This document shows positions 1-64,000 of a stretch of 64,000 nucleotides of DNA, piece after piece. Where the stretch lies: the NCBI GenBank assembly GCA_965231045.1, contig OZ246406.1:450208-514207 (forward strand). Reading direction: 5' to 3'. The stretch is from an uncultured Candidatus Saccharibacteria bacterium. Lineage in GTDB: Bacteria; Patescibacteriota; Saccharimonadia; Saccharimonadales; JAGQNJ01. Within the stretch, counting starts at the first letter, position 1; every line of letters begins with the position of its first letter. The translations under genes were made by a program, and so were the position numbers. The notes under the pieces are model-generated. The model was not told the DNA's origin. It did not search any database and was given only the letters and a program-made list of their open reading frames with translations.

Positions 1-974
1 GAGATCATCGGTTGTTAGAAAGTTATTTTCACCAACTTTAGGACCAGTTATCGGATAGCCATCAAGCGCATAACCAATAACCTTGTTTACACTGGTATCT
101 GTTATACAGCTACTTAGGGTGTGGTAATGATATTCGCCTTTTTCTTGAGGATGTCCTTCGCAGTCGTCTTGCACTTCCCAGGCACCGGCATCGCGACCAC
201 CCGCATCAAAGGCATCAAACAACGCTACTCCAGTAGTCATTACGCCGACTTCATTGTTCATACACTGTGGGCTGCCGTATGACGGTGTAGCATTTAACTC
301 ATAAGTTAGTGTGGTGGTTTTGATGGTGTTGGGGTTTCTATCATAACTATAAGCTGGATCAGATTTTGATACTGGAAAAACTCCCGTGTGGTGATCCGGC
401 AAATCGTTGGTGTCGATTATGCGTTTGCCGTCTTTGATCTCCATGCTGTAGCGCTGAGTCCAGTTAACCTTACCCTGCACAGCTACTTTCTTATTTATAT
501 CCCACTGGGTCGTACCAATAAACCACGGCCCACGTGTCTGGGCACCAGCTTGTCCAGCTGGAACAAAATTCGCTTTACACAAATAGACATTGCCCTTTTT
601 GGCTGCATCAGTGGTGTATTTATTATCACCTACCGGCAAAATACCGTTAGCATATTTATTGCCGTAGTTTTTATTCGGATCGAGCTGGAGGCCTTCTACT
701 TTTGGAGTTTCTTTCTTGGTAGTGGTTACAGATTGTTCGTTATCTGCTGGTGGCCTTGATATGTTGCGTATTCTAAAATACCAAAAAGCGGCGGTAGCCA
801 GAGCCAAAATAACAAACAATATACTTAGCACAACAATGTGACGATTTTGTTTTTTGGGTTTATCTACAATTGGTTTAGAATCTTCGGGGATATTTGGAAC
901 GTCTGGTTTTGGTGTACCTTCAGGGGTAGCTGGCTCAACTTCAGACTTCTCTGGCGTCTTTAGCTCATCTTCCA
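1..974 (-). CDS. YHYH-domain protein with N-terminal TM anchor (3' end cut by window edge)
   Basis: Minus-strand ORF absent from the supplied track because it runs off the window. ATG at 974-972. My translation is MEDELKTPEK...RHIVVLSILFVILALATAAFWYF (TM) ...DDCEGHPQEKGEYHYHTLSSC, which carries the YHYH signature. Confidence 0.7.
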
Positions 975-1076
975 TACAACCATTGTACAACCATTAGCGT
1001 AATCAGCGAAGATTCAACCTAACCGCGGTTGATAGCAATGAACCATTCTAGCTATTGCGGTTATAGGTTTTAATAA

Positions 1077-1364
1077 CTAATTCAGGTTTGGATTAGCCTT
1101 AGGACCGGTTGGTTCCCAGTTGGAACCATTCCAATTCGAAAATCCAAATACGCGTCGGCCTACATTACGCGGTCTTTCTTCTCTAGCACCACCAATCGCT
1201 ATATCAACAATATCAACACCCGTTTGATTAGCGACGGCTCTTTGTATCTCTGCATCGCTCATACCTTCTGTGTCATGAACATGTCCAAGTACTATAGCTT
1301 TATCGGGCGTTATACCCAATCCATCAACATGAAATCTAGCTGGTTCTTTTTCGAAATCTGACAT
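1077..1364 (-). CDS. hypothetical small protein (95 aa)
   Basis: Intact ORF in the same orientation as its neighbours. No recognisable motif. Confidence 0.45.
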   Translation of the reverse strand: MSDFEKEPARFHVDGLGITPDKAIVLGHVHDTEGMSDAEIQRAVANQTGVDIVDIAIGGAREERPRNVGRRVFGFSNWNGSNWEPTGPKANPNLN

Positions 1365-1418
1365 ATTAACTCCTTGAAGTAGAGATATTGTACAACCTTG
1401 CCAGTATTTTGTATATAT

Positions 1419-3242
1419 CTACTTGTTGAGGCGTTTGCGCTTGTTAGGATCGAGTTCTTTTTTGCGCAATCGCAGGTTTTTTGGTGTAACTTCCAGCACT
1501 TCGTCGTTTTCAATAAAGTCGATGCACTGCTCTAGGCTAAAAATAGTCGGTGGCGTTAGCTGCACCACACCATCACTACTTGAGCTACGCATGTTCGTCA
1601 GGTGCTTAGCCTTACAAACATTGATTTCCATATCGTCACCACGTTTGTTGAGCCCAATAATTTGACCGGCGTAAACCTTTTCGGCCGGACCAACAAAGCA
1701 GGTACCTCGTTCTTCGACATTCTGCAGAGCGTAGGGTGTCGTGGTGCCTGTTTCGAAGGCAATCAGCACACCGTTGCGAAGTTGCTGTAGGGGCGCGCCA
1801 AGCGGCTCGTAGCCAATCATCAGGCTATTCATGATAATCGTTCCCTTGGTGTTAGTCATCAGAATATTTCTAAGACCAAGTAGTGCCCGAGTTGGTAATT
1901 CATAGACTAGTTTAGTCACGCCTTTGGGGCTAGCAAATTGCTCTTTTAGATTAGCTCGGCGTGCACCAAGCTCTTGTTGGACCGTGCCGACGTGTTCGGC
2001 TGGCACTTCAATAATCAATTCTTCGATCGGCTCAACGGTTTGGCCATTTTCTTCTTTGGTCACAACTTGTGGACGGCCAACTTCAAACTCAAAGCCTTCG
2101 CGTCGCATAGTCTCAATTAGCACGCTTAAATGTAGTTCGCCACGGCCAGACACCAAAAAGCCAATGCCTTGCTCTTCGACGCGCAAGCCCACATTGGTTT
2201 CTAACTCTTTTTGCAGCCGATCGCCAATTTGTCGGCTAGTGTTAAACTCACCTTCTAAACCTTTGAATGGGGAAGTATTGGGGCCTAAATAAATCTTGAG
2301 AGTTGGTGCTTCGACTTCCAGCACTGGAAGTGCTTCAGGTTGATCAGCATCGGCAATCGTCTCGCCGATCTGAGCATTAGCCACACCCGTCAGTTGCACA
2401 ATATCGCCAGCCACACCTTCATCAACTTCAAACTTGCTCACGCCATGGCTCATGTAGACATTGTCGATCTTAGCTTTGGCCTGGGTGCCGTCTTTGAGGC
2501 ATAAAGTAACTTGGTCTCCACCTTTGACACGGCCACGAGTAATTCGCCCAATAGCATACTTGCCCTTAAAGCTATCCCACGCCAGAGCAGTAACAAGCAT
2601 CTGAAAAGGCTTGTCGAGTTCAATTTGCGGGGCAGGGATGTGCTCAACAATGGCTTCAAAAATCGGCTCTAGATCCCCTGCTGCTTCTGGATCACTAGGA
2701 ATTTCCTTCCAAGCTTTACCAGCCCGGCCAACCGCGTAATAAACAGGGTAGTGAAGCTGGTCTTCGTGCACAGCAAGCTCCAAAAACAGATCAGCTAACT
2801 CATCTTCGACTTCTTTGATACGTGATCCAGGCTTGTCGATTTTATTGATAATCACAATTGGTTTAAGCTCATTGGCTAGGGCCTTACCCAGCACAAACTT
2901 GGTTTGAGGCATCGGGCCTTCCTGGGCGTCGACGATTAAAATACTGCCATCGGCCATATTTAGTGTGCGCTCGACTTCCCCACTAAAATCCGCATGTCCT
3001 GGTGTGTCAACGATGTTAATTCGATAATCACCATGCTGCACTGCCGTAACTTTGGCAGTAATGGTAATTCCGCGTTCGCGCTCTTGGTCGCCACTGTCCA
3101 TAATGAGTTCTTGGCCCATTTCGGCTTGGTTATCACGAAACGTTTTGGATTGCTTCAATAGCCCATCAACCAAGGTAGTTTTACCATGGTCAACGTGCGC
3201 AATAATCGCAATGTTACGAATTTTGGTTGGATCTTGTTTCAT
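1419..3242 (-). CDS. typA: translational GTPase TypA/BipA
   Basis: 607 aa. G1 motif [26 protein letters not shown], and EF-G-like C-terminal domains. Confidence 0.92.
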
Positions 3243-3330
3243 AAAATAAAGCGCCCGTAGTTTAAGGCGCTCCCTTATCTGTTAATTATAACATAAGTGG
3301 TACTGGGGCGCAATGATTGCGCCCCGCGTT

Positions 3331-4545
3331 TTAACGATCGATGAATGTTAGGGCATGGCCAACTTTGCCAGCTCGCCCAGCTCGACCAATACGGTGCACA
3401 TAGTCATCGTAAGTTTTTGGTGTCGAGTAGTTAATCACGTGGGTGACATCAATCACGTCAATACCACGCGCCGCTACATCAGTAGCTACCAAGATAGTCA
3501 CTTGGTTGTCTTTGAATCGCTTCAATGAGCGTTGGCGCTGACCTTGTGATTTACCACCATGAATTGCATCAGCCGAAAAGCCACGAGCAATCAGTTCATT
3601 GCTCAGGCTCTCGACACTTCGCTGCGTATCATCAAAGATAATTGCCTTGGCGATGTTCTGGTTAGTCAAAAGGTCATGCAAGTGCTCGATCTTTCGACCG
3701 CCGTTAATTCGTACGACATCTTGGTGAATATTCTCACCAGTTTCGCCAGTTTTTACAGAGATCATAACTGGATTGTTAGCAAACGTCTCAATCAACGATT
3801 TTACGCGTGCATCAAGTGTTGCCGAGAAAAACAACGATTGCCGCTTCTCAGATAGGTTGCTAAGAATACTGCGAACATCGTTCACAAAACCCATATCTAG
3901 CATACGGTCAACTTCGTCGAGGACGACGCAGTTAAAGTCGCGTAGTTGTAGGCTTCGGCGTTCAATATGGTCTTTGATACGGCCAGGTGTACCGATAACC
4001 ACTCGTGGGTTTCGGCGCAAATCGCTCAGTTGTCGGCCCATACCAGATCCACCGATTAATACAGCTCGACGCAAGTTACTGTCTTTGCTAAGCACATAAA
4101 ACTCTTCGTCGATTTGCTGAGCCAGCTCGCGTGTTGGTGCTACCACCAAAACTTTAGCGTTGTTGTTCATGATTGCCTGGATGGCTGGTACGGCAAAAGC
4201 GGCTGTCTTACCTGTTCCTGTATCGGCAATACCGATAATGTCGCGGCCAGCTAAAATCTCTGGAATTGCTTGATCCTGAATTGGCGAAGGCGTTGTAAAC
4301 CCTTTTCGCTCCAAGTTTCGAACCAATAGTTGATTTAGGCCAAAATCAGCAAACTGATGTTTGGCTTCATAGGTTGTCTGTTCTTTAGGTGTTGCCACCT
4401 TAACAAAACGGCTTGGATCAATGTAGTCTTTCTTAAGACCGCCGCGCCTTGGCGCACGATTTTGTGAAAATGACCGGCTCCGGCCACCGCCGTGATAGTT
4501 GCCGCCACTTCGGCGACCTGAATTAAAGTTTTTATTATAAGGCAT
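3331..4545 (-). CDS. DEAD-box ATP-dependent RNA helicase with RGG-rich N-terminus
   Basis: Q-motif GFTTPSPIQ, motif I ADTGTGKTAAF, motif II DEVD, SAT, and HRIGRAGRAG motif VI. Confidence 0.9.
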   Translation of the reverse strand: MPYNKNFNSGRRSGGNYHGGGRSRSFSQNRAPRRGGLKKDYIDPSRFVKVATPKEQTTYEAKHQFADFGLNQLLVRNLERKGFTTPSPIQDQAIPEILAGRDIIGIADTGTGKTAAFAVPAIQAIMNNNAKVLVVAPTRELAQQIDEEFYVLSKDSNLRRAVLIGGSGMGRQLSDLRRNPRVVIGTPGRIKDHIERRSLQLRDFNCVVLDEVDRMLDMGFVNDVRSILSNLSEKRQSLFFSATLDARVKSLIETFANNPVMISVKTGETGENIHQDVVRINGGRKIEHLHDLLTNQNIAKAIIFDDTQRSVESLSNELIARGFSADAIHGGKSQGQRQRSLKRFKDNQVTILVATDVAARGIDVIDVTHVINYSTPKTYDDYVHRIGRAGRAGKVGHALTFIDR

Positions 4546-4734
4546 TAAAATAACCCTTCGTTTTAGAGGCTTTCGCCCTTGATATTACTTCGATTGTGAT
4601 AATGAAATATCGAGTAATACGTCTAAAACAAACCCGGGTTCACTAATTACAATGTCCATATACATTAGCATTATTTTTAAGAGGTGTCAACAGTTTAGCC
4701 CCTACTTTCTTGTTTCTGCAAGAAAGCTAGCAAA

Positions 4735-4872
4735 GAACCGACAGGCGACTGGCTCGTATGATGCAACCACCTGTCAAAGCACACAACAGCCTCAGTAACT
4801 CGCTCCGCTCAGACATCCCTCGGCTTTATAGTTGTGCCTTTGCCGTGTTTGCTCAGCCTCCCCAGAGCCTGG
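4735..4872 (+). repeat. G+C-rich intergenic repeat, copy A (left flank of the R-M cassette)
   Basis: Collinear anchor blocks shared with copy B in inverted orientation: CAGGCGACT 4742-4750, ACTCGCTC 4798-4805, CAGAGCCTGG 4863-4872. It also shares blocks with the copies at 35453-35517, 32329-32420 and 26350-26518. Aligned by eye. Confidence 0.55.
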
Positions 4873-4906
4873 GAATATTACCTTACCTCTGATAGTATAA
4901 ATATCA

Positions 4907-7384
4907 ATGAGTAAAGAGGCTGCTGCTCGAATCAAAATCAATAAACTGCTTGAGGAAGCTGGTTGGGATTTTGATCAAAATATTAAGGTTGAGGCTGGCG
5001 TAAACATTAACGAAGTTGGTGATGATTACGAGCACAGTAAACATGGATTTATTGATTACTTACTGCTGGATGACAAGGGTTTCCCTCTTTTAGTTCTGGA
5101 GGCAAAAAAAGAAAGCAAAAGTCCGCTAGATGGTAAAGAGCAAGCAAGGAATTACGCAAGAAGCAATAAAGCCAGATTTATCATTCTAAGCAACGGTAAC
5201 CTGCATTACTTTTGGGATACAGAACATGGCACCGAAAAGTTAATCACTGACTTCCCTTCACAAAAATCATTACTTGATTTGCAGGATTACAAACCAGACC
5301 ACAAGACACTTGCCGGTGAGAAAGTTCAAGGAGATTACATTGCTCTCAGTCAAATGCCAAACTATGCTGAAGATCCAGACTGGCTGGCCGGAGGCCACAA
5401 GCAAGAAGCATTCAAAGATCGCCATGGCTTAAAGTTTATGCGCTACTACCAGCTCGATGCAATCCATGCCATCCAAGATGCTGCTAAAGAAGGTAAAGAG
5501 CGCTATCTGCTTGAGATGGCAACAGGTACTGGCAAAACTCTTACAACGATAGCAATCTGCAAACTATTTTTAAGAACTGGAAATGCCAGCCGAATACTAT
5601 TTTTGGTTGACCGTATAGAACTAGAGAAGCAAGCAGCTAAGGACTTTAAGGCAATCAAAAATGACTATTTGACTAGTGTTTACAAAGAAAATAAAGATGA
5701 TTGGCGCAAAGCAAATATAGTGATCTCCACAGTCCAGACGCTAATGGCCGGCGACCGATACAAAAAGGAATTTGACCCTACAGATTTTGATCTAGTAATT
5801 TCAGATGAAGCACACCGCTCCATCGGTGGCAACTCACGCAGTGTATTCGAATACTTCATTGGCTACAAACTTGGCTTAACTGCCACTCCAAAAGACTATC
5901 TAAAACATGTAGATACAAACAAAGAGAGTCAAAAGGACCAAGAGCGACGGCAGCTATTAGACACTTACAAAACCTTTGGTTGTGATAGTGGTGAGCCGAC
6001 ATATCGTTATGACCTAAAAAAGGGTGCCGCAGATGGCTTTTTGATTCAGCCAACAGTGGTCGATGCACGTACAGAGATAACTACCCAACTACTTAGTGAT
6101 GAAGGTTACGAAGTTGAACGCAAGAATGACGAAGGCGATATTGAAAAACAAGTTTACTTTAGTCGTCAATTTGAGCGTAAGTTCTTTAACGAAGATACGA
6201 ACGTTGCTTTCTGTAAGGCTTTTGTAGATAACGCGTTACGCGATCCAATTAGTCAGGAAGTTGGTAAAAGCCTTATTTTCTGTGTAACTCAAGACCATGC
6301 GCAAAAGATTACTCTAATACTAAATCAAATTGCCGACAAAAAATGGCCTGGAAAGTACAGTTCCGACTTTGCAATTCAAGTAAGTAGCAACGTAGACGCC
6401 GCACAAGAAATGACCACTAAGTTTAGCAACAACAACCTTAATGGCACAACTCGCTTTAAAGATGGCTACAAATCCAGCCGTACGCGAATTTGTGTAACGG
6501 TTGGGATGATGACAACTGGATACGACTGCCCTGACATTCTAAACGTTGCTTTTATGCGTCCTGTATTCAGCCCTGCAGATTTTATACAAATGAAAGGCCG
6601 TGGCACGCGAAGAGCCGTATTTAGCTACGAGGACGAAACCAAAGAAAAGTTTGAGGTTCCCAAAAAAGCCTTCAAGCTTTTTGACTTCTTCGCAGTATGT
6701 GAATACTTCGAGGAGAAGTTTAATTACGACGAGCAGCTTAAACTACCGCCAACCATTGGGCGCAAAAACGTTGATGAAGAAGAACGAACAGAACGCTACA
6801 TAACAGACGATTTGGAGCTTGGCAGACGCGACGATATCCAAACTATCAAAGAAGAGCAAATCGGTAATGAAGGCATGCGTGTGGACCGTGAAGTTTGGGG
6901 CGAAAAGGCGAAAGAAGCTATAGAAAAAGACCAAGAAATCTCTGAATTATACAAATCTGGCGATATTTATGGTGCCGAAAAGGCCGTGATAGAAAAACAC
7001 TTTGAAAAGCCAAAACTATACATCAGCCGTAGTAAGTTCAAACAAGCTTTCAAACTCGACCGTCGCCCGCATGTAAAAGAAATATTGGAATATGTGTTTG
7101 GTGATCGTGATAACTTTCAGTCAAAGGACGAAATTGTATCAGATGAATTCGAAAGCTTTGTGCAAAACGAAGGCATTACACCAGATCAATACAGTGCAGC
7201 ACGTGATGTATTTAGTGCATACACCACTGATCCACATGTACGTGAGCTGATTGACGAAGGTCGCTTTGCAGAGCTAGACTTCACAGGCCTCAAAATGGAC
7301 GACTGGATTAACCTAGCGCCTGAACTACGTAAACGCATTCCTGAATACGCCCGTGATTATGTTTTAGAAAAAGTTGCTGATTAA
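4907..7384 (+). CDS. hsdR: Type I restriction enzyme R subunit (HsdR-like, 825 aa)
   Basis: N-terminal PD-(D/E)xK HSDR_N-like region (IDYLLL...VLEAKK). Helicase motifs ATGTGKT, DEAH (VISDEAHRS), GLTATP, MKGRGTR. EcoEI_R_C-like C-terminus. Confidence 0.85.
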   Translation: MSKEAAARIKINKLLEEAGWDFDQNIKVEAGVNINEVGDDYEHSKHGFIDYLLLDDKGFPLLVLEAKKESKSPLDGKEQARNYARSNKARFIILSNGNLHYFWDTEHGTEKLITDFPSQKSLLDLQDYKPDHKTLAGEKVQGDYIALSQMPNYAEDPDWLAGGHKQEAFKDRHGLKFMRYYQLDAIHAIQDAAKEGKERYLLEMATGTGKTLTTIAICKLFLRTGNASRILFLVDRIELEKQAAKDFKAIKNDYLTSVYKENKDDWRKANIVISTVQTLMAGDRYKKEFDPTDFDLVISDEAHRSIGGNSRSVFEYFIGYKLGLTATPKDYLKHVDTNKESQKDQERRQLLDTYKTFGCDSGEPTYRYDLKKGAADGFLIQPTVVDARTEITTQLLSDEGYEVERKNDEGDIEKQVYFSRQFERKFFNEDTNVAFCKAFVDNALRDPISQEVGKSLIFCVTQDHAQKITLILNQIADKKWPGKYSSDFAIQVSSNVDAAQEMTTKFSNNNLNGTTRFKDGYKSSRTRICVTVGMMTTGYDCPDILNVAFMRPVFSPADFIQMKGRGTRRAVFSYEDETKEKFEVPKKAFKLFDFFAVCEYFEEKFNYDEQLKLPPTIGRKNVDEEERTERYITDDLELGRRDDIQTIKEEQIGNEGMRVDREVWGEKAKEAIEKDQEISELYKSGDIYGAEKAVIEKHFEKPKLYISRSKFKQAFKLDRRPHVKEILEYVFGDRDNFQSKDEIVSDEFESFVQNEGITPDQYSAARDVFSAYTTDPHVRELIDEGRFAELDFTGLKMDDWINLAPELRKRIPEYARDYVLEKVAD

Positions 7385-7746
7385 AAGAAGTCTGACGCTC
7401 TTTCTATGGCAATCTTATCAATTGTATTATCGTCATAATTCTGCGTGTGTGAAACTATAGTTAGCAAAACGATCTTGTCCCCACTTACTGCAAACCACAT
7501 GCGAGGCCATTGGCTAGGCCTTAAGCCAGAGCCTGGTACAGCCATTTCTACTTTCCAGAGTGACCAGATCGCATTTTGATGAATCCGATGAATTTTTCCT
7601 GGAGCAATTACTTCATCAGGACTTGTTGGATCAAATTGTTTTTCAAGTAGTCTCTCAACTGCGCTCAAACCAGCAGTCGTTCCGGGGTATTTCTTTACGA
7701 GTTGCTTGAGCTCCCCAGAGAACTGATCATGTCGCAGAAAATTCAT
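7381..7746 (-). CDS. putative RelE/ParE-superfamily-like toxin, partner of the Panacea antitoxin
   Basis: Start chosen at the internal Met (MNFLRHDQF...), which overlaps the upstream gene stop by 20 nt. The C-terminal pattern LWKVEM...RMWFAVSGDKIVLLTIVSH resembles the RelE/ParE core. Family assignment is tentative. Confidence 0.5.
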   Translation of the reverse strand: MNFLRHDQFSGELKQLVKKYPGTTAGLSAVERLLEKQFDPTSPDEVIAPGKIHRIHQNAIWSLWKVEMAVPGSGLRPSQWPRMWFAVSGDKIVLLTIVSHTQNYDDNTIDKIAIERASDFF

Positions 7747-8233
7747 TAAAATCAGTCCCTCTATAAAAAGCCAGGTCATATGGTATTTCTTCACTAAGCT
7801 TTGTACCAATGTAGGGTGCCTCAGCATGTGTCAAGTCTTCTAGTTGCTTCCCGTTCAAACCTCCATAGAGCTTTGAAACTCGTTGAAGAATAGCTATGTC
7901 GTCTTCATCAAACACTGACATATCAGGTTCAGCCGTGCAAGTATACGTCTCTGTTGGTTTATAACCAGGGACACCTTCTATGGCATCTATTCGCAATTTG
8001 CCTGCCTTTGCCATTTTTTGAACAACATTCGGCATATTCTCTGGGAAAGGACCCATGGGCAAGGCTTTATAGACGTCCCCTGTTAAGGTCTTCATCGATT
8101 CTTTGTATTCGTAGTGGTCAAAGTCAAGATAATAGAGAAGCTTAGCGAGTTTTTTCTTACCATGAAGAACTCCGCCCTGTTGTTTACAGAGGTATAGAAT
8201 CGCGTTCTCGTACTTATTCAATGCTACGGCCAT
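7727..8233 (-). CDS. Panacea/DUF4065 (SocA/GepA-like) antitoxin-domain protein
   Basis: 168 aa. KKLAKLLYYLDFDHYEYKESMKTLTGDVYKALPMGPFP is typical of DUF4065 (PanA) proteins. Confidence 0.7.
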   Translation of the reverse strand: MAVALNKYENAILYLCKQQGGVLHGKKKLAKLLYYLDFDHYEYKESMKTLTGDVYKALPMGPFPENMPNVVQKMAKAGKLRIDAIEGVPGYKPTETYTCTAEPDMSVFDEDDIAILQRVSKLYGGLNGKQLEDLTHAEAPYIGTKLSEEIPYDLAFYRGTDFNEFSAT

Positions 8234-8282
8234 AAAATTATTATAACAACAAACGCAATGTTTATCGACTGCTTATGCTTAA

Positions 8283-10871
8283 CTACTGACTCCAAACTTC
8301 GGAGATTTTGTCTTTTATTTTTTGCTCAAAAATGGTTATTAATTGACGATTTTGGTCGACTAATATATTTCTGAGCTCCATATAGTCTTTAGCAAGAATC
8401 CTTTGTTCGTCTATAGATGGCAACGGTATTTTTATTCTTTTCAATGCACCACCGTTAAACTGCGGTTGGGCTCCTCCTTGAACAAGTTGTCTTGCTTGCA
8501 TCCAATAATCTTGGCACTGTGCATATGCCCAGTAAAATTCTGGTAATATTTTGGATACATCAAAATTTAATCTAATTAAGAACGATGCGAATACCGCTGG
8601 CTCGTTGTCTGTATAGATAGCAGTTTTACCATAAGTCGCCCCAGTTCGTGCAACGAGCACATCATTTTGATGTAATAAGTATTTTTCAGCCTCTGCGGTT
8701 AGGTTAATGTACTTCGCACCATCTTTTTTGACTGAACCCATGTCGTCAATATCTGTAATACGCACAAGCCTCGCCGACCCCTTATCTTTAGCGCTAGCTG
8801 TAAAGCCGTATTCGATACTTGCTACTTCATTAAGCTCAAACTTAGGCCAAGATGGTTTAACCACAATGTTCATCCCTTTAACTTGAGACATCTCTTTGGC
8901 TAAATCGATGATTTTTTGGTAGCTGTCGAGCTCGGCAACAATTTCTTTCTGCAGCTCAATCGGTGGTAGTGGTATTTCAAGATTTTTTATTGAGGTTGAA
9001 TTTATGCTGGCCTGGTTAACGGCTCTTTGTGCAAATCTCTTTGCATCATCTGTAAACAAATCCGACTTAAATACGTATAAAGCGTACTCCGGGATTATTT
9101 TTGATGTATCAGGCCGTAGCCTAAGTAGGTTCGAACCATGTATAACTTTCTCTTTACTTTCAAAGAGTGCAGTCTTAGCTAAATGATCAATGCTGTTTAT
9201 ATGGCTGAAAAGAATATCGCCTTTTTGTAGATAATCATTCTCATTCACGTCATCAGTAGACCATTTAACTGCATCTAGATTTACAATACCTTTTGCGATT
9301 GTTTGTATTCTAGACACTTTGTGACCTATAGGTTCGTCAGTTTGTTTAACGTTTTTGCCATTTTTAATTTCTATAAAAATGTCGCTGAGTTTAGATCTTG
9401 GCCATTTTTGATTTTGACTTGTTTCTGATACCAAGTACCGCGAAGCTGTTAGGTTGTAATCGCCACTCTCAGCAATTTTGTCTCGGCTCACCGCAACTAT
9501 CTCGATTTGATCTACTTCTGCTGGTGAACCAATTATATCCGGACCCCCAACGGTACTTAGTCCAATGGTAAATAAACCAGATTTTTTGAGTTCGTCTTTG
9601 ATAGTTTGTATATCAGTTTTTGGTTCTTTTCTGTATCTTTGTAGTATCTCAGCAGTCAGCGGCAAGTCGTTATGTGCTATTGGACGACGCTGTGCACCAA
9701 GGTCAAAACCGTCGTGCTCAATTTTTGCAAAAATAATGTCTTTGGATTGTTTTGCTCTGCTGTTATCAAAGATTAAGATACTGGTCTTAACACCTGCATA
9801 CGGGTTAAAGACGCCGGCAGGGAGCGAAATAACCGCAAGTAGGCCATCTTCAACTAAGTTTTTGCGTAATTGCTTGTATGCTTTGCCGCTTTGAAAAATA
9901 ATGCCTTCGGGCACAATAATGCCAGCCCGGCCGTTTTGCTTGAGGTGGCTCATGATGTAGTCAACAAACAAAACTTCTGCACGAGAAGATTCAACACCAA
10001 ACTTATTGTGTGGGCGAATCCCACCCTTTGGTGACATAAAGGGCGGATTGGCCAAAATAATATCAAAGGTATCACCCCAACGCTCTTCACTTGTTAAGCT
10101 GTCATACTCGTAAATCTGCGGGTCATTATTTCCATGCAGGTACATATTGACTCGAGCAAGTTTAACCATGTCGCTACTTATGTCGTAACCTTCTAGGTTG
10201 CTCATGAGTTTTTGCTTTTCTTGATGAGTCAGTGACTTTTCGTTATTTTTTTTACCATTTTCATCAACACCGTCATGCTTTTCAACAATATGCTTATAGG
10301 CACTGATAAGGAAGCCCGCCGTGCCGCAAGCTGGATCCAAAATAGTGTCGTCCTTATCTGGATCCAGCACCTTTACAATGAAGTCAATAATGTGACGAGG
10401 TGTACGGAACTGCCCCGCATCGCCCTGTGAACCCATAATGCTGAGCAAGTACTCGAAAGCATTGCCAAGTTCTTCGCTGTGATTGTAGTCAAAAAACTCA
10501 ATTTCTTTTAGGAACAAGTTGAGCGTTTCTGGGTCTCGGTACGGCAAAAAAGCTTGACGGAATATATCACGAAACAATTGCGGTAACTGTGCGGCCGTAC
10601 TAAACTTTTCCAACGCTTCTGTATACATATTCAAGCGCTCTTGCGAGCCACTGCGTGGGTCCATGAGTTTGCGCCATGCATACTTTTCTAGATCACCAGT
10701 AAAGAAAGAGGCTTTTCCGCCAGCATCTTTGGCCTTGATATCCATATCATCCATGAACTTATATATAAGTGCGTTGGTGATTTGATCTATCTGCTGCTTT
10801 GGATCTGGGACCTTACCAACTAGAACCTGCCTAGCACTATCAATATGTCTTTTTGTATCAGCTGTAAGCAT
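8283..10871 (-). CDS. Type I R-M fused methyltransferase-specificity protein (HsdM-HsdS fusion, 862 aa)
   Basis: N-terminal HsdM_N-like region. AdoMet motif DPACGTAGFL and catalytic NPPF (ILANPPFMSP). The C-terminal ~400 aa holds two TRD/conserved-helix units (…IPLPPIELQKEIV… and …IPLPSIDEQRILA…) typical of HsdS. Confidence 0.85.
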   Translation of the reverse strand: MLTADTKRHIDSARQVLVGKVPDPKQQIDQITNALIYKFMDDMDIKAKDAGGKASFFTGDLEKYAWRKLMDPRSGSQERLNMYTEALEKFSTAAQLPQLFRDIFRQAFLPYRDPETLNLFLKEIEFFDYNHSEELGNAFEYLLSIMGSQGDAGQFRTPRHIIDFIVKVLDPDKDDTILDPACGTAGFLISAYKHIVEKHDGVDENGKKNNEKSLTHQEKQKLMSNLEGYDISSDMVKLARVNMYLHGNNDPQIYEYDSLTSEERWGDTFDIILANPPFMSPKGGIRPHNKFGVESSRAEVLFVDYIMSHLKQNGRAGIIVPEGIIFQSGKAYKQLRKNLVEDGLLAVISLPAGVFNPYAGVKTSILIFDNSRAKQSKDIIFAKIEHDGFDLGAQRRPIAHNDLPLTAEILQRYRKEPKTDIQTIKDELKKSGLFTIGLSTVGGPDIIGSPAEVDQIEIVAVSRDKIAESGDYNLTASRYLVSETSQNQKWPRSKLSDIFIEIKNGKNVKQTDEPIGHKVSRIQTIAKGIVNLDAVKWSTDDVNENDYLQKGDILFSHINSIDHLAKTALFESKEKVIHGSNLLRLRPDTSKIIPEYALYVFKSDLFTDDAKRFAQRAVNQASINSTSIKNLEIPLPPIELQKEIVAELDSYQKIIDLAKEMSQVKGMNIVVKPSWPKFELNEVASIEYGFTASAKDKGSARLVRITDIDDMGSVKKDGAKYINLTAEAEKYLLHQNDVLVARTGATYGKTAIYTDNEPAVFASFLIRLNFDVSKILPEFYWAYAQCQDYWMQARQLVQGGAQPQFNGGALKRIKIPLPSIDEQRILAKDYMELRNILVDQNRQLITIFEQKIKDKISEVWSQ

Positions 10872-10945
10872 TAACCCCTCTCTGTTTCTGGTTTTATTTT
10901 ACACCTGGTAACAGATCAGGGGTGTTGTGATTTTTATTCAGTTAA

Positions 10946-11080
10946 CCAGGCTCTGCAGGCTCCTGATGATGTGAGTGTCAAAGCGACCTTTTGAGCGAGT
11001 GCGTGGAGCTTGCGGCAACGCCGAGCATGGTCGCGCTTGGCAGCGAACTCATAAAGAGCCGTAAGTCGCCTGCGGCGTTT
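10946..11080 (-). repeat. G+C-rich intergenic repeat, copy B (right flank of the R-M cassette, inverted relative to copy A)
   Basis: CCAGGCTCTG 10946-10955, GAGCGAGT 10993-11000 and AGTCGCCTG 11064-11072 are reverse complements of the copy-A anchor blocks, in the same order and with similar spacing. Confidence 0.55.
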
Positions 11081-11122
11081 TTGATACTTTTGCCGCTGTT
11101 GGTAAAAGTATGAAGCAAAAGG

Positions 11123-11989
11123 TTATTTGCAATAATCACTGGTCTTGCCACTGGCTTGGTCAGCAGCAGGGAGTGACTTAACAATCGCGGCATCTTTACT
11201 TGGAAGCATATCGAACCAACAAACTGCAAATCCAGCCTGGCTAAGTTCGTTTTGGTGTTTGCTCACAAATGATGCATTTTTTGAAGCTTCGTTTGGTTGT
11301 CTGAGATCATATACTCCAAAGTCAAACGCTGTGTTTTTTGGCGATGAATTTTTAAAACCGACTGCCGTAGCCACAACATCTCCTGCTTTTACTGAAATTG
11401 GCTTATCAAATGGAGTTGTTCTAGAATCGTCTTGTTTTGCAGCAGGTAATTTATCTGCCTGTTCCTGGAATGTTGGAGCTAATGTAAGCAAGTGATCGAA
11501 TCTATATGAAATGCCGCAAGCATTTGTAAAGCGCAGCATGTACTGCACCTCACCCTGCTCAATATATCTGCTACCTTCAACCAATTGCGCATCCATAACA
11601 GCGCTGACTTTCACATCGCTATTGTTGAGGCCATCGAATCTAAGACCGCCATGAGGTTTGTAGTTACCGCCACGTGTTTGGCCTGGGTATAGAACTGCAG
11701 TAGCCTTACTAACATCAGCTGGTGAATTATTAAAGACTAGTGGGTTCGGGCAAGTTGGTGGTGTGTCACTTGGTTGCCACTTTGAGCCATCAAACTGCCA
11801 ATCCACGTTTGTGGACGCCGATGAAGCAGATTGTGATGAACTTTGTGAAGTTTGATTACTACTCGTCGGTTTTTTACTAAACACTCGCCAGCCAACAAAG
11901 CCAACGACCGCCAATATAACAACTATTAACAATATTAAAAGAACGTGAGCTATTCCATTTTGATCTTTACGCATATGCTTATTATACAC
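11123..11989 (-). CDS. membrane-anchored extracytoplasmic protein, function unknown
   Basis: 288 aa. N-terminal TM (VLLILLIVVILAVVGFVGW) followed by a Ser/Gln-rich linker. No catalytic motif recognised. Confidence 0.55.
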   Translation of the reverse strand: MYNKHMRKDQNGIAHVLLILLIVVILAVVGFVGWRVFSKKPTSSNQTSQSSSQSASSASTNVDWQFDGSKWQPSDTPPTCPNPLVFNNSPADVSKATAVLYPGQTRGGNYKPHGGLRFDGLNNSDVKVSAVMDAQLVEGSRYIEQGEVQYMLRFTNACGISYRFDHLLTLAPTFQEQADKLPAAKQDDSRTTPFDKPISVKAGDVVATAVGFKNSSPKNTAFDFGVYDLRQPNEASKNASFVSKHQNELSQAGFAVCWFDMLPSKDAAIVKSLPAADQASGKTSDYCK

Positions 11990-12065
11990 ATTTCGTTATC
12001 GTTTACAGGTTGTACAGACTTCTTCATCCGATAAGCCATAGCGCCCCTGTGATAAAAGAAGTTAT

Positions 12066-12347
12066 CTACTGGGATTGTTTCCAGGGCTGGAGTTGCATCT
12101 CGATAACTAGACGATCATATACTGCCTGAGTATCCAGCTCGCACCCAGCCGCCTCTTGATCATCCAAGAACTTATCCATGCCCTCGGCTAGTTGATCTTC
12201 AACGGTCATTATTTGCAGCAGATCATTTGCGTCAAGGGCCTCAATAGCAACTTCAGTGTCCTGCATCATGAGTTGAGCTAACGCCGCGAAGCGCGCGTCA
12301 CATGCTTCGCGTTTCGGGCCTTCACACTCTATGCATCTCTCAACCAT
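12066..12347 (-). CDS. hypothetical acidic protein (93 aa)
   Basis: ORF co-oriented with and 19 nt downstream of 12367-13089. Confidence 0.45.
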   Translation of the reverse strand: MVERCIECEGPKREACDARFAALAQLMMQDTEVAIEALDANDLLQIMTVEDQLAEGMDKFLDDQEAAGCELDTQAVYDRLVIEMQLQPWKQSQ

Positions 12348-12366
12348 TAACTATATAGTACCCCTT

Positions 12367-13089
12367 TTAAGCCAAAATCTGTAAGTTAGGAACTTCTAAG
12401 CGGGCTGTTCTTACATATGTTCGACCATCTGGAGCTGCCAGCCGACCAACCTCGTAGACAATTCTATCGAGAGGTTTATCTGGATCAACCAACCGAAATG
12501 GTTCTGGAATACGAGCCATGGCATCAACTGCCCTGTTAACCTGATCTTGATGGGTCTCAATAACTTCTTCTATAACGCTTTCTTCTATCGGTTTGTAGTG
12601 CCGGGGAGCTTCCAACTCACCAGCTGCTATTTGCGCTTGTTGGCGCTGCATTTTGCGCATTTTTCGAGTCGTCAGAACCGCCTGGAAAATGTCAGTTAAA
12701 ATCTCATGCCCCTCAATGGTGTATTCCATCATGGTATGATCTGGTATTTCAAAATCCTTACTGACTCGGTGCAACCAGTTATGAAAGGGTATTGGCAGTA
12801 TGATTATATTTAGGGGCAGCTCTCTGAAACGCTTCGGAATATCGTCTTTCTTGCTGTTTTTTAAGAACTTACTTTTGGAGTGATAAAGGTGGTGGTCATT
12901 TGAGCTATCTGGCCCTATTGGGCTCACATATTCAGGGTGCAGCGTAGCCCGCACTGCTCGTAGATAAGGTACTACTTGGATGCGACCATATTCATCGGTG
13001 GGTACAGTTACAAAATCGAAGCCGTCTCGCAGGCGCATGGATTCGGGCGGCAGGCCATCTCGTTTCGACGAGATATTCCGCCCTAACAT
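12367..13089 (-). CDS. hypothetical protein (240 aa)
   Basis: Long ORF with no recognised domain. The His-rich stretch DHHLYHS...FHNWLHR is only weakly HNH-like. Confidence 0.5.
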   Translation of the reverse strand: MLGRNISSKRDGLPPESMRLRDGFDFVTVPTDEYGRIQVVPYLRAVRATLHPEYVSPIGPDSSNDHHLYHSKSKFLKNSKKDDIPKRFRELPLNIIILPIPFHNWLHRVSKDFEIPDHTMMEYTIEGHEILTDIFQAVLTTRKMRKMQRQQAQIAAGELEAPRHYKPIEESVIEEVIETHQDQVNRAVDAMARIPEPFRLVDPDKPLDRIVYEVGRLAAPDGRTYVRTARLEVPNLQILA

Positions 13090-13197
13090 TACATTTCCCT
13101 TGGTAGTTTTAGTTTTTGTACCATCTTATTCTGATTATATGACCAGGGCGCAAATATATGCAATACGCTTATGTCAACATTGTAAACTTAACTACGT

Positions 13198-13845
13198 TTA
13201 TTTTTCGATTTCAAGAAGTTGAACATCAATAACTAGCACGGCATTTGGCGGCACAGGGTCCTGACCCTTTGAACCATAACCAACAGCCGGAGGGATAATT
13301 AAGCGCCGAATACCCCCGACTTTCATACCACCAACACCTTGTTCCCAGCCGGGTATAACTTGGTGTGCCCCATATGTAAACACAAACGGCACGATCTTGT
13401 TATCTTTATCAACCCGGTTCTGGTCAATTAGTTTGCCATCTGTTAGGTATACCTTATAAATAACGGCGGCTTTTTTATTGACCTTAATTTCATCGCCAGT
13501 GCCTGGCTGAAGATCTTGATAGAGTGCGTTCTTTTCACCCTTGTACTTATCAAACTGAGCAAAAGTCTCTGGCCCTGGCGCACTAGACTTACTAGATGAA
13601 CTCGATCCGCCAGATTGATCGGTGTTGCCTTCTATTCCACCCCCAAGTCCACTATTGCCAGATACGCTCAGGCTACTGCCGCTCTGGTCAGAATCTAGTG
13701 GAATGGCCTGGGCAACATTCGACTCACCCTTAACGGCTATTTGTTTAGGTTTCTGTTGGTTATGCCAAACTGCGTAACCAATAATGCCAGCTGTAATGAC
13801 TGTGAAGCCCCCTAAAACTAATCCGGCCTTTATCCCTGCGCGCAT
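13198..13845 (-). CDS. FKBP-type peptidyl-prolyl cis-trans isomerase, membrane anchored
   Basis: N-terminal TM. C-terminal FKBP core FVFTYGAHQVIPGWEQGVGGMKVGGIRRLIIPPAVGYG. Confidence 0.85.
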   Translation of the reverse strand: MRAGIKAGLVLGGFTVITAGIIGYAVWHNQQKPKQIAVKGESNVAQAIPLDSDQSGSSLSVSGNSGLGGGIEGNTDQSGGSSSSSKSSAPGPETFAQFDKYKGEKNALYQDLQPGTGDEIKVNKKAAVIYKVYLTDGKLIDQNRVDKDNKIVPFVFTYGAHQVIPGWEQGVGGMKVGGIRRLIIPPAVGYGSKGQDPVPPNAVLVIDVQLLEIEK

Positions 13846-13900
13846 TGGCCTAATTGTAGGTTAACTGTCTGGTGGACACAATCAAAAAAGTTAACAAAGT

Positions 13901-15070
13901 TTATTTACAGATTGGGCAGGTTTCTTCTTCTTCGAAACCATACTTCCAGGTGGTTAGGGCCTTGCCTAGTGGTAAGAAATGCAAATACAACCTAAGATCG
14001 GCCAGACGTCTCAGCACCCAGCCAAACCAACCGTTGATCTGTGTCTTGCCCCAGAGCACAACCGCCCAGTGCCGACCAACCGGAATCGCATAAATCGGCC
14101 TTTTGGGCATGTAATCGATACGGGTTTTGCCATGCAAAGTCCGCAAAATATCATCAACAACATACTCGGCATCATGTAAAGCAGTTTGCGCCATTCCGGT
14201 ATACTCGGTGACTGCACAGTCCCCAATAACATAAATATTGGGCTTGGCTTGCAGGTGCTTATCAACAACAACTCGTTTGGCCTTGCCCAGCTCAAAGAGA
14301 TGTGGGAACTTTGCAAAGAAAGGATTATTGGTTACACCGGCCGTCCAAACAACCGTATGAGATCTGATCGGTCCATTGGGCAACTGAATGCCATCGACAT
14401 TCTCGGCTTTGACAGCCGTGTTGAAGTAAGTCTTTACATGAAGTTTCTTGAGCCGTTTCACAATTGCCTGCGAGTACTTTTCGGGCATAGCCGCTACCGG
14501 CCGAGGACCAGCCTCAATCAAATCAATGGTAAAGTTGCGCTTTATTTTATGCTTGGTGCGAATCTTTTTGAGATATGAAGCTAGTTCAGCGCTCAGTTCT
14601 ACCCCAGTCGGGCCTGCGCCAATAACCACGTAGTTACGATCAGCATCAGACTCTAACAACTGGTCGTGCAAATGGCGCTTGAGTTTTAGGGCTTCCTGAA
14701 TTGTTTTGACACCGTAGGAGTATTCTTTGAGACCTTCAATACCAAAATATTCCGTAACATTACCCATGGCGAGTATTAGCTTTTCGTACTCGTAGCGCGA
14801 GCCTGACTTGCCCACTATAACCTGGTCTTTGCTATCGATGTCTTCTATGGTGTCGTCAATAACTTCCACATTTTTGGCATAGCCAAAGAAATCCTTTAGG
14901 GGTATGGCAACTTCTAGTGGCGAACGGCCAGTGGCTGAGCGGTACAGGGCAGCATGATACTCAAAATAACTCTGGGGCGAAATGAGCTTTACATCAATCC
15001 CTTTTCGGTTGGCGAGCTTCAACGCCGCGCGCACGCCACCAAAGCCACCACCTACAATCACAATCTTCAT
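13901..15070 (-). CDS. NAD(P)/FAD-dependent oxidoreductase (type II NADH dehydrogenase-like)
   Basis: MKIVIVGGGFGGV Rossmann motif, a second GAGPTGVE dinucleotide motif, and IYVIGDCA. Confidence 0.75.
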   Translation of the reverse strand: MKIVIVGGGFGGVRAALKLANRKGIDVKLISPQSYFEYHAALYRSATGRSPLEVAIPLKDFFGYAKNVEVIDDTIEDIDSKDQVIVGKSGSRYEYEKLILAMGNVTEYFGIEGLKEYSYGVKTIQEALKLKRHLHDQLLESDADRNYVVIGAGPTGVELSAELASYLKKIRTKHKIKRNFTIDLIEAGPRPVAAMPEKYSQAIVKRLKKLHVKTYFNTAVKAENVDGIQLPNGPIRSHTVVWTAGVTNNPFFAKFPHLFELGKAKRVVVDKHLQAKPNIYVIGDCAVTEYTGMAQTALHDAEYVVDDILRTLHGKTRIDYMPKRPIYAIPVGRHWAVVLWGKTQINGWFGWVLRRLADLRLYLHFLPLGKALTTWKYGFEEEETCPICK

Positions 15071-16720
15071 CTAGAAACTACTCCTCATGTGTTTATGAGA
15101 ATAGTTTAACTTAGCATCCGTCTTTTTGTGCGGATTAAAGATATCTTTGGGATCAAAAATACGTTTGATTGAGCTAAACACTTCCATCATCTTCGGTCCA
15201 TACATCTGCTCAAGCATTGGCCCCCGAATCAAACCATCGTTATGTTCACCAGATAGAGAGCCATGATATTCCAGTACCAGATCAGTTACTTCTTTGAGGG
15301 CAGGGTAGATTTTGTCGCGCTCGGACTGCTGCTTAAGATCCATCAACGGAATAATGTGGAAGTTGCCATCGCCCATGTGGCCAGCCACGGTATACATGAG
15401 CTTATAACGCTCCATGATCTCGGTGAGTCGTGGCAAAAATTCCGGCAAATACTTTGGCGGCACAATCAAGTCATCGATAAATGGCGCGGTGTGTTTGTTT
15501 TTGACATTTTTGCGAAGCAGGTTGAAACTCTCGCGGCGCATCGTCCAAAACTTCTCTTCGTGTTTTTTATCTCGAGCTTCTTGAGTCTCGATGTCTAGTT
15601 TTGCCAAGCGTTCTTCGGTCTCGGCAATTTTCTTATCGATATCGGCCTGGTTGTCATCCTCAAACTCAATCAGCAAAATAATCTTAGGCAAATGTGGGAA
15701 GAACTTAAGTAACTTGTTGAGCACAGGGATGAAACTCAGCCCTAATAAAATAAACTTTTTCCAACCAAGCGTGGCGCGAAAACTTAGGAAAAACCTAAAA
15801 GCAAATAACAAAGTGTGGTCGTCGAACGACTCCAGACTACTTGGCTTTAGTGGCAAAATAGCGTTGATGATCTCGCCCAGGTTTTTGAGTGATGGCAAAA
15901 AGGCCACTAGCATACCAGATAACGGTTTAGCTGGAACTAGGCGGAAAGTTACCTCTGTTATCAGCCCGAGTGTTCCCTGCGATCCAACTATGACTTTGGT
16001 CATATCAAACGTTTTGCCGTCCCAAACATCCCAAACATTATAGGCAGTTGAGTTTTTGCTAACTTGTGGCCGAGAATCTTTGATAATCTTTTCGTTCTTG
16101 GTCACCAGGTTATACATATCGCGGTACAGTTCGCCCTCAATGTCTTTTTGGTTCATTTTCTTGGTTAGCTCGGTGTGACTGATTGGTTCAAAACTATGCT
16201 CCTTGCCGTCACGCAAAACCATTTTAACCTGTTTAATGAACTTGTCGGTCTTGCCGTAAATAAGTGACTTTTCACCACCGGCATTATTGGCCGCCATGCC
16301 ACCGATCATGCACAGCTCACGCGAAGCCGGATATGATGGCATAAGTAAACCCTTTTCAAGCGTCTTGGGTTCGAAGTTACGATAATAAACCCCGGGCTGC
16401 ACCGAAACCTGATTGTCCTTAACTTCGCCAATGTTTGTAAAATACTTATCAAACTCAACAATTATAGAATCGTTGATTGCGCCGCCGGACATGTCGGTAC
16501 CACCACTACGGCCCGTCAACGACAACTGCGGCTCGTGCTGTTTGTGTCTGGCGACAAAGTCAACCAAATTACAGATGTCCTCAGTATCTTTTGGATATAC
16601 GATTATCTGCGGCTTGAGTTCGAAGAGGCTAGCGTCATGGCTATATTGTTCACGATTTTTGGCATCGTCAACAACATCCCCCTTAAAAAACTTCTTAACT
16701 GCATCAGCAAGATGTAACAT
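15071..16720 (-). CDS. FAD-binding oxidoreductase (GlcD / D-lactate dehydrogenase family)
   Basis: 549 aa. FAD_binding_4-like N-terminus (LSLTGRSGGTDMSGGAI) and FAD-oxidase C-terminal region (GSLSGEHNDGLIR). Confidence 0.75.
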   Translation of the reverse strand: MLHLADAVKKFFKGDVVDDAKNREQYSHDASLFELKPQIIVYPKDTEDICNLVDFVARHKQHEPQLSLTGRSGGTDMSGGAINDSIIVEFDKYFTNIGEVKDNQVSVQPGVYYRNFEPKTLEKGLLMPSYPASRELCMIGGMAANNAGGEKSLIYGKTDKFIKQVKMVLRDGKEHSFEPISHTELTKKMNQKDIEGELYRDMYNLVTKNEKIIKDSRPQVSKNSTAYNVWDVWDGKTFDMTKVIVGSQGTLGLITEVTFRLVPAKPLSGMLVAFLPSLKNLGEIINAILPLKPSSLESFDDHTLLFAFRFFLSFRATLGWKKFILLGLSFIPVLNKLLKFFPHLPKIILLIEFEDDNQADIDKKIAETEERLAKLDIETQEARDKKHEEKFWTMRRESFNLLRKNVKNKHTAPFIDDLIVPPKYLPEFLPRLTEIMERYKLMYTVAGHMGDGNFHIIPLMDLKQQSERDKIYPALKEVTDLVLEYHGSLSGEHNDGLIRGPMLEQMYGPKMMEVFSSIKRIFDPKDIFNPHKKTDAKLNYSHKHMRSSF

Positions 16721-16742
16721 TACATGCTCAGTCTCGGCTTAA

Positions 16743-17282
16743 TTATTCGAGAATTGGCATTTTCTTAACAAGATCTTGTTTGACCCACCAATCTCGCAAG
16801 CCCCACTTTTGTTGTGAGTTGCTGGTGTAAAGTGCCCATAGAACAATGATGTAAACGATATGATCATCTAGGAATGGGTGATTTGCTGGAGGCAATACCG
16901 CTGACCACATCATGAGGAACAATAGTGATCCAGTAAATGTAGCAATCTTCATGCCAATACCAGTAACTAGCGCTAGACCGATTAGCAACAATCCAGCCAT
17001 AAACAATACGTCAATAAAGCCGTTACCAGCTAACCCGTGATAAAACGAAGCTAGTGGACCCTTGGTTGCAAGTTTCAAGAAGTTTGTTGTTGGTGATCCG
17101 CCGTTAACCCATGCTTTACTGCACATTTGTGTAACCACGCCGGTCTTGGCATCACGGCATGTTGAAAAGCCCAGCCCCCAAAGTTTATCAAAGAACGCCC
17201 AGAGCATAGTCAGCCCCAGAGAAATTCTAGCTACCGCAAGAACATACGGTGTTTTGTCATTATTTTTTACTTTTTTAGGCAT
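16743..17282 (-). CDS. DoxX-family membrane protein
   Basis: 179 aa with four hydrophobic segments and a DoxX-like pattern (RISLGLTMLWAFFDKLWG). Confidence 0.6.
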   Translation of the reverse strand: MPKKVKNNDKTPYVLAVARISLGLTMLWAFFDKLWGLGFSTCRDAKTGVVTQMCSKAWVNGGSPTTNFLKLATKGPLASFYHGLAGNGFIDVLFMAGLLLIGLALVTGIGMKIATFTGSLLFLMMWSAVLPPANHPFLDDHIVYIIVLWALYTSNSQQKWGLRDWWVKQDLVKKMPILE

Positions 17283-17354
17283 AATAATTCCTTTAAAATG
17301 CTTACGTTTTAATAATTACAATATAACCCCTGTTCACTGAGAATTCAAGGTGTA

Positions 17355-17588
17355 CTATTTTTTAACTTTGTAAGCAGCATACAAAATACCCATGCATATA
17401 CCGCCAATCATTGTAGTACCCAACAGTACCGTCTCTAGGTTGCCTACCCATGTAGGAGTATCATCAACGCCCATCAGCCCAATAACTGCCCACATTAGCC
17501 CGTAAATTGTAGCGGCTCCAACCGTAACCGTAAAAGCTACTGTACGCATTTGTTCTAAATTTGAATTTTTTGTTACTTTTTTTGGCAT
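17355..17588 (-). CDS. small two-TM membrane protein
   Basis: Start placed at the internal MPKKVTKN, which is preceded by AAGGGA. Two hydrophobic helices. Confidence 0.5.
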   Translation of the reverse strand: MPKKVTKNSNLEQMRTVAFTVTVGAATIYGLMWAVIGLMGVDDTPTWVGNLETVLLGTTMIGGICMGILYAAYKVKK

Positions 17589-17666
17589 GTTTTCCCTTTT
17601 ATAATGCTTATGATTTATTACATACAATATAGCAAATTGTTGTATTTTTACAACACCTCATAGGAG

Positions 17667-18593
17667 TTATTCAGTAAAATCAAATCGTCGCACACCACTG
17701 TATCCGCCGAAGCTATCTGTAACGCTTAAAAATTCATCATATAGCGCTACGGCTTCGGGTAGCTGTCGCTTAGGTGCATCTGGGTTAATCGGAATGGGAT
17801 TACGTTGTTCATCCATTAGTAAGGCAAATCGCCCGTATCGTGTTGCACTATCACCAATAATATCAGGTTCGAATACTACCCTTTCAGTCTCCAGATCCCG
17901 CGCAAAAGTTCCAAATATCTCCATACATGCTGCCTGAACCGCCGGATGTGGGAACTTAAAGAACTCGAACGGATACAAACCGGTTTCGCGCCCAGTGCGC
18001 ACAATATCTGGAGCTTTAAGATTATGCACCTTCATTATGTTACTTTCCTCTAGTTCACGCCTAGAGGCACCAAAAACAACCCTTGATATACCAACGGCAT
18101 GCAGCTCATCTAAACATGCTGGGCATGGTTCGAGAGTTGAAGCCAAAGTTAATCCGGTCAACTGCGTGCGGCGGGCAAGTTCTGCAACAGCCTCGTCCTC
18201 ATCCACTTCTGGGTCATCAGGAATCAGGTGCTGCATTGTAAGCCTAGCGAAGTTTCGCATAGCCATAACTTCGGCATGAGCAGCCGGGTCATTTAACTCT
18301 TTATCTTGGGCTGCACCCTGATAAAACAACCCTGTACTTGGATCCCCAATCGCAGCACCAATAGGTAAATCCATAGCGTTTGGATCTTTACGCCTATACC
18401 TGTTAACGCTAAAAATAGCCGAATCATAAGCAGCAGCCATAGTTCTAGTCACAAACATCATGTCATCAATAATTGACTCAATACTTGACCAATTCTCTAG
18501 GGTTGGAGTGGTATCAACAATATCATCCAGTGTTTCAGGATGTATACGACCGAATCTTTGTACTATTCCAAAATCTGCTTCTGTTAAAGGCAT
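17667..18593 (-). CDS. CMP/dCMP-type zinc deaminase-fold protein with N- and C-terminal extensions
   Basis: HAE (AAHAEVMAM) and PCxxC (EPCPACLDEL) zinc-deaminase signatures. They are separated by an unusually long acidic insert. Confidence 0.65.
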   Translation of the reverse strand: MPLTEADFGIVQRFGRIHPETLDDIVDTTPTLENWSSIESIIDDMMFVTRTMAAAYDSAIFSVNRYRRKDPNAMDLPIGAAIGDPSTGLFYQGAAQDKELNDPAAHAEVMAMRNFARLTMQHLIPDDPEVDEDEAVAELARRTQLTGLTLASTLEPCPACLDELHAVGISRVVFGASRRELEESNIMKVHNLKAPDIVRTGRETGLYPFEFFKFPHPAVQAACMEIFGTFARDLETERVVFEPDIIGDSATRYGRFALLMDEQRNPIPINPDAPKRQLPEAVALYDEFLSVTDSFGGYSGVRRFDFTE

Positions 18594-18674
18594 GTTGACT
18601 CTTTATAAAGTAATACTATGCTAACTTGATTAATTTTTGTCAACAAAAAAGCACCGGCAGGATTTTTTGCAGGA

Positions 18675-19715
18675 CTACTTTATTTCTAGAACACGAAGGG
18701 CAATATTCGTTAATACCCCTTTGATAGTACCTATATGCATTGTTGGTTTTACGTCGTGCTCAATAAGTTCATATTTTGTAGGGAACTCCTCTTTCTCTAC
18801 GCTATATTCCCACCATTCCGCCTGTTTTTGTTTTCTCTCAGCGTATTTATAACCTTGTGATATATACCCAACAATTGGCATAAAGATCATTCCTGCTCTT
18901 GTAGCTGGCAAAGGTATAGTTAAATTTCTTGGCACAAAATCTTTCTCTGTTGATTGATTTGCACCGCTTAACCATTCTTCTTCTGTAATCCTTGTCTTCT
19001 TATCACTTTCTCTATCATCCAACCAGAGCTTGCCATCCTCACCCAGAAAAACATTTTGTATTCTCTCAAAGCGTTCCTGTGATGATGGTTCATGAGTAAT
19101 TACTAAGCGTCTTGGGGCGAGTGGTTTGTCTGGTTCTGCACTAACTGCTATCGGGTAACCTCTTACTTCAGGCGTAAATACTGGGACTTGTTCAAATGCT
19201 ATTCTTTTTCGTAATCCCCATAGGGATCTCTTTACTACCTCTCGTTCCTCAACAGTACGAGTCCAAGTCAATACTTCTGCGCCTGGAAATCCTTCTTCAC
19301 GCATAATTTCCAGGAACTCTCTGCATTGTTCACCAGCCACTTCACCCCATACATGCTCAGGTAGCGTACCGTCTCTCCGTATGCGTTCCGCTTCTTCAAT
19401 AGCTTCACGCTGTTCGTTTTCTTTCTCTATTTCCTCTACACTTTTGGGCACTTCTTCGCCTTCTTGAGCGCTTACTACTAATTGCTGGGATATTTCAGCA
19501 TTACTAATCGAACGAAGTCGTGCACGTTCTCTTCTGGACTCAATAATTTCTCTTAAGGATCCATCACCGTCAACCGAAGGTTCGTATGGGCCCCTAACTG
19601 TATCATGCGCGTGATTGCCAAGTGCAGCATTAAGATCCCGTATCAAACCATCCATTTTAACTGGGAAGCCATCCGGTCGATATAATGCTTCTTTATTAAA
19701 GTCACCATCTGTCAT
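18675..19715 (-). CDS. hypothetical protein (346 aa)
   Basis: Long ORF with no recognised domain. Confidence 0.5.
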   Translation of the reverse strand: MTDGDFNKEALYRPDGFPVKMDGLIRDLNAALGNHAHDTVRGPYEPSVDGDGSLREIIESRRERARLRSISNAEISQQLVVSAQEGEEVPKSVEEIEKENEQREAIEEAERIRRDGTLPEHVWGEVAGEQCREFLEIMREEGFPGAEVLTWTRTVEEREVVKRSLWGLRKRIAFEQVPVFTPEVRGYPIAVSAEPDKPLAPRRLVITHEPSSQERFERIQNVFLGEDGKLWLDDRESDKKTRITEEEWLSGANQSTEKDFVPRNLTIPLPATRAGMIFMPIVGYISQGYKYAERKQKQAEWWEYSVEKEEFPTKYELIEHDVKPTMHIGTIKGVLTNIALRVLEIK

Positions 19716-19765
19716 GCCAATATTTATACTATAAAAAGCTATTTTTGTAAATAGTCTGCTGGAAT

Positions 19766-19790
19766 CAAAAAAGCACCTCGTGTGAGATGC
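19766..19790 (-). terminator. intrinsic terminator after the displaced tmRNA 3'-end copy
   Basis: Minus strand reads GCATCTC-ACAC-GAGGTGC followed by TTTTTT. Confidence 0.6.
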
Positions 19791-19796
19791 GATTTT

Positions 19797-19815
19797 TGGT
19801 GGAGCTGCCGAGTAC
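19797..19815 (-). repeat. 19-nt exact duplicate of the tmRNA 3' end (T-stem 3' strand + acceptor + ACCA)
   Basis: TGGTGGAGCTGCCGAGTAC at 19797-19815 is identical to 19969-19987. Similarity continues into the GATTTT flank. Confidence 0.9.
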
Positions 19816-19930
19816 GAACTATTTTGCGCCTAGGGACAAAATTGCTTCGCAATTGCCCATGGCGGCCAAGCAAGGATTCCTCAAACTGCCACTGGCAGTT
19901 CTCACCCTCACGGCCAGCACTCGAACGTCA

Positions 19931-19966
19931 AACAAAAAATCTCCATTCCATAAGGAATCGAGATTT
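19931..19966 (-). terminator. intrinsic terminator 2 nt after the tmRNA 3' end (inside the insert)
   Basis: Minus strand reads AAATCTC-GATTCCTTATGGAATG-GAGATTT followed by TTTGTTTG. Confidence 0.5.
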
Positions 19967-19968
19967 TG

Positions 19969-20381
19969 TGGTGGAGCTGCCGAGTACTGCCCTCGGGTCC
20001 GTCAGTTTATCTTTGTTAGTCTTCTACAGGTTTAGTCTATCTAAGTGTCTTAGGAGTATGTCTCAAGATAGACAGAAAAACATATTCCGCAGACTCTAAA
20101 GTCTTGGCACTAATAAGGAGTCAACTTATCAATGGGCATCCAGAAAATATGACATGCGTATTGAAATATCTGGCGTCATTCAAAGCACGGCTCCGGTAAT
20201 TAAACTGAAGCTGTTACGGTCTGAAGCTGTAGACCTGTAAATGCGTTAGCAAATACAGAAGCTACGCTCTTCAAACCGCGAGTAATAGCGTTTGCAATTA
20301 CTGGGTTTTGCCTATAACGCTGACAAGCGACCTGCAAGATCTAACTGATAAAGTCCAACGTCGAGCTTAAAATTCAGCCCC
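19969..20381 (-). ncRNA. ssrA: tmRNA (SsrA), 413 nt
   Basis: 5' GGGGCUGAAUUUUAAGCUCGACG and 3' CCGAG-GGCAGUA-CUCGG-CAGCUCC-A-CCA. The acceptor pairs GGGGCUG/CAGCUCC with the G3:U Ala identity pair. Candidate resume context UAAUU-GCA-AAC-GCU resembles E. coli UAGUC-GCA-AAC-GAC. Confidence 0.88.
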
Positions 20382-20425
20382 GTAACCGTTATTATACCAT
20401 AAAAACTATGATTTTTGCAATATGC

Positions 20426-20668
20426 TTAAGCTTGCGGTAATTTGAGACCAAGTTCGCCCATGTAGAACTTCACTTCTTCATATGAGTAAGGCGAAGTGTC
20501 TCCCACAATGTTGCCTTGTATATCTAGGCTTTTATCACTTGGAACAACCGTAATGTGCACTGCATCCATCCTAAGTTCTGGGCACACTTCCCACAATTCG
20601 GCTTTGGCAGCATCGCGAACTTGCCGCGCGGCATCAAATTCTATTTGCGTAAATTTTCGTGGTGACAT
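20426..20668 (-). CDS. hypothetical protein (80 aa)
   Basis: ORF only. Confidence 0.4.
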   Translation of the reverse strand: MSPRKFTQIEFDAARQVRDAAKAELWEVCPELRMDAVHITVVPSDKSLDIQGNIVGDTSPYSYEEVKFYMGELGLKLPQA

Positions 20669-20745
20669 AAAAACGATAGTAAACCTCTTCTTTGTTTTTG
20701 CATAGTGCTTGTGTTTTATCTTTTTGGCTAGTTCATAATAATCAT

Positions 20746-21288
20746 ATGTTGCGACATCCCGACGGACAGCCTTTTACCTACCAAGAATTCAATGAGTTCT
20801 TGCCAGCACCGCAAGGCGAATTATTTGGATTGCCAGGTTTTTTACCAACTGAAACTGTTATGGGATTAGTAAATCTATCTGAAACCATTGGTGTGCGCAA
20901 ACATATATATACCTTTCCAGAGCCGCTGCCTGAGGATCATGATATCCCGCTGCCAATCGCAGAAGCTGTCAGCACAGTAAGTCGATGGGTTCCAGTAAAT
21001 ACCGCTATCCTAAAGCGATACGCTACAGATGAGCCGAGCCAAGCCTTCTATCCTCACGAAGACCCAGAAGTTTTCAAGCAACACTGGCTAGTACTAATAA
21101 GTTTAAGCGGCGAAGCAGTTTTGTCCTTACACAATTCAGTGCATGGCATAGAGAGTGTCCCTTGTAGAACTGGAGATGTAATTTGTGTTGCACCTCAAAT
21201 GGTTCACAGTGTTACACCACCCTTGAACGAAGATGGTGTTCGCCACTTCCTGTTTCTCGGCTACGACAGTTCACTGCCAAGACAGTAA
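20746..21288 (+). CDS. 2OG-Fe(II) oxygenase superfamily protein (AlkB-like)
   Basis: Start moved to MLRHPDGQPF (ATG 20746). HxD (YPHEDP) ... GD ... H (MVHSV) ... R (GVRHFLF) pattern. Confidence 0.55.
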   Translation: MLRHPDGQPFTYQEFNEFLPAPQGELFGLPGFLPTETVMGLVNLSETIGVRKHIYTFPEPLPEDHDIPLPIAEAVSTVSRWVPVNTAILKRYATDEPSQAFYPHEDPEVFKQHWLVLISLSGEAVLSLHNSVHGIESVPCRTGDVICVAPQMVHSVTPPLNEDGVRHFLFLGYDSSLPRQ

Positions 21289-21343
21289 TTTCTTAGAACT
21301 TCTGGAAAAAACTCAGAAAATATGGCATTATCATCATTAAAGT

Positions 21344-22015
21344 ATGGCAAGTGATAAACAACAGTTCGAGCGAGCGCGAGCTTCCTGGGAGAGTTTGTAT
21401 TCTGACGCATACTTTAGTGCGCCCGCCGATATTGGAAAAGTTGCCATAATTTGCTCATATTATGCTATTTGGAGTGATGAAAGTGACGGTGAGCACGTTA
21501 CGAAATTAGACCAAAAAGAAATAAGACAATTTAGAAAGGAAGCGTTCGCCATTGCACGGCAAACCGAGGAAATGGGCAAAGAACCTATCGTTTTATTAAA
21601 TGCAAAAGTTCATGAGATTTCCGATATTATGCGCGACCCAGCAATTAGCGATATTGTAACGGTTGGCCACGGAACTTTGGCCTGCTTGTTGTTACTTGAC
21701 CCAACAGACCTAGAAAACCCCGACGCTTACGATTGGACTGATGTGGTTGAACATGCCGATCACTTGAAAACAGGTTATTTTGTTCAAAGACATTGTGGTA
21801 TTACGCATAGAGAATTAAACGTTCCGCTTGGTATGTTTGCCATGATGGACGCCCGGAACATAATAGCTGCCACGGGACAAAACTTTGAACCAAGAGGTCT
21901 TAACCATATAGAAAACCTCAAATTGTCCCCTGTGTTTGATTCAGCCAGACCAAGTTATCGGCAGGTAAAAGCAATCGGGCCTAGCACAGATATACCAAAA
22001 TCTGAGGAAACTTAA
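21344..22015 (+). CDS. hypothetical protein (223 aa)
   Basis: ORF only. Confidence 0.5.
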   Translation: MASDKQQFERARASWESLYSDAYFSAPADIGKVAIICSYYAIWSDESDGEHVTKLDQKEIRQFRKEAFAIARQTEEMGKEPIVLLNAKVHEISDIMRDPAISDIVTVGHGTLACLLLLDPTDLENPDAYDWTDVVEHADHLKTGYFVQRHCGITHRELNVPLGMFAMMDARNIIAATGQNFEPRGLNHIENLKLSPVFDSARPSYRQVKAIGPSTDIPKSEET

Positions 22016-23301
22016 GCGTGTTGTTCGAGGACTTTAGCGGACGGACGATAGATTGCTAAGAATAAGAATCCGCCGGCAAGCACTGTAAAGCCACCGACCA
22101 AAATTGGTGTACCAGTACTGATTGTTGCTAGGTAGCCGCTCATGGCTGCTGGGATGGCTTGTGCCAGCGATTGAACTGAAGCGTTAATACCTAGGACTTC
22201 CCCTTGAATGTGAGAATCTGCAGATGTACTAACAAGCGCTAAGCTGTTGGCCATAGAGTTTCCGAGGAATAAGGCAAATATTGGTGTTATCCAAAGCAAG
22301 TCAACGGTATTGGCTGCCATAAGATACATAAACAACGTCAATCCAGATCCGATCAAACTAACTCTAAGTACTGTGTATGGCCTGAACCGTTTTGCCAAAA
22401 TTGGTGTGATAACCGCCTGCACAATGGCAATCCAAATACCAACATAGGCAAAGAAGTCACCAATGTTACTTTGGTTAAAGTGTAGCTTCTGGATTAGCAA
22501 CACCTGGAAGAATGTTTGGAAGAAGCTAAAACCTGCCCAGAATAGGAAAATCGACGGAAACACTACCCGGAGCCCTGGGTAGGACATTGCGGTAATGATA
22601 TTCTCGATTGATTTATGCAGCTTAACTTTTACATGTTTAAGCTGTTTGTTGGTTTCAGGCAATAGAATCAAAATAAGAATTAAGTTAATCAAGCTTAGGG
22701 CAGCTGTAAACCAGAACGGTGTTGCCGGGTTAAACCAGTGTGGTGTATGGAACAATCCAAAGAAATTAATTCCTGGTGTTGCCAGCTTTGATCCAAGATA
22801 TGGTCCAAGCACAAACCCCGTACCAAACGCCGCACCAATTAAGGCAAATCGCTTCGCACGATCTTTTGGTGGCGTAACATCGGCAATTACGGCTTGGGCA
22901 ACACTTAAGTTACCGCCTGTAATACCGTCGAGGGCGCGCGAGAAAAATAACAGTGGAATGTTGCGCGTAATAATGCCGATGGCGAATAGTATATAACCGA
23001 CGGCTGTACCAAAAATACTAAATCCTAAGACAGGTTTTCGGCCAAATCTATCTGATAATTGCCCTAGAATTGGTGTCGCCAAAAACTGCATAAATGGATA
23101 GATGGCTAGAAGCCAGCCAAGTAAAATCAAACCGCCTTTGAACGTCCAGCCAGCCGGCAAGAGGTAATACGACGATGAAGGGTTAGCTAACAGCTGCGGG
23201 ATAATTGGTATAAGAATACCGACGCCAAGAACGTCGAGAAAAATTGTTAGTAATACTGCTGGTAAGGCTTTACCTGCCATTTTTGCTTTTACTTTTTCCA
23301 T
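22012..23301 (-). CDS. MFS transporter (drug:H+ antiporter / Tet-like)
   Basis: 429 aa with about 12 TM segments. MFS motif A-like GQLSDRFGRKP. Confidence 0.8.
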   Translation of the reverse strand: MEKVKAKMAGKALPAVLLTIFLDVLGVGILIPIIPQLLANPSSSYYLLPAGWTFKGGLILLGWLLAIYPFMQFLATPILGQLSDRFGRKPVLGFSIFGTAVGYILFAIGIITRNIPLLFFSRALDGITGGNLSVAQAVIADVTPPKDRAKRFALIGAAFGTGFVLGPYLGSKLATPGINFFGLFHTPHWFNPATPFWFTAALSLINLILILILLPETNKQLKHVKVKLHKSIENIITAMSYPGLRVVFPSIFLFWAGFSFFQTFFQVLLIQKLHFNQSNIGDFFAYVGIWIAIVQAVITPILAKRFRPYTVLRVSLIGSGLTLFMYLMAANTVDLLWITPIFALFLGNSMANSLALVSTSADSHIQGEVLGINASVQSLAQAIPAAMSGYLATISTGTPILVGGFTVLAGGFLFLAIYRPSAKVLEQHA

Positions 23302-23319
23302 CTGGTTTTAGTTTCCTCC

Positions 23320-23775
23320 TTAATAATTGTGGCAAGAACCGGGTTTGTCTCGACTACACATTTCTTCGTGAACAGTTTGAAGTAATTCTTTTAGCTGCTG
23401 TTGTTGTGCAGGTGTGAATCTTTCAAAGGCTGGCATATGATATTCATTGAGGGCCGCCATAGCCTTATCAATCGCTTTTTCACCTTTGCTAGTAAGCATT
23501 GTGATGTGTTCTCGTTTATTATGCTCGCCCTTTTTGGCTGTTATTAGCCCCGCTTCTTTTAGTAGCTTAATCTGACGGCTCACGCTGGCCTCAGTTTGAC
23601 CGAGCTTTTCAGCGATCTGGCGTTGCTGAACGCCCTGATGCCACTTCAGAGCCATCAATATCTTGAACTGTGAAAACCCCATGTCCAAACGTTCTTGCAA
23701 AAGAGAGTCTGATTGACGATCCATCACAAATCCGAGGTGGTGGAGGAGATAGCCAAGATTATCATTGTAGTTCAT
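23320..23775 (-). CDS. MarR-family transcriptional regulator
   Basis: Winged-helix pattern FKILMALKWHQGVQQRQIAEKLGQTEASVSRQIKLLKEAGLI. Co-oriented with the adjacent MFS gene. Confidence 0.8.
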   Translation of the reverse strand: MNYNDNLGYLLHHLGFVMDRQSDSLLQERLDMGFSQFKILMALKWHQGVQQRQIAEKLGQTEASVSRQIKLLKEAGLITAKKGEHNKREHITMLTSKGEKAIDKAMAALNEYHMPAFERFTPAQQQQLKELLQTVHEEMCSRDKPGSCHNY

Positions 23776-23837
23776 ATAAGCAGCCTAGGGTTGTTAACAC
23801 TATCAGTATAAAAAGCGATACTTAACAAGTCAAGTAT

Positions 23838-24521
23838 TTAATCGGATAGGGGAGCCTCGAGCATTTGGCGGACAAGATGATCTTGAGTATCTTTGACCTG
23901 TTCAATCGCCATTCTACAATTGGCAAAAGATGGACGCATATAATAAGGATCGACATCAACTAAAATGAGACCTGGTTCACCTCCCACCTCTGTCGAACCA
24001 TACATGAACTGATTATCTGTGTATATGTCACGTAGTGGTGGGATACCGGCGGTACGCCGTGCTCGGACATATTTTGCCAACCCTGTAAAGGTACTGTTAA
24101 TACTATCTATCGCCATATCTCTCTCTTCACGAGTTTCTGGATCGTAGTATATGATTGGTACCCCGAAAATATATTCTGAATCAATTTGCAGTCCTATATC
24201 TTCATCAACAATTTCAAACGGGCTAGTCTGATCTTTGCGTCCCCAGATTGGGATTGGGCAAACACTAACTTCTGATTTAACGACTGACACACCGGCAGCC
24301 TCAAGAGCTTTTAACTCATCCTCAAGCTGAACTTTATTGCGATTAAGAGCATTCCGAAGCACATTGTCGGCGCCGGCATTCCTAAGAAAAGCTAACGTTG
24401 GATCTTCCATGGTGGGATTTACAGTACGAACAACCCTGTCACCAAAAAATCGCACCCAAGGGTGGGCATCGATTAATTGTTCACCCATATGGAAATCTTC
24501 ACCAACGGCCATAATAACCAT
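23838..24521 (-). CDS. hypothetical protein (start uncertain)
   Basis: ORF only. Alternative start at MGEQLID. Confidence 0.5.
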   Translation of the reverse strand: MVIMAVGEDFHMGEQLIDAHPWVRFFGDRVVRTVNPTMEDPTLAFLRNAGADNVLRNALNRNKVQLEDELKALEAAGVSVVKSEVSVCPIPIWGRKDQTSPFEIVDEDIGLQIDSEYIFGVPIIYYDPETREERDMAIDSINSTFTGLAKYVRARRTAGIPPLRDIYTDNQFMYGSTEVGGEPGLILVDVDPYYMRPSFANCRMAIEQVKDTQDHLVRQMLEAPLSD

Positions 24522-24540
24522 ATTATAACATGAAAATCGT

Positions 24541-25326
24541 CTATTTGTCTACTGACTTGTAGAGTTCGTACCACTGTTGTAACGACAGCTCTTGAGCACG
24601 TTTATTGGGATCGATTCCGGCCTTTTGCAGTAGCGATTCGGCTTGGCTTTTATCAATATTTAGACCACCACTTAAACTGCTGCGAAGTTTTTTGCGACGC
24701 TCGCTAAACCCAGCTTTAACAATCTTGAAGAATTTATCAACATCGACATCGGCAAATAGTGGCGTAGTTCGATAATCTAACCTAATAATTTGTGAATCAA
24801 CCTTAGGTGGTGGAGTGAATAAATAAGCGGGGACAAGTTCACCAAGTTTAACTTCGCAGTAAAATTGAACGCTGACGGCCAACAACGATAATTCGCCAGG
24901 TTTGGCAGCAATCCGCTCGGCAACTTCTTTTTGCACCAACAAGGTCATTATTTTTGGTGGGTGTGGTGATTCACACAACACACGGAGAAGGTTAGAAGTG
25001 AGGTAATAGGGGATGTTGGCGACAACTTTATAGCCTTTTGGTAATTGAGTAAGGTCAAACTGCAAAATGTCTTCGGATTGAATTTCAACATTCGTATTAG
25101 CAAATTTGGCAGCCAGTTCTAGAGCAAGTTTTTGATCGTATTCAACAGCTACTACCTTCCCTGCCCGCCCCTGTAAATATTCGGTTAGCGTACCCAGACC
25201 AGGACCAACCTCCAATACCGTGTCGTCTTTGTTAACCTCTGCAAAGTCACAAATTTCTTCAAGCGTAGGCTTATCTGTTAACCAATGCTGGCCAAGAGTT
25301 TTATTGGCATATGGTAAATCACTCAT
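24541..25326 (-). CDS. rsmA: 16S rRNA (adenine1518/1519-N6)-dimethyltransferase
   Basis: LGQHWLTD, VLEVGPGLGTLT and NIPYYLTS motifs. Confidence 0.9.
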   Translation of the reverse strand: MSDLPYANKTLGQHWLTDKPTLEEICDFAEVNKDDTVLEVGPGLGTLTEYLQGRAGKVVAVEYDQKLALELAAKFANTNVEIQSEDILQFDLTQLPKGYKVVANIPYYLTSNLLRVLCESPHPPKIMTLLVQKEVAERIAAKPGELSLLAVSVQFYCEVKLGELVPAYLFTPPPKVDSQIIRLDYRTTPLFADVDVDKFFKIVKAGFSERRKKLRSSLSGGLNIDKSQAESLLQKAGIDPNKRAQELSLQQWYELYKSVDK

Positions 25327-25745
25327 AGATCAAGTAGTTTTAGGCCAGTTTCTTTGTCTTCTGATCTAGTTAACAGCTCTTCATACCATTTGTGAAGCAT
25401 AATCTCGCAGGTGCCACCTACAATAAGCTCACGTACATGACCACCAACTACCGACAGATCAGATTTAGAAAAAGTTCCATGTAAGTGCCATTTAGGCTCT
25501 TCCCCATCCCAGGATAGATTTCCTTGCAGGCCCGTTATTTCAACCAGCTCCACGACGTTGTGCCATTCGTATTCTTTCTTTGGTAGATTGTAATACCCGA
25601 CCTCAGCGCTCAATGCTCCGCCAATCACATTTACCCAACAGCTCGGAAGTTTTTCTTGCTTGGCCAGTTTTGTCAGTGATTCAACTAGTTTTTCGCCCTT
25701 TTCTAGACGAACTAACCAGTTAAAACCATCATACCGAAATTTCAT
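25323..25745 (-). CDS. PPC (DUF296) domain protein
   Basis: 140 aa with a DUF296-like pattern (...GGALSAEVGYY...WHLHGTFS...GGHV). Confidence 0.6.
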   Translation of the reverse strand: MKFRYDGFNWLVRLEKGEKLVESLTKLAKQEKLPSCWVNVIGGALSAEVGYYNLPKKEYEWHNVVELVEITGLQGNLSWDGEEPKWHLHGTFSKSDLSVVGGHVRELIVGGTCEIMLHKWYEELLTRSEDKETGLKLLDL

Positions 25746-26328
25746 ATCTGTCTTTCATTATAGTCTTAAACTTCTCAAACGACTCAAAAAACTCAGCATG
25801 TATGCCAAATGCCTTGGCGCCAGCCACATTTTCATGGCTATCATCCCAAAATAATACTTCATCTTTTTGAGCATCAATTTCTTTGAGCACTTTATCAAAA
25901 AACTCCAAATCAGGCTTTTGAGACCCCAGATGTGCCGAGGCGAACAACTTGTCAAAACTATCTTTGAAGCCCATTTTTTCTATCATGTACTGGGCTCGGT
26001 ATTTTTCTTGGTTTGTAGCAACATAGCAGTGGATGCCCTTCGCCCTCAAACGCTGAACATATTCAACGATTCGCTCATCCAAGTTATGCTCGTATTCAAA
26101 CCACTCCTGTAAATAATCATCAACTGTTTTGGGCCAATTCCATTTCTTCAGATATGACTCAATTATTTCCTTAAGATCAGCTTTCCCAGCAATAGTTTGC
26201 GGAAATGGACCCTGATAAAATTCTGTGAGCTTGTCTCTAGGTATTCCATATTCACGCTCGATCTGCCGACTGAACATTTCTGAATGAATCAGCACGCCAT
26301 CAGCATCAAATAAAATATGCTTTATCAT
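25729..26328 (-). CDS. HAD-superfamily hydrolase
   Basis: Start moved to MIKHILFDADGVL (the DxDG motif I at the N-terminus). The upstream 39 codons of the track ORF lie in the structured element 26350-26518. Confidence 0.7.
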   Translation of the reverse strand: MIKHILFDADGVLIHSEMFSRQIEREYGIPRDKLTEFYQGPFPQTIAGKADLKEIIESYLKKWNWPKTVDDYLQEWFEYEHNLDERIVEYVQRLRAKGIHCYVATNQEKYRAQYMIEKMGFKDSFDKLFASAHLGSQKPDLEFFDKVLKEIDAQKDEVLFWDDSHENVAGAKAFGIHAEFFESFEKFKTIMKDRYEISV

Positions 26329-26349
26329 CGAATTGATTATATCAGTGTT

Positions 26350-26518
26350 GGCCTGGTTAATTTGGCTGGATGTCCCACTAGGCGCAATTGAAGTACGACT
26401 GAGGCGTATAAGAATACGGCGAATGAGTCCTGGAAATTGCAACAACGTGGGGCACCAGAAGTTCGACAGAGTTCCTGGCTCTGCCAGGAAGCAGGTCGAA
26501 AGTCACATTAGCCAGGCT
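26350..26518 (-). repeat. G+C-rich structured intergenic element, copy F (candidate ncRNA, rearranged family member)
   Basis: GGCCTGGTTAAT 26350-26361 can pair with ATTAGCCAGGCT 26507-26518 (12 bp including 2 G:U). Internal hairpins are CCTGG-CTCTG-CCAGG 26475-26489 and CGTAT-AAGA-ATACG. It shares ACTGAGGC 26398-26405 and GGATGTC 26368-26374 (both rc) with copy A, and GCCTGGTTAA 26351-26360 (rc) with copy B. Confidence 0.4.
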
Positions 26519-27740
26519 ACCACCAGTGGTTGTTCTGCCAGAAGTTATAGGCTCCACTCCAGCCACCATATCGACGGGCATAGCCATTGAAGAAGTTCAG
26601 CTGACATACCGGATCAGTCTGCCAACTTGGGCAAGCATTTGCTAAGCTCTGGCTACAACTCTGTCCGAGACCGATACAGCGATTCGCACTGACAGCATTT
26701 GGTCGCCAGCCAGATTCTCGACCGATAATGTAATCAACGTAGACGTAATCACTTGAGCTAATACCCGCACCAGCCATCCAATCGGCCTTGCTGCCTGTTA
26801 GGGTGATTACTTTGGTGCCCTTAGCGACGGTTTGTTTTGTTGGTTCAGCTACAGTAATTGACTGGATTACGGTACGGCCGACTTCTTTGCCATTTTCTAG
26901 ATGGATTTCGTAGGTAACAACTTTTTTGCCTGGTGTTCCAGCAATCTTTATAACATTGGCTCCTACGGGTAGGGTTGGATCTTCAACCGTTTCAACTGGC
27001 ATAGGTATTGGCTCCTCAACAGTTATAACCTGCTTGTTTGGATTGGTTACATTAATGGTTGAGCCTGGCAACAACATCGTAGTAAGACTTGGCTGAATAA
27101 TATCATTAGGTTGTGTAACAATGTTCTTTTCTTTTAGTACATCGCCGACAGTTTTTGCCCAAGTTCGTATGGTTACAACGCTGCCATATAGGTTTAAATT
27201 GATTGTTGGTGCTCGATCAATTTGAAGCTGCTGCCCTACTGTACCTTCCTTCATGACACTTTGTGGTGATGACGGCACAACTCTATCTTCGAGGTTTAAT
27301 TTAAACCCGGCTTCTGTGGCAAGTCGTTGCGGGGAATCAACAGTAGTCAATAGAGTTACTTTTTTATCTCCTTCCACAACAGTGACCGGACGGGCCCTGT
27401 AGACATTTACTTGAAAATTATCTTCCAATATTTGTGTATCTGCCGACGGTTCAACAACGTCTTTTTCATTAAGAGTAATGTTAAGTCGTTTTAACAAATC
27501 ACCAACCGTTGGCGCTCGAGTTGGTAAAGTTTGTTGTTTGCCATCTACATAAACATTAACCAGCCTAGCATCACCAGGCCCAATAGTCTTACCACCAAAG
27601 CTTATAAAAGCGGCCAGAGTGATAAAAAATAAGATAATAAAAGTAGCTACAGGAACAATAAACGGATGTTTTCTAAACTTAATAATCCGTTTTTTGTGAG
27701 CCTTATATTGCTTGGCAAGCTTTTTGGTTCGTTTACTCAT
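26517..27740 (-). CDS. DUF348/G5-domain cell-wall protein with C-terminal transglycosylase-like domain (RpfB/YabE-like)
   Basis: N-terminal TM, repeated DUF348-like units, G5-like region, and C-terminal GRESGWRPNAV...GYARRYGGWSGAYNFWQNNHWW. Confidence 0.65.
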   Translation of the reverse strand: MSKRTKKLAKQYKAHKKRIIKFRKHPFIVPVATFIILFFITLAAFISFGGKTIGPGDARLVNVYVDGKQQTLPTRAPTVGDLLKRLNITLNEKDVVEPSADTQILEDNFQVNVYRARPVTVVEGDKKVTLLTTVDSPQRLATEAGFKLNLEDRVVPSSPQSVMKEGTVGQQLQIDRAPTINLNLYGSVVTIRTWAKTVGDVLKEKNIVTQPNDIIQPSLTTMLLPGSTINVTNPNKQVITVEEPIPMPVETVEDPTLPVGANVIKIAGTPGKKVVTYEIHLENGKEVGRTVIQSITVAEPTKQTVAKGTKVITLTGSKADWMAGAGISSSDYVYVDYIIGRESGWRPNAVSANRCIGLGQSCSQSLANACPSWQTDPVCQLNFFNGYARRYGGWSGAYNFWQNNHWW

Positions 27741-27828
27741 AAATGTAAGACAGATTGGATATTAAAAATTCCTAAACTGTCGCCCCTATTAAAGGACAAG
27801 TTGTATTGTAACAATATTTGACCCCTTA

Positions 27829-28275
27829 TTAAACTGTTAACATATCTAGAACTTCTTTGTTGGTATTTGTCTCATTAAGTGTTTTGGGATCGACCCACGC
27901 CGCCTCAATAATTTCAAACCCTTTGATCTTTGGCGTTGCCTGATCACTAATTTTGGCTTTGAAACGCTCACTTTTAAAATTCGCAAAATTTTCACGATAG
28001 CGGATGAGGCCAAGATATTTAATACTCTTGGGTTTAAGTTCAATCCCGGTTTCTTCTTTAGTCTCGCGGATAACCCCAGCAATCGGCTTCTCACCACGCT
28101 TAAGGCCACCGCCTGGCAATGACCATTTGCCATTTCCTAGAGTGCCCTTGACGAGCAAGACTTTGCCTTTTGACTCAATCAATATGCGGGTACGTGACCC
28201 AAAACGTAAATAGATTACAACTGGCAGCCACAAAATGACCGACATAATTTTGCCTAAAAAAATGCGAGTTTTCAT
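27829..28275 (-). CDS. NUDIX hydrolase
   Basis: Nudix box GGGLKRGEKPIAGVIRETKEETG. ATGA start/stop overlap with pcrA. Confidence 0.8.
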   Translation of the reverse strand: MKTRIFLGKIMSVILWLPVVIYLRFGSRTRILIESKGKVLLVKGTLGNGKWSLPGGGLKRGEKPIAGVIRETKEETGIELKPKSIKYLGLIRYRENFANFKSERFKAKISDQATPKIKGFEIIEAAWVDPKTLNETNTNKEVLDMLTV

Positions 28276-30440
28276 TCTAATTTCTCAAGTGGTGCGATGC
28301 TAATATCAAGCTTCTTACTACCTTTTCCCTTAAAGTAAATTGTTGCAATGTCGCCGTTAAGTTCAAGAATGGTACCAACCCCAAAAAGTTTGTGGCTAAC
28401 ACCATCGCCTTCTTCTAGATCAGGCACATATCGTGGTTCACTAGATGGTGCTTTGGGAGTGATCGGTGAATCAGCGAAAAACGATGGTTGCGTTCCAAAA
28501 GTTGTACTTGGTTGAAACGATGAGGCATTTACAGCGCTGGCGTCAACTTCCGACAGAAACCGACTAGGTGGATTGTGCTGCATGCCACCATACAACATAC
28601 GACTCGAGGCATAAACCATGTACAGCTCTTCTTTGGCCCGCGTCATACCCACGTAACAAAGTCGCCTTTCTTCTTCCATTTCACTTTGGTCATAAAGCGC
28701 GCGTGAATGCGGAAAAACCATTTCTTCCATACCAACCATGAATACCACTGGAAACTCTAGCCCTTTGGCGCTATGTATAGTCATTAACGTTACGGCTTCA
28801 TTATTGAAGTTAGCTTGATCAACATCACTAATGAGCGAAACTTCTTCTAAGAAACCATCGAGACCAAGCTCTTGATATTCTTGAGTTACACTGGCGAGCT
28901 CCTTAACGTTCTCTTGCCGAGATTCACCCTGAGCTGTACCATCATCCAAAAAGTTATAGTAATCAATCCTGCGTAGCAGTGAATCTAGCAAACCGGTAAC
29001 CGTTGCATCGGCCATAACTTCACGAAGTGAACCGAGCATATCACCTAATTCGACGAAGGCTTTCCGAGCCTTTGGTGTAATAGTGTCGCACTCGCCGCTT
29101 TTTTCAAGAGCATTCTGCAAAGTGTAGCTATTACTTTGTCGCCAAGCATGAAATTCTTGCAATGACTTTGTACCAATGCCGCGAGTTGGCACGTTAACAA
29201 TTCGGTCAAAACTCACCACATCATCAGGCTGATAAATGACCCTCAGGTAGGCCATGATGTCCTTAATTTCTTTTCGATCATAAAAACGCACACCACCAAC
29301 AATTCGATATGGGATGCCGTACTGTATAAAAATCTCTTCCACTGAACGACTCTGGGCATTAGTCCGATAAAGTACAGCATAGTCGCTATAACTTCGCCCT
29401 GTATCAATCCCATACTTAATACGACGTACCAACGCCTCGCCTTCACTTCGTTCACTATTGACCGGTACAACTTGAACTGGCAGGCCACTATCACTGGCTG
29501 TCCAAAGTTTTTTGTCGGAACGTTGTTCATTTTTAGTAATTACCGCATGTGCCGCATCCAAAATATGCTTCGTGCTGCGATAATTTTGCTCCAGTTTTAT
29601 AACTGTACATTTAGGATAATCTTTTTCGAAGTTTAATATATTCTTGAAATCAGCCCCACGCCACGAATAAATACTCTGCCAATCATCGCCAACCACCGCG
29701 ATATTTTTATCAGCACTCGTTAGTAGTTTTACTAATTTGTACTGGGCAGCATTAGTATCCTGATATTCGTCGATCATGATGTATTTAAACTGCTTCTGCC
29801 ACTTCTCTCTTATTTCTTGCTGAGTGTCTAGCATGTGGACGGTACGCGCAATCAAATCATCAAAATCAAGAGCTTTAGCATCCTTAAGGGCCTTTTGATA
29901 CAACGGATAAATCTGGGCGGCTGTTTTTTGCGCGGGGCTTCTAGCCATGCCATCATATTCTGCAGGAGTAAGCATTTCATTCTTAGCGCTACTAATAAGT
30001 CCGCCAATATTTCGTGGCGGAAAAGCTTTTTCATCAACATGTAGCTGTTTGGATATTTGCTTTATGGTAGCCGTACGATCCGACTCATCAAAGATAACAA
30101 AGTTTTTGGGTATACGAACATAATCTCCGTCTTGGCGTAATAGGCGTACGCAGATACTGTGAAACGTGCCCATGAATGGCATGAAGGAACGATTGTCAGG
30201 GCTCTCGCCCAGTAGCATCGCCACTCGCTCGCGCATTTCTTTGGCAGCTTTGTTGGTGAATGTTACGGCCAGTATGTTATATGGTGAAGCTAAACGTTTG
30301 TGGATCAAATAGGCAATTCGATGGGTCAGGGTTTTTGTTTTGCCACTTCCTGCCCCAGCTTGAATTAACAACGGTCCTTCGGTTGTTTCAACCGCACGTT
30401 GTTGTTCTGGATTTAACCCCTCGAGTAATTCTTGCACCAA
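28272..30440 (-). CDS. pcrA: ATP-dependent DNA helicase PcrA/UvrD
   Basis: 722 aa. AGAGSGKT, IMIDEYQDTN, and GLEFPVVF...VGMTRAKE motifs. Confidence 0.9.
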   Translation of the reverse strand: MVQELLEGLNPEQQRAVETTEGPLLIQAGAGSGKTKTLTHRIAYLIHKRLASPYNILAVTFTNKAAKEMRERVAMLLGESPDNRSFMPFMGTFHSICVRLLRQDGDYVRIPKNFVIFDESDRTATIKQISKQLHVDEKAFPPRNIGGLISSAKNEMLTPAEYDGMARSPAQKTAAQIYPLYQKALKDAKALDFDDLIARTVHMLDTQQEIREKWQKQFKYIMIDEYQDTNAAQYKLVKLLTSADKNIAVVGDDWQSIYSWRGADFKNILNFEKDYPKCTVIKLEQNYRSTKHILDAAHAVITKNEQRSDKKLWTASDSGLPVQVVPVNSERSEGEALVRRIKYGIDTGRSYSDYAVLYRTNAQSRSVEEIFIQYGIPYRIVGGVRFYDRKEIKDIMAYLRVIYQPDDVVSFDRIVNVPTRGIGTKSLQEFHAWRQSNSYTLQNALEKSGECDTITPKARKAFVELGDMLGSLREVMADATVTGLLDSLLRRIDYYNFLDDGTAQGESRQENVKELASVTQEYQELGLDGFLEEVSLISDVDQANFNNEAVTLMTIHSAKGLEFPVVFMVGMEEMVFPHSRALYDQSEMEEERRLCYVGMTRAKEELYMVYASSRMLYGGMQHNPPSRFLSEVDASAVNASSFQPSTTFGTQPSFFADSPITPKAPSSEPRYVPDLEEGDGVSHKLFGVGTILELNGDIATIYFKGKGSKKLDISIAPLEKLE

Positions 30441-30478
30441 GTTATTGTATCAGGCTTCTATGCGTTATTTGTGTTGTT

Positions 30479-31444
30479 TTAGTTATCAGGAAAGATATTG
30501 GTTAGTGGTTTTATATCTGTCTTAATAAGTCCCGCATCGACTGCAAAATTTGCCCCAACAATACACAGTATTAAAATAAGCAATACGGCTAGCAGTAAGT
30601 TTCGATCTTTGCGCCGACGAGTAACCTGACCAATCGGTAAAAAGTATTTCTTGCTCTCAACAAGCTTATCCATCTTCTCTTGGTGAGCCTTTAATTCTTT
30701 TTCTTCCTGATCTTCGTGCTTTTTGTTAGCAGCTTTTTTTGCCAGCTCATCCACTAAACCATCTGAACCATCGGGGTTAGTCTTTGGTTTTGAATCCGAA
30801 TCATCTTCGTCCTTTTCATCTGTCTTGTCTTCAGATTTATCAACTGTGTCAGTATCATCATTTTCCTCTTTGTCAGTATCATCCGGCTTGTCTTCATCGC
30901 CCCGGGTTTCGTCTTTGTCTTCCGTCTTATCAATGCTTTTGGTTGGTTGGATAACCTTTTCGGGTTTGGCCTCGAGTGGCGCAGCTTCTACTTCTTTTGA
31001 ATCATCTTCTTTTGATTCATCTTTATCGTCGGCTTCAATAATTTCTTTAACGGCTGGAATGGCCGTGCCTTTAGTAGATTCGCTTGGTGTATCTTCGTCG
31101 ACAGTTGGCTTTTTGTCGTCAGATTTTTCGTCTTTAAGCTCTGGTTTGGCTTCGGGTTTATCTGACTCCACATCATCCTTAAGTTCACCATCTTCTGTAA
31201 TACTAATTGCAGCTGGTTTCGTACGTTTTAAGTTTTTGTAACGTGAGACTTTGTCATCAATAACCGGCGGTCCAGGAATCATGTCGTCCTTTTCGCCCTT
31301 CCTAACCATGGGATCCTGAACTATTGGCTTACGGCTTACAATAATTGGGCGGCTACTTGCGTCCGGCTCAGATTTGCCAGGATGACTTACATCCATTATT
31401 GCTTTTTTGTCGCTTGAGTCTGCATTAGATTTTTTGGGCATCAT
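30479..31444 (-). CDS. highly acidic low-complexity protein with C-terminal TM anchor
   Basis: 321 aa. D/E/K-rich, with C-terminal LLLAVLLILILCIVGANFAV. ATGA overlap with the tpiA stop. Confidence 0.55.
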   Translation of the reverse strand: MMPKKSNADSSDKKAIMDVSHPGKSEPDASSRPIIVSRKPIVQDPMVRKGEKDDMIPGPPVIDDKVSRYKNLKRTKPAAISITEDGELKDDVESDKPEAKPELKDEKSDDKKPTVDEDTPSESTKGTAIPAVKEIIEADDKDESKEDDSKEVEAAPLEAKPEKVIQPTKSIDKTEDKDETRGDEDKPDDTDKEENDDTDTVDKSEDKTDEKDEDDSDSKPKTNPDGSDGLVDELAKKAANKKHEDQEEKELKAHQEKMDKLVESKKYFLPIGQVTRRRKDRNLLLAVLLILILCIVGANFAVDAGLIKTDIKPLTNIFPDN

Positions 31445-32238
31445 TCCTCTCCTTGTTCGGATTGCATTTTGTAGGCAATGTCAGTCATACGCGAAAACTC
31501 ATGATAATTAAGACTAGCCCCGCCTGGCAACAACCCATCAATGCCAGGGATTGAAAGATAGGCTCGGGCATTTTCTGAAGTTGAACTTCCTCCATAAAGT
31601 ACCCGCACATCTTCACCAGCCTTTTTGCCATATAGATCAGAAACAGTTTTTCGGATTAATGTTACGGCTTTTTCAACTTCATCTGGTTTAGCAATTTCGT
31701 GATGTGCGTAGTTCATACCGTTACTGATAGCCCAAACAGGCTCATAGGCAATAACCATGTTTTTGACTTCGCGGGCTGTAAGATTGCTAATAGCTGTTGT
31801 TAGTTGATCGTGAATTACTCGTCGGGTTTCGCCAGCTAGCTTTTCACTCTTGGTTTCACCAACACAGAGTATTGGTGTAATGTCATTTCGCACACAGGCT
31901 GCAACCTTATCACGAATCATCGCTAGATCTTCACCAAAAACATGCCGTCTCTCCGAGTGCCCAATAATGACATAGTGGACTAGGTCTCGAAGCATATTGA
32001 ATGATACTTCACCTGTAAATGCACCTTCGTCTTTAAAGTAGGCATTTTGGGCTGCCAAACGAAATTTGCGACGATCGAGCTGTACACTAAGTGGCTGTAA
32101 AACCAGCATGCTCGGAGCCAATACCACCTCAACATTGCGGTAGATCTTGATCCGCTCCTGAAGTCGGTGCATCAACAAACTTGCCTGTGAGGCGTTGAGA
32201 TGCATTTTCCAGTTACCAACAATTATTATCTTTCGCAT
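31441..32238 (-). CDS. tpiA: triosephosphate isomerase
   Basis: GNWKMH, IIGHSERR, and AYEPVWAI motifs. Confidence 0.92.
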   Translation of the reverse strand: MRKIIIVGNWKMHLNASQASLLMHRLQERIKIYRNVEVVLAPSMLVLQPLSVQLDRRKFRLAAQNAYFKDEGAFTGEVSFNMLRDLVHYVIIGHSERRHVFGEDLAMIRDKVAACVRNDITPILCVGETKSEKLAGETRRVIHDQLTTAISNLTAREVKNMVIAYEPVWAISNGMNYAHHEIAKPDEVEKAVTLIRKTVSDLYGKKAGEDVRVLYGGSSTSENARAYLSIPGIDGLLPGGASLNYHEFSRMTDIAYKMQSEQGEE

Positions 32239-32324
32239 ACTTTTCTATTCTTCTTATGCTTCAGTGTACCACAGTTCTCAGTTACTTTGGACCGCCAAAG
32301 TAACCAAAACTCTTGGGCTAACGT

Positions 32325-32425
32325 TTTTTCTTTATGAAGCCTCTGCTCAAGCCTGACAACAGCCTCGAGAACTCACGTTGTTCAAACAACTCTCGACTAA
32401 TGGTTGTCAGTTTGAAGAGCTTACA
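32325..32425 (+). repeat. G+C-rich intergenic repeat, copy E (inside the 322-nt pgk-tpiA spacer)
   Basis: TATGA 32333-32337, ACAACAGCCTC 32356-32366 (identical to 4783-4793), AACTC, and TAATGGTTGTCAGTTTG (compare TATAGTTGTGCCTTTG in copy A) are collinear with copy A. Confidence 0.5.
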
Positions 32426-32560
32426 AAGGAAAAAGCCGATGCCAAAACTTGCAAATGACCATTCTTTACAAAATTGCATGGAACGAGTTCTTAGTTTTAA
32501 CAGGGTCCAGCGTAGTGCTGGCGAAGCCAAAGCGCACTGTTAAAACTATAGTAGGAGTGG

Positions 32561-33853
32561 TTATTTATCTTGCAAGGCTTCTACGCCCGGTAGTTTTTTA
32601 CCACTCATAAGATCCATGCTGGCGCCACCACCAGTCGAGGCGTGGTCAAATGAATTGATCAATCCTCGTTTCTCTATATAGCCAACGGTGTCACCACCCC
32701 CAACGATAGATTTTGGACGATGGCCGAATTCACCCATCATGGCTTCGATGATAAGTTCTGTGCCATGAGCAAATGGCCCAACTGGCCCATGTATACTAGG
32801 GGTCTCTGTAACTCCCATGACACCGTTCCAAATGACTGTTTCCATATTTTGCATTGCCCCAGCAATAAATGCGCCTGAAAACGGACCGATATCCAATATA
32901 AGTTCGTTACTCAACAAATCCTCTGAGCGATGAGGTGGAAGTTTTGGATAGTTTTCTATCTCAGCAATTACATGAGCTTGCCAATCAACGATCCGGGTAT
33001 GAGCACTTTTATCTAAACTCGTAGCCACGACTCCGTCCTGTGGCAGATAAAAGATAAATTTTCGGGCTTTGGCCTCTTTTTTAGCCCTTTCGATTATTTT
33101 TTCGGCTAGTGGTAAATCATCTTTATCCCAAAGGCTCTTAGCAATATCAATTCCTTCGGCCTTTAGAAAGTTATTAGCCATAGCCCCGCCAACTGCCACA
33201 AAATCCGCAATGTCTAAAAAGCGGTTCAAAATATCTAGTTTGTCAGCAATTTTAGCGCCACCAATTATTGCCATAAGTGGCCGTTTTGGATTGTGCATTG
33301 CCTCAGTAATGGTATCCACTTCTTTTTGAAGCAAAAGGCCGGCAACACTTGGCAAAAACTTAGTAACTGCATCAGTTGAGGCATGAGCACGGTGAACCAC
33401 ACCGAAACCATCCTGAACAAAAATATCTGCATAGCCGGCTAATTGTTTGGCAAAATCTTTGTCGTTAGCTTCTTCTTCGGGGTGAAACCGCAAATTTTCA
33501 AGCAACAAGATATGCCCAGTTCGAAGATGTTTGAGCTTTTCTTCAACTTGCGGCCCAACACAATCATCAGCAAAGTCAACTTTATACGGAAAATGCTTAT
33601 CCAAATAAGCTGCCACAGGATGTAAGCTCATTTTTGGGTTAACTTTGCCTTCTGGTCGACCAGCATGCGAGCAAACTACAATCTTGGCACCATGATCCAT
33701 CAGATATTTCAATGTTGGGAAAGATTGATCGATGCGATAGGTATCATAAATCCCCCCCTTGTCATCAAACGGCACATTATAGTCAGCCCGAAGCAATACT
33801 GTCTTGTTCTGGAGATTAATGTCTTTTATCGTTTTCTTTACGAACATGTCCAC
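32561..33853 (-). CDS. pgk: phosphoglycerate kinase
   Basis: LLRADYNVP, CSHAGRP, and GGGDT...STGGGA motifs. Confidence 0.92.
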   Translation of the reverse strand: MDMFVKKTIKDINLQNKTVLLRADYNVPFDDKGGIYDTYRIDQSFPTLKYLMDHGAKIVVCSHAGRPEGKVNPKMSLHPVAAYLDKHFPYKVDFADDCVGPQVEEKLKHLRTGHILLLENLRFHPEEEANDKDFAKQLAGYADIFVQDGFGVVHRAHASTDAVTKFLPSVAGLLLQKEVDTITEAMHNPKRPLMAIIGGAKIADKLDILNRFLDIADFVAVGGAMANNFLKAEGIDIAKSLWDKDDLPLAEKIIERAKKEAKARKFIFYLPQDGVVATSLDKSAHTRIVDWQAHVIAEIENYPKLPPHRSEDLLSNELILDIGPFSGAFIAGAMQNMETVIWNGVMGVTETPSIHGPVGPFAHGTELIIEAMMGEFGHRPKSIVGGGDTVGYIEKRGLINSFDHASTGGGASMDLMSGKKLPGVEALQDK

Positions 33854-33862
33854 CCTTTGTTT

Positions 33863-35296
33863 CTATTCTATAACACGAACCTTGATCGTGTCTGTTGCCC
33901 CAACAACCCCTGGATATTTACCAGAGGCCGTCACGACGATATCGCCCTTCTTGAGAACTTTATGATGTTTGAGCCAATCTGTTAATTTCTGTGCTGCCAA
34001 CCTGTGAACCGGACGCACGTAACTTTTGGTTCCATAAACAAGTGATAACTGATGCGCCACTAAACTATCGGATGTAACGGCAATTATAGGCAAATTTGGC
34101 CGACGTCCGGCAATCTCAAGTGCTGTGGCACCAGATTTTGTCTCGGCCACGATAGCCTTGGCTTTTACTGATTCCGCCAGATTAACAATGGCATCACAAA
34201 CTGCACTCTGCTTGGTCGTATCCGAATTATCGTTAAACGTAGCCGTGACTGGCGAGTTATCTTGGGTATACAAAATCACTCGTTTCATTACTTTCACTGA
34301 TTCAGTTGGATATTTACCGTTGGCTGTTTCATCACTAAGCATTACAGCATCGGCACCCACAATAACTGCGGTTGCAATATCCGAAACTTCGGCACGAGTT
34401 GGCTCGGGGGCTTCGGTCATGCTCATAAGCATTTGAGTTGCTACTATCGTTGGTTTTTTATATTTTAGCCCTAGCCCAATCATTCGTCGCTGTAAAACGG
34501 GTATGGATTCAGGTGTAGTTTCATAAGCCAGATCACCTCTGGCGATCATAACTACATCAGCTACTTCGAATATTTTCTCGATGTTTTCGATGGCCGCTTT
34601 GGTTTCAACCTTGGCTATCACCTTAGCTTTGCTGCCCACGTTTTTAAGTTCAGTCATGATTTTGTAGATATCATGTTCTGATTGCACAAAACTCAATGCC
34701 ACATAGTCAATATCGTGGGTTGATCCAAAAACAATATCTTTTCTATCCTTATCAGTAATTATATCGCCACCAAAATCTGTGTCTGGCAAGTTTATGCCTT
34801 TTCGTTTGATTAGCACGCCTTCATTTTCTGCACGAGCATGTACTACGCCATCAACCACAGCAGTAATAGTTGTTCTTATACGACCATCGGCAAGTAATAA
34901 TTGCTCGCCACGTTTCACTTTCTGAGATAAATCATACTGTGTCGGGATAAGTTTACTGCGTTCAAAATCAGCATCGTATTTAAATCTAAGTTCTTGGCCA
35001 GGTTGGACTGGGATAACTCCATCAAAGTCGCCTAGGCGAATCTTAGGACCCTGTAAATCCTGAATAATTGCTGCGGGTTTGCCATATTCCTTAGAAGCTT
35101 TGCGAATCCATTTTATCTGTTGTATTCGCTCCTCATATGTACCATGACTAAAATTCAACCGGATACCATTTGCTCCGGCGGCAATCAAATCATATATAGC
35201 CTGGTAGCTATTTGTCGCTGGCCCCACCGTGGCAATAATTTTTGTCCGCTTAAACTTCGCCAGCGGGACACTTGGTGCTTTACTGGTTGAATCCAT
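33863..35296 (-). CDS. pyk: pyruvate kinase
   Basis: TKIIATVGPA, NFSHG, MIARGDLA and MLSDETA motifs. Confidence 0.92.
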   Translation of the reverse strand: MDSTSKAPSVPLAKFKRTKIIATVGPATNSYQAIYDLIAAGANGIRLNFSHGTYEERIQQIKWIRKASKEYGKPAAIIQDLQGPKIRLGDFDGVIPVQPGQELRFKYDADFERSKLIPTQYDLSQKVKRGEQLLLADGRIRTTITAVVDGVVHARAENEGVLIKRKGINLPDTDFGGDIITDKDRKDIVFGSTHDIDYVALSFVQSEHDIYKIMTELKNVGSKAKVIAKVETKAAIENIEKIFEVADVVMIARGDLAYETTPESIPVLQRRMIGLGLKYKKPTIVATQMLMSMTEAPEPTRAEVSDIATAVIVGADAVMLSDETANGKYPTESVKVMKRVILYTQDNSPVTATFNDNSDTTKQSAVCDAIVNLAESVKAKAIVAETKSGATALEIAGRRPNLPIIAVTSDSLVAHQLSLVYGTKSYVRPVHRLAAQKLTDWLKHHKVLKKGDIVVTASGKYPGVVGATDTIKVRVIE

Positions 35297-35370
35297 ATTC
35301 CCTACTAGTGTACTTGCTTATGGTTACCAGATACAAGACTTTATACAAATAAAAAGTTTACCAAAAAAAT

Positions 35371-35401
35371 TAAAAAGCCCAGCCGATGCTGCGCTCTTTT
35401 T
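35371..35401 (-). terminator. intrinsic terminator after the displaced tRNA-Glu 3'-end copy
   Basis: Minus strand reads AGCGCAGC-ATCG-GCTGGGCT (one mismatch) followed by TTTTTAATTTTTTT. Confidence 0.5.
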
Positions 35402-35419
35402 GGTGACCTCAAGGGGAAT
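35401..35419 (-). repeat. 19-nt exact duplicate of the tRNA-Glu 3' end
   Basis: TGGTGACCTCAAGGGGAAT at 35401-35419 is identical to 35531-35549. Confidence 0.9.
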
Positions 35420-35530
35420 GTTGCTTCGCAACCGTTCGTTCCACTCACGAACGAACCGCCTGACGGGCTTCGAGCTCGCCTTTGGCGAGCAACCACGCAA
35501 AAGCCCGAGTACACAACTCGGGCATTCACG
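35420..35530 (+). repeat. 111-nt insert between tRNA-Glu and its 3'-end duplicate; partial member of the G+C-rich repeat family
   Basis: Collinear with copy A: GAACCG 35453/4735, GAC.GGCT(T)CG, GCAACCAC 35489-35496/4763-4770, CAAA(A)GC, and ACACAAC 35511-35517/4781-4787. Hairpins are GTTGC-TTC-GCAAC, CGTTCGT-TCCACTC-ACGAACG and GCTCGCC-TTT-GGCGAGC. Confidence 0.55.
35497..35523 (-). terminator. intrinsic terminator 8 nt after the tRNA-Glu 3' end (inside the insert)
   Basis: Minus strand reads GCCCGAG-TTGTGTA-CTCGGGC followed by TTTTG. Confidence 0.6.
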
Positions 35531-35605
35531 TGGTGACCTCAAGGGGAATCGAACCCCTATTGCCAGGATGAAAACCTGGTGTCCTAACCGTTAGACGATG
35601 AGGCC
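35531..35605 (-). tRNA. tRNA-Glu (anticodon UUC), CCA encoded
   Basis: GGCCTCATCGTCTAACGGTTAGGACACCAGGTTTTCATCCTGGCAATAGGGGTTCGATTCCCCTTGAGGTCACCA folds as a cloverleaf. Anticodon stem CCAGG/CCTGG, loop UUUUCAU. Confidence 0.9.
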
Positions 35606-35620
35606 AGATTTTGAGAAATC

Positions 35621-35646
35621 GGGGGCTCATACAAAGTATGAGGCCC
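35621..35646 (-). other. hairpin 16 nt upstream of tRNA-Glu whose 5' arm repeats the tRNA 5' acceptor strand
   Basis: Minus strand reads GGGCCTCATA-CTTTG-TATGAGCCCC. GGCCTCAT equals tRNA nt 1-8. Confidence 0.35.
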
Positions 35647-35704
35647 TGCTAGCTAACTTTTCATATCTGTTAGTAACCGGCAAATTGTACCATAAAACTG
35701 AGGA

Positions 35705-35733
35705 AAGAAAAACCCCTGGAGTCAGGGGTTTTA
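35705..35733. terminator. bidirectional intrinsic terminator (ends the sortase/LPXTG operon)
   Basis: AAAAA-ACCCCTG-GAGT-CAGGGGT-TTTTA. Confidence 0.65.
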
Positions 35734-35822
35734 TAAGACTTTTGAGAGCGGTCAGTCAGTGCTCTATCTGGTTAAGATAGTAGCACATTTTTGACGAATG
35801 CGCTACTACTTATCCACAGTGT

Positions 35823-36653
35823 TTATCGTTCTAGCTTTTTAGCAATTCTACGACGTATTTCGTAGGCTGCCGTACCGGCCACTGATGTTGCACCAAAGAT
35901 ACCTAGCATGTCACCTGCACCCGTCTTTGGAAGTTCACGTGGTGTTGGTGTTGGAGTCGGTGTAGGTGTTGGTGAAACTGGCTTAACTTCTACTGTGTAA
36001 ACAACTACTACTACATATTCCCAGCATCCCCATTGGTCACCACTACCGAAGTTTGGGCTACCGATAGGAGTAGTACCATTAACAGCGCTGTCTGGTAGGC
36101 TCTTCCAGCCATATGGCTCAGAGTAGATGTGGACACTTGATGGAACAAGCTTTAGTTCTACATCACTACCACAGTTCAGTTTAGCTGTATCGCTAACACT
36201 AGCTGCGTTTGTTGCAGTTACCGTACCAGCGAAAGTAAAGTTCTTGCTCTTTACATTTAGAGGTGTAGTCATAGTTAGTTTTACACCGTGGGCAACAGAT
36301 GTACCGTTACCGTTATCGTTAGTACCTTCATAGGCACCATTGTGAATGTAGTCACGAACATCGAATTTTTCACCTACATTACAACTTGCATTTAGTGGAT
36401 CAACCCATGGGCTGTCTTGAGTTGGAGTTTCATTGTTGCCGTTGCTCTTTCGAACACGAACGAAATCTGACTCAGCACCGTTAGCTGGATTGTCATCTGT
36501 ATAGATGTTAAAAGCTGGAGTTGTAGGAGCTACGACTGTAGCAGCCTGCGCCTTCATGTTACCAACCATGGCAATAACAGCAGCAACAAATAATGCTACA
36601 AGTGAGCTGGCGATGATTTTACGAATTTTCATAATTATCCTTCCTTTTCCCAC
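35823..36653 (-). CDS. LPXTG-anchored surface protein
   Basis: Signal peptide. PTPTPTPTPTP linker, then LPKTGAG + hydrophobic segment + RRRIAKK, the classic sortase sorting signal. Confidence 0.8.
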   Translation of the reverse strand: MGKGRIIMKIRKIIASSLVALFVAAVIAMVGNMKAQAATVVAPTTPAFNIYTDDNPANGAESDFVRVRKSNGNNETPTQDSPWVDPLNASCNVGEKFDVRDYIHNGAYEGTNDNGNGTSVAHGVKLTMTTPLNVKSKNFTFAGTVTATNAASVSDTAKLNCGSDVELKLVPSSVHIYSEPYGWKSLPDSAVNGTTPIGSPNFGSGDQWGCWEYVVVVVYTVEVKPVSPTPTPTPTPTPRELPKTGAGDMLGIFGATSVAGTAAYEIRRRIAKKLER

Positions 36654-36659
36654 TCTTAC

Positions 36660-37181
36660 TTAATTTGTGTGCTGTGGAACAGACTGATTAGGACCAGTAG
36701 TTGGTGTAGGAACTTCTGTAGTACTACCGCCTGGGGTCGTAGTTACAGTTACGTTAGGTGTAGTTGTCGTTGTAGTAATAATCTCAGTGGTTGTAGTTGT
36801 AGGTCTAGTAGTTGTAGTAACTTCTGATGTGGTTGTAGTTGATTCACTAGTAGTTGGAGCAGAAGTAGTTACTTTAATGCTATCTGTTGGTGCAGGTTGA
36901 CCTTCAGTAGTAGTTGGACAGATTTTAACAATAGTATTACATACATGTCCTGTGGTTTCAGTTACAGCTGCAGGCACTACAGGTGCTTGAGCTTCTGAGT
37001 GGCCTGCGATACCAAATGCAGCACCAACTGTTAATGCACCGCCCAAAATACCGGCAGCAACTCGGTGTTGGTATGCCCAGTTCATTGGGTTTAACTTTTC
37101 CATAGGTGATCGATTCATAATATAACTTCTCCTCTTATTCTTTACTCCACGCATAGCAGCCACCAAACGAGATAACTCCAC
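36660..37181 (-). CDS. secreted Thr-rich protein (start uncertain)
   Basis: Signal/TM segment (AAGILGGALTVGAAFGIAG) followed by poly-Thr low complexity. Confidence 0.5.
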   Translation of the reverse strand: MELSRLVAAMRGVKNKRRSYIMNRSPMEKLNPMNWAYQHRVAAGILGGALTVGAAFGIAGHSEAQAPVVPAAVTETTGHVCNTIVKICPTTTEGQPAPTDSIKVTTSAPTTSESTTTTSEVTTTTRPTTTTTEIITTTTTTPNVTVTTTPGGSTTEVPTPTTGPNQSVPQHTN

Positions 37182-37277
37182 ACGTTTTCACTATTCTATC
37201 ACAGAATTCATACCTTGTCAACTACGGTTATCCTTATTTTGCCTCTTTGGGTAGTTGATTGTAAGGTACTACTAAAC

Positions 37278-38681
37278 TTAACCGTTATTCTGTGGTGAAG
37301 ACGAGACACTTACTAGGCCCCAGCGGGTAACATATCTGTTAGAATCACTACCGGTGCGACCTTCAGCATCGCTACACATATAGACAGACATAGTCGAGTT
37401 ATAAAAGAAGTTTTTATACTCTCGTATAGCTGTATCATTTGTGCCAGATACGATTTCAGAGCCAAGCATTACATAGTTATATGTACGGCCATCGTTACGT
37501 ACAACCGAGGCAATATCGCCAGGATTTAGAGAAGTTGCGTTAGCCAATGGCCCACTAAAAGTTGACCCATGACCATAAACCACAAAGTTGCCACCCGCAT
37601 CTGTTGGATAGCTAGAAGTTGGTATACCATCTACGGTTTGCTCATGACCTGCAATTGGCAAATATACATTAATATTGCCGCTGGGATTAGTGGTTTGATT
37701 GTTAATCAGATTTGAACGAGTTCGGTTTGAACGCTTGTAAGCATTTGCAGGCATTTTTTGCTCGGCATCAGTACAGATTTCTGGGCCGGCTGGATCGGGA
37801 ATCAATTTATCAATTGTAGCCTGACCACTTCCAACCATACCGCTAATTTTTTCATGCTCACTCGTCTCATAAACTTGGATATTTTCACAAAGAGCCGGGA
37901 TATTAATTGTTGCAATCATGTCGCCAGGCTTTGCGGTGAATTTTACTGGTGGTTTTGGTGCTTCAGTAGTTGTTGGCGCTACAGTTGTTGGAGCAGCGGT
38001 TGTAGTTGGTGCTTCAGTAGTCGGGGTCTCAGTTGTTGGTTCTGGAGGTGTAATCTTTGGTGCTTCAGCGGCGGCTGGGACTGGTCTCATACTAGAAAAT
38101 TCAGCAACACCCACAATAGCACCAGTTATAACAGTGGTACCGACAGTTATCGCACCAAGTACAACACCAACCCTTTTGGCGCTTGGTTTAACCGTTTCCC
38201 AAGTTCCTGATAAGGCATCCTTAACCTTTGGAAGTTGTGGCGTCCGACGTGCTCGCTTAGGCTTTGGTGAAACAATAGTCACGTCTGGGGTCTCTGAAGA
38301 TTTCGCGTATGTGCGTTTGGCATCAAGTTCACTAACAATCGGAGCGTTAATTACAGGTTTTTTCCATGGTCCTAATGGGATAGCAGGCATGATATCCTCT
38401 ACAACTGGCTCAATAATTGGGCTTACCTCTGGAATAATAGGCTTCGGCTGAAAGTCTTGATAAGTTGGATATTGTTTCTTCTTGTGAGTATCCTTGAGGT
38501 GATTTTTGAGGATTTTATCGATATTAACTTCTGTGAGACCCTCGACGCGAGGCATATCAATACCTGAACCAACAGCATGTAGTGGCCCAATTTCTGGCAT
38601 TACTGTCTCTGTTACAGAGCCTAGGAACGCCTCGATATTGAAATCATTTCGTGTCTCTACAGACATATATAAACTCCTCAC
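37278..38681 (-). CDS. sortase-family transpeptidase with long N-terminal region and Pro/Thr linker
   Basis: The C-terminal region aligns to the sortase pattern: VVYGHGSTF...LNPGD...YNYV...MSVYMCSD (TLxTC-like Cys) ...NRYVTRWGL (Arg). Confidence 0.6.
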   Translation of the reverse strand: MRSLYMSVETRNDFNIEAFLGSVTETVMPEIGPLHAVGSGIDMPRVEGLTEVNIDKILKNHLKDTHKKKQYPTYQDFQPKPIIPEVSPIIEPVVEDIMPAIPLGPWKKPVINAPIVSELDAKRTYAKSSETPDVTIVSPKPKRARRTPQLPKVKDALSGTWETVKPSAKRVGVVLGAITVGTTVITGAIVGVAEFSSMRPVPAAAEAPKITPPEPTTETPTTEAPTTTAAPTTVAPTTTEAPKPPVKFTAKPGDMIATINIPALCENIQVYETSEHEKISGMVGSGQATIDKLIPDPAGPEICTDAEQKMPANAYKRSNRTRSNLINNQTTNPSGNINVYLPIAGHEQTVDGIPTSSYPTDAGGNFVVYGHGSTFSGPLANATSLNPGDIASVVRNDGRTYNYVMLGSEIVSGTNDTAIREYKNFFYNSTMSVYMCSDAEGRTGSDSNRYVTRWGLVSVSSSPQNNG

Positions 38682-38736
38682 GAGTTAATCTAAAACTACC
38701 ATAATAACAGAGAAATGTCAATGGCAAGCATTAGCT

Positions 38737-40944
38737 TTATTTAGGCGGGGTCTGTTCTTCCTTAGGTTTAGCAGGAGCCTTAAAATGATCTGGTGAAAGA
38801 GCTGATTTAGCGAATGAGAAACCAAACGTACTGCCCTTGCCTTCCTCACTATGGAAAATAAGTGCTCCGCCTTGCGCCACAATAACTTTCTTGGCCATAA
38901 ATAACCCTAGACCCGTGCCATCTGGCCGAGCTTTTTTGGCATTGCCAGCTCGATAAAACTTACCAAATAAATGGTGTTGTTCTTCTTTAGGCACGCCAAT
39001 CCCATCATCAACAACTGTGAATTCTATGCTATCGCCTTTATCTTCAAGATTAACCTGAATGTGTCCGCCGGCTGGTGTGTAATAGATAGCGTTGTCGGCA
39101 AAGTTCATAATTACCTGCCGGATCTTGGTATCATCAAGCATAAGTGTCGGGAACTCTTTTGGCTTATGATAAGTAAGTTCCAGATCACGTCCTTTGGCCG
39201 TCTCTGTAAGTTGAGAGATTTCCCCTTCAACAACCTCAGCCAGGTTAGTTGGTTTAGGCTCAATGATAAATTTACCAGTACGAAGTCTAGAGACATTCAA
39301 TAGATCAGCAATCAAATACACCATACGTTGGGAACTTATAAAGGCTTGGTCGAGCAGCTTCTTTTGAGCGGCACTAATCTTACCGGCGTCACCCTCCATG
39401 ACCATGCTGACATAGCCTTTAACAGAGGTAAGCGGAGTACGTAACTGGTGTGAGGCCATGCTAATGAAGTCATCTTTGGTTTGATCCATCTGCTTCAATT
39501 TTTCATTTGTTCGCCTTAGCTGTCTTGTAGCTTCATTAACTTTCTCCTGCAAAGTTTCGGCAAAATTCTGAATTTCTTCAAACCTTAGCGAGTTTTGGAT
39601 AGCAATAACCAACTCATCTGATATGATCTCAAGCATTTTTGTATCTTGTGATGAATAAGGATTCCCACTCTTTTTTGGCCCCAGAATAATATAACCTAGT
39701 CCTTCACTTACCTTTTTCGGGGTATCCGTGAGTCTTGCTATAACAGATATATTGTTTCTTCTTAAGATTTCTCCTAAACCTCTATTTTCTTCACCAAGTT
39801 CGTCAGCAACTATTATCTTTGTGTGCATCTTAGGGGTTACTTCACGAGTATAGTTGATATCCTCTTCCGGGAAGTTCTTCGATGCATCACCAACAATACG
39901 TCTAGGTGTACTTCCCATCTCCTTTATCCCGAAAACGCAAAATTCTGATTTTAGAGTCTGCCCAATAACAGTTGAACTTTTTTTAAGTAGTTCTTCTAGC
40001 TCAATTGTTCCGACAAGCACTTTATTCAATTGATCTATCAGAACCTGGGGCTCATATGCATCCCGATAAAAAAGCCTGTTCGTAAATTTATCAAAGAATT
40101 TCTTTGCCGGAGGAAAGGAGAACGCCAGAACCACAGCTAACACAACATAAAATACCTGCTCGTTAAATGATAAATGAGTCTTGAATGCAAAAATATTGGC
40201 AATATTAAATGCAATTAGCGAATAAACTGCACCTAGGAAAATTATTGACAACGCATAACCTAGAGACCTAGCAACAATTAAGCGTATATCAAATAATTTA
40301 TGCCTAATAATCGCATATGCTGTTGCCCCAACAAAAAACACCGTGCCTGCCGGACCAAGTTTGGCAGTAACCCAACTTGTAACAAAGATTGGAAGAATAA
40401 CATTGAAAACTAATGCCCAGATAAAACTAGACATAAAACCAAATGCAACAAACTGAGCTTGCATTTTTTCAATCTGATCAACTTTATGTCGGTTTTTAAT
40501 GTAAACAACTAGGGCATATGTAAAAAGTAGTAGAACAATTACTGTGTAACCGTTATACATCAAACCTGGAACTACATCTGTACCGTCAGTACGAACTTTT
40601 ACTCCATAAACAACGAGGTTTGTTACACTGAAAATAATACCTACTGCGGTTACGAATGTAACATATAGTAAGCCTTTCTTTGTAAAACCAAGCTTTAAGG
40701 GGAAAACTCTTGAAAAAAGAGCTAATAATCCTGAGACTACTACTGGGAAGAAAAAAGCTGCTTTTGCGAAGAAAAGCCTTAGGTCAGGAGAAGCATTATC
40801 TGTAAAATAACTTGATATACTCCATAAACAAATTGAAAGGCTCATCGCCAAGAATATGCGATTAACAGCTGATTTTGTATTTCTTGCAAAAACTAGAAAA
40901 CCTACAAAAGCATTAATTAAGACAATGAAAATCAAGATTGCCAT
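38737..40944 (-). CDS. sensor histidine kinase with polytopic N-terminal membrane domain
   Basis: About 8 TM segments. HisKA H-box MASHQLRTPLT. HATPase N/G boxes (NFADNAIYYTP, DDGIGVP, GTGLGL). Confidence 0.85.
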   Translation of the reverse strand: MAILIFIVLINAFVGFLVFARNTKSAVNRIFLAMSLSICLWSISSYFTDNASPDLRLFFAKAAFFFPVVVSGLLALFSRVFPLKLGFTKKGLLYVTFVTAVGIIFSVTNLVVYGVKVRTDGTDVVPGLMYNGYTVIVLLLFTYALVVYIKNRHKVDQIEKMQAQFVAFGFMSSFIWALVFNVILPIFVTSWVTAKLGPAGTVFFVGATAYAIIRHKLFDIRLIVARSLGYALSIIFLGAVYSLIAFNIANIFAFKTHLSFNEQVFYVVLAVVLAFSFPPAKKFFDKFTNRLFYRDAYEPQVLIDQLNKVLVGTIELEELLKKSSTVIGQTLKSEFCVFGIKEMGSTPRRIVGDASKNFPEEDINYTREVTPKMHTKIIVADELGEENRGLGEILRRNNISVIARLTDTPKKVSEGLGYIILGPKKSGNPYSSQDTKMLEIISDELVIAIQNSLRFEEIQNFAETLQEKVNEATRQLRRTNEKLKQMDQTKDDFISMASHQLRTPLTSVKGYVSMVMEGDAGKISAAQKKLLDQAFISSQRMVYLIADLLNVSRLRTGKFIIEPKPTNLAEVVEGEISQLTETAKGRDLELTYHKPKEFPTLMLDDTKIRQVIMNFADNAIYYTPAGGHIQVNLEDKGDSIEFTVVDDGIGVPKEEQHHLFGKFYRAGNAKKARPDGTGLGLFMAKKVIVAQGGALIFHSEEGKGSTFGFSFAKSALSPDHFKAPAKPKEEQTPPK

Positions 40945-40966
40945 GAATACTGCTTATTTTAATTTA

Positions 40967-41809
40967 CTAATCTATTTCCGGCAAAACATATTCAAACTCA
41001 AGACCAGAACTTTTTGTATATAAATCATATATATCTTCGCTAAAAGCTTTCACTTTCTCTAGCCCTGTATAAAGATCAGTATAAACAGGTATGCTAGCCT
41101 TTGAACCTTCAAAAGGCTCAAAATCAGTCCCCTCGAAAGGAGTAAAAGGCTCACCCCAAGCCTGCATCATATTATAAATGTGGCTATCTACTATAGTTGC
41201 CCAGTGATTGTAACCATTTGCTAGTGACCATCTTACACAGGTGGAGTAAAGCACTGCGCTTGCACCATCCTTTGAATGGCCACTAGAATACTCTGGCATT
41301 ACAGCCATGGTAGTAATATCAACTGTATGATCAGGATCATATCCCATTTCAAGTTTTCTTTTTTCAGGTGAATCATCTTGCGATTTCCAAAGACTATTTG
41401 GTGCAACTATAGCATCAATCGTTATTAGCGAGTCATTTACTGGCTTAACAATCCTGATATTGCCTACCGGCTTTTGATTCTCATAATCTACAATTATCAA
41501 GAAAGTACTTGCCTCATCATATGGTTCATACATTTCTTTCATTTTGCCAATGTCATTTTTAAAACGCACCTCAAAGTTTTTCCATTCAATAAACCTAGCA
41601 ATATCAGATAATGGATTACTGCCGTCTACAATGTGAACGCCAAGATTTCTCCCCTGACGTATTTCATCGCTTGGGGTCAATTCACCAATTAATTCACTGA
41701 TTCGTTCTGGTTGCAAAGCTTCTATTGACCAATCAGCAACCCAGTCAGAAGAAGTATTGTCTATGTGTGGTCTTTCGGCATCAATCGAACTTTGTATATC
41801 TAAAGACAT
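40967..41809 (-). CDS. GNAT-fold (Acetyltransf_5 / N-acyl amino acid synthase-like) protein
   Basis: The pattern ...YEPYDEASTFLIIVDYENQKPVGNIRIV... and ...DITTMAVMPEYS... resembles the OlsB/LuxI-like acyltransferase fold. Assignment is tentative. Confidence 0.45.
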   Translation of the reverse strand: MSLDIQSSIDAERPHIDNTSSDWVADWSIEALQPERISELIGELTPSDEIRQGRNLGVHIVDGSNPLSDIARFIEWKNFEVRFKNDIGKMKEMYEPYDEASTFLIIVDYENQKPVGNIRIVKPVNDSLITIDAIVAPNSLWKSQDDSPEKRKLEMGYDPDHTVDITTMAVMPEYSSGHSKDGASAVLYSTCVRWSLANGYNHWATIVDSHIYNMMQAWGEPFTPFEGTDFEPFEGSKASIPVYTDLYTGLEKVKAFSEDIYDLYTKSSGLEFEYVLPEID

Positions 41810-42150
41810 TAAAATTCCTTGTAATCAAGATCTGTGGCTTCAAAAAAATCGTGCGTAAAGTTAATCGCATCTTGAACATCAAACTTCTTACAAGTATAAA
41901 TATCAACGCTAAAAAATAAAATGGGCTGTTCCCAGGCATAAAAATGAGCCCCAGAACTCTCCCAGTGAATCCAACCAGCCTCACCATATTTATCGGAACG
42001 GTGCGTAACTGGATCTAGCAAGGTCTTCATACCAATAACATCAGACAGCTTTGACAAATATTGCTTGATTTCATGAGCAGTTATATTTTTCTTTGGATAG
42101 CCTTCAATTACTGCTCTTTGTCTATAAATTTGTGGCGCAAGATCTCTCAT
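41809..42150 (-). CDS. S-adenosylmethionine decarboxylase-like pyruvoyl enzyme (SpeH/AdoMetDC fold)
   Basis: WESSGAHFYAWEQ...VDIYTCK aligns to ESH-LTIHTWPE...IDLFTCG of class-1 AdoMetDC, including the E-S self-cleavage site. Confidence 0.6.
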   Translation of the reverse strand: MRDLAPQIYRQRAVIEGYPKKNITAHEIKQYLSKLSDVIGMKTLLDPVTHRSDKYGEAGWIHWESSGAHFYAWEQPILFFSVDIYTCKKFDVQDAINFTHDFFEATDLDYKEF

Positions 42151-42183
42151 GTATTTCCTAGGTTTATGCTTAATGATTTATGT

Positions 42184-42231
42184 ACAAAAAATACGACATG
42201 ACAGAGGAATAAGATCCTCACATGTCGTATT
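42184..42231 (-). terminator. intrinsic terminator after the ABC operon
   Basis: 11-bp stem AATACGACATG/CATGTCGTATT with an inner GAGGA/TCCTC helix, followed on the minus strand by TTTTTTG. Confidence 0.7.
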
Positions 42232-42292
42232 CAATCTTCTAAAGTACAAATAATATTTTAGCAAATTATAGTCAATAGATCAACTACAATGT

Positions 42293-43033
42293 TTATGGTT
42301 TAATTACGCTTCCGTCTCTTAGCTCAATCACTCTTTCAGCATGGTTCTTTATATTTGGCTCATGTGAGACGCAGATGATAGATGTACCTGCATATTGGGT
42401 AATATCAAAAAAGAGTGATAATGTTCTCTCCGTCATCTTTGAGTCAAGGGCTGCCGTAGGCTCATCGGCAACAACAAGTTCGGGTCTATGCGCAAACCCA
42501 GCAACGATGGCTACTCTTTGAGCCTCACCACCAGATAGCGCTCCAGCATATTTTCCTAGATGTTTCGAAATCTCTAAATTATGAATCAAGAAGTCAAGCC
42601 ACTCTGGATCCAGTTTATTACCCCTGGCTTGTTGCGGTAATTTTATGTATTGTTCCGCAGTTAAATATGGGTCTAGATAAGGATTCTGAGCAATGTATCC
42701 AAGATATCTTGAGCGATATGCAGCCAGGTAACGTTCCGCTTTTGTTTCTAGTCTTAACTTTTTAACTGCCCTACCTAGAGTTGATTCAGATACCATGGAC
42801 CTATTAACAAATGATCCCTCATTAATACCAGTATGACTAACAGAACCTTCTGTAGGTTTTTGAAGACCGTGAATTACAGACGCAAACGTGCTTTTCCCGG
42901 CACCAGATGGACCAATTATTGCTGTAAAGCCAGAATGAAAATCAACCGATACATCATCTAAAACAATTGCGCCTTCCCTTACTACACTAACACCTTCTAC
43001 TTTAATGATTGGGTCACTTTCTAAACTACTCAT
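42293..43033 (-). CDS. ABC transporter ATP-binding protein
   Basis: Walker A GPSGAGKST, signature LSGGEAQR, Walker B LVVADEPT. Confidence 0.88.
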   Translation of the reverse strand: MSSLESDPIIKVEGVSVVREGAIVLDDVSVDFHSGFTAIIGPSGAGKSTFASVIHGLQKPTEGSVSHTGINEGSFVNRSMVSESTLGRAVKKLRLETKAERYLAAYRSRYLGYIAQNPYLDPYLTAEQYIKLPQQARGNKLDPEWLDFLIHNLEISKHLGKYAGALSGGEAQRVAIVAGFAHRPELVVADEPTAALDSKMTERTLSLFFDITQYAGTSIICVSHEPNIKNHAERVIELRDGSVIKP

Positions 43034-44511
43034 AGAGTATGCCCCTTGCTAAGATCCATATTTGAAGCCTCGCGTCGTATAGCTATAGCCGTCCCAGCCT
43101 TATTTATTCCATAATTTATTCCTACAATACAAAGAACAGTCTTAACACTCGGAGCCAATGCGGCTCCAGGAATACCAGTATTAGTATATACATCCGCTAG
43201 TAGCACAACTGGTATAGCAATAAGGGATGAGTATAGTGCCTCTGATTCAGCAATTTCTGAATACTTTTTACTAAGTGCATGCTTATCCAGTCCATTAGCA
43301 CCCCAGACAGTGTTAATTCGTGTATTTTCTTTTAACCTATTCCTAGCCCTATTACCTAAGGCTGCTGCCGCAAGCAATGATGCGACCGTCATTGCCTGAA
43401 GAACCAACGGGTTAACACTGTTTTCACCTGTTTCTTTACTATTCTGTACGAATTTATCAACAGGAACAACAAATGCACGATCTGTTAGAGTGTCTGGGGA
43501 AAGCCCTTGCTCAGCCAAAAGTTTTTGAATCTCAGTTTTTTGACCTTGTGCAAGTATTAGAGAATATGGCTGATCTGGGGTATTTCTAACACAGCGTGCA
43601 AAATCTTCATTATTAAATAGTACAGGTAGTAGGTTTAACCCACTTTTCTCCTCAATAACATTATTAACAGTTAAAGTCAGCCCATCCATAGTAAAGGTTT
43701 CACCCTTTTTGACGCCAAGCTCTTTTGCAACATCTACAGAAATTTCTTTACATTCTTTATCAGCAAGTGGAATTTGTGTTGTTTCACTTGGCAAACTACC
43801 TGTAAGTAGTTGGATTTTTGTCCCTTCTTCACCCTTACGCTGGCCAGAATGCCACTCCCAGGTTCCTGGCACTGCCGTTATATTATGCTCTTTGGCATGT
43901 GCTAAAAATCCATTTGCTCTATTAATTGAAATACTAGTGTTATTAGCTAATTCTGGTACTGGAGTATTAGATATAACATAATTTCCAATATTATCACTTG
44001 GTCTTTCCGCCCCAAGTATATTCGCGAAATAATCAGCAACTTTTGCTTGTGAACTACTTACTTCGTGAGCAGTATCAACAAAATTACCTATCATTGCACC
44101 CGTACCTACAACGATCAAGCTTGCTTGTGCGACCCTTCTACCAACCGAACCTCTTGACTGATTTCTGGCATGAGCCATTTCATGTATAGCTTGATCCTCA
44201 GAGCTAAACGCCCGCCTAATATGCCCGACGCCCCTCTTAACAAGTAATCCAGCTCCTAAAATTGCTCCGCCTTCCACAGCTAAATTAAAAGCATTTGCTA
44301 GCCCATCAGATGGGCTAACTGAATCGCTCGCAGTGCTGACTATAGGGCTGTCAAGATTTGTGTTTTCGTGCGTAACAACACCCACTCCTGCAGCCACACC
44401 TCCGAGCATAATTAAACCCGTAGCAACTTGTCCAAATTTTCGCCTTAAAGCATTGTTATATTCAGATTGAGACCCAGATTCAGCACCACCAATTTTAGCT
44501 AGTTCAGACAT
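43030..44511 (-). CDS. FtsX/MacB-like ABC permease with large extracytoplasmic domain
   Basis: N-terminal TM, an ~300-aa extracytoplasmic region, and C-terminal TM cluster. ATGA coupling to the ATPase gene. Confidence 0.6.
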   Translation of the reverse strand: MSELAKIGGAESGSQSEYNNALRRKFGQVATGLIMLGGVAAGVGVVTHENTNLDSPIVSTASDSVSPSDGLANAFNLAVEGGAILGAGLLVKRGVGHIRRAFSSEDQAIHEMAHARNQSRGSVGRRVAQASLIVVGTGAMIGNFVDTAHEVSSSQAKVADYFANILGAERPSDNIGNYVISNTPVPELANNTSISINRANGFLAHAKEHNITAVPGTWEWHSGQRKGEEGTKIQLLTGSLPSETTQIPLADKECKEISVDVAKELGVKKGETFTMDGLTLTVNNVIEEKSGLNLLPVLFNNEDFARCVRNTPDQPYSLILAQGQKTEIQKLLAEQGLSPDTLTDRAFVVPVDKFVQNSKETGENSVNPLVLQAMTVASLLAAAALGNRARNRLKENTRINTVWGANGLDKHALSKKYSEIAESEALYSSLIAIPVVLLADVYTNTGIPGAALAPSVKTVLCIVGINYGINKAGTAIAIRREASNMDLSKGHTL

Positions 44512-44575
44512 TTAATTCTCACTTAATTTAACTAATTTTATGAGTATATGCCTCTATTGTCAATTATATTGTATT

Positions 44576-45514
44576 TTATGTCTGTCTAGGCTCAATTGTA
44601 TACTTATGAAAAAAGTTGCATGTTCCTAGAGTAAGCATAAACATCCTTAGTTCATCAAGGCCGTAGTCCGGGCCCAGATTTACATACGTATATCCTTGCT
44701 CAATGAATCTTTTTGCAAACATATATCCCAGTATTTCAAAACCAAAGGTAAGCCTGTTGGTAGCTTTAATATGCTTCATGACAACATACTTACCGTCGCT
44801 TGAGGGTTGATAGAGACAAAATCCCCAAATTTTGCCGTTAACAAATAGGCATAGATTATCCACTCCAAGCTTATCAGAGTTAATAATATAATTCTCAATG
44901 CACTCACCCTCTATAGAGCCAAAGTCATTTAGTTTATTTTTTACTCTCCATTTAGCTGCTGCATTTAGTAAAAGATCTCTCTCTGATTTAACTTGCAGAT
45001 CTAAACTTGTTACCGATATCTTTTTATCTTCTAAAAAGTTAATAACTTTAGCTGCTACGCGTTGCCAGTGTGGCGCCATATTTTTCAGCGGATAGAAATG
45101 GGAAAGTGGCAACACATATTCATTCAAATGTCTTTGCTCTTTAAACGTATACATATCATGATATCTGATAAAACTAAGCACGAACTCTGGAACATTTACT
45201 AGTCTCGCTGGATCACCTTTTTCTCTTAGATAATCGAAAATTGCACATATAGACTCATCAATTTTTCTAGTCCCAACAATTGATAGACCAGTATTTTCTT
45301 CATCTCCAGGCATCCAATACGGTATTACCAGATTTCCATTAAGCTCACTAACCGATATATCGCCTAGAGGGTTCCACCATGACATTAATCCTGGGAAAGA
45401 AATATCATATATGGGTGGATAATTTCGAATTGCCAACTCATATTCGTCCTTTTTTTCCCATGTTAATTTACTAAACTCTGGGAAGGATTTGAAAGTAGAA
45501 AGCCTGGTCTTCAT
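44576..45514 (-). CDS. soluble DUF2156 (LPG-synthase C-terminal / aa-tRNA-dependent transferase fold) protein, paralog 1
   Basis: 312 aa with no TM. NYPPIYDISFPGLMSWWNPLG...LSIVGTRKIDESI... and C-terminal NLGPDYGLDELRMFMLTLG fit the DUF2156 pattern. Clear paralog of 46433-47416. Confidence 0.55.
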   Translation of the reverse strand: MKTRLSTFKSFPEFSKLTWEKKDEYELAIRNYPPIYDISFPGLMSWWNPLGDISVSELNGNLVIPYWMPGDEENTGLSIVGTRKIDESICAIFDYLREKGDPARLVNVPEFVLSFIRYHDMYTFKEQRHLNEYVLPLSHFYPLKNMAPHWQRVAAKVINFLEDKKISVTSLDLQVKSERDLLLNAAAKWRVKNKLNDFGSIEGECIENYIINSDKLGVDNLCLFVNGKIWGFCLYQPSSDGKYVVMKHIKATNRLTFGFEILGYMFAKRFIEQGYTYVNLGPDYGLDELRMFMLTLGTCNFFHKYTIEPRQT

Positions 45515-45632
45515 CTGGGCAACCTCTTATTGCCCCTTGTTATATATTAATTTCGCTAAAAATACAACGATAAGCATCACTTTTATTTGAACGATCTACT
45601 ATTTATCTGTTACATTTAATTAAACTAAGCTT

Positions 45633-46016
45633 ATGCAGTCTAAACAAAAAATAGTAATCGTAGAGGATGAGCCGTCGATACAAGAAATGTATCGGATGAA
45701 GTTAAACTTATCCGGGTTTGACGTACAAACCGCAAATAATGGCGAAGATGGGCTAAAAGTAATCGATGCTTTTGAACCTCACCTGATTTTGCTCGATCTT
45801 AAGATGCCAGTTATGAGTGGTGACATCATGCTTGAAAAACTGCGTGAGACCAAAAAAGGCGCAGAGATTCGTGTAATAGTTCTCACAAACATTAGTCGTG
45901 ATGAAGCGCCACACAATCTGCGATTCCTAAATGTTGATCGGTATATTGTAAAAGCACATTACACACCGACACAGGTGATAAATGTCGTTGAAGAAGTTCT
46001 TGGTATAAAGAAGTAA
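45633..46016 (+). CDS. stand-alone response-regulator receiver protein (CheY-like), copy 1
   Basis: 127 aa. EDE acidic pair, phospho-Asp context ILLDLKMP, VLTN, and VKA Lys. Confidence 0.85.
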   Translation: MQSKQKIVIVEDEPSIQEMYRMKLNLSGFDVQTANNGEDGLKVIDAFEPHLILLDLKMPVMSGDIMLEKLRETKKGAEIRVIVLTNISRDEAPHNLRFLNVDRYIVKAHYTPTQVINVVEEVLGIKK

Positions 46017-46052
46017 GCTTGCAGTTGTAAGTAATAAGCGTACCATGAGGAT

Positions 46053-46421
46053 ATGGGTGCTAGGATCGCAATACTTGAAGATGATCAGCCCATACGCGAG
46101 ATGTATGAGCTCAAACTGAAGAGTGCCGGATACACTGTTAAAGCAGCCGGTGACGGCGTTCAAGGCCTAACGCTTTTGGAAAAATTCAGGCCTGACTTAA
46201 TACTTCTCGACCTTATGATGCCAGAAATGAACGGTGATGAAGTCGCCGAAAAGGTTCGCTCAACTAAGTGGGGAGCAAAAACAAAAATTATTGTTCTGAC
46301 TAATATTAGTTTGGATGAAGCGCCTGAAAAGTTACAAAAACTTGGAATACTAGATTATGTTGTCAAAGCCAATCACACACCTTCCCAGGTTATCGAAATA
46401 GTTCAAAACGCATTACATTAA
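46053..46421 (+). CDS. stand-alone response-regulator receiver protein, copy 2
   Basis: 122 aa. EDD, ILLDLMMPEMNG, VLTN, VKA. Confidence 0.85.
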   Translation: MGARIAILEDDQPIREMYELKLKSAGYTVKAAGDGVQGLTLLEKFRPDLILLDLMMPEMNGDEVAEKVRSTKWGAKTKIIVLTNISLDEAPEKLQKLGILDYVVKANHTPSQVIEIVQNALH

Positions 46422-46432
46422 AAAATGTAAGA

Positions 46433-47416
46433 TTACCTAATTCTTCTTTTAACCCCATAGTAGCGCCTACTCTTCACATAAGATTCTTCCGGTCGGACAG
46501 TATACTTTTTAAATGCATTTTTTGGCCTTAAAGAAAGTAGGTGAGCTCGATATTTTGGGTCACCTATATGTATAACCATATTTACGAATTTCGCGTTTTC
46601 TTTAGTAAATAATTCTGCCATCTTGTAGCATGCAAAGCTATGTGATCCAGGCACATCGAATGTAAATCCAGAGTACTTTATTACCTTATAGTTGCTATTT
46701 AGAGGTGATTCATATAATGAAAAGCTATTGATTTCATCATCTATATAAAGCGAAACAACTTCTGTGCCAAGTTTGGTTGCATTGTTAATTGAATACAGGA
46801 ATGCATTCTCTGCGTGACTTGGAAGACAATTAACTTCAGCTTTTTCTTTCCAGTCAAAATAACAGTTAATTATTAACTCTCGGTTTTCTGGCTTACTGAG
46901 ATCTATCTTTTTTAGGTCAACCCTTTTCCCTTTTGTGGCTCGTAAAAAGCTTCCGACTTTGATTCGTAGAAATATTGGCATTGACTTAATTTCTGCCGTT
47001 TCTTCGACCAACAATAAGGATTCTACGTAGTCAGGCTCATCCTCACAGCCAAACATCTCGGGGTACCTAATGTGTCCTAGTACAAAATCTGGTACGTGAA
47101 CTAGCTTACTTTCCTGGTCTTGAGCTTTTTGGTAATCAAAAATTTCGCAAATTGATTCGTCAATTTTATTAGTGCCCACCAGTGAAAGTCCTGAGTTTTC
47201 GTCATCTCCGGGCAGCCAATATGATATGACCAAGTTCCCGTGAATTTGTGAAACCTTACAATTACCAAGTGAGCTCCACCAACTCATTAAACTCGAAAAA
47301 GAGATTTCCGAGATTGGTGGATAATCTCGAATTAAGGCATTGTAAGCATCTCTATCAGACAACTTTAATTCATAAAACTCTGGAAATTCTGGGAGAACGA
47401 GTGGCTTTATCTTCAT
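46433..47416 (-). CDS. soluble DUF2156-like protein, paralog 2
   Basis: 327 aa. DYPPISEISFSSLMSWWSSLG...LSLVGTNKIDESI, collinear with paralog 1. Confidence 0.55.
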   Translation of the reverse strand: MKIKPLVLPEFPEFYELKLSDRDAYNALIRDYPPISEISFSSLMSWWSSLGNCKVSQIHGNLVISYWLPGDDENSGLSLVGTNKIDESICEIFDYQKAQDQESKLVHVPDFVLGHIRYPEMFGCEDEPDYVESLLLVEETAEIKSMPIFLRIKVGSFLRATKGKRVDLKKIDLSKPENRELIINCYFDWKEKAEVNCLPSHAENAFLYSINNATKLGTEVVSLYIDDEINSFSLYESPLNSNYKVIKYSGFTFDVPGSHSFACYKMAELFTKENAKFVNMVIHIGDPKYRAHLLSLRPKNAFKKYTVRPEESYVKSRRYYGVKRRIR

Positions 47417-47521
47417 ACAACACCTTTCGTTAGCCTTAAAATAGCACTAATAACTACAGGGGTCAACAGATATCAGTAAAATGTTATTGAGTTAGTATCA
47501 ACAATGCCGTAGGATTAATAT

Positions 47522-47893
47522 ATGTCGGCCAAGATCGCAATCATAGAAGACGATCAAGCTATTTCTCAGATGTACCGCATCAAATTTGAGGCGGAAGGTT
47601 TTGTTGTCGAGACTGCCGAAAACGGCAAACTTGGATTAGAACTTGCCGAAAATATGAAGCCAGATATTATTCTGCTGGACCTTATGATGCCAGAAATGAA
47701 CGGCGATGAAATGCTGTCCAAACTCCGCAAAACCCCGTTTGGCAAAAATACAAAAGTAGTCATCCTTACCAACATGGGCGAGCAAGAAGTCCCAGAAGAA
47801 GTTAAGAAACTTGGTGTTGTGGCAATTATTCTTAAGGCTGATATGACACCGCGCCAGGTAGCTGAACTTGTTAAGAAACAACTCAACAAATAG
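47522..47893 (+). CDS. stand-alone response-regulator receiver protein, copy 3
   Basis: 123 aa. EDD, ILLDLMMPEMNG, ILTN, LKA. Confidence 0.85.
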   Translation: MSAKIAIIEDDQAISQMYRIKFEAEGFVVETAENGKLGLELAENMKPDIILLDLMMPEMNGDEMLSKLRKTPFGKNTKVVILTNMGEQEVPEEVKKLGVVAIILKADMTPRQVAELVKKQLNK

Positions 47894-47911
47894 AACTGTT
47901 ACAATATTCAT

Positions 47912-49267
47912 ATGCGAATAGCGATTTTAGGATATGGGGATCAAGGACGTAGTGCCTTTGAGTACTGGAACAAGTCAGAAAATCAGATTACAATCTGCGA
48001 TCAAATTTTGCCAGATGATTTACCTGAAGGCGTTGATACCAAGTCTGATGGTGATTATTTAAGTAACTTGCATGAGTTTGACATGCTAGTTCGTACTCCA
48101 GGTCTTCACCCAACGGAAATCTTAAAAGCCAACGAATTGCACCCAGAAGTAATGGAAAAAGTAACAACCGTTACCAACGAGTTTTTTCGTGTTTGTCCGG
48201 CTCCAATCATTGGTATAACCGGAACAAAAGGCAAAGGAACAACCTCGAGTCTAATCGCTGCTTTTTTGCAGCAAGCGGGTAGACGCGTTCATCTAGGCGG
48301 CAATATTGGCATACCACCTCTTGACCTACTAAAGAATAACATCCAGCCGGATGATCTCGTTGTACTCGAACTAGCCAATTTTCAGCTTATTGATCTAAAG
48401 TATTCACCGCACATTGCCGTATGTCTTATGATTACGCCAGAACACCTCAACTGGCATCCTGATATGTTTGAGTACGTAAATGCCAAAAAGCAAATGTTTA
48501 TTCATCAACAAGTACATGATCTTGCAGTCTATAACAGTGCTAATCTTTACTCGCAAGAAATCGCTGATAGCTCGCCAGGCTATAAGTTAACTTATGAAGT
48601 CCCCTTGCCTGATCAGGACCCAACAGATGAAGATGGATTTTACGTCAAGGATGACCATATATTTGTAGCTGGTGAAAAAATTTGCAGCACTCATGATATC
48701 CTCCTACCCGGACGTCATAATTTAGAGAATATTTGTGCGGCACTTGCTGCAGTCTGGGAACTTATTCGCGAAGACAAACACATTGTCAAAGAGGTATTAA
48801 AGACATTTGCTGGCTTGCCACACCGTTTGCAGACAGTACTTAACTATGGCGGCGTACAAATCATTGATGATTCATTTGGCACAACTCCTGAAACCGCAAT
48901 CGTGGCTATCGATGCCTTTAAACAACCAAAAATTATGATTGTTGGTGGTTCGGATAAGGGATCATCATATGAAGAGATGGCTCAAAAAATTGTAAAAAGT
49001 AATGTTAAGTACCTGGTAGCCATTGGTGAAACTGGTCCAAAGATTGTCGATCTAGTTAAAAAATACTCGAATTACCGCAACGTCCCTTTCATTGTGCTTG
49101 ATGAAACTGTGAAAATGCCCGAGATCTTAGCTGTTGCACTTCAGCAGGCAAAAAAGGGTGACATGGTAATGTTATCAACCGGTAGCGCCAGCTTTGGAAT
49201 GTTTGCAAACTACAAAGATCGTGGCGAGCAATTTCAAGCCGCAGTTAAAGCCTTACCGACTGCCTAA
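47912..49267 (+). CDS. murD: UDP-N-acetylmuramoylalanine--D-glutamate ligase
   Basis: GITGTKGKGTT P-loop and Mur-ligase middle/C-terminal domains (GLPHRLQ). Confidence 0.85.
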   Translation: MRIAILGYGDQGRSAFEYWNKSENQITICDQILPDDLPEGVDTKSDGDYLSNLHEFDMLVRTPGLHPTEILKANELHPEVMEKVTTVTNEFFRVCPAPIIGITGTKGKGTTSSLIAAFLQQAGRRVHLGGNIGIPPLDLLKNNIQPDDLVVLELANFQLIDLKYSPHIAVCLMITPEHLNWHPDMFEYVNAKKQMFIHQQVHDLAVYNSANLYSQEIADSSPGYKLTYEVPLPDQDPTDEDGFYVKDDHIFVAGEKICSTHDILLPGRHNLENICAALAAVWELIREDKHIVKEVLKTFAGLPHRLQTVLNYGGVQIIDDSFGTTPETAIVAIDAFKQPKIMIVGGSDKGSSYEEMAQKIVKSNVKYLVAIGETGPKIVDLVKKYSNYRNVPFIVLDETVKMPEILAVALQQAKKGDMVMLSTGSASFGMFANYKDRGEQFQAAVKALPTA

Positions 49268-49915
49268 AATCCGTTTCAATTGTTCAATAACCGGCTTTTC
49301 TGGCTGTAAAATTTCAGCTCGGCCAGCTGCTTCATCGTGAATCAAATCCTCGATCCAGTGATAATGTGTACAGCCAAGAACGATAACGTCAGCCCCTTGA
49401 TTGCAGGCTTCATCAGTAATTTTACGGATGTGATCCTTGTCGATATTATTGGTCTCAATCATATGTGACCAGTCGCTGCAGTCAGGTTCTAGGACTTTTA
49501 CTCCCTTAGCAAATTCATCCTTAAGCTGAGCGTAACGCTTACTAGCTAAGGTTGTTGGAGTAGCACAGACCGCAATGACCTTTGATTTTGTAGCCGCTGC
49601 TGCCGGCTTAACCATTGGCTCCATGGCAATAAGAGGAACTTTAATTTCATCTCTCAAGTCTGAAATAATCGTTGTACTTACTGTATTACAGGCAATAACA
49701 ATTACATCTACACCCAGTTCAACTAATGATTCAAGAATTGGTACAACATATTCAAGCAATTCCTGAGGCTGCTTATTGGCGTAAGGGAAGTGGTCCGGAT
49801 CATTGGTAAACAAAACTTCATCATCTGGCAAAGCCTCTTGGATTGCTTGAGCTACTGATAGTCCGCCGATCCCAGAATCAAAAACACCAATTTTACTCAC
49901 TTTTTTTCTCCGCAA
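49253..49915 (-). CDS. murI: glutamate racemase
   Basis: GVFDSGIGGLSV, IACNT and GCTHY motifs. Confidence 0.88.
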   Translation of the reverse strand: MRRKKVSKIGVFDSGIGGLSVAQAIQEALPDDEVLFTNDPDHFPYANKQPQELLEYVVPILESLVELGVDVIVIACNTVSTTIISDLRDEIKVPLIAMEPMVKPAAAATKSKVIAVCATPTTLASKRYAQLKDEFAKGVKVLEPDCSDWSHMIETNNIDKDHIRKITDEACNQGADVIVLGCTHYHWIEDLIHDEAAGRAEILQPEKPVIEQLKRILGSR

Positions 49916-50714
49916 ACTTTTGTGCTGAGCGAATCACGTTTTCGAATAAGCCACAGACCGTTAGTGGGCCTACCCCACCCTTCTCGGGCGTAATAGTAAC
50001 GTCTGGTAGCTCGCGAACATCTTTGGCAATATCACCAACTAAGCCGTTCTTATCGGTTGCCACACCGGCATCAACCACAATCACATCAGGTTTTACCATT
50101 GAGGCATCGATTAGACCCGGCACACCAGTGGCGGCCACTAGGACATCAGCTTTTCTGGTTACATCAGATAGATTTGGAACTTTTTTGTCGGCAACCTCAA
50201 CATCAAAGCCAGAAGCCTTCCAAACTTTAGCCAGTGGGCGTCCTACCAGACGACCATGCCCGACAATCACAATATGTTTGTGTGCTAGGTCAACATTATA
50301 GCCAGCCAGCAACCAATCAATTGCTAGGGGTGTTGCTGGTTCAAATTCTGTTTTTTGGCCCAACCCATCTACATCTTTGTTAGGTGCTACTGCATTTAGA
50401 ATTTCATCAGTTTGCGTTGGATCAGGCAATGGTATCTGGACAATTATCCCATGCACACTGTTATCATCGTTTAGATCACTTATGCGTTTTAAGGCTTCTC
50501 TCTGATCAATAGTGTGCACATCGACATCAATTAAAATATCAGACCCATAATTTTGCTTGAGCTTCATATAGCTATCGACAACAGGATCTGGATTGGTTCG
50601 AATAATCGCAAGTTTAGGCTGTATATTATGGGCCTGCCGCAGTGTACGCACTTGTTTTGCTTGTCGTTCTTTGATAAAACCAGCAAGCTCTGAACCGTTT
50701 AATAACTTCTTCAT
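49893..50714 (-). CDS. folD: bifunctional methylenetetrahydrofolate dehydrogenase/cyclohydrolase
   Basis: 273 aa. YMKLKQ..., HGIIVQIPLP, VIVGHGRLVGRPLA, and GGVGPLT motifs. Confidence 0.88.
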   Translation of the reverse strand: MKKLLNGSELAGFIKERQAKQVRTLRQAHNIQPKLAIIRTNPDPVVDSYMKLKQNYGSDILIDVDVHTIDQREALKRISDLNDDNSVHGIIVQIPLPDPTQTDEILNAVAPNKDVDGLGQKTEFEPATPLAIDWLLAGYNVDLAHKHIVIVGHGRLVGRPLAKVWKASGFDVEVADKKVPNLSDVTRKADVLVAATGVPGLIDASMVKPDVIVVDAGVATDKNGLVGDIAKDVRELPDVTITPEKGGVGPLTVCGLFENVIRSAQKFAEKKSE

Positions 50715-50734
50715 TTCAAGCGCTTATTGTACCA

Positions 50735-50766
50735 CGAAAAACGAAAGAGCACCCCTGGGGGTGCTC
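50735..50766 (-). terminator. intrinsic terminator
   Basis: GAGCACCC-CTGG-GGGTGCTC, followed on the minus strand by TTTCGTTTTT. Confidence 0.7.
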
Positions 50767-50786
50767 AATCTTAATAGACGAACAAA

Positions 50787-51317
50787 TTATTTTGTTGCGG
50801 CTGGAGCTGATGGTGCAGCTGGAGCAGCTGGCTTTGAGCCACCTGAACCTGCGGCTGCAGGGCCACCATATTTTGCATCACCAAAGGCTAGCATTGGGAA
50901 GCCAACGATTGGCAATAGAATTAGCAATACTGCAAATCCAGTGGTCTTAGCAAATGATTTTGCAAGATCAACGTAAAGAATACAGATTACTACAAATCCG
51001 GCAAGACTACCGATGTATGGAATAACACCAAGTAATGGTGCTAGTCCCCACCAACCTGGGCGGCCAACAATTTCTGCCAATGTCCATGTGTTATAGAAAG
51101 GAATAATTGATTTCCATCCTGCTTCACCAGCTTTTGTGAAAATCTTCCACATACTGATGATCATAATTACTGAAACTACAAGGACAATTAACCAAATGAT
51201 TAGCAAAAACGCACCCAATCCTGCGGTTGATGCACCATTAGTTGTTGTCGTTGTGTACGTATAGTCGTAACTAGCTTGACCTAAGTTACCTGCAAGGCTT
51301 ACAAGAGCACCTAGCAT
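50787..51317 (-). CDS. DUF5684-like membrane protein
   Basis: KIFTKAGEAGWKSIIPFYNTWTLAEIVGRPGWWGL signature with multiple TM segments. Confidence 0.6.
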   Translation of the reverse strand: MLGALVSLAGNLGQASYDYTYTTTTTNGASTAGLGAFLLIIWLIVLVVSVIMIISMWKIFTKAGEAGWKSIIPFYNTWTLAEIVGRPGWWGLAPLLGVIPYIGSLAGFVVICILYVDLAKSFAKTTGFAVLLILLPIVGFPMLAFGDAKYGGPAAAGSGGSKPAAPAAPSAPAATK

Positions 51318-51445
51318 ACTTACCCTCCTTATTATTTATGAAGATAATTATAGCTTATTCGCGGTAAAACGAATAGTTTTTGTGAAAATATATGCATTAG
51401 GGGTATTACGTGCTACGATTTATCTAAATTTAACAGGAGTTTCTC

Positions 51446-52441
51446 ATGGAACCTTCGCCAAACGAACCAGAATCACTAGCACCAAAACCAGAGCACTCTG
51501 GGCATCATGCAGGGCATCATCACGAGCATCATCACGAGCAAGCTGCCCACGTGTCACACCCTACTCAAAGTACTTCACCGGCTGAATCACAGGAATATCA
51601 ATCAAATCCATTCCTCGTTTCAGTTACGGGGCTTGTTAGGATGCTTACGGTTAATCCTATACCATCCCTACTCCTAATCTTACTTCTTTCCGTTATGGCC
51701 GTTGGGGCGTTTATGTTTAGTTTCTTCTTTTTGCTAATTCCAATTTTGGGTGTCTTTGCATTTCTTGGTGTACTATTGCTAATTATGCCAGTTTTTTATG
51801 GTTCGCTTGCTTCACTAGGCGTGAGCAGTATTCGCCATGAGACACGCAGTACAACAGATTACATTGGTGACTCTTTCAAGAAGATTTGGACATTGCTTGG
51901 AGCATCAGTATTAATTGGCCTAGCAGTATTTGGCGGTCTACTTCTGTTTATAGTACCCGGAATCATATTTGGTCTGTGGTTTTGCTTTACATATTTCGTA
52001 ATCATGGACGAAAATCTTGGAGCCGTTGCTGCCATGAAAAGAAGTAAAGAATTAGCCAAGGGTCATTTAATTGAGATTCTTGGAGCATTATTTGCTGGCG
52101 GCATTATGGGCGGCGCCAGTTTTGGAAGTGGTGGCGGTCTATTGACTCCAATAATTTCAATGAGCCCACTAGTTGGAAGATATGAACAAATCAAAGCCCT
52201 CAAGTCAGGAAATCAGCCAAAACCAGAAGTCCATTGGGCAAACTATATATTAGTCGTTTTCTGCTCGATATTTGTTGCGATGTTTATTATTGTTTACGGC
52301 ATCATGATTGCTGCAGGGGTATATGACAGCAACAGTAACTACAACCGAAACAGATATAATCGGCCAACCTACCAACAAAACAACAACTTTGATAACTTTT
52401 TTAACGACAACGACTCAGGCCCTAGATTCCAGACCAATTAG
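51446..52441 (+). CDS. polytopic membrane protein with His-rich N-terminus and Asn-rich C-terminus
   Basis: EHSGHHAGHHHEHHHEQAAH, then about 6 TM segments, then a low-complexity N/Y/Q tail. Confidence 0.6.
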   Translation: MEPSPNEPESLAPKPEHSGHHAGHHHEHHHEQAAHVSHPTQSTSPAESQEYQSNPFLVSVTGLVRMLTVNPIPSLLLILLLSVMAVGAFMFSFFFLLIPILGVFAFLGVLLLIMPVFYGSLASLGVSSIRHETRSTTDYIGDSFKKIWTLLGASVLIGLAVFGGLLLFIVPGIIFGLWFCFTYFVIMDENLGAVAAMKRSKELAKGHLIEILGALFAGGIMGGASFGSGGGLLTPIISMSPLVGRYEQIKALKSGNQPKPEVHWANYILVVFCSIFVAMFIIVYGIMIAAGVYDSNSNYNRNRYNRPTYQQNNNFDNFFNDNDSGPRFQTN

Positions 52442-52606
52442 ATAACAGATTTACAAGTATTTTTTAATCTGTTAAAATTGCCTTCTGTTAGCTTGCTAAC
52501 AAAGCATTATCCCTAATTTTTCGAACCAAGGAGTGGCTTTGCCTCTCGACTGTTTGAAAAATTAAGAGGAAGAGGGAGTGCTATAAGGTGAAGCTCTGCG
52601 AGTTTA

Positions 52607-52642
52607 CTCGTCAGAGCAAGCCCAAAGCCTCACTCTGACGAG
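52607..52642 (+). other. perfect 10-bp hairpin abutting the tRNA-Lys 5' end
   Basis: CTCGTCAGAG (52607-52616) / CTCTGACGAG (52633-52642). The last G is tRNA nt 1. The upstream GCGAGTTTACT 52598-52608 matches rc of copy A 4794-4803. Confidence 0.5.
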
Positions 52643-52718
52643 GGCCACTAGCTCAGCTGGTTAGAGCATCGGCCTCTTAAGCCGAGTGTCCTGGGTTCGA
52701 GTCCCAGGTGGCCCTCCA
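52642..52718 (+). tRNA. tRNA-Lys (anticodon CUU), CCA encoded
   Basis: GGGCCACTAGCTCAGCTGGTTAGAGCATCGGCCTCTTAAGCCGAGTGTCCTGGGTTCGAGTCCCAGGTGGCCCTCCA. Anticodon loop CUCUUAA. Confidence 0.9.
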
Positions 52719-52731
52719 ATACATTGTCAAT

Positions 52732-52758
52732 AATGCCATAACATGGCATTATTTTATT
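52732..52758 (+). terminator. intrinsic terminator 14 nt after tRNA-Lys
   Basis: AATGCCAT-AAC-ATGGCATT followed by ATTTTATT. Confidence 0.6.
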
Positions 52759-52869
52759 ATTGTGACTACCTTTAGTGCAGAGAATGGAAATAATTGGCAC
52801 ATTGAACGAGCAGAAATAGACCCATATTTTGCAGCTGAGACATGTAGAGAGATTGGCCAATTAGCATCT

Positions 52870-53328
52870 ATGGAGCTAGAACTTCCTGATGGGGTAATCT
52901 CCTCAAGGTTACTAGTAGATGGTCGAAGGCTATCTGGATTTCAGTGCTGTGTTGAGCCAGCGCTTGATACAGACCGTGACGGTCTTTTAAATTATCCGGA
53001 GTTTGCCGCGAGAGTACCAAATTTACTTAAGCTCTTTCATCTACGGCGTAAGACTGTCGGGAGTACAGTGCCGGGTTTTGGGATTAACATACTTGGTTCA
53101 CACGGATTTATCCAGACACACAGAGACGCCTATCTGTCCCCATCAAGTGCTACGGTCTTAGAAGGTGAGTCCACAACTACTATTACCGATCCGATAACTG
53201 GCATAGAACGTATATTTACACTAGCTGTTGGCGACTCCTTTACTCTGCAAAATACCGCAGGTAGTCCACCCCCTTTACACGGAGCGCGTAACTTAAAATC
53301 TAAACGACGAATTACATTTGTTATTTAA
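52870..53328 (+). CDS. 2OG-Fe(II) oxygenase-like protein (start uncertain: ATG 52870 or GTG 52762)
   Basis: HxD (QTHRDA) ... GD ... H (PLHGA) ... RRITF pattern. The track's ATG at 52708 overlaps the tRNA and is rejected. Confidence 0.5.
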   Translation: MELELPDGVISSRLLVDGRRLSGFQCCVEPALDTDRDGLLNYPEFAARVPNLLKLFHLRRKTVGSTVPGFGINILGSHGFIQTHRDAYLSPSSATVLEGESTTTITDPITGIERIFTLAVGDSFTLQNTAGSPPPLHGARNLKSKRRITFVI

Positions 53329-53459
53329 CGAGAAGCCTTTAGGTCCGCGAGGTAGACCCCTCCATCACGATATTCCATTCCAAGGTCAATGAGACGATGA
53401 TATAAGATTGTCAAATCCTCGATAATATTGAATTCGGGGTGTTCCAAAAAAATACCTCC

Positions 53460-53470
53460 TGGCCCTCCAA
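53460..53470 (+). repeat. 11-nt exact duplicate of the tRNA-Lys 3' end (TGGCCCTCCAA)
   Basis: 53460-53470 is identical to 52709-52719 (acceptor 3' strand + discriminator + CCA + A), with partial similarity further 5'. Confidence 0.6.
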
Positions 53471-53515
53471 AATGGTTAAAAGAGGCGGGGAGCGTCTTTT
53501 TGTTATGATAGAGGT

Positions 53516-54271
53516 ATGAAAGAACTTACAGTTGCGTCGTGGAACATTGGTGGTGGGTATAAGATTGCCAGTACCAAGCAGTTTGACTATCAAGAAAAAG
53601 AAGATGTCGCGTATATTATCAGCGAGATAAAGAAGGTCAAGCCAGACATCGTATGTCTGCAAGAGTCCCATGTAAACGATGAGGATTCATTGTCCCGTCG
53701 TATTCAAGCAGGGATCGGATTTGATCATATATTTGAGGTAGCGAGTCATGAATCTCATATTGATACACGCTATAAGAATGCCACAGTGATTTTATCGAAG
53801 TCTAACATTACTAGGCAAAATAAGGTGCCGATCCCTTACCCCGAGTTTGAATTGAGATTTGCTGATGGTAGGTATTCAGCGTTTCATCAAAGGTACTTGC
53901 AAACTTCAGAAATTGAGAATTGCATGATCGCCAATACTCATGGTAACAATATCAACATGTTTGGCTATGATTATGAGCAAGGCAAAGGGAAAGATCTAGC
54001 AGGAAAGATAGAGGAAGTCTACATAGACAATCTTGAGCGACCTCTAATTTTTGTGGGTGATTTTAACTGTGATAATGCACAGAAAGTATTTTCTAAACTG
54101 GTAAGTACATTGAAACTCTCAAATGCGATCCCGGCTGGCGCAACAAGACCGGACGGGAGACATACAGATTACATATTTTGTAGCCCGGAGCTTAGAATAG
54201 TTGAGTCGCAAGTAGTAAAGACCCAGACTGACCACTATCTATGCTGGACAAAGTTTCGTTTACCAAAATAG
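53516..54271 (+). CDS. endonuclease/exonuclease/phosphatase (EEP) family protein
   Basis: SWNIGGG..., PDIVCLQE, and C-terminal TDHYL motifs. Confidence 0.75.
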   Translation: MKELTVASWNIGGGYKIASTKQFDYQEKEDVAYIISEIKKVKPDIVCLQESHVNDEDSLSRRIQAGIGFDHIFEVASHESHIDTRYKNATVILSKSNITRQNKVPIPYPEFELRFADGRYSAFHQRYLQTSEIENCMIANTHGNNINMFGYDYEQGKGKDLAGKIEEVYIDNLERPLIFVGDFNCDNAQKVFSKLVSTLKLSNAIPAGATRPDGRHTDYIFCSPELRIVESQVVKTQTDHYLCWTKFRLPK

Positions 54272-54307
54272 ACCAACGGCCCCTACGGTGATCCCAACTA
54301 AGAACTC

Positions 54308-56545
54308 TCATTTGAGAGTTTTTTGTTTTTGTAGATCTACGGCCATAGCTTTTTCTAGATTTAGGGCAATGAGTGCCAAGTCACCAACATCGCCGTCATA
54401 AGCAAAGTAATTTTCTTGCCAGTCTGGCTCAAACTTATTTTTAAACTGCTCTAGCCCGGCGGCTGAGAAACGGCCGGCACCAAGCGTTCGAGCAATTCGA
54501 GCTAATCGGCCTGTCATTTGTGCTAAAGGCACAAAACCGATGTCAAAGTATTTATATCTGTCTTCCTCGTTAAGTTGATGCAGTACGTTATAAATCAAAA
54601 AATTGTTAGCGTTAGGTGCATCTTCTATAAAACGAATTAAATCAATCGTCGTTTGACGTAAGTTATTGTATATTGGCAGTTCATTTACAAAAGCAACTAC
54701 TCTTTGCTGTTCATCACGCAAAAGATGAATTCGGCAGCGCTGCAAATAACTTACATCAAAATACCCAAGCGCAAAGCCTTCCTCCTGATGCCCATCACGT
54801 TTTAGCCACTCATCCGAAACAGCCTTAAGTTCATTTAATAACTCATGGGAGTGTGGCGCCTGTAACACCTCGTACTTATAACCAAGCTTTGTGCCTTTAT
54901 TATTTTGCCAACGCCACCATTTGTTACGGGCTGTTTCATTGCAGTACTTATCAATATCAACTACAGCACTAGCCCCAACTTTTAGAAAATTCAATGCATC
55001 ATTGCTGTATAGACTTCTGGTTTTATCGGAAATTACCATAAAACACACTCTCCAACCATGCGTGCGACAATACGACATAAAGTCATCGAGTATATTTTGT
55101 TGATCTTTTGGAGTATCGGCAACTGGATCAGCTAACGCAAACGCAACTGGTCCAACTACTTTATAAGCAATAAAAGCCCGCCTATTACCAAGCCAAAAGT
55201 ACTGTTTATCATGAGGCCAAATCTTAAAGAAATCTTCAGTTGATCTAGAATACTGATGAAGCAAAGCCTCGGCTTCTTCAATCTCATTAAGCGAGGCTAC
55301 GCCATGTTCATGCTGGGCTGGCTGAAATAGCGCCCAAAGCAAAAAGGCTGTGCTAGAAATAACCAAGAGTGTAACTATACGCGCCCTTATGGTTTCTTTT
55401 ACGTGACTTTGAGTAAAATGACTGGTGCTACTTATGATTCTGCCTGAACGATGTAAGGTGGAGTTAACAAGCGGATGTGCTGGTGTATGTAGCAGCAACT
55501 CACCAATAATGACAATAGCAATCATCACTCCACCTAGCATGATAGTTATATCTACTATTCGAGATCTCCATGATTGTGCAACAACCCCCCTGTTAAAGTA
55601 GTCGCGAGCTGTAAAAACAAACGCGAACGTAATAATATAAAGTGCCAGTAATGCTGGCTGAGGAATAATAATGGCGTATTTCAAAACTTCAAAGCCGATA
55701 AGCATAACTAAGATTTGCCAGGCCCGCCGCTCACCTCGAGCGATATGACGACTTATATAAAGAAAGACAAGCCCCACGATTAAACCATGTTGACTGAGCC
55801 ATGTATTATCTTCGGCGAAATAAAAACTCTGCAGGAATCCAAAGTAGCCAATATGAACAACGGCCAATAATATTGTTGCTATGCCATTTATGCCGACCCA
55901 AACCGCCAGAACCTTATTTACGTTGCTTGTTGCTCTTGGTGGATGTGGCTCATTATCAAACTGGGTTACTGCAAACCAAGCCAACCAAACTATGGTGACG
56001 GATTGATACAAGAACTGAGAAAAAGTCCCAAAGTGGTATATAGATGCATACTGGGTCAAGAACAGACCGCCGTACAGAATCTGGAATGTCAAAAAGAATC
56101 CTGATGGTACGCGCTTCTTCCTAAAGGTATCCCAAGCAGCAAGTGCCAACATGGCACCTACCGCAACAGTGTTGTCAATGGCGTGCCCAATTACAGCCTC
56201 AGCATTTTCTTCTCTACAAAATCCACTGGTTATATGACAGCCAGTTGGTATAAACGCGTCAACGGCAATCGCAATACCTATAACGGCTAGAAGCCCGCTA
56301 GAAATACTAAGCCCCCTTTGTTTTTTCATCATGTAGCCCGCCATACCCAAAAGCAGTAAACCGGCAATAACATCACAAGCCCTGAACAACCAAGAATATG
56401 CCATACCTGGCACTTCAAAGTGATTAATAAGTGCGTCTGGACTGGTTAAAATTGGGTTTATTATTGGGGCAAATAGCCAGCTAGTAGCCGTTAAAAGGAA
56501 GGCTAGTTGCCACAAATTTTTCCAGTGGCGTTTTAGAAACGACAT
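54308..56545 (-). CDS. MprF-like aminoacyl-phosphatidylglycerol synthase (polytopic N-terminus + DUF2156 C-terminus)
   Basis: 745 aa. About 12 TM segments, then FFKIWPHDKQYFW...AFIAYKVVGPVAFALADPV, typical of LPG_synthase_C. Confidence 0.75.
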   Translation of the reverse strand: MSFLKRHWKNLWQLAFLLTATSWLFAPIINPILTSPDALINHFEVPGMAYSWLFRACDVIAGLLLLGMAGYMMKKQRGLSISSGLLAVIGIAIAVDAFIPTGCHITSGFCREENAEAVIGHAIDNTVAVGAMLALAAWDTFRKKRVPSGFFLTFQILYGGLFLTQYASIYHFGTFSQFLYQSVTIVWLAWFAVTQFDNEPHPPRATSNVNKVLAVWVGINGIATILLAVVHIGYFGFLQSFYFAEDNTWLSQHGLIVGLVFLYISRHIARGERRAWQILVMLIGFEVLKYAIIIPQPALLALYIITFAFVFTARDYFNRGVVAQSWRSRIVDITIMLGGVMIAIVIIGELLLHTPAHPLVNSTLHRSGRIISSTSHFTQSHVKETIRARIVTLLVISSTAFLLWALFQPAQHEHGVASLNEIEEAEALLHQYSRSTEDFFKIWPHDKQYFWLGNRRAFIAYKVVGPVAFALADPVADTPKDQQNILDDFMSYCRTHGWRVCFMVISDKTRSLYSNDALNFLKVGASAVVDIDKYCNETARNKWWRWQNNKGTKLGYKYEVLQAPHSHELLNELKAVSDEWLKRDGHQEEGFALGYFDVSYLQRCRIHLLRDEQQRVVAFVNELPIYNNLRQTTIDLIRFIEDAPNANNFLIYNVLHQLNEEDRYKYFDIGFVPLAQMTGRLARIARTLGAGRFSAAGLEQFKNKFEPDWQENYFAYDGDVGDLALIALNLEKAMAVDLQKQKTLK

Positions 56546-56584
56546 AGCCTATATTGTACCTACTTACTGTGTTATCCAAAAACT

Positions 56585-57073
56585 TTAAACCAAAGCTTTG
56601 GCACGTTTCCACACTTGAAATCTATAAGTTACGCCATTCTCCGTTATAGGATCACCTGAAGTTACAAGTTGAAATTGATTCTTGAACTCGGGGAAAAACT
56701 TTGTACAACCAAAATCCCCATCAATCTGTGTGATATAAAGCTCCTCAGCATAATCAATAGTACTTGCAAATAATCCTGCTCCACCTAAATTCCAAATATC
56801 ATTATGGCTTGATTTTATAAACTCAACGGCGTCAGAAACTGGCTCGAAGCCTTCACGCAATTTTTCATCTTTTGAGGTTGCTACGTAGTTTGTTCCACCT
56901 GGATATGGTTTTGTAAGTTCCACATAAAGTCCGTAGCCCATAAGGATCGTACCGCCATCATTTACTTTGTCACGATAGTACTTAATATCTCCAGGGATTT
57001 TTCCCTGCCACGGTATGCCGTGATCATCAGCAATACCTCGTTTTTCATCCATTGCTGCAATACATCTAACCAT
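56585..57073 (-). CDS. folA: dihydrofolate reductase
   Basis: 162 aa. IAAMDEKRGIADDHGIPW...LMGYGLY...GGAGLF collinear with the DHFR pattern. Confidence 0.7.
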   Translation of the reverse strand: MVRCIAAMDEKRGIADDHGIPWQGKIPGDIKYYRDKVNDGGTILMGYGLYVELTKPYPGGTNYVATSKDEKLREGFEPVSDAVEFIKSSHNDIWNLGGAGLFASTIDYAEELYITQIDGDFGCTKFFPEFKNQFQLVTSGDPITENGVTYRFQVWKRAKALV

Positions 57074-58346
57074 GGATATATTGTCTCACTTTGTAGACTA
57101 GCGAACCAATTAAATAAAATGATCCTGTAATAAGTATGATATCCTCTGGCTGTTTTAGTAATTCTTCGAATGCATCATCGGTGTTTTTTATTGATTGAAC
57201 CCTAGAAAAGCCTGCTTTCTTGCATCCAGAAACCAATTCCGTACTTGGCATGACTTTATGCGGCAGGTCAGTACTAGCCATAAATTCAGTCGTAATTACA
57301 TTGTCCGAAATACTGTGCAAGATTGTGAGGCTAACATCAAGAGTTGCCTGCTTACTTTCCATGAATGCTATTAGTAGAGCATATGATTTATCTGGGAATA
57401 ATTTTTTCAGGCTGCTAACTAGAGCATTTAGTTTCTGAGGATTATGTGCGCCATCAATAACTAATGTTTTGTTGCCTATTTGTACGTGCTGTAATCGGGC
57501 TGGAATAATAGTTTTTTGTGAATCTAGAAGTATTTCGGTATCGAGTTTATTAAGCCCGTCCCGATTAATCACAAACTCGGCAACTTGTTGTGCGAGTAAC
57601 CAGTTCCTCTTTTGATAGTCGGGCAAGTCACTGTTTAGTCGAGCATTTCTGTGCAACTCAACTTCATCCAGTCGATGTAGTATGGCTTTTGATTCTTTAA
57701 CTTGCTTATCAATTACATCGTTTAAGATTTTATTTTGGTCATAACAAAAAACATTATTACCTGATTTTATTATTCCGGCTTTTTGAAAAGCAATTTTTTC
57801 TAGTGTGTCGCCAAGAATTCGGGTATGATCGAGGCCAATATCGGTAATAACTGCAACTTTGTCGCGATCATCTATTATATTAGTTGCGTCTTTGAGGCCT
57901 CCCAAACCAACCTCCATGACTACATGAGTGCAGTTCATTCTGGCAAATACAAATAGTGCAAACGTAATCACGCATTCAAAATACGTTGGTTTGAGCTCGA
58001 TCAAACCAGGCGTATTAATAAACTCTGTGAACAGCTCGCACATTTCAGACTCTTTTAATGGAACGTTATTAATTTGAATGCGCTCATTAATTTGAAAAAC
58101 ATGTGGCGAAACACTCAGCCCAACCTTTGCGCCGCTAGACTTGAGCAATTCTGCAATGTAGTAACAGGTTGAGGTCTTGCCAGAAGTTCCTGCAACATGA
58201 ATGATCTTAAATTTGTTTTGTGGATTATCAACTAGTGGCAAAAGTTCATACATTTTTTGTGGATTATAAAAATCGCCATCAAGAATAGAACCAGGTACAA
58301 ACTGTCGTAAATACTTATTTAGCTCTTCAAAACTACTAACTTTCAT
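57066..58346 (-). CDS. folC: folylpolyglutamate synthase/dihydrofolate synthase (Mur-ligase family)
   Basis: HVAGTSGKTST P-loop and EVGLGG. Overlaps folA by 8 nt. Confidence 0.75.
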   Translation of the reverse strand: MKVSSFEELNKYLRQFVPGSILDGDFYNPQKMYELLPLVDNPQNKFKIIHVAGTSGKTSTCYYIAELLKSSGAKVGLSVSPHVFQINERIQINNVPLKESEMCELFTEFINTPGLIELKPTYFECVITFALFVFARMNCTHVVMEVGLGGLKDATNIIDDRDKVAVITDIGLDHTRILGDTLEKIAFQKAGIIKSGNNVFCYDQNKILNDVIDKQVKESKAILHRLDEVELHRNARLNSDLPDYQKRNWLLAQQVAEFVINRDGLNKLDTEILLDSQKTIIPARLQHVQIGNKTLVIDGAHNPQKLNALVSSLKKLFPDKSYALLIAFMESKQATLDVSLTILHSISDNVITTEFMASTDLPHKVMPSTELVSGCKKAGFSRVQSIKNTDDAFEELLKQPEDIILITGSFYLIGSLVYKVRQYIHG

Positions 58347-58377
58347 CCGACCTATATTGTACTTTAGAATGTAATAA

Positions 58378-58785
58378 CTAACGTGCTATTAGTAACAAAA
58401 CCGCTGCTATCGCAATAATACTTAGTGCAACTATAATTGTCTTGGGATCGGCAATGAAAAGGTTGGTTTTGGTTTTAACACCGTTGTTTTCTAGTAAACT
58501 TCTAACTTCTTTTAAGGATTTTGGATCTGATAAACTTTTTCTGGCATAAACTAAACTATAATTTGCGGGTTTTATGCCCCTTATAACATAACTGCCCCCG
58601 CTGGTCTTTAACCGAACATAATTTGCCGAAAATTCGGCAAGACTAATTGATGATAGGGGCGTATTAAGCAGTACAGCCTCACCTTCCCTTACAACGATAA
58701 CTTGTGGAGTAACCAAGAGTTCTTTACTTAGGTTTGTAGAACCATAGTTACAAATCAAATTCAGTTCTTTTTCATTAGCCTGCAT
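58378..58785 (-). CDS. hypothetical protein with C-terminal TM anchor
   Basis: ORF with C-terminal IIVALSIIAIAAVLLLIA. Confidence 0.45.
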   Translation of the reverse strand: MQANEKELNLICNYGSTNLSKELLVTPQVIVVREGEAVLLNTPLSSISLAEFSANYVRLKTSGGSYVIRGIKPANYSLVYARKSLSDPKSLKEVRSLLENNGVKTKTNLFIADPKTIIVALSIIAIAAVLLLIAR

Positions 58786-58828
58786 ATTATATCCTTATTG
58801 TATTCATCTTAATATAATACCAATACTA

Positions 58829-59344
58829 TTACTTAGCTAGTTCGTTTAGATATTTTTGCGCTCTTTTTGAAACAGACTTATGAGGATCGCTCATCAGCCT
58901 CTTTAGTTGTTTTGAATAATCTGTAGCTAGGCTGGTGTTTTCTTTAACAAACTTGTACATTATTTCAATGCTAAAATTGAGTACTATCCAATCAGTGGCA
59001 TGTTCTAGGTTAGACCTAAGAATTTCAATGGCTCTTTTAGTTTGTATTTCATTTAGATCAAGTTCTCCCATCATTTGCACCAAATGCCACTGTACTGATG
59101 GCTGGTCAATTTTATAAACTTCAGTTTGTAATCTATCAATATAATCACTGAACCAATCCGGATGTACTCGACAAATTTTTTCCAGTGCATCACCGGCACG
59201 CATCCTGACAAGCTCATCACTAACAAATAAACAGTCAAATAGTGTTTTTAGTTCGCCAGGGTTTTCAAAGACAAAATGGATAACTTCTTCTGTGTGACCA
59301 AGACTATTTGGATGCCCACCAGTAAGCAAAAGTTCGATGTTCAT
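58829..59344 (-). CDS. HEAT-repeat protein (DNA alkylation repair AlkD-like, tentative)
   Basis: 171 aa, all-helical repeat character. Weak resemblance to PF08713 proteins. Confidence 0.4.
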   Translation of the reverse strand: MNIELLLTGGHPNSLGHTEEVIHFVFENPGELKTLFDCLFVSDELVRMRAGDALEKICRVHPDWFSDYIDRLQTEVYKIDQPSVQWHLVQMMGELDLNEIQTKRAIEILRSNLEHATDWIVLNFSIEIMYKFVKENTSLATDYSKQLKRLMSDPHKSVSKRAQKYLNELAK

Positions 59345-59386
59345 AAATCTATGGTAACAGACAGCCTGTGGTTAATCGTATTGCAC

Positions 59387-59403
59387 GGTACACCGGGAGG
59401 GAT
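59387..59403 (-). repeat. 17-nt exact duplicate of the tRNA-Arg 3' end
   Basis: GGTACACCGGGAGGGAT at 59387-59403 is identical to 59535-59551. Confidence 0.88.
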
Positions 59404-59494
59404 AATCGCACATTAATCTGTGCGCCGAGAATCTCGGGCAACAGACTAATGACCGAACCCTGGATCGAATCCCTGCTCGAAATGTCGAGCTAAA

Positions 59495-59519
59495 ATATAA
59501 AACCACCCATTCTGGGTGG
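59495..59519 (-). terminator. intrinsic terminator 14 nt after the tRNA-Arg 3' end (inside the insert)
   Basis: Minus strand reads CCACCCA-GAA-TGGGTGG followed by TTTTATATTTT. Confidence 0.6.
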
Positions 59520-59533
59520 CAAAATATTTTACC

Positions 59534-59610
59534 TGGTACACCGGGAGGGATTCGAACCCCCGACCCTCTGTTCCGAAGACAGATGCTCTAATCCGCTGAG
59601 CTACCGGTGC
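59534..59610 (-). tRNA. tRNA-Arg (anticodon UCG), CCA encoded
   Basis: GCACCGGTAGCTCAGCGGATTAGAGCATCTGTCTTCGGAACAGAGGGTCGGGGGTTCGAATCCCTCCCGGTGTACCA. Anticodon loop CUUCGGA. Confidence 0.9.
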
Positions 59611-59621
59611 ACGTCAAATTG

Positions 59622-59647
59622 CAATTATAACAGACAATTATAACAGA
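59622..59647 (-). promoter_or_regulatory. tandem duplicated extended -10 promoter candidates upstream of tRNA-Arg
   Basis: The 13-nt unit CAATTATAACAGA occurs twice in tandem. On the minus strand each unit reads TCTGTTATAATTG (TGnTATAAT). The proximal box ends 13 nt before tRNA nt 1. Confidence 0.4.
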
Positions 59648-59669
59648 TTAGAACAGTTTAGAAATAGTA

Positions 59670-60206
59670 TTATTTTTCTTGCTTATCTTGTGGCCTAGGC
59701 AACATACGGGGTTTGGCAGGTTTTTGAGCAAGTGAAGCTTTCAAAACTTCTACCATGGTCTGAGCATATTCTCGACTCATGCCAATGCGCGAAACTGTTG
59801 TGGGTTGATTGTTGCCAGATTGCATGAAGTTTAAAACAATACCGCTTTTGTTAACCGTAACTTGCAGATCATCAGTGTAAAGAACACGATTATCAAACGG
59901 TATGACCATGAACATTTGCTTGCTGGCATCATTATCGATTGTCTCGGTTTCTTGTTTTGGTCGCTCATAGCCCGCAAGTTCCCAGAGCTCAGTGGCATCA
60001 TCTTCGCTAACGTCCAAATGACTAATTAGTAGAAGGAGGATATCCTCGCTTGGCAACAACATGCCCTGTTCAATCTTAGACAGCATTTCTTGATCAATTT
60101 CAACGGCACCGGAAACTTCGGCTAAACTCTCATGGATAGACTCTCTGCGCTTACGCAAATAGTTGCCCAATGTCTTGTGTGGAAAATGATGTGTATTTTC
60201 TCCCAT
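59670..60206 (-). CDS. XRE-family helix-turn-helix protein with C-terminal domain of unknown function
   Basis: LGNYLRKRRESIHESLAEVSGAVEIDQEMLSKIEQG is an HTH_3-like region. Confidence 0.65.
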   Translation of the reverse strand: MGENTHHFPHKTLGNYLRKRRESIHESLAEVSGAVEIDQEMLSKIEQGMLLPSEDILLLLISHLDVSEDDATELWELAGYERPKQETETIDNDASKQMFMVIPFDNRVLYTDDLQVTVNKSGIVLNFMQSGNNQPTTVSRIGMSREYAQTMVEVLKASLAQKPAKPRMLPRPQDKQEK

Positions 60207-60270
60207 TGCTATATATATGTTACTGCTGATAAATACGTCATTGCAAGCAAAAGCACGTATAATAATTACT

Positions 60271-61329
60271 ATGGAAATACAGCACGATGTTAGCCTGGCT
60301 GACTATACTTCTTTTGGTACCGGCGGGCCTGCTGAAATATTCATAACAATAAGCAAGCGTAGTGAAATTACTGACGCCTTATTAAACAGCACTCACCCAA
60401 TCTGGTTTCTGGGCGCGGGCGCAAATGTATTGATTTCTGACAAGGGTTTACCTGGGACAACTCTTCATATGCAAAGCTCCCAACTGGATATATCAAAAGG
60501 AACTGGACTCTGTATTATTACCGCTGATGCTGGCGTTGACTGGGACGACCTAGTAAAGGCCAGTATCAAAGAAAAAAAATGGGGCTTAGAACGAATGAGT
60601 GGCATTCCTGGTACGGTTGGTGCAGCGGTGGTTGGAAATATAGCAGCATACGGGCAAGCTGTTTCTCATTCTTTGTTATGGGTTGAAGTTATCGATACAA
60701 AATCAAGTGACATCGTTGTACAACGAATCCCAGCCGAGCAACTAGGCTTTGACTATCGATTCTCTGATTTTCAAACGGATCGATTCAAAGATTTTGTAAT
60801 TATTAGTGCTGCCTTTGCTTTGAGCGATAATCCAGAGGACCTCGTATACGCATCCGCACTTAACGTGGCTAAGGAATTAAAACTCGATCCGAATAAGTTA
60901 GGTGATCGGCGCAAAATTATTCTTGAATCTCGCAAGCGTGCCGGATCATTGCTCGGCGGTAAAGATGACCCTAAGACGGCTGGCTCTTTCTTTAGGAATC
61001 CGATTGTTAGCGCCAAGTTAGCAGAAGAGATAATGAAATATGAGGAACACTCTGTGAGCACTAAGGAGATCAAAACACAGAATAAGGTTCACGGTGGCTC
61101 AACAACCCGTGTATCAGCAGCTCATGTTATGCTGGCGGCTGGTTTTAAGCGTGGTCAATCCTGGGGACCAGTCAGACTGCATCCTGAACACGTACTAAAA
61201 ATTGAAAACACCGGTGGTGCGACATCACAGCAAATTTACGAAGTTGTACAAGAAATTATCAAAACCGTTAAGGATAAACTTGGTATTGAACTTGTGCCCG
61301 AAGTTCGAATACTTGGCGATTTTAGCTAG
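60271..61329 (+). CDS. murB: UDP-N-acetylmuramate dehydrogenase
   Basis: Start moved to MEIQHDVSLADYTSFGTGGPAEIF. GAGANVLISD and a C-terminal MurB_C-like region. Confidence 0.8.
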   Translation: MEIQHDVSLADYTSFGTGGPAEIFITISKRSEITDALLNSTHPIWFLGAGANVLISDKGLPGTTLHMQSSQLDISKGTGLCIITADAGVDWDDLVKASIKEKKWGLERMSGIPGTVGAAVVGNIAAYGQAVSHSLLWVEVIDTKSSDIVVQRIPAEQLGFDYRFSDFQTDRFKDFVIISAAFALSDNPEDLVYASALNVAKELKLDPNKLGDRRKIILESRKRAGSLLGGKDDPKTAGSFFRNPIVSAKLAEEIMKYEEHSVSTKEIKTQNKVHGGSTTRVSAAHVMLAAGFKRGQSWGPVRLHPEHVLKIENTGGATSQQIYEVVQEIIKTVKDKLGIELVPEVRILGDFS

Positions 61330-62585
61330 TTTGGCAATGGGAAATCTTTAGTAAATACCTTTATTTCTTTTTCGATTGAAGAAAGTTTCTTGTCGTCATT
61401 ATGATGCTTTAATGCTTCGTCAATCCAACTTGCAACCTGAACCATTTCTTTCTCTTTCATTCCTCGAGTAGTTAAGGCTGGCGTACCGAGCCGAATTCCA
61501 CTTGGGTCGAATGGCGGACGAGGATCAAATGGTACTGTGTTCTTATTGACTGTTATCCCTGCCTTACCCAAAGCGATTTCAGCCTGCTTGCCAGTGATTT
61601 TCTTATTACTTAGATCAATAAGCATCAAGTGGTTATCCGTGCCTCCAGTAATAAGTGTGTAGCCCTTTTCGTTTAACTCATCAGCTAGCTTCTTGGCATT
61701 TTTAACAATTTGCTGAGCATATTTTTTGAAAGCTGGTTGAGCCGCTTCATGAAGCGCCACTGCAATTGCGGCAGTTTGGTGATTGTGAGGGCCACCCTGC
61801 AAGCCCGGAATAATTGCTCGATCTATAAGTGTTGGTAGGTTTTCTTTACTTCGCTCAACAGCTTTTAGCGGAGTAGCCGGATTGCCATTACACATAATCA
61901 TCGCGCCACGTGGGCCACGTAGTGTCTTGTGGGTCGTGGTAGTGATAACATCGGCGATACCTGCTGGTGATGGATGAACACCTCCCGCAACAAGTCCAGC
62001 AATATGTGAAATGTCAGCAACCAAAAAGGCATCGACTTGATCGGCAATCTGACGCAGTTTTTTCCAATCAAAAACACGTGGGTATACAGTCGCGCCAGTG
62101 AAGATAAGTTTTGGCTTAGTTTTGGCGACTAGCTTGGCAAGAGCTTCATAATCTAAAAGGCCATCTTTGCCCGTTTGATATTGAACGGAGTTAAACCATT
62201 TGCCTGAAAAATTAACTTTAAGACCATGTGTCATATGACCCCCAAAGTACAAATCCATACCCATAACTGTGTCGCCAGGATTAGCTAAAGCAAAGTAAAC
62301 CGCCAAGTTAGCTGGTGAGCCAGAATATGGCTGCACGTTAGCATGAGTTACGCCAAAAAGAGCTTTTGCTCGATCACGAGCCAGATTCTCAACCGCATCA
62401 ACATTTTCACATCCGCCGTAATAGCGTTTGCCAGGATAACCTTCTGAATATTTATCAGTTAATCGTGATCCAAGCGCCTTCAATACATCACCAGATGTAT
62501 GATTTTCGCTAGGTATCATTTCCAAACCATCAGTTTGGCGTTTGATTTCTTTCTTGATCAGTTTCTCTATAACTTTGTCTTTCAT
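61326..62585 (-). CDS. glyA: serine hydroxymethyltransferase
   Basis: LEMIPSENHTS, and TTTTHKTLRGPRG (PLP Lys). Confidence 0.95.
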   Translation of the reverse strand: MKDKVIEKLIKKEIKRQTDGLEMIPSENHTSGDVLKALGSRLTDKYSEGYPGKRYYGGCENVDAVENLARDRAKALFGVTHANVQPYSGSPANLAVYFALANPGDTVMGMDLYFGGHMTHGLKVNFSGKWFNSVQYQTGKDGLLDYEALAKLVAKTKPKLIFTGATVYPRVFDWKKLRQIADQVDAFLVADISHIAGLVAGGVHPSPAGIADVITTTTHKTLRGPRGAMIMCNGNPATPLKAVERSKENLPTLIDRAIIPGLQGGPHNHQTAAIAVALHEAAQPAFKKYAQQIVKNAKKLADELNEKGYTLITGGTDNHLMLIDLSNKKITGKQAEIALGKAGITVNKNTVPFDPRPPFDPSGIRLGTPALTTRGMKEKEMVQVASWIDEALKHHNDDKKLSSIEKEIKVFTKDFPLPN

Positions 62586-62728
62586 AGTAAATATCCCTCT
62601 TAGAATGGCAATAAAATCAGTAATATTTGGCCTCAGATCATATCTCTATTGTAGCTGATAATAATAGTGGATAAAAATGTGAAAATTACCTCTTTTTTTA
62701 TGCCTTTTGTGATATACTTCTTGGGCAC

Positions 62729-64000
62729 ATGGAAACATCTAATCAGAAGATTGGTCACTTAATTTACCAGATACGACAAGAGAGAGGCTTAACCCAAGCC
62801 GACTTTGCCAGACAACTGGGCACGAGCCAATCTGCAGTTAATCGAATTGAGCACGGGCGACAAAATATGAGTATTGAAATGCTCGGCCGTATTAGCGATG
62901 TGCTTAATAAACCACTAATCAGCATTAGTAGCGGAGCCGTTAATCTACGTATTGAAGGTGGTCGTGAACTCAGCGGTGAAATTACCCTTAAAACTTCCAA
63001 GAACGCAACCGTTGCCTTGCTTTGTGCCAGTTTACTTAACAAAGGTACTACCAAGCTCAAGAAAGTTCCGCGAATCGAGGAAGTAAATCGTATCATCGAA
63101 GTTCTGAAAAGTATCGATGTATCGGTTAGATGGCTTCCAAACAACACGCTAGAAATTAAGCCGCCAACCAAATTTGATCTAGAAAAAATGGATAAAAACG
63201 CGGCTCGCAAAACAAGAACTGTGATCATGTTTATCGGTCCATTAATGCACCACTTGAAACGATTTCAAATTCCGTATGCCGGTGGTTGTGAACTAGGTCG
63301 GCGAACTGTACTGCCACATTTGTATGCACTAGAAGAATTTGGCGCCGAAGTTTTGACTAAATCTGGTCACTATAACGTCATAGTTAATAAACAACAGCCG
63401 AAGCGCGATGTAATTCTATATGAATCAGGTGATACAACTACAGAAAATGCCTTGATGGCTGCCGCAGGCTTTGAAGGCGAAACAATTATAAAAATGGCCA
63501 GTGCTAACTATATGGTTCAGGACCTATGTTTCTTCCTTAAAAAACTTGGTGTCAAAATTGACGGTATTGGCACAACTACGTTGCGTGTTCGTGGGGTTAA
63601 TAACATAAAGAAAAATGTCACCTACTCGCCTTCTGAAGATCCGGTAGAAGCCATGACATTTGTTGCGGCGGCTATAACAACGGATTCTCAGGTTACTATT
63701 CGACGTGTGCCGATTGATTTTATGGAGCTTGAATTATTAAAGCTTGAAAAAATGGGTCTTAAGTATGCCCATGGCCAAAAGTACAAAGCTGATAACGGAC
63801 AAACCGATCTTGTTGATCTGACAATCCACAAACATCACGGCGAGTTGGTAGCTGCCCAAGAAAAAATCTACGGGCGTCCCTTCCCAGGTGTAAATATCGA
63901 CCATGTTCCTTACTTTGTACCGATTGCAGCTATAGCCAAAGGGCGTACTTTGATTCATGACTGGGTATATGAAGATCGAGCTTTGATGTACACCGAGATG
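62729..64000 (+). CDS. murA: UDP-N-acetylglucosamine 1-carboxyvinyltransferase with N-terminal XRE-type HTH fusion (3' end cut by window edge)
   Basis: Not in the ORF track because it runs off the window. My translation is METSNQKIGHLIYQIRQERGLTQADFARQLGTSQSAVNRIEHGRQNMSIEML (HTH), then LRIEGGRELSGEITLKTSKNATVALLCASLL...PYAGGCELGRR (catalytic Cys loop). Confidence 0.8.
   Translation, partial: METSNQKIGHLIYQIRQERGLTQADFARQLGTSQSAVNRIEHGRQNMSIEMLGRISDVLNKPLISISSGAVNLRIEGGRELSGEITLKTSKNATVALLCASLLNKGTTKLKKVPRIEEVNRIIEVLKSIDVSVRWLPNNTLEIKPPTKFDLEKMDKNAARKTRTVIMFIGPLMHHLKRFQIPYAGGCELGRRTVLPHLYALEEFGAEVLTKSGHYNVIVNKQQPKRDVILYESGDTTTENALMAAAGFEGETIIKMASANYMVQDLCFFLKKLGVKIDGIGTTTLRVRGVNNIKKNVTYSPSEDPVEAMTFVAAAITTDSQVTIRRVPIDFMELELLKLEKMGLKYAHGQKYKADNGQTDLVDLTIHKHHGELVAAQEKIYGRPFPGVNIDHVPYFVPIAAIAKGRTLIHDWVYEDRALMYTEM

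Follow-up and report, generated by a model that had tools for sequence, protein, structure and literature searches.

A gene-less 153-nt insert between two copies of the tmRNA 3' end in a Saccharibacteria genome, a candidate remnant of site-specific integration

Cis-mobilizable elements (CIMEs), which are kilobase-scale and derived from ICEs and IMEs, have been shown to be mobilised by a related, resident integrase. [quoted passage not shown] These islands are kilobases long and carry cargo; 16 of the 31 have a serine-recombinase module (DsiB/DsiA) beside attL, and some have no integration module and are proposed to be cis-mobilizable (PMC3146451). A T-loop sublocation class is attributed to Williams 2002 in the citations given by PMC9897764 and PMC3146451. 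Sequential displacement is a further route to partial gene copies arranged in arrays, with the T6SS immunity arrays of Vibrio cholerae as an example (PMC5361080).

The locus described here lies within a 64-kb stretch of DNA (64,000 nt, referred to as the window) from a CPR genome of ~0.84 Mb. The 3' end of its tmRNA gene is present a second time downstream, beyond 153 nt of foreign sequence. The features of the locus are as follows.

19969 to 20381, minus strand: tmRNA gene (ssrA), 413 nt, full-length match to Rfam RF00023 (62.2 bits, E=3e-23, model positions 1-374)
19969 to 19987, minus strand: proximal 19-nt repeat, GTACTCGGCAGCTCCACCA in gene orientation, the working tmRNA 3' end
19930 to 19967, minus strand: insert-borne terminator, AAAATCTC-GATTCC-TTAT-GGAAT-G-GAGATTTT and then TTGTTT
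19816 to 19968, minus strand: gene-less insert, 153 nt of unique sequence that the sister strain and related species do not have
19840 to 19854, minus strand: perfect mini-hairpin AATTGC-GAA-GCAATT within the insert, holding the 11-mer TTGCGAAGCAA
19797 to 19815, minus strand: distal 19-nt repeat, a displaced fragment of the tmRNA 3' end with no T-stem partner
19763 to 19796, minus strand: ancestral tmRNA terminator, AAAATC-GCATCTC-ACAC-GAGGTGC-TTTTTTG, 3' of the distal copy, located by terminator scan and folding
18644 to 19777, minus strand: second strain-specific insertion, the orphan gene ORF346 (18675-19715) between 12-nt direct repeats of GGTGCTTTTTTG
35401 to 35549, minus strand: tRNA-Glu repeat and insert, with the 19-nt repeat ATTCCCCTTGAGGTCACCA at 35531-35549 and 35401-35419 and an insert of 111 nt
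59387 to 59551, minus strand: tRNA-Arg repeat and insert, with the 17-nt repeat ATCCCTCCCGGTGTACC at 59535-59551 and 59387-59403 and an insert of 131 nt

ARAGORN detected no tmRNA gene in the window or in any of the relatives, and Rfam was used instead. The copy at 19969-19987 is taken as the tmRNA 3' end because the RF00023 match spans 19969-20381 on the minus strand. The gene has a T-arm of CCGAG-GGCAGTA-CTCGG, an acceptor 3' strand of CAGCTCC followed by ACCA and a predicted tag reading frame of 31 codons, and a promoter-like TTGCAA-18-TATAAT lies 5' of it at 20420-20391. The duplication reported in the initial annotation is exact: the window contains two identical copies of TGGTGGAGCTGCCGAGTAC and no more, one at 19797-19815 and one at 19969-19987, and 100 dinucleotide shuffles gave an expectation of 0 matches with up to 3 mismatches. 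Identity covers 19 of 19 nt from T-loop position 5 to the CCA; the proximal repeat comprises the last 3 nt of the T-loop, the 3' strand of the T-stem, the 3' strand of the acceptor stem and ACCA. Assemblies made independently from five or more sequencing runs (L001-L006) agree at 100% identity over the region, so the layout is not an assembly artefact.

Comparison with relatives establishes which of the two copies is displaced. Both the sister strain, with ~97%-identical flanks (contigs L045 and L046), and the closest species (L040) have no segment 19816-19968, and in these contigs the CCA is directly adjoined by AAAGTGCATCTCATGCGAGGTGCTTTTTTG or AAAACGCATCTCATGAGAGGTGCTTTTTTG. The search for such variants had been proposed with the initial annotation. 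A terminator of the form AAAaCGCATC..GGTGCTTTTTTG stands directly 3' of the tmRNA CCA in the sister strain and in at least eight other Saccharibacteria, and orthologous terminators immediately follow the CCA in L017, L022, L040/41, L045/46 and L049-51. In L027 the orthologous terminator likewise lies 3' of a distal copy, beyond an insert of 57 nt. The 153-nt segment is thus an insertion, and the distal copy stands at the ancestral position as the original 3' end with the original terminator, as the initial annotation had proposed. The predicted empty-site junction is ..CCCGAGGGCA-GTACTCGGCAGCTCCACCA-AAAATCGCATC.., and the predicted attP-type junction is ..AAAATAGTTC-GTACTCGGCAGCTCCACCA-CAAAATCTCG.. 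(..AGTTC-GTACTCGGCAGCTCCACCA-CAAAATC..).

Two terminators now lie downstream of the gene. The distal hairpin GCATCTC-ACAC-GAGGTGC-T6, found where it had been described behind the distal copy (19773-19790), folds with -13.4 kcal/mol (z=-5.8). The insert-borne terminator begins 2 nt past the functional CCA and consists of an AU-rich hairpin and U-run at 19936-19967, with a fold of -17.1 kcal/mol (z=-5.4). It had been described as the weaker of the two; its presence and position hold, but it is weaker in G+C only, its longer stem giving it a more stable fold than that of the distal hairpin. Its design of A-tract, hairpin and T-tract is that of the native tmRNA terminators of relatives, and it probably now ends the tmRNA transcript. 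The AAAATC said to follow both copies is present at both, directly after the distal copy and with an offset of 1 nt after the proximal one (C+AAAATC in gene orientation).

One element of the initial annotation is not supported, namely the suggestion that the insert arm upstream of the distal copy derives from an attP fitted to a tmRNA with a canonical T-loop. TAGTTC is indeed joined to GTACTCGG directly 5' of the distal copy, but there is no CTCGG complement 7 nt upstream, the likeness consists of the four bases TTCG, and the T-loops of related tmRNAs in the clade are all of the GGCAGTA or GGCGGTA type. The distal copy was also considered as a tRNA-like minihelix and rejected; it yielded no fold, and together with its upstream context it folds no better than shuffles (z=+0.15). 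Modelled in this way, the distal repeat cannot form a tRNA-like domain.

The insert itself resembles nothing else that was compared. Neither the window nor any of the retrieved loci contains a second copy, and there was no match in phage collections, plasmid collections or viral contigs. With permissive Rfam thresholds nothing credible was obtained in the tmRNA, tRNA-Glu or tRNA-Arg insert, the sub-threshold matches being attributable to chance (L10_leader at 24 bits against a threshold of 44, tmRNA_permuted at 23 against 47). The ORFs at 19782-20099 and 19787-20035 cross the tmRNA on the opposite strand and were judged spurious, as were peptides of 7-13 codons. The 11-mer in the mini-hairpin recurs in the tRNA-Glu insert (35421-35431); this is weak evidence of a connection because its p~0.01 is uncorrected for six comparisons.

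The same layout is found at two tRNA genes in the window, which extends the initial annotation. Each of the four tRNA and tmRNA genes in the 64 kb has a repeat of its own 3' end behind it, and at three of them a gene-less insert (111-153 nt) lies in between, with the T-loop junction in common. The repeats of these three loci start 2-3 nt before the end of the T-loop (GGCA|GTA for tmRNA, TTCG|ATT for tRNA-Glu and TTCGA|AT for tRNA-Arg), and the three junctions differ in T-loop position by no more than one nucleotide. A terminator of its own stands at the start of each insert. The tRNA-Glu insert consists of four perfect hairpins, the first of them the terminator (fold z=-4.6), and the tRNA-Arg insert is similarly rich in hairpins (z=-7.5); both are among the four most hairpin-dense spots of the 64 kb and are composed of G+C-rich perfect hairpins. 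Hairpins of the form CCGAG-N3-9-CTCGG are confined to the tmRNA T-arm and the tRNA-Glu and tRNA-Arg inserts (3 found against 0.08 expected). Degenerate older tRNA copies within the inserts, as serial scars, were sought by local alignment and rejected, the alignments being no better than those of shuffles.

An empty tRNA-Glu site is seen in L042. The insert of this locus is 98% conserved in the sister strain (L052) in a different context, where a copy truncated to 10 nt and other genes stand in front of it. Since tRNA-Glu does not stand upstream of pyk in the sister strain, the comparison there is informative only via the relocated insert. The tRNA-Arg insert is identical in contigs of more than eight sequencing runs; an ENA scaffold of this locus (L054) was left out because it has a gap of Ns and its tRNA end looks chimeric.

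Larger cargo occupies the tmRNA site in other Saccharibacteria. An insert of 1.7 kb has its junction in the T-loop, as in the window (L026), pilin-like gene cassettes occupy the site in L014, where three homologous but diverged terminators are each preceded by a partial tmRNA end, and an HNH endonuclease gene is inserted in L043. L015 has a gene of conjugative elements, that for a T4SS coupling protein, at ~2 kb downstream from its tmRNA. The junctions vary across relatives and lie in the T-stem in L027 and in the acceptor stem in L014 and L043. The larger tmRNA-site inserts of these relatives yielded no recombinase.

Immediately beside the locus lies a second insertion that the initial annotation did not include. 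The 12-nt repeat that bounds it is present at 19766-19777 and 18644-18655 and nowhere else in the window, and the copy at 18644-18655 corresponds to the 3' half of the sister strain's terminator. The insertion is absent from L045/L046, in which homology picks up at 18655. ORF346 has no Pfam, PHROG, NCBIfam or PDB match, and its sole homologue is 34% identical. It was considered as a hidden recombinase and rejected, there being no domain or structure match for this acidic, lysine/glutamate-rich orphan. Bounded by a 12-nt terminator repeat and not by an att repeat, this insertion looks like a product of illegitimate recombination. The locus has changed in a further respect: despite the 97%-identical flanks, the T-stem is CCGAG/CTCGG in the window and GTGGG/CCCAC in the sister strain, wholly different, which indicates allele replacement via recombination at the tmRNA locus.

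The best single account, with about an even chance of being correct, is that the 153 nt and the distal 19-mer are the gene-less remnant of a site-specific integration at the block from the T-loop to the 3' end. Horizontally acquired DNA would have recombined into the 3' end of ssrA, most likely by integrase-type site-specific recombination across a shared core that runs from the last T-loop nucleotides to the CCA. Integration would have rebuilt the tmRNA 3' end and set an element-borne terminator directly behind it, and the native 3' end with its native terminator would have been moved 172 nt farther downstream, as a fragment resembling attR. The gene-less sequence left between the att-like copies, which encodes no recombinase, would be the joined outer arms of a larger element after deletion of its interior or, alternatively, a minimal cis-mobilizable remnant. 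Putative parts of this account are the enzyme, the parent element, the internal deletion and the current use of the proximal terminator.

Site-specific integration is favoured because the repeats at the tmRNA, tRNA-Glu and tRNA-Arg genes begin in the T-loop as do the junctions of the Dehalococcoides ssrA islands, because the exact repeat is the tmRNA 3' end and empty sites exist, and because larger inserts occupy the same tmRNA site in other Saccharibacteria. The locus shows a repeat from loop to 3' end, an intact gene with a fragment, and an empty site in relatives; no integrase or recombinase gene was found, either in the 153-nt insert or among the 59 ORFs of the window. The relocated tRNA-Glu insert of L052 with its truncated copy is what successive insertions stacked at a single att site would be expected to leave, and the shared CCGAG-N3-9-CTCGG hairpin and 11-mer TTGCGAAGCAA would fit protein-binding arms of related elements. 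IMG/VR was scanned for exact matches to the three cores and to three words from within the inserts, and it yielded neither a parent element nor an attP; a blastn comparison with phage and plasmid collections gave none either. Three matches to the tRNA-Arg core in IMG/VR lie in unrelated contigs and were rejected as chance. Reading the sequence upstream of each distal copy revealed no inverted-repeat partner of the kind expected for a T-arm-symmetric core site. Also weighing against integration of this kind, three independent elements would each have to have shrunk to 111-153 nt, the proximal flank resembles the native tmRNA flank of another lineage, and the neighbouring ORF346 insertion has the appearance of illegitimate recombination.

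These last points suit homology-facilitated illegitimate recombination (HFIR) in natural transformation, a possible but less probable origin that needs no element-encoded enzyme. A fragment from another Saccharibacteria lineage, containing the tmRNA 3' region and ~150 nt of flank, would be anchored by homology inside ssrA, and its other end would be joined illegitimately in the recipient's T-arm hairpin; the product would be a complete gene with the donor terminator and, behind it, the recipient 3' end, truncated on its 5' side and still followed by the recipient terminator. Natural competence and recombination of imported DNA are documented for Saccharibacteria (PMC10633639), and through HFIR short linear DNA that has homology at just one of its ends is integrated (PMC3240628). 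It would account for the missing recombinase and the small inserts, for inserts that open with a terminator of native design, with tmRNA similarity running 6 nt past the CCA, and for the three diverged terminators of L014, each behind a partial tmRNA end. The T-stem swap between the window and the sister strain would be an allele replacement at the same locus, and the ORF346 insertion has the same layout of donor terminator copy, foreign DNA and 5'-truncated recipient terminator. Of the first 10 nt of the tRNA-Glu insert, 8 also agree by hand count with the native tRNA-Glu trailer of L053, although the local alignment taken whole is not significant (p~0.67). Illegitimate junctions should scatter, however, and those of all three window loci and L026 fall in the T-loop, so that an unproven preference for hairpin loops would be needed. 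In addition, no donor genome with the flank of the tmRNA insert was found among the 18 Saccharibacteria-type tmRNA loci that share the 19-mer, the tRNA-Glu and tRNA-Arg inserts are strings of G+C-rich perfect hairpins unlike ordinary intergenic flank, and the common CCGAG..CTCGG hairpin is left unexplained. Alternatively, a T-loop-directed insertion acting in trans could operate in Saccharibacteria, in which a host or helper recombinase or nuclease seeds small hairpin modules and gene cassettes at many tRNA and tmRNA 3' ends; this is rather unlikely, and the same holds for the part of that proposal that treats the 111-153-nt inserts as complete minimal units and not as decay products. Each such unit has a terminator, and the CCGAG-N-CTCGG site lies in the tRNA-Glu and tRNA-Arg inserts. 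Were it correct, tRNA and tmRNA 3' ends would form an integron-like capture platform in the reduced, naturally competent genomes of this group.

It is more improbable still that the inserts are complete, still-mobile miniature elements, att-flanked hairpin modules comparable to cis-mobilizable elements of very small size, which a recombinase supplied from elsewhere in the genome or from a helper element would insert and excise in trans. Their presence at three of the four tRNA and tmRNA genes in a narrow range of 111-153 nt, their perfect repeats, their wealth of hairpins with a common T-arm-like CCGAG-N-CTCGG, and the presence or absence of the tmRNA insert between 97%-identical strains would all be expected of such elements. 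Each insert is nevertheless unique, neither the window nor ~425 kb of related loci containing a second copy, no recombinase was seen in the window, and no empty-site variant occurs among the contigs of the window's own strain. The tRNA-Glu insert is moreover retained at 98% in both strains and the tRNA-Arg insert is identical in more than eight runs, and this conservation points to vertical inheritance and not to turnover. A MITE-like family was rejected on the single-copy state of the inserts in the window and the ~425 kb of loci (the orthologous tRNA-Glu insert excepted), and a MITE or IS-type element on reading the ends, which have no terminal inverted repeats and whose 'duplication' is 17-19 nt of gene sequence. 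Least credible of all, and very improbable, is that the segment is kept mainly as a functional RNA or regulator, such as an sRNA or an insulator between ssrA and the downstream gene, with the duplication incidental. A good terminator, stable hairpins and the folds of the tRNA-Glu and tRNA-Arg inserts lend it some appeal, but no Rfam family matches, no homologue was found in any other genome, the sister strain and all related species have no tmRNA insert, and the fold of that insert is only marginally better than that of shuffles (z=-1.96). Because no homologue of the tmRNA insert was found, its structure has no support from conservation or covariation.

Taken by itself, the locus is a routine footprint of insertion at ssrA, and it provides a clean, dated example, in which 97%-identical strains differ by the insert. 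If the pattern proves general in Saccharibacteria, it would indicate the main route by which these tiny genomes acquire strain-specific genes, through trans-acting T-loop recombination or through tRNA-anchored illegitimate recombination after DNA uptake. Displaced fragments and insert-borne terminators also bear on the annotation of tRNA and tmRNA genes and on the prediction of their 3' ends.

Set beside the described systems, the locus fits a known pattern, the one left where DNA inserts at tRNA-like genes, and stands out only in its small size and in its recurrence at two nearby tRNA genes. As with the Dehalococcoides ssrA islands, the repeat (19 bp) starts from a junction in the T-loop (GGCA|GTA); unlike them, the insert is 153 nt long and gene-less, and no DsiB/DsiA genes were found. 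It shares with the tRNA and tmRNA fragments left by integrative elements a complete gene and a partial 3' copy that flank the acquired DNA, an identity block from loop to 3' end, and acquired DNA that has become the new 3' flank, but it is two orders of magnitude smaller than the described cases (~9-23 kb or more, with an integrase) and has no enzyme. CIMEs also have att sites at both ends and no recombination or transfer genes; the present insert differs in its 153-nt length, and no cognate integrase was identified for it. In HFIR products and displacement arrays, as may be the case here, an incoming homologous end with foreign DNA displaces the resident copy and leaves a truncated remnant downstream, and repeated events build arrays. 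Those cases involve protein-coding genes and variable junctions, whereas the anchors in the window are tRNA and tmRNA genes with junctions clustered in the T-loop.

The tmRNA gene (ssrA) is full-length at 19969-20381 on the reverse strand (62.2 bits with Rfam) and is not detected by ARAGORN. Its last 19 nt, GTACTCGGCAGCTCCACCA, recur as an exact second copy at 19797-19815, and no chance matches to this 19-mer are expected with three or fewer mismatches allowed. In gene orientation, the order is tmRNA, proximal 19-mer, 153-nt insert, distal 19-mer and terminator, with terminators at two places:

Terminators of the tmRNA locus
19930-19967, reverse strand: insert-borne terminator (A-tract, hairpin, U-tract) opening the 153-nt insert, -17.1 kcal/mol
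3′ of the distal 19-mer: terminator AAAATC-GCATCTC-ACAC-GAGGTGC-T6, -13.4 kcal/mol

At least five sequencing runs, assembled independently, give an identical sequence for this locus, and the duplication of the tmRNA 3′ end claimed in the initial annotation is confirmed. The window belongs to a Saccharibacteria (TM7, Patescibacteria) genome: using the 19-mer core as a query retrieves tmRNA loci of Saccharibacteria MAGs, and the proteins adjoining ssrA are also found on many Logan contigs. The predicted tag reading frame (20200-20295, reverse strand) would be unusually long at 31 codons (ANAITRGLKSVASVFANAFTGLQLQTVTASV*) and coincides with an insertion of ~70 nt relative to the Rfam tmRNA model.

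Variants lacking 19816-19968 are found in the sister strain and in related species, which favours the proposed insertion. In two sister-strain contigs (L045, Logan SRR12487046; L046, ENA ERZ4216102) with flanks ~97% identical to the window, AAAGTGCATCTCATGCGAGGTGCTTTTTTGTTGAC stands directly behind the tmRNA CCA, and after it comes the dCMP-deaminase gene. The closest other species (L040, GCA_964610775.1) reads CCA-AAAACGCATCTCATGAGAGGTGCTTTTTTG, and the same terminator type directly adjoins CCA in related loci L017, L022 and L049-L051. Since this terminator sits after the distal copy in the window, 19816-19968 and one 19-mer have been inserted. The native tmRNA end and its terminator have been displaced, with the distal copy marking the ancestral end. 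The further suggestion that the distal copy is half of a canonical UUCG T-loop is not upheld: it has no T-stem partner upstream, the region folds no better than shuffled sequences (z = +0.15), and tmRNA loops throughout the clade are of the GGCAGTA or GGCGGTA type.

Among about 20 independent Saccharibacteria tmRNA loci surveyed, most sites are empty. No integrase is found in the DNA available for the occupied loci, which are as follows:

Occupied tmRNA sites in relatives
L014: three partial copies between pilin-like genes, with a homologous terminator after each copy
L015: T4SS coupling protein gene ~2 kb downstream of the tmRNA
L016: GIY-YIG endonuclease gene 3′ of the tmRNA
L026: two orphan ORFs within a 1,724-nt insert, then copy GTAACCGGCAGCTCCACCA and the terminator native to L008
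L027: 57-nt insert ahead of the diverged copy GGGCAGTACCACCAGCTCCACCA and the ancestral terminator
L043: HNH endonuclease gene (~0.5 kb) and a partial copy

The endonuclease genes directly 3′ of the tmRNA (HNH_3, L043 13168-13434; GIY-YIG, L016 5405-5683) are free-standing and of homing type, and it is a possibility that nuclease-driven events contribute to the variability of the site. A conserved, non-coding-looking block, ..ATCATCCCAGAGTAAAT..GAGGGGTGAACTTTTTTC[A/G]AGGTGC, lies from a few hundred nt up to a few kb 3′ of the tmRNA in L042 (~12100-12290), L014 (~3000-3070, where it abuts a partial tmRNA-end copy), L040 and L043. The viral-classed contig L007 (4480-5025; IMGVR_UViG_3300009790_003404; also L024 and L032) carries a lone tmRNA 3′ fragment, GGACCCGAGGGCGGTACTCGGCAGCTCCACCA; ~370 nt past it, beyond a 143-aa ORF, a tmRNA gene starts with its 5′ end (GGGGCTGAAATAGGTTCGAC..., tag ANDDFAPVGYALAA). 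Possible explanations are that the fragment was displaced to a position upstream of the gene, that the arrangement is permuted, or that the contig is circular.

Within the window, each of the four t(m)RNA genes is followed by a repeat of its own 3′-terminal sequence, and at three of them the insert is gene-less and 111-153 nt long:

T(m)RNA genes with downstream copies of their 3′ ends
19969-20381, reverse strand: tmRNA; 19-nt repeat GTACTCGGCAGCTCCACCA at 19969-19987 and 19797-19815; 153-nt insert
35531-35605, reverse strand: tRNA-Glu; 19-nt repeat ATTCCCCTTGAGGTCACCA at 35531-35549 and 35401-35419; 111-nt insert
52642-52718, forward strand: tRNA-Lys; 10-nt repeat TGGCCCTCCA at 52709-52718 and 53460-53469; 741 nt with orphan ORFs
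59534-59610, reverse strand: tRNA-Arg; 17-nt repeat ATCCCTCCCGGTGTACC at 59535-59551 and 59387-59403; 131-nt insert

At these three genes, the repeat begins inside the 7-nt T-loop, 2-3 nt short of its end (junctions GGCA/GTA for tmRNA, TTCG/ATT for Glu and TTCGA/AT for Arg), and each insert opens with a terminator. Both the Glu and the Arg insert consist of perfect hairpins in series (four in the 111 nt of Glu; fold z = -4.6 and -7.5, respectively), and both rank among the four most hairpin-dense spots of the window. CCGAG-N3-9-CTCGG, a hairpin expected 0.08 times in the 64 kb, is present there exactly three times:

Occurrences of CCGAG-N3-9-CTCGG
19980-19996: tmRNA T-arm
35505-35521: Glu insert, with a 7-nt loop ending in GTA as in the tmRNA T-loop
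59425-59437: Arg insert

The hairpin may serve as a protein-binding site common to the three places, or the three copies may be related by descent. The tmRNA and Glu inserts also have in common the 11-mer TTGCGAAGCAA (p~0.01, uncorrected).

An identical tRNA-Glu without insert lies 67 nt from pyk in L042, where its flank aligns with the distal tRNA-Glu flank of the window. The 111-nt insert is kept at 98% identity in the sister strain (L052:1256-1367), which shows it to be old and vertically inherited. Its context there is different, with only a 10-nt copy, GAGCTCACCA, plus PLD-nuclease and HTH genes upstream. Downstream, the distal copy is complete and is followed by a further terminator and, before pyk, by 2.7 kb of other genes. 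This is the pattern of insertions stacked one after another at a single site. The Arg insert is identical in contigs of more than eight sequencing runs. The tRNA-Lys interval, with its much weaker 10-nt match, may represent a similar small islet. It holds an orphan 206-aa ORF (52708-53328) with no Pfam, PHROG or NCBIfam match and a convergent ~40-aa ORF that has a GGAGG ribosome-binding site.

The window also contains DNA that is additional relative to the sister strain, including ORF346 (18675-19715), the gene 3′ of ssrA, which is absent from L045 and L046:

Strain-specific insertion
18644-19777, reverse strand: ORF346 insertion, with the 12-nt repeat GGTGCTTTTTTG at its borders

The repeat copies (19766-19777 and 18644-18655) are its only occurrences in the window, and the latter equals the 3′ half of the sister strain's tmRNA terminator. 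ORF346 is an orphan that matches nothing in Pfam, PHROG, NCBIfam or PDB and has one homologue (34% identical). The window's tmRNA has the T-stem CCGAG/CTCGG, that of the sister strain GTGGG/CCCAC (19988-20007 versus L045:9305-9333). The stem is changed on both strands while the rest of the tmRNA is nearly identical, which points to replacement of the 3′ region by recombination. T-stems also vary among species of the clade through paired changes on both strands. Between window and sister strain, pyk is 89% and MFS ~100% identical, and the genomes are therefore mosaic. Elsewhere, the window carries a type I restriction-modification cluster (4907-10871) in which a SocA/Panacea antitoxin-domain gene (7727-8233) lies between an HsdR-like helicase (4907-7384) and an N6_Mtase/Methylase_S fusion (8283-10871).

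Two mechanisms accommodate most of the data. The tmRNA insert could have arisen by site-specific integration with a core running from the T-loop to the t(m)RNA 3′ end (compare the Dehalococcoides ssrA islands, PMC3146451), the favoured reading, which we consider evenly balanced. It is supported by three perfect repeats with a common junction, reuse of the site in relatives, stacked insertions at tRNA-Glu and motifs common to the inserts, and integrating elements are known to leave tRNA-gene fragments (PMC9897764). Counting against it, there is no recombinase among the 59 window ORFs, no parent element in any collection searched and no inverted-repeat partner upstream of the distal copies, and three elements would each need to shrink to ~0.1 kb.

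The missing enzyme and small insert sizes would instead be accounted for by homology-facilitated illegitimate recombination (HFIR) after DNA uptake, in which one end of a linear DNA is joined through homology and the other illegitimately (PMC3240628). Natural competence is documented in Saccharibacteria (PMC10633639), and HFIR also accommodates the native-style terminators opening each insert, the 6-nt similarity past CCA, the homologous terminators of L014, the ORF346 junction of identical build and the T-arm allele swap. We regard it as a tentative possibility. It leaves unexplained the clustering of junctions in the T-loop, the hairpin richness of the inserts and their shared hairpin, and searches revealed no donor flank. 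A capture process acting in trans and directed at T-loops in Saccharibacteria is unlikely. That the insert is a trans-mobilised mini-element, still active, is quite unlikely, and that it is primarily a functional RNA is very improbable.

The tmRNA insert belongs to no known RNA family, and it is not a MITE because it is single-copy. It resembles an attL/attR footprint at ssrA in that the repeat is the 3′ end of the gene and an intact gene is paired with a fragment, with an empty site in relatives. Unlike an integrative element, it has no adjacent integrase; it is therefore not classed as one and is at most a remnant or CIME-like relic. An att-type footprint at ssrA is already a known kind of feature, and what is unusual here is that such copies stand behind every t(m)RNA gene across 64 kb of a very small genome, with gene-less inserts at three of these genes.

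Follow-up and report, generated by a model that had tools for sequence, protein, structure and literature searches.

A candidate miniature insertion cassette in the T loop of a Saccharibacteria tRNA-Glu gene

We hold with moderate confidence that positions 35401-35530 of the 64-kb stretch of Saccharibacteria DNA analysed here (the window) are a non-coding miniature cassette inserted into the T loop of tRNA-Glu, and that this cassette is one of a large class in Saccharibacteria. The class comprises mini-elements that occupy tRNA and tmRNA genes and in every case spare one intact copy of the gene. It is apparently undescribed: literature searches returned no account of such elements, the nearest being group I introns in the tRNAs of Patescibacteria. 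All coordinates are positions within the window, and parts on the minus strand are read in the sense of the tRNA (Table 1).

The unit is delimited by an exact repeat. The 19-mer TGGTGACCTCAAGGGGAAT has two exact copies in the window, at 35401-35419 and 35531-35549, and no others; about 0.01 matches are expected by chance, and two copies were found in none of 100 shuffles. The second copy is the 3' end, from A58 to CCA, of a tRNA-Glu(UUC) gene on the minus strand (35531-35605), called by ARAGORN and matched by the Rfam tRNA model at 63.5 bits, and 111 nt (35420-35530) lie between the two. A sequence-only reading of this DNA had described a tRNA-Glu 3' end duplicated around an insertion and had listed a set of hairpins in the insert; the duplication was borne out, and the hairpins are all present. 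The 130-nt unit has folding z scores of -3.4 and -4.7 on the two strands, equalled by none of 200 shuffles. It leaves no room for any ORF and thus has no coding capacity, and no promoter-like site was found in it.

In the tRNA sense, the insert begins with T1 (GCCCGAG-TTGTGTA-CTCGGGC followed by TTTTGCGTGG), in which the GCCCGAG/CTCGGGC hairpin at 35503-35523 precedes a T run. This predicted terminator is probably the present end of the tRNA-Glu transcript, and nearly all related elements have a terminator at the same position. The inverted copy passes from TGGTT through the hairpin GCTCGCC-AAA-GGCGAGC to CTCGAAGCC, the reverse complement of the T arm being ATCGAACCCC; the hairpin (35474-35490) occupies the position of the acceptor complement. 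The direct T-arm 5' half that follows, GGCGGTTCG, compares with GGGGTTCG in tRNA-Glu itself. The segment containing it opens the partial tRNA copy, which the inverted copy caps into a hairpin. The 32-nt module consists of two hairpins, TTCGT/ACGAA (35435-35451) and GTTGC-GAA-GCAAC (35420-35432), the latter touching the distal repeat. That distal copy occupies the ancestral position of the tRNA 3' end and runs on into the old downstream DNA; beyond it lie T2 and then a conserved block of the pyruvate kinase promoter, CTTGTA..CATAAGCAAGTACACTAG. T1 bears no relation to T2 (9/35 identities).

Table 1. Parts of the cassettes at tRNA-Glu, tRNA-Arg and tmRNA, and the unoccupied tRNA-Lys gene
Feature	Positions	Strand	Basis or remark
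Intact tRNA-Glu(UUC)	35531-35605	-	Last 19 nt are the proximal repeat copy; ARAGORN, Rfam, sequence
Glu insert: 7-nt spacer, then predicted terminator T1	35493-35530	-	Terminator scan, sequence
Glu insert: decayed inverted copy of tRNA 3' half	35466-35492	-	Sequence; layout recurs in 50+ elements
Glu insert: 5-nt loop and direct T-arm 5' half GGCGGTTCG	35452-35465	-	Sequence, fold
Glu insert: 32-nt module splitting the pseudo T loop, G57/A58	35420-35451	-	Sequence, fold
Distal exact tRNA-Glu 3' end (A58 to CCA)	35401-35419	-	Repeat search; empty-site alignment
Old terminator-like hairpin T2, GCGCAGC-ATCG-GCTGGGC and T run	35363-35400	-	Sequence, empty-site alignment
tRNA-Arg(UCG) element and gene	59387-59610	-	Second case in the window
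tRNA-Arg(UCG) gene	59534-59610	-	
Arg element: terminator T1	59502-59520	-	
Arg element: hairpin	59475-59490	-	
Arg element: inverted T arm	59462-59474	-	
Arg element: direct AGGGTTCG	59454-59461	-	
Arg element: 50-nt module, two hairpins	59404-59453	-	
Arg element: 17-nt exact repeat	59387-59403	-	Equals 59535-59551
tmRNA element and gene	19797-20381	-	Third case; Rfam tmRNA
tmRNA gene	19969-20381	-	Rfam
tmRNA element: terminator T1	19930-19963	-	
tmRNA element: truncated M module, GGGTGA and hairpin A only	19871-19917	-	Covariance model, 31.6 bits
tmRNA element: hairpin ATTGC-GAA-GCAAT	19841-19853	-	
tmRNA element: 19-nt exact repeat	19797-19815	-	Equals 19969-19987
tmRNA element: terminator T2	19773-19790	-	
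tRNA-Lys(CUU), unoccupied internal control	52642-52718	+	ARAGORN; plain terminator 3'

Orthologous empty sites show that the unit was inserted. The sequence-only reading had proposed a search for tRNA-Glu loci without the insert, and such loci were found: in L038, L014, L019 and L033, tRNA-Glu leads directly into this promoter block, and the 130-nt unit is missing. Such an element is present at 9 of 25 other Saccharibacteria tRNA-Glu loci; an exact 3' repeat starting inside the T loop is seen in L004, L009, L024, L029, L040, L043, L064 and L068. Six independent assemblies of the host species all contain an identical Glu insert, so that the unit is fixed within the species; no empty/filled polymorphism was seen among the six, and no free form was found. 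An identity breakpoint between L091 and L144, considered as evidence of transfer, proved to be a rearrangement of the flanks between close relatives.

Three of the four tRNA-like genes in the window (tRNA-Glu, tRNA-Arg and tmRNA) have an element, and the sense strands of all three correspond to the G-rich strand of the window. At the fourth, tRNA-Lys(CUU), no repeat was present within 600 nt. The kinship between the Glu and tmRNA inserts that had been suggested earlier holds, in their shared architecture and in a hairpin-forming 11-mer, TTGCTTCGCAA, absent elsewhere in the window (two copies in 64 kb, 0.03 expected); the tmRNA copy lies at 19842-19852 and not, as first given, at 19844-19854. 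Apart from this hairpin, pairwise Smith-Waterman alignments among the Glu, Arg and tmRNA inserts gave nothing significant. The element at tRNA-Arg extends the class beyond what had been claimed. GCGAAGC mini-hairpins were no more than modestly enriched (4 observed, about 0.8 expected).

A broader kinship had also been proposed, in which the Glu insert belongs to a dispersed family of G+C-rich intergenic repeats of this genome. We consider this extremely improbable. The five collinear blocks said to be shared with 4735-4787 show no clear excess over chance, and the Smith-Waterman alignments are no better than those of shuffled sequence. A single marginal alignment favours membership, that with 4690-4885 (score 22; dinucleotide shuffles 16.7 +/- 2.2, reached by 9 of 300 with no correction for the three regions compared), but it spans 23 gapped columns on the opposite strand. 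No remaining comparison exceeds the mean of the shuffles (10920-11110, score 18, reached by 130 of 300 shuffles; 32239-32560, score 16, reached by 255 of 300). None of the Glu, Arg and tmRNA inserts resembles the three regions beyond shuffles, and the covariance model of module M, described below, has no match in them. The regions are alike among themselves (score 32 between 4690-4885 and 32239-32560, against 19.1 +/- 2.3, in 0 of 300 shuffles) and unlike the Glu insert; they appear to be partly interrelated and to form a separate family.

The trait common to the class is an exact repeat of the tRNA or tmRNA 3' end about 100-215 nt downstream (for Glu, 19 of 19 nt from A58, after 111 nt). The parts follow one order in the tRNA sense, namely terminator, inverted T-arm remnant, direct T-arm 5' half, loop-splitting module and repeat, and the flanking exact repeats comprise 17-22 nt of the tRNA. 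Such a 3' repeat was found at 63 of 151 tRNAs in related loci, a set biased toward elements, while in 623 kb taken without bias all four matches to M adjoin a tRNA-Glu gene. Truncated, nested and tandem copies also occur, and no pseudo-copy free of a module was seen.

A rival reading is purely local replication error, with template switching or fold-back at the hairpins of the terminator and T arm generating an inverted plus direct triplication of the tRNA 3' half and with no foreign DNA or mobility involved. Each unit does hold an inverted and a direct local tRNA 3' half around a terminator hairpin, 4 of 58 elements have two identical terminators, and an inverted repeat of its own caps the truncated flank in every case, the D-loop one included. 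However, the modules are not of local origin, unrelated tRNAs and unrelated genomes have the same ones, and their junction positions are constant within each module family. At the Glu locus the two terminators are unrelated, and the 32-nt module has no local source. Local error as the whole explanation is improbable in our view, and template switching may be the route by which the cap and the duplication arise during insertion.

M is a module of about 95 nt with three hairpins. It was retrieved from metagenomes at no fewer than 120 loci using a sequence pattern taken from the tmRNA insert, so that the invariance of hairpin A and of the GGGT before it is partly built in. About 14 tRNA species harbour it, in each case within a loop of a partial copy that has an intact copy as its neighbour. 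The fold has 31 base pairs, 95.6% of them paired against 78% in shuffles; compensatory changes occur at 21 pairs, and 0 of 500 shuffles attained any of these measures. G-U pairs are far commoner than A-C (one G-U is kept in 50 of 54 sequences), which assigns the structure to the tRNA-sense strand. The end hairpins A and C are mutually unrelated. Models and core motifs sought by eye gave no match to hammerhead, HDV-like, twister-sister, hatchet, pistol or group I RNAs, and we put down to coincidence a likeness between type I-F CRISPR repeats and hairpin A (CUGCC/GGCAG).

Junctions of M are exact and involve no target-site duplication: T54 is the last base on the left, and the first base on the right is T55 (16 cases) or C56 (14 cases). 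M was also found in the D loop of a tRNA copy (L046), in the anticodon loop of tRNA-Pro, in reverse orientation at tRNA-Phe (whose bottom strand has CTGGGT), in non-tRNA hairpin loops (L089 and L185) and nested in another M without any duplication. The target of M is a short loop motif and not the T arm as such. There is also a mirror-image form, in which a 5' partial copy, M, a capped short flank and a promoter-like spacer precede the intact tRNA.

In the window, the M covariance model R1 matched the tmRNA insert alone, in its 5' part only. The Glu insert scored 6.4 bits (E = 2.8), below a match, and the locus is without M. Its junction, GGCGGTTCG / 32 nt / ATTCCCC, fits the site of another family, the N-type modules (GCGCAG-hairpin-CGAGCA), which are inserted after GTTCG (G57|A58); the same junction is seen in L068, L097, L109, L137 and the Arg element of the window. 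The conserved N-type core GCGCAG...CGAGCA is absent from 35420-35451, and the terminal hairpin GGTTGCGNAGCAAC is all that the Glu module has in common with L064, L064 having GGTTGCGTAGCAAC at the position of the Glu module. L068 repeats the Glu layout and is the best homologue of the Glu insert, at a weak nhmmer E of 0.62; neither the Glu nor the Arg insert had a significant homologue in 1.33 Mb of related loci (blastn and nhmmer). Since the Glu insert has no significant homologue and fails the M model, its membership in the class rests on architecture and the shared terminal hairpin, and we treat its module as a putative shortened relative of the N modules. Several unrelated module families, 22-100 nt long, occupy the same niche.

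Searches for an enzyme or a known family were largely negative. Pfam gave no Phage_integrase match, and no integrase, transposase or reverse transcriptase, among about 55 window proteins, and no TnpA (Y1 transposase), TnpB or RAYT was found in the 64-kb window. When the 518 ORFs within 5 kb of M were clustered, only large serine recombinases emerged (L148/L115 and L110), too few to carry weight; those of L148 and L115 abut tRNA-Gln. Rfam 15, applied with gathering thresholds and with E <= 10 to the window, the insert, L009 and seven non-tRNA M loci, returned only tRNA and tmRNA. M had no blastn match in phages and plasmids, and its pattern had 0 matches in the 2.9 million viral contigs of IMG/VR. 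By the criteria for MITEs, the module lacks terminal inverted repeats, and the flanking repeat is a tRNA segment and not a staggered-cut duplication.

These results bear on whether the Glu unit could be the scar of an integrase-borne island or prophage that entered the T loop and lost most of its interior, leaving attL, a little attP-arm DNA and attR. Integrative elements of the T-loop class reportedly leave a repeat from T loop to CCA together with a terminator supplied by the element. The repeat at hand has this span, a terminator that would be element-supplied follows the proximal copy, tmRNA is a classical integration target too, and recombinase genes adjoin tRNA-Gln as noted. On the other hand, three scars of 130-172 nt would have to lie within one 64-kb window and dozens of loci fall in the same size class (about 100-215 nt), and no kb-scale island bounded by such repeats was found in 1.33 Mb of related loci. 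The window has no integrase and only 111 nt between the repeats. The module splits the distal T loop, whereas the T arm would be expected intact in an attR core. The covarying modules are common to about 14 tRNA species, the mirror-image 5' form exists, and M is absent from the viral contigs. We regard a scar as quite improbable.

A further rival, a host-serving small RNA gene, we think unlikely. The module and its tRNA-derived arms would form a functional RNA made from a strongly transcribed tRNA locus; it might be, for instance, a mimic of the tRNA end, a guide-like scaffold followed by 17-22 nt that repeat the tRNA gene exactly, or an RNA that cleaves itself and so sets tRNA fragments free. 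M is deeply conserved and covarying with strand-specific G-U pairs, the exact repeat stays perfect while adjacent tRNA-like parts decay, a terminator follows the unit in many cases, a tRNA promoter precedes it in the 5' form, and the Glu unit is fixed in the host species across six samples. A gene serving the host is harder to reconcile with its patchy presence at the same tRNA among relatives, with unrelated module families filling one niche, and with truncated, nested and tandem copies. A strong terminator also separates the tRNA from the module, and the Glu unit lacks both a promoter-like site and M altogether.

In the insertion cassette that we favour, the unit would bring its own A58-to-CCA copy and terminator, so that one intact, properly terminated tRNA gene would result. 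The old 3' end would be pushed 130 nt downstream, behind a hairpin module in a truncated, hairpin-capped pseudo T arm. The structured module would be the conserved core of the cassette, placed after GGT (T54|T55) for M and after GTTCG (G57|A58) for the N-type. We infer mobility in trans, by an enzyme or other activity that would recognise or use the module and act at one set position within exposed tRNA-gene loops; the intermediate would probably be the tRNA-sense strand, folded as single-stranded DNA or as RNA. Because the duplicated tRNA segment provides homology, a unit could be lost by recombination between the repeats or pass between genomes at the same tRNA; because the tRNA-derived parts match the local tRNA, simple travel between different tRNAs is not expected. 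Tentatively, M (and the N-type by analogy) might be a novel minimal mobile nucleic acid, a folded RNA or single-stranded DNA of about 95 nt that itself directs where it inserts, after GGU/GGT in loops that are exposed in tRNA, tmRNA and other hairpin genes. Duplication of half of the target, capping by fold-back and the gain of a terminator or promoter would be coupled outcomes. The scaffold with its exact target copy would in that case serve as a ribozyme or guide an unlinked enzyme. Coupling insertion to half-target duplication would allow essential single-copy genes to be colonised without being killed.

Several known systems share features with the cassettes. T-loop islands and prophages with tyrosine integrases have the same tRNA 3' repeat from T loop to CCA, restore the gene, bring a terminator, displace the old 3' end and also use tmRNA. 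They measure kilobases, whereas the cassettes measure 100-215 nt and contain no integrase or any gene, split the distal T loop where islands keep an intact core site, have an inverted tRNA-half cap and a mirror form replacing the 5' part and promoter, and also use D-loop and anticodon-loop sites. CIMEs and other non-autonomous integrative elements are likewise bounded by att-like repeats, lack a recombinase of their own and are presumed to depend on trans-acting functions. CIMEs are kb-sized decay products of ICEs, in contrast to a whole unit of about 130 nt with a covarying hairpin core and no known parent element.

Palindrome-associated IS200/IS605 miniatures and REP/RAYT elements are similar in being strand-specific and hairpin-rich with terminal or subterminal hairpins, in inserting 3' of a fixed motif (GGT^T for M, GTTCG^ for N), in lacking target-site duplication (as M does), in nested simple insertions and in strand bias, the occupied genes' sense strand being the G-rich strand of the window. 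They are unlike the cassettes in the enzymes, TnpA, TnpB and RAYT being absent from the 64-kb window, in the obligatory partial target duplication, inverted cap and new terminator or promoter of the cassettes, and in the unrelated end hairpins A and C of M. Folded single-strand sites, integron attC and CTX-phage attP(+), allow small non-coding units and insertions that regenerate the target, and the inverted plus direct tRNA half of a cassette could fold into a mimic of the target duplex; the cassettes have no R/L box consensus or shown link to IntI or Xer, and their module lies at the crossover point.

Group I introns of Patescibacteria likewise place structured, RNA-type insertions in the loops of tRNAs, and in the same phylum. 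They are about 200 nt or more, self-splice and interrupt the sole copy of the gene at its anticodon loop, whereas the cassettes interrupt a truncated pseudo-copy beside an intact gene with modules of 22-100 nt that match no Rfam intron. MITEs and Rickettsia palindromic elements, the latter able to occupy RNA genes too, are small, non-coding, structured and multi-copy as well; the cassettes differ in having no terminal inverted repeats or short target-site duplication, in being locus-specific and in having target-derived arms.

The genomes of Saccharibacteria measure about 1 Mb; their tRNA genes are single-copy, and mobile elements that can be recognised are few. The units described here are present at one third or more of the tRNA genes sampled in the window and in related loci, a locus set biased toward elements. 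If our reading is true, they would be the smallest known target-restoring insertion elements and would show a route for colonising an essential single-copy gene. M would be a new, strongly covarying structured motif outside Rfam and a candidate ribozyme, guide scaffold or single-strand recombination site. The cassettes would explain why CPR assemblies show contig breaks and spurious fragments of tRNA, would shift the ends of tRNA transcripts, and would provide a marker with which to trace recombination among uncultured lineages.

The 3' end of tRNA-Glu, from A58 to CCA, is duplicated as the sequence-only reading had described: the 19-mer TGGTGACCTCAAGGGGAAT has exactly two copies, at 35531-35549 and 35401-35419, where approximately 0.01 matches are expected, and no shuffle contained two. 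The 111-nt insert between them (35420-35530) holds all of the hairpins listed in that reading, and the first of these, taken there for a terminator, scored as an intrinsic terminator. The 130-nt unit as a whole (35401-35530) folds far better than shuffled sequence on both strands (z = -3.4 and -4.7). The initial observation of a Glu repeat with a hairpin insert is confirmed. Six SRA runs gave one independent assembly each for this species, and since the insert is identical in all of them, an assembly artefact is ruled out and the insert is fixed in the species. Four of the six assemblies (L202, L203, L205 and L206) end 264-306 nt upstream of the pyruvate kinase gene, within the tRNA-Glu/cassette region or at its margin, which suggests that repeats or hairpins disturb its short-read assembly.

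The Glu unit is inserted DNA. At four related loci (L038, L014, L019 and L033), which provide the insert-free comparison that had been proposed, tRNA-Glu occupies the same position, upstream of pyruvate kinase, and the unit is missing. There a promoter block (CTTG..CATAAGCAAGTACACTAG) follows the tRNA after a terminator or a few bases; in the window this block comes after the distal copy and an old terminator-like hairpin. The empty sites therefore place the distal copy and its hairpin in the ancestral position and identify the proximal tRNA 3' end, together with the terminator that ends the intact tRNA, as inserted DNA. The unit restores the interrupted gene by bringing a distal tRNA part and a terminator. 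Counting one locus per species, an element is present at 9 of 25 other Saccharibacteria tRNA-Glu loci, the remainder being plain tRNA and terminator. The elements carry hairpin modules, of families termed M, N and O, that interrupt loops of partial tRNA copies: M at L004, L009, L029 and L046, an M-like module at L024, and N-type modules at L040, L043, L064 and L068. The last of these loci has a tRNA-Glu almost identical to that of the window and shares its 19-nt repeat; the 98-nt insert there follows the same layout, with compensated hairpin differences (GCTCGCC-AAA-GGCGAGC in the window vs GCTCTC-GAAG-AGAGC).

A repeat scan and direct reading revealed two more 3'-end repeats in the window, at tRNA-Arg and tmRNA. 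In all three inserts, read in the tRNA sense, six parts follow one another in the same order: a terminator hairpin and T run immediately 3' of CCA; the tRNA 3' half, inverted and partly decayed (in the Glu unit TGGTT, a private hairpin, then CTCGAAGCC); a short loop; the 5' strand of the T stem and the start of the T loop, as a direct copy (GGCGGTTCG in the Glu unit vs GGGGTTCG in tRNA-Glu itself, and AGGGTTCG in the Arg unit); a hairpin module (32 nt in Glu, 50 nt in Arg, longer in tmRNA); and the exact repeat, which begins within the T loop. Rather than standing alone as a 19-mer, the distal repeat thus forms the 3' part of a truncated tRNA copy; the T loop of this copy is split by the module, and its 5' end is capped by the inverted repeat. 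The T loop of the tmRNA is non-canonical (CCGAG-GGCAGTA-CTCGG), and the element side just 5' of its distal repeat (..AGTTC/GTACTCGG) resembles a canonical T loop. The three cassette-bearing RNA genes all lie on the minus strand, as do the majority of genes, and the sole free tRNA lies on the plus strand, whose GC skew is negative over the full 1-64000.

Positions of RNA genes and other annotated features in the window
Feature	Position	Strand	Remarks
ResIII/HsdR-like helicase-nuclease	4907-7384	plus	in restriction-modification cassette (4907-10871)
SocA/Panacea-domain antitoxin-like gene	7727-8233	minus	between helicase-nuclease and methylase genes
Fused N6-methylase with two specificity domains	8283-10871	minus	in restriction-modification cassette
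tmRNA	19969-20381	minus	Rfam, 62.2 bits, no ARAGORN call; last 19 nt repeated 153 nt downstream (19797-19815 = 19969-19987)
tRNA-Glu(UUC)	35531-35605	minus	ARAGORN and Rfam
7TM histidine kinase	38737-40944		adjoined by receiver-gene region 45633-47893
Stand-alone response-regulator receiver genes (three)	45633-46016, 46053-46421, 47522-47893		GC of region down to 0.35-0.40
tRNA-Lys	52642-52718	plus	no comparable repeat
tRNA-Arg(UCG)	59534-59610	minus	last 17 nt repeated 130 nt downstream (59387-59403 = 59535-59551)

The motif GGGTGAGAAnTGCCnGTGGCAnTT is common to the tmRNA insert and the Glu inserts of L009 and L029, and metagenomes scanned with it gave at least 120 loci. Approximately 7 of the matches listed are chance matches within coding sequence and the others are M, a module of approximately 95 nt with three hairpins. 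In an alignment of 54 copies, 31 base pairs were predicted; 95.6% of cells pair, vs 78% when shuffled and 25-42% with partners slid, and 21 pairs show compensatory double changes. None of 500 shuffles reached any of these measures; the invariance of hairpin A is partly an effect of the search pattern. G-U cells number approximately 100 vs about a dozen A-C cells, with one G-U retained in 50 of the 54 sequences, so that the M fold is that of the tRNA-sense strand, as RNA or single-stranded DNA. M had no match in Rfam, in 2.9 million viral contigs or in phage and plasmid collections, and a truncated copy within the tmRNA insert (31.6 bits) was the sole match of its covariance model in the window. 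Purely local triplication cannot give modules common to unrelated loci, and we regard such an origin as improbable.

Among the matches listed, 49 loci have M 58-90 nt (mostly 70-80) downstream of a tRNA whose own 3' end is repeated exactly at approximately 160-190 nt, over 9-23 nt (typically 17-23). Among these tRNAs are those for Leu, Glu, Tyr, Gln, Arg, His, Lys, Val, Ser, Ala and Gly. M is joined precisely, with the left flank running to T54 and the right flank starting from T55 (16 cases) or C56 (14 cases), and no target-site duplication was found at the junctions. Approximately 20 of the matches listed have a mirror-image form, in the order 5' partial tRNA copy through T54, M, a right flank of 7-13 nt folded back onto an inverted copy of itself, a promoter-like spacer and the intact tRNA; this form restores the gene by bringing the proximal tRNA part and the spacer. 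A decayed integrase island would fit the T-loop-to-CCA repeat, but not the uniform small size of the units, the split distal T loop, the covarying modules shared among loci or the mirror form, and no full-length relative was seen; we consider such an island very unlikely. The units encode nothing, no kb-scale parent element was seen in 1.33 Mb, and no recombinase linked to them was found among the approximately 55 ORFs of the window.

The G run preceding M belongs to the T stem and not to M (GGAGG-T-GAGAA in L113), and an exposed loop containing GGT^T seems to be what is actually required. M also occupies the D loop of a partial tRNA-Glu (L046), the anticodon loop of tRNA-Pro(GGG) and, reversed, tRNA-Phe, where CTGGGT is available only on the bottom strand, as well as a non-tRNA hairpin loop in L089 and L185. 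One M is nested in another at GAGGCGGG^GTCGC, there with no duplication or cap. In Saccharibacteria DNA sampled without bias (623 kb), M matched four times, each time beside the tRNA-Glu gene. The core of the unit is a structure-constrained module, and its insertion position is fixed.

Several M-bearing contigs showed further arrangements. In L089 (1180-1400) and L185 (around 430-620), M lies at AGAGGGGGT^GGGCACCGCT in a partial copy of a conserved hairpin with no Rfam family; the intact copy follows approximately 30 nt downstream, preceded by a TAAAAT-like box. L121 (minus, about 1500-1900) has two consecutive units of tRNA-Pro 5' part and M before the intact tRNA-Pro, and L114 (4050-4620) has several complete and truncated M copies, every one ending AGAGTC/CGAGTC. 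In L174, all four tRNAs of a 7-kb stretch carry elements, the 345-nt insert at tRNA-Val (5340-5690) holding two modules. L111, a contig without a tRNA gene, has two copies, 1.4 kb apart (11163-12695), of a block made of the last 9 nt of tRNA-Lys, a terminator, an inverted T arm, the T-stem and the first 35 nt of M. Between the blocks lie a GNAT-like gene and a small gene rich in Cys codons; the first block runs on into a full M followed by 21 nt of tRNA-Lys end, and a two-HTH protein (HTH_38/HTH_7) is encoded immediately upstream. Such an arrangement may represent a version that carries cargo or is borne on a plasmid. In L148 (300-1850) and L115 (46-1512), a 512-aa large serine recombinase gene runs into the antisense of tRNA-Gln(CUG), which has a second, slightly different T-loop-to-CCA segment 11 nt on and an upstream M unit; the arrangement resembles a conventional recombinase-borne element that uses the same hotspot. 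In L110, a frameshifted serine recombinase lies 450 nt from a non-tRNA M.

The niche is shared by at least two more types of module. N, with a GCGCAG-hairpin-CGAGCA core inserted after GTTCG57, was found at Glu, Asp, Phe and Arg (L040, L043, L064, L137, L166 and L097), and O, with the motif CCCTAGAACC, at Gly (L172) and Val (L192). The Glu and Arg units of the window have the N-type junction (G57/A58) without the N core, and the Glu module has only the terminal hairpin GGTTGCGNAGCAAC in common with L064. The 11-mer TTGCTTCGCAA, reported earlier as shared by the Glu and tmRNA inserts, indeed has its sole two copies in the 64 kb there. Because the M covariance model did not match the Glu insert (6.4 bits), and blastn and nhmmer found no significant homologue of the Glu or Arg insert in 1.33 Mb of related loci, the putative assignment of the Glu insert to this class is based on its architecture, the position of the junction and a single hairpin in common rather than on overall similarity. 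A host-serving RNA, which is compatible with mobility, is the strongest rival reading: conservation, covariation, a repeat kept perfect and fixation in the species would all agree with it. Nevertheless, the patchy distribution points to a selfish element, as do several unrelated modules in one niche, the truncated, nested and tandem copies and a terminator in front of the module, so that we judge a host-serving RNA unlikely, if less so than local triplication or an integrase island.

The proposed link between the tRNA-end inserts and the dispersed repeats at 4690-4885, 10920-11110 and 32239-32560 was not borne out. The three inserts align to these regions no better than dinucleotide shuffles do, which is the outcome that the sequence-only reading had named as refuting this link. 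Only the Glu insert vs 4690-4885 is marginal, with a score of 22 that 9 of 300 shuffles also reached, and its alignment is gapped, spans 23 columns and lies on the opposite strand. The M covariance model likewise had no match in them. Since the regions resemble one another (32 vs 19.1 +/- 2.3, 0/300; 26, 2/300), they probably form a small repeat family of their own, with no relation to the tRNA-end cassettes. The likeness of 4782-4835 and 32355-32407 has the form ACAACAGCCTC(G)AG(T)AACTC...TTGT (Smith-Waterman 32 vs 19.1 +/- 2.3), and one copy occupies the 320 nt separating the genes for triosephosphate isomerase and phosphoglycerate kinase. Judged by its sequence, the window comes from the chromosome of a member of the Saccharibacteria (TM7): its approximately 55 ORFs are ordinary housekeeping genes, and a homologue search with its pyruvate kinase returned homologues at 55-72% identity only in Saccharibacteria/Patescibacteria genomes.

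We propose that the module may serve as recognition or active structure for a non-autonomous element working through a single-stranded form, because the fold is strand-specific, three-base loops are many, insertion is 3' of a short motif without duplication, as with IS200/IS605-type elements, and the sense strand of the occupied genes is the G-rich strand with the free tRNA-Lys opposite (n = 4, a hint only). The tRNA-derived arms match the local tRNA in every case, so either they are made locally at insertion or the unit spreads at the same tRNA only. In the latter case units could pass between genomes through recombination in the repeated segment, and the structures would be exactly what Campbell-type or double-crossover exchange would yield. 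For local synthesis, fold-back or template switching during insertion is a candidate that we keep as a partial rival; the truncated flank is capped by its own inverted repeat in every case, and no module-free pseudo-copies were seen.

A full-text literature search found no description of such tRNA-end elements. The nearest paper concerns group I introns of Patescibacteria tRNAs, which sit in anticodon loops and which we judge to be different. A tentative suggestion, and the less probable outcome, is that the module is a mobile or catalytic nucleic acid of a new kind. We regard the units themselves as a new variant among tRNA-targeting, target-restoring integrative elements: miniature, non-coding and with a structured core.

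Follow-up and report, generated by a model that had tools for sequence, protein, structure and literature searches.

Quorum-sensing modules such as LuxM/LuxN and CqsA/CqsS combine a signal synthase with a polytopic sensor kinase, and pherotype loci such as agr and ComQXP carry a hypervariable segment that covers the synthase and the receptor. In a separate field, homologues of AdoMetDC/SpeD have been found neofunctionalised to arginine (SpeDA) and ornithine (SpeDC) decarboxylases (Li et al. 2023, PMC10407285, PMC9992855), and such homologues are widespread, the candidate phyla radiation included (PMC10407285). A computational study located LuxI-like proteins beside sensor kinases in genomes of the candidate phyla radiation, two Saccharibacteria genomes among them, and proposed these neighbours as complete quorum-sensing systems (Bernard et al. 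2020, PMC7567580); it makes no mention of a decarboxylase partner, a cross-phylum distribution or co-variation.

The locus described here, part of a 64-kb window (the whole stretch of DNA analysed), brings features of these systems together. As in LuxM/LuxN and CqsA/CqsS, a synthase-like gene adjoins a multi-pass membrane histidine kinase, and, as in agr and ComQXP, a hypervariable cassette with conserved flanks spans the putative specificity-determining enzyme and the kinase sensor; the enzymes themselves are unrelated to LuxM, CqsA and AgrB. We judge the chances to be evenly balanced that the decarboxylase-like/acyltransferase-like/kinase operon, together with a receiver-only regulator, constitutes a signal-synthase/receptor module.

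Organization of the locus

An ORF check of the window confirmed the gene order and positions of the initial annotation, with all five ORFs on the minus strand (Table 1). The decarboxylase-like gene and the 280-aa gene share a 1-nt stop/start overlap (TAATG) and the latter is separated from the kinase gene by 22 nt, both read directly from the sequence. It is flanked by murD/murI on one side and by sortase/LPXTG surface-protein genes on the other.

Table 1. Positions of genes, domains and other features within the window
Feature	Position	Strand	Basis or remark
Histidine kinase, whole, 735 aa	38737-40944	-	Pfam HisKA_7TM+HisKA+HATPase_c
Kinase residues 481-735, conserved HisKA (DHp) + HATPase_c core	38737..39504	-	Pfam
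Kinase residues 291-480, middle cytoplasmic region	39505..40074	-	Mostly inside hypervariable segment
Kinase residues 1-290, polytopic (7TM-type) sensor	40075..40944	-	Pfam HisKA_7TM, residues 3-220
LuxI/FeeM-like GNAT acyltransferase, 280 aa	40967..41809	-	AF2 model, Foldseek, weak matches in relatives
AdoMetDC-fold decarboxylase-like protein, 113 aa	41809..42150	-	Pfam AdoMet_dc, AF2 model, Foldseek
Catalytic-type cysteine C87 codon	41890-41892	-	Alignment with Thermotoga enzyme
Candidate pyruvoyl serine S66 codon	41953-41955	-	Alignment with Thermotoga enzyme
Hairpin + U6, intrinsic-terminator-like	42183..42232	-	Spacer fold; 33 nt upstream of decarboxylase start codon
ABC ATPase	42293-43033	-	LolD/DevA/MacB/FtsE-like family matches
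Permease-like protein, 493 aa, MacB/FtsX-like topology	43030-44511	-	Topology
Receiver-only response regulator	45633..46016	+	Pfam Response_reg; candidate phospho-acceptor of kinase
Two paralogous receiver-only regulators	46053-46421; 47522-47893

The 142-nt spacer between the ABC ATPase and AdoMetDC-like genes folds at -35.3 kcal/mol (z = -4.1 vs shuffles) and contains a hairpin with a 12+5-bp stem followed by U6, in agreement with the terminator annotated there. The hairpin, for which Rfam gave no match, was overlooked by a simple terminator scan because its loop is long; it either ends the ABC operon or serves as a leader hairpin.

The sensor region of the kinase contains 8-9 TM segments by hydropathy, and its GC content is 0.351, compared with 0.44 in the kinase core, which resembles WalK/PhoR-type kinases. 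Residues 291-480 have no family match. A receiver-only regulator is found within 6 kb in 44 loci (window copy included); as a rule it is divergently oriented and located some 100-200 nt upstream of the decarboxylase.

The decarboxylase-like and acyltransferase-like proteins

The AdoMetDC-like identity of the 113-aa protein holds: its Pfam AdoMet_dc match scores 39.9 bits (cut-off 25), and its AF2 model (pLDDT 95) matches T. maritima AdoMetDC with a TM-score of 0.79 in Foldseek, at only 17-20% sequence identity. The protein contains both WESSGAHFYAW and DIYTC. The family has 46 invariant columns, and Ser, Cys and Glu are invariant throughout; in the Thermotoga enzyme, S66 corresponds to the pyruvoyl Ser63 and C87 to Cys83. 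Within the annotated ESS motif, the second serine, the invariant S66, is therefore the candidate site of self-cleavage; the first varies (S/T/N). Thermotoga His68, needed for processing, is replaced by Tyr, with a His two residues earlier, a point against self-processing.

Like SpeDA and SpeDC, the 113-aa protein has a small class-1b AdoMetDC fold, retains the pyruvoyl Ser and the Cys, and is without both a spermidine synthase partner and the proline of true AdoMetDCs: no SpeE homologue was found within the 64-kb window, as the annotation had it, and Pro71, a marker of true AdoMetDCs (PMC10407285), is replaced. The pattern E-T/S-S...F...W...D-x-Y-T-C is common to the family and a pelagiphage SpeD homologue, in which the E-T-S motif is also found. 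Unlike SpeDA and SpeDC, the 113-aa family carries an N-terminal DLAPxIYRQR signature, an SGAHFYAW core and Tyr in place of His68, and its partner is a LuxI/FeeM-like acyltransferase, not polyamine synthases. An aminopropyl product (decarboxylated SAM) is now less likely than an amine derived from an amino acid, and a basic amino acid (for example arginine or ornithine) is a more likely substrate than SAM. The gene context at planctomycete loci, described below, gives a further hint of this kind.

The 280-aa protein is called an acyltransferase because of its fold and of weak matches in its relatives. Its AF2 model (pLDDT 88.5) has the GNAT fold, and its nearest structures are the AHL synthases BjaI, RpaI, MesI and EsaI, which give the best Foldseek E-values, and FeeM, which gives the best TM-score; SpeG and PaiA are also among the matches. 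Weak Acetyltransf_5 matches occur in 18 of 20 relatives and weak Autoind_synth matches in a few, and the family also matches the FeeM and exosortase-associated acyltransferase profiles weakly. The possibility, raised at the outset, that this protein is unrelated to acyltransferases is thus not borne out; the label Acetyltransf_5-like or GNAT-like fits the fold and the relatives, but the protein itself has no significant Pfam match. It differs from AHL synthases and FeeM in having no match above any curated cut-off, in an extra N-terminal segment, in its obligatory pairing with a decarboxylase and in its acceptor, presumably a decarboxylated amine and not SAM or an amino acid.

The Foldseek E-values, the Autoind_synth matches in relatives and the reported adjacency of LuxI-like proteins and kinases in the candidate phyla radiation (PMC7567580) would suit a canonical AHL system, in which the GNAT would act as a LuxI-type synthase with SAM as its direct substrate and the decarboxylase would only modulate SAM supply. 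We consider this highly improbable, given that the window protein has no Autoind_synth match and matches TraI (NCBIfam) only at E about 0.09, that the superposition on FeeM is better than on any AHL synthase, and that AHL synthesis leaves no role for a decarboxylase, here a near-obligatory and sometimes fused partner.

Conservation of the pair and its partners

The decarboxylase family is present in 403 species genomes, and its neighbourhood was assessed in 80 sampled loci. A relative of the acyltransferase begins no more than 282 nt downstream of the decarboxylase in 67 of the 80, so that the initial concern that no relative might keep this adjacency can be set aside. The two genes overlap by 1 or 4 nt in 26 of 68 adjacent loci (window copy included) and are fused in frame at one locus (L069), which makes them a genuine, widely conserved and translationally coupled pair; on an Acaryochloris plasmid, a 33%-identical relative of the decarboxylase also lies beside a GNAT. 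The coupling to a membrane sensor kinase is likewise conserved throughout Saccharibacteria, with a 7TM histidine kinase downstream of the pair in 43 Saccharibacteria-type loci, and is reinforced by the co-variation described below. The place of the 7TM kinase is taken in Actinomycetota by either a Ser/Thr kinase or a membrane GGDEF-EAL protein: GGDEF/EAL proteins lie within 2 kb of the pair in 15 high-GC loci, where the gene arrangement takes several forms, and Ser/Thr kinases are linked to it in 4 loci. No homology is detectable between the membrane sensors of the actinobacterial GGDEF-EAL proteins and those of the Saccharibacteria kinases, and Cryobacterium loci have no adjacent sensor; both observations weigh against the signal-synthase/receptor reading.

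The neighbouring exporter, which had been read as part of the module, did not hold up in this comparison. Relatives of the ABC ATPase occur in only six of the 80 loci, all high-GC, at 22-27% identity and variable distance, and none of the 80 has a relative of the permease near the decarboxylase. The permease has only five relatives, of which just one (61% identical) adjoins the pair. Its topology (one TM segment, a 320-aa loop, then three TM segments) and its LolD/DevA/MacB/FtsE-like ATPase partner fit an FtsX-like permease, but no family match backs that name. The ATPase and permease are thus neighbours that do not belong to the conserved module; the initial interpretation stands for the pair and its kinase link.

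The same surroundings may be read in terms of the envelope: the N-acyl amine would be retained by the membrane as an aminolipid, much like OlsB-type ornithine lipids, or would modify the wall, and the kinase would monitor envelope state and regulate the operon, binding no diffusible signal. The Acetyltransf_5/FeeM clan includes lipid N-acyltransferases, the kinase core is WalK/PhoR-like, and LPG_synthase_C-like genes recur at the locus, one occupying the usual place of the GNAT in L025 and in L042. The murD/murI and sortase/LPXTG flanks point the same way, although gene context carries little weight within Saccharibacteria, whose genomes are highly syntenic. We hold this reading to be unlikely, since it leaves unexplained the joint swap of acyltransferase and sensor as a hypervariable cassette.

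Co-variation and the proposed pathway

Across 34 loci, the divergence of the GNAT follows that of the kinase TM sensor (Mantel rho 0.83, p = 0.0002), and partialling out either the kinase core or the decarboxylase leaves this coefficient as it is. The corresponding rho is 0.14 for GNAT vs kinase core and 0.15 for GNAT vs FolD, and GNAT divergence does not track that of the decarboxylase. When nearest neighbours are taken from the sensor, they share a GNAT group in 30 of 33 cases; when taken from the kinase core, they do so in 17 of 33. Between loci L024 and L026, identity is 85% for FolD and 81% for the kinase core but 22% for the GNAT and 16% for the sensor, and DNA identity falls exactly from the GNAT start to about kinase residue 420; in close relatives, sliding identity is low up to about residue 420-440. 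The window kinase and that of L008 are 80% identical in the core and only 21% in the sensor. At nine actinobacterial loci, the GNAT tracks the sensor no better than the catalytic domains, which weighs against the signal-synthase/receptor reading. Of the two enzymes, the GNAT is the variable one, and between strains of Saccharibacteria it varies together with the kinase sensor, as expected of a signal synthase and its receptor.

The co-varying GNAT and sensor segments are contiguous on the DNA. One swapped DNA piece can yield co-variation of adjacent segments in the absence of functional specificity, and the linkage could reflect a single recombined segment of this kind; alternatively, the GNAT could regulate the kinase by contact, the 113-aa protein being a non-catalytic subunit and no small-molecule signal being made. 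Non-catalytic AdoMetDC-fold domains exist, such as the N-terminal domain of human spermine synthase, a structural match of the 113-aa protein, and the loss of His68 would agree with this role. The edges of the low-identity segment, however, coincide with the GNAT start and the sensor/DHp junction in two independent pairs, the Ser, Cys and Glu are invariant as expected of an active enzyme, and in Actinomycetota the pair is kept even in the absence of a kinase, which makes such an explanation very unlikely.

Polyamine metabolism would give the pair a housekeeping role, with a neofunctionalised arginine/ornithine decarboxylase supplying agmatine or putrescine, a SpeG/PaiA-like N-acetyltransferase serving homeostasis and a kinase that is merely syntenic. 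It draws on the wide occurrence of such decarboxylases (PMC10407285, PMC9992855), on SpeG and PaiA among the GNAT structural matches and on planctomycete loci, where the decarboxylase is accompanied by an amino acid/amine antiporter and by a member of the arginine-deiminase superfamily. Yet the GNAT is nearest to LuxI/FeeM enzymes, which use acyl chains, and not to SpeG; the pair has signal-transduction proteins as linked partners in three different phyletic contexts; and a housekeeping acetyltransferase of close relatives should not drop to 14-22% identity in parallel with a kinase sensor. We therefore rate this account as quite unlikely.

In the signal-synthase/receptor reading, the 113-aa protein would self-cleave before Ser66 to generate a pyruvoyl group and would decarboxylate an amino acid. 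Decarboxylation must come before acylation because pyruvoyl chemistry needs a free alpha-amino group. The GNAT, produced in step with the decarboxylase via the overlapping start, would then N-acylate the resulting amine with acyl-CoA or acyl-ACP as donor. Fatty-acid synthesis is generally considered absent from Saccharibacteria, so that the source of this donor is a weak point of the reading. Judging from the co-variation, the membrane-embedded sensor of the adjacent kinase may recognise the N-acyl amine, and the kinase would then phosphorylate the CheY-like regulator. The near invariance of the decarboxylase suggests a constant head group, and the joint divergence of acyltransferase and sensor as a cassette suggests that the acyl part varies and that receptors are matched to it.

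Such a module would differ from known quorum-sensing and pherotype systems in its predicted signal, a small N-acyl amine in place of a peptide or hydroxyketone, and in its predicted output, a receiver-only regulator. The three genes form a conserved and previously uncharacterised unit.

Gene layout and a possible leader of the decarboxylase operon

All five minus-strand open reading frames (ORFs) placed here by the initial annotation were recovered at the same coordinates in the window sequence. As had also been described, the genes for the 113-aa S-adenosylmethionine decarboxylase (AdoMetDC)-like protein and the 280-aa acyltransferase-like protein overlap by 1 nt in a TAATG stop/start, and the kinase gene follows the latter after 22 nt. 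An AAGGA ribosome-binding site for the 280-aa gene lies within the last codons of the 113-aa gene (AAG GAA TTT TAA).

Features of the window, with position, strand and principal attributes
Feature	Position	Strand	Attributes
Membrane protein (permease)	43030-44511	-	493 aa
ABC ATPase	42293-43033	-	Pfam ABC_tran
AdoMetDC-like protein	41809-42150	-	113 aa; Pfam AdoMet_dc (PF02675) 39.9 bits, cut-off 25
GNAT acyltransferase-like protein	40967-41809	-	280 aa; no Pfam assignment
Histidine kinase	38737-40944	-	735 aa; Pfam HisKA_7TM, HisKA, HATPase_c
Spacer	42151-42292		142 nt, read on the minus strand
Best promoter-like site for the decarboxylase operon	42283-42255	-	TTGATC, 17 nt, TAAAAT, upstream TG
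Three genes downstream of the kinase gene	35823-38681	-
LPG_synthase_C-like gene	44576-45514	-	soluble, without membrane domain
LPG_synthase_C-like gene	46433-47416	-	soluble, without membrane domain
Receiver-only response regulator	45633-46016	+
Receiver-only response regulator	46053-46421	+
Receiver-only response regulator	47522-47893	+
tmRNA	19969-20381	-	reported by Rfam, not by ARAGORN
tRNA-Glu(TTC)	35531-35605	-
tRNA-Lys(CTT)	52642-52718	+
tRNA-Arg(TCG)	59534-59610	-

The terminator proposed after the ABC ATPase gene is consistent with the spacer, which holds a long hairpin followed by U6 and folds with z = -4.1 relative to shuffled sequences. Because the best promoter-like site is positioned upstream of this hairpin, the structure may be an attenuator in the 5' leader of the decarboxylase operon and not merely the end of the ABC operon. 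Upstream of the decarboxylase gene, Rfam returned no riboswitch or leader RNA at E <= 1.

Directly downstream of the kinase, the three genes encode a protein with a sortase domain and, ahead of it, 350 N-terminal residues that contain a TM segment and a linker rich in proline and threonine; a 173-aa threonine-rich protein; and a 276-aa surface protein with an LPKTG sorting signal at its end. In other Saccharibacteria, the kinase gene is followed by genes for DUF11-type LPXTG proteins.

Predicted folds and candidate active-site residues of the two proteins

PDB sequence and profile searches with the 113-aa and 280-aa proteins returned chance matches to RNA-binding domains only, and the folds of both were therefore obtained by prediction. 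The 113-aa model (pLDDT 95) is matched by Foldseek to the AdoMetDC of Thermotoga maritima and Aquifex with TM 0.74-0.80 at an identity of only 14-18%; a TM of 0.79 and an E-value of 4e-7 to 1tmi/1tlu/1vr7, together with the Pfam match, uphold the AdoMetDC-like assignment made initially. The family comprises more than 1,390 clusters, about 70% identical also across phyla, and its alignment contains 46 invariant columns, including THRS, WIHWE-x-SGAHFYAW and SVD-x-YTCK. The Thermotoga reference sequence, confirmed against 1TLU, was aligned with the family by both hhalign and MAFFT, which place the invariant S66 on the pyruvoyl Ser63 and the invariant Cys87 on the catalytic Cys83 of the T. maritima enzyme. 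The column of T. maritima His68, a residue needed for processing and catalysis in that enzyme, is occupied by an invariant Tyr71, and an invariant His69 lies on the same strand two residues earlier. The self-cleavage motif had been read as ESS; S66 itself stands, but the first serine does not, and the motif is properly E-x-S because the residue ahead of S66 varies among S, T and N and is not Glu. Autocatalytic serinolysis would split the protein into beta and alpha chains, with predicted fragments of residues 1-65 and 66-113.

The substrate is a separate matter. A conserved proline after Trp (HTWPE) sets true AdoMetDC apart from arginine decarboxylases (PMC10407285). In our alignment, this column holds Glu74 in the 113-aa protein, which scores 17.7 bits against the NCBIfam model SAM_DCase_Bsu (cut-off 75.65). 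The E-x-S pattern is common to the family and the SpeD homologue of Pelagibacter phage HTVC109P, its sole match in the phage collection; a pelagiphage homologue related to that of HTVC109P is a demonstrated arginine decarboxylase (PMC9992855). Searches for SpeE gave no match in the window (64 kb; E >= 1.2), nor in 78 of the 80 related loci. The canonical spermidine pathway was rejected on the missing marker proline, an equivalog score far under its cut-off and the SpeE searches of window and related loci. Of the aminopropyl- and amine-type products suggested initially, the aminopropyl type is unlikely given the missing proline and a window without SpeE. From its fold, aligned residues, pelagiphage-like motif and the same SpeE result, we conclude that the 113-aa protein is a divergent member of the AdoMetDC fold, probably still pyruvoyl-dependent, as its residues suggest, and probably not a SAM decarboxylase. 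Although the protein is similar to the SpeD homologues that Li et al. describe as neofunctionalised, it represents a separate subfamily, and its partner is not the same.

The 280-aa protein was modelled as a GNAT (pLDDT 88.5). Its best Foldseek E-values (2e-7 to 9e-6, TM 0.5-0.58 on target) are to the acyl-homoserine lactone (AHL) synthases BjaI, RpaI, MesI and EsaI, and its best TM-score, 0.75 on target, is to the N-acyl amino acid synthase FeeM (2g0b), in agreement with the acyltransferase fold claimed for it. Sequence-level support for this putative identity is weak: the protein matches an NCBIfam exosortase-associated acyltransferase family at 4e-6 over 32 residues and scores 12.6 bits against Acetyltransf_5 (cut-off 22.4). 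Weak Acetyltransf_5 matches occur in 18 of 20 close relatives (best 1.1e-6), and profile matches are sporadic among 30 more distant partners. Neither Autoind_synth (PF00765) nor the NCBIfam AHL synthase models gave an above-cut-off match, the NCBIfam TraI models reaching E about 0.09; weak matches of the AHL-synthase type were seen in 4/20 close and 2/30 diverse relatives. No curated family of Pfam or NCBIfam covers the protein, which is alike in fold to the LuxI/FeeM enzymes, but falls under every curated threshold.

A small gene overlapping a downstream GNAT gene could also be read as a toxin-antitoxin pair. This reading was rejected: the small protein has an enzyme fold, with its invariant columns and high identity across phyla, the GNAT is LuxI/FeeM-like and not of the aminoacyl-tRNA-acetylating type, and the locus is stably syntenic.

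Conservation of the pair and its neighbours

Scanned in one genome per species, the decarboxylase family is present in 403 species; of its loci, 80 were retrieved for comparison. They are mostly from Saccharibacteria, with others from Actinomycetota (Cryobacterium, Winogradskya, Geodermatophilus, Jatrophihabitans, Gordonia, Dietzia and Acidimicrobiia), Planctomycetaceae, Micavibrio and Bdellovibrionales; loci titled Binatia, Nevskiaceae and Mycolicibacterium sphagni possibly reflect binning error or contamination, because their GC and synteny are Saccharibacteria-like. By the acyltransferase profile, a relative of the 280-aa protein begins no more than 282 nt after the stop codon of the decarboxylase gene in 67/80 loci, so the adjacency is conserved in relatives; 1- or 4-nt stop/start overlaps are found in 26 of 68 adjacent loci, window copy included. 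Two more loci carry the acyltransferase 3.5 kb from the decarboxylase, with a GGDEF-EAL gene between. A Gordonia-assigned MAG contig (L069 359-1525) has one 388-aa ORF fusing both proteins in frame. The decarboxylase-acyltransferase pairing is strong and old. The fusion, on a contig of 5.5 kb, is either genuine or an assembly error.

Relatives of ~33% identity occur on cyanobacterial plasmids, in Acaryochloris marina pREC2 (L090 5908-7357) and Nostoc (L091 7001-7363), where DSG replaces E-x-SG and His69 is missing; the Acaryochloris relative (33% identical) stands directly after a tandem-GNAT acetyltransferase, a different kind of GNAT. In two Planctomycetaceae loci (L074 7072-11005 and L067), the genes downstream of a 66%-identical decarboxylase relative encode, in place of a GNAT, an arginine-deiminase-superfamily protein of 377 aa and an amino acid/amine antiporter resembling GadC/TyrP, while an ECF sigma factor gene and one for a Ser/Thr kinase lie upstream; this context points tentatively to an amino acid, for example arginine, as the substrate of the family. 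Micavibrio (L039 7953-10614) and Bdellovibrionales (L053 7914-10554) show a third set of partners: downstream of the decarboxylase relative come an unrelated protein without a family match (255 aa in Micavibrio) and then a class I/II aminotransferase, whose best NCBIfam match, the guanitoxin enzyme GntC, is well under cut-off. The downstream proteins were considered as divergent GNATs and rejected, with a profile E of 0.2 for Micavibrio and none at E <= 10 for Bdellovibrionales. In a neighbour-joining tree, a crude method applied here to long branches, actinobacterial acyltransferases (Cryobacterium, Dietzia, Winogradskya, Acidimicrobiia) are interleaved with those of Saccharibacteria (loci L005-L084), which hints at repeated acyltransferase transfer between epibiont and host phyla.

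In Saccharibacteria-type loci, FolD and MurD come first, followed by a receiver-only response regulator in divergent orientation, then decarboxylase, acyltransferase, 7TM kinase and LPXTG surface proteins. The coupling to a sensor kinase proposed initially extends to 43 such loci, in which a 7TM kinase follows the pair. Among high-GC loci, membrane GGDEF-EAL proteins are linked to the pair in 15, in at least four gene arrangements, and Ser/Thr kinases in 4; Cryobacterium loci have no sensor adjoining the pair. A ligand-binding membrane domain common to the Saccharibacteria kinases and the actinobacterial GGDEF-EAL proteins was considered and rejected (hhalign probability 0.4), hhalign detecting no homology of actinobacterial sensors to the Saccharibacteria sensor.

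The ABC exporter, also counted as part of the module at first, does not travel with it. Across the 80 loci, ABC ATPase relatives occur in six high-GC loci only, at 22-27% identity and variable distance, and a permease relative in none. Searches with the permease yielded no more than five relatives. The arrangement of the window recurs around one of them, which is 61% identical; another lies beside two LPG_synthase_C-like genes and a response regulator with the pair not present, and one more is in an unrelated context. The description of the permease as FtsX-like fits a 1+3 TM topology; the family searches gave no match to FtsX/MacB_PCD or any other family, and the ATPase is nearest LolD, DevA, MacB and FtsE, with scores under their cut-offs. 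Between regulator and decarboxylase, the window appears to have a lineage-specific insertion made up of the transporter, the two LPG_synthase_C-like genes and two additional regulators. LPG_synthase_C is the C-terminal domain of aminoacyl-phosphatidylglycerol synthase; in the window, the two paralogues alternate with the three receiver-only regulators, and GC in this AT-richer part is 0.36-0.42. Other Saccharibacteria also have such genes at the locus, in the acyltransferase position (L025, L042) or as two copies beside the same ABC pair (L086, L087).

Co-variation of acyltransferase and kinase sensor, and the proposed module

Pairwise distance matrices were compared over 34 loci with all three genes (Mantel/Spearman rho). 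The acyltransferase tracks the kinase TM sensor (first 290 residues) with rho 0.83 (p = 0.0002, 5,000 permutations), a value that stays at 0.83 with the kinase core or the decarboxylase partialled out and is 0.80 with close pairs removed. Against the catalytic core, the middle region of the kinase, the flanking-gene control FolD and the decarboxylase, its rho is 0.14, 0.15, 0.15 and 0.04, respectively. The sensor and the catalytic core of the same kinase give 0.18, and FolD and the core 0.64. The nearest neighbour falls in the same acyltransferase group for 30/33 sensors, 17/33 cores and 12/19 FolD sequences, and acyltransferase groups and sensor groups nearly coincide. Enzyme and sensor thus co-diversify independently of the flanking conserved genes, as would be expected of a pherotype module.

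Individual pairs of loci display the same pattern. Between the window and the relative L008, identity is 69% for the decarboxylase, 14% for the acyltransferase, 21% for the sensor and 80% for the kinase core; between the relatives L024 and L026, it is 85% for FolD, 72% for the decarboxylase, 22% for the acyltransferase, 16% for the sensor and 81% for the core. DNA identity of the latter two is 65-80% in the flanks and the decarboxylase gene, drops to 30-45% precisely where the acyltransferase gene begins, stays there until about residue 420 of the kinase, and is back at 65-81% in the DHp/ATPase core. In the window, GC is 0.35-0.38 in the acyltransferase-sensor segment versus 0.44 in the kinase core. 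Acyltransferase and sensor form a hypervariable cassette with the decarboxylase and the kinase core as constant parts on either side, an architecture like that of the pherotype loci agr and ComQXP, in which a hypervariable enzyme/sensor cassette also has constant flanks. Contiguous segments can co-vary through joint exchange alone; the cassette boundaries coincide with domain borders in two independent pairs, which argues for selection but is no proof of specificity. Nine actinobacterial loci, considered for similar co-variation, displayed no special tracking of sensor by acyltransferase.

From the folds, residues, linkage, fusion and co-variation observed here, we infer the following enzymatic and sensing steps. 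The decarboxylase, which is constant, would make the same amine throughout, and to this amine the variable LuxI/FeeM-like enzyme would attach a variable acyl group; decarboxylation would precede N-acylation, because pyruvoyl decarboxylases require a free alpha-amino group for the Schiff base. The matching membrane sensor would read the N-acyl product, and the kinase would pass phosphate to the CheY-like regulator. A basic amino acid is a likelier source of the amine than SAM, given the lost marker proline, the pelagiphage-like motif, the lack of a SpeE match in the window and the Planctomycetaceae partners. SAM, which LuxI-type enzymes bind, is a possible but less probable source. Of the produce-export-sense scheme suggested initially, production and sensing agree with pair linkage and co-variation, but export does not agree with the neighbourhood data. 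Whether the unit is a signal-synthase/receptor module is, in our judgement, evenly poised. A wider proposal appears improbable to us: that Saccharibacteria and host Actinomycetota share a novel class of N-acyl-amine autoinducers, made by an AdoMetDC-derived decarboxylase and a LuxI/FeeM-like acyltransferase, with epibiont pherotypes of matched acyltransferase and 7TM-kinase sensor alleles and actinobacterial readout via c-di-GMP enzymes. If true, kin discrimination and epibiont-host cross-talk would be possible.

In candidate phyla radiation genomes, Bernard et al. (2020) reported 18 cases of a LuxI-like protein neighbouring a sensor kinase as possible quorum-sensing systems, two of them from Saccharibacteria; their text and tables do not mention a decarboxylase (PMC7567580). 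Literature searches on Saccharibacteria with AdoMetDC or with kinase/acyltransferase returned nothing specific, and no paper on the enzyme pair was found. If the unit is a synthase/receptor module, it would be one built from an undescribed enzyme pair.

Saccharibacteria are obligate epibionts with tiny genomes, and little is known, as far as we are aware, of how these cells perceive each other and the Actinomycetota that host them. A three-gene unit with the anatomy of signal synthase and receptor would give this question a concrete handle, with strain-level specificity groups as added value. The enzyme pair is also present in cultivable Actinomycetota (Cryobacterium, Winogradskya, Geodermatophilus), and both enzymes are small, soluble and easily expressed. 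The unit would carry the repurposing of AdoMetDC homologues beyond polyamine supply, and would add amines synthesised in situ to the acceptors of the LuxI/FeeM acyltransferase clan.
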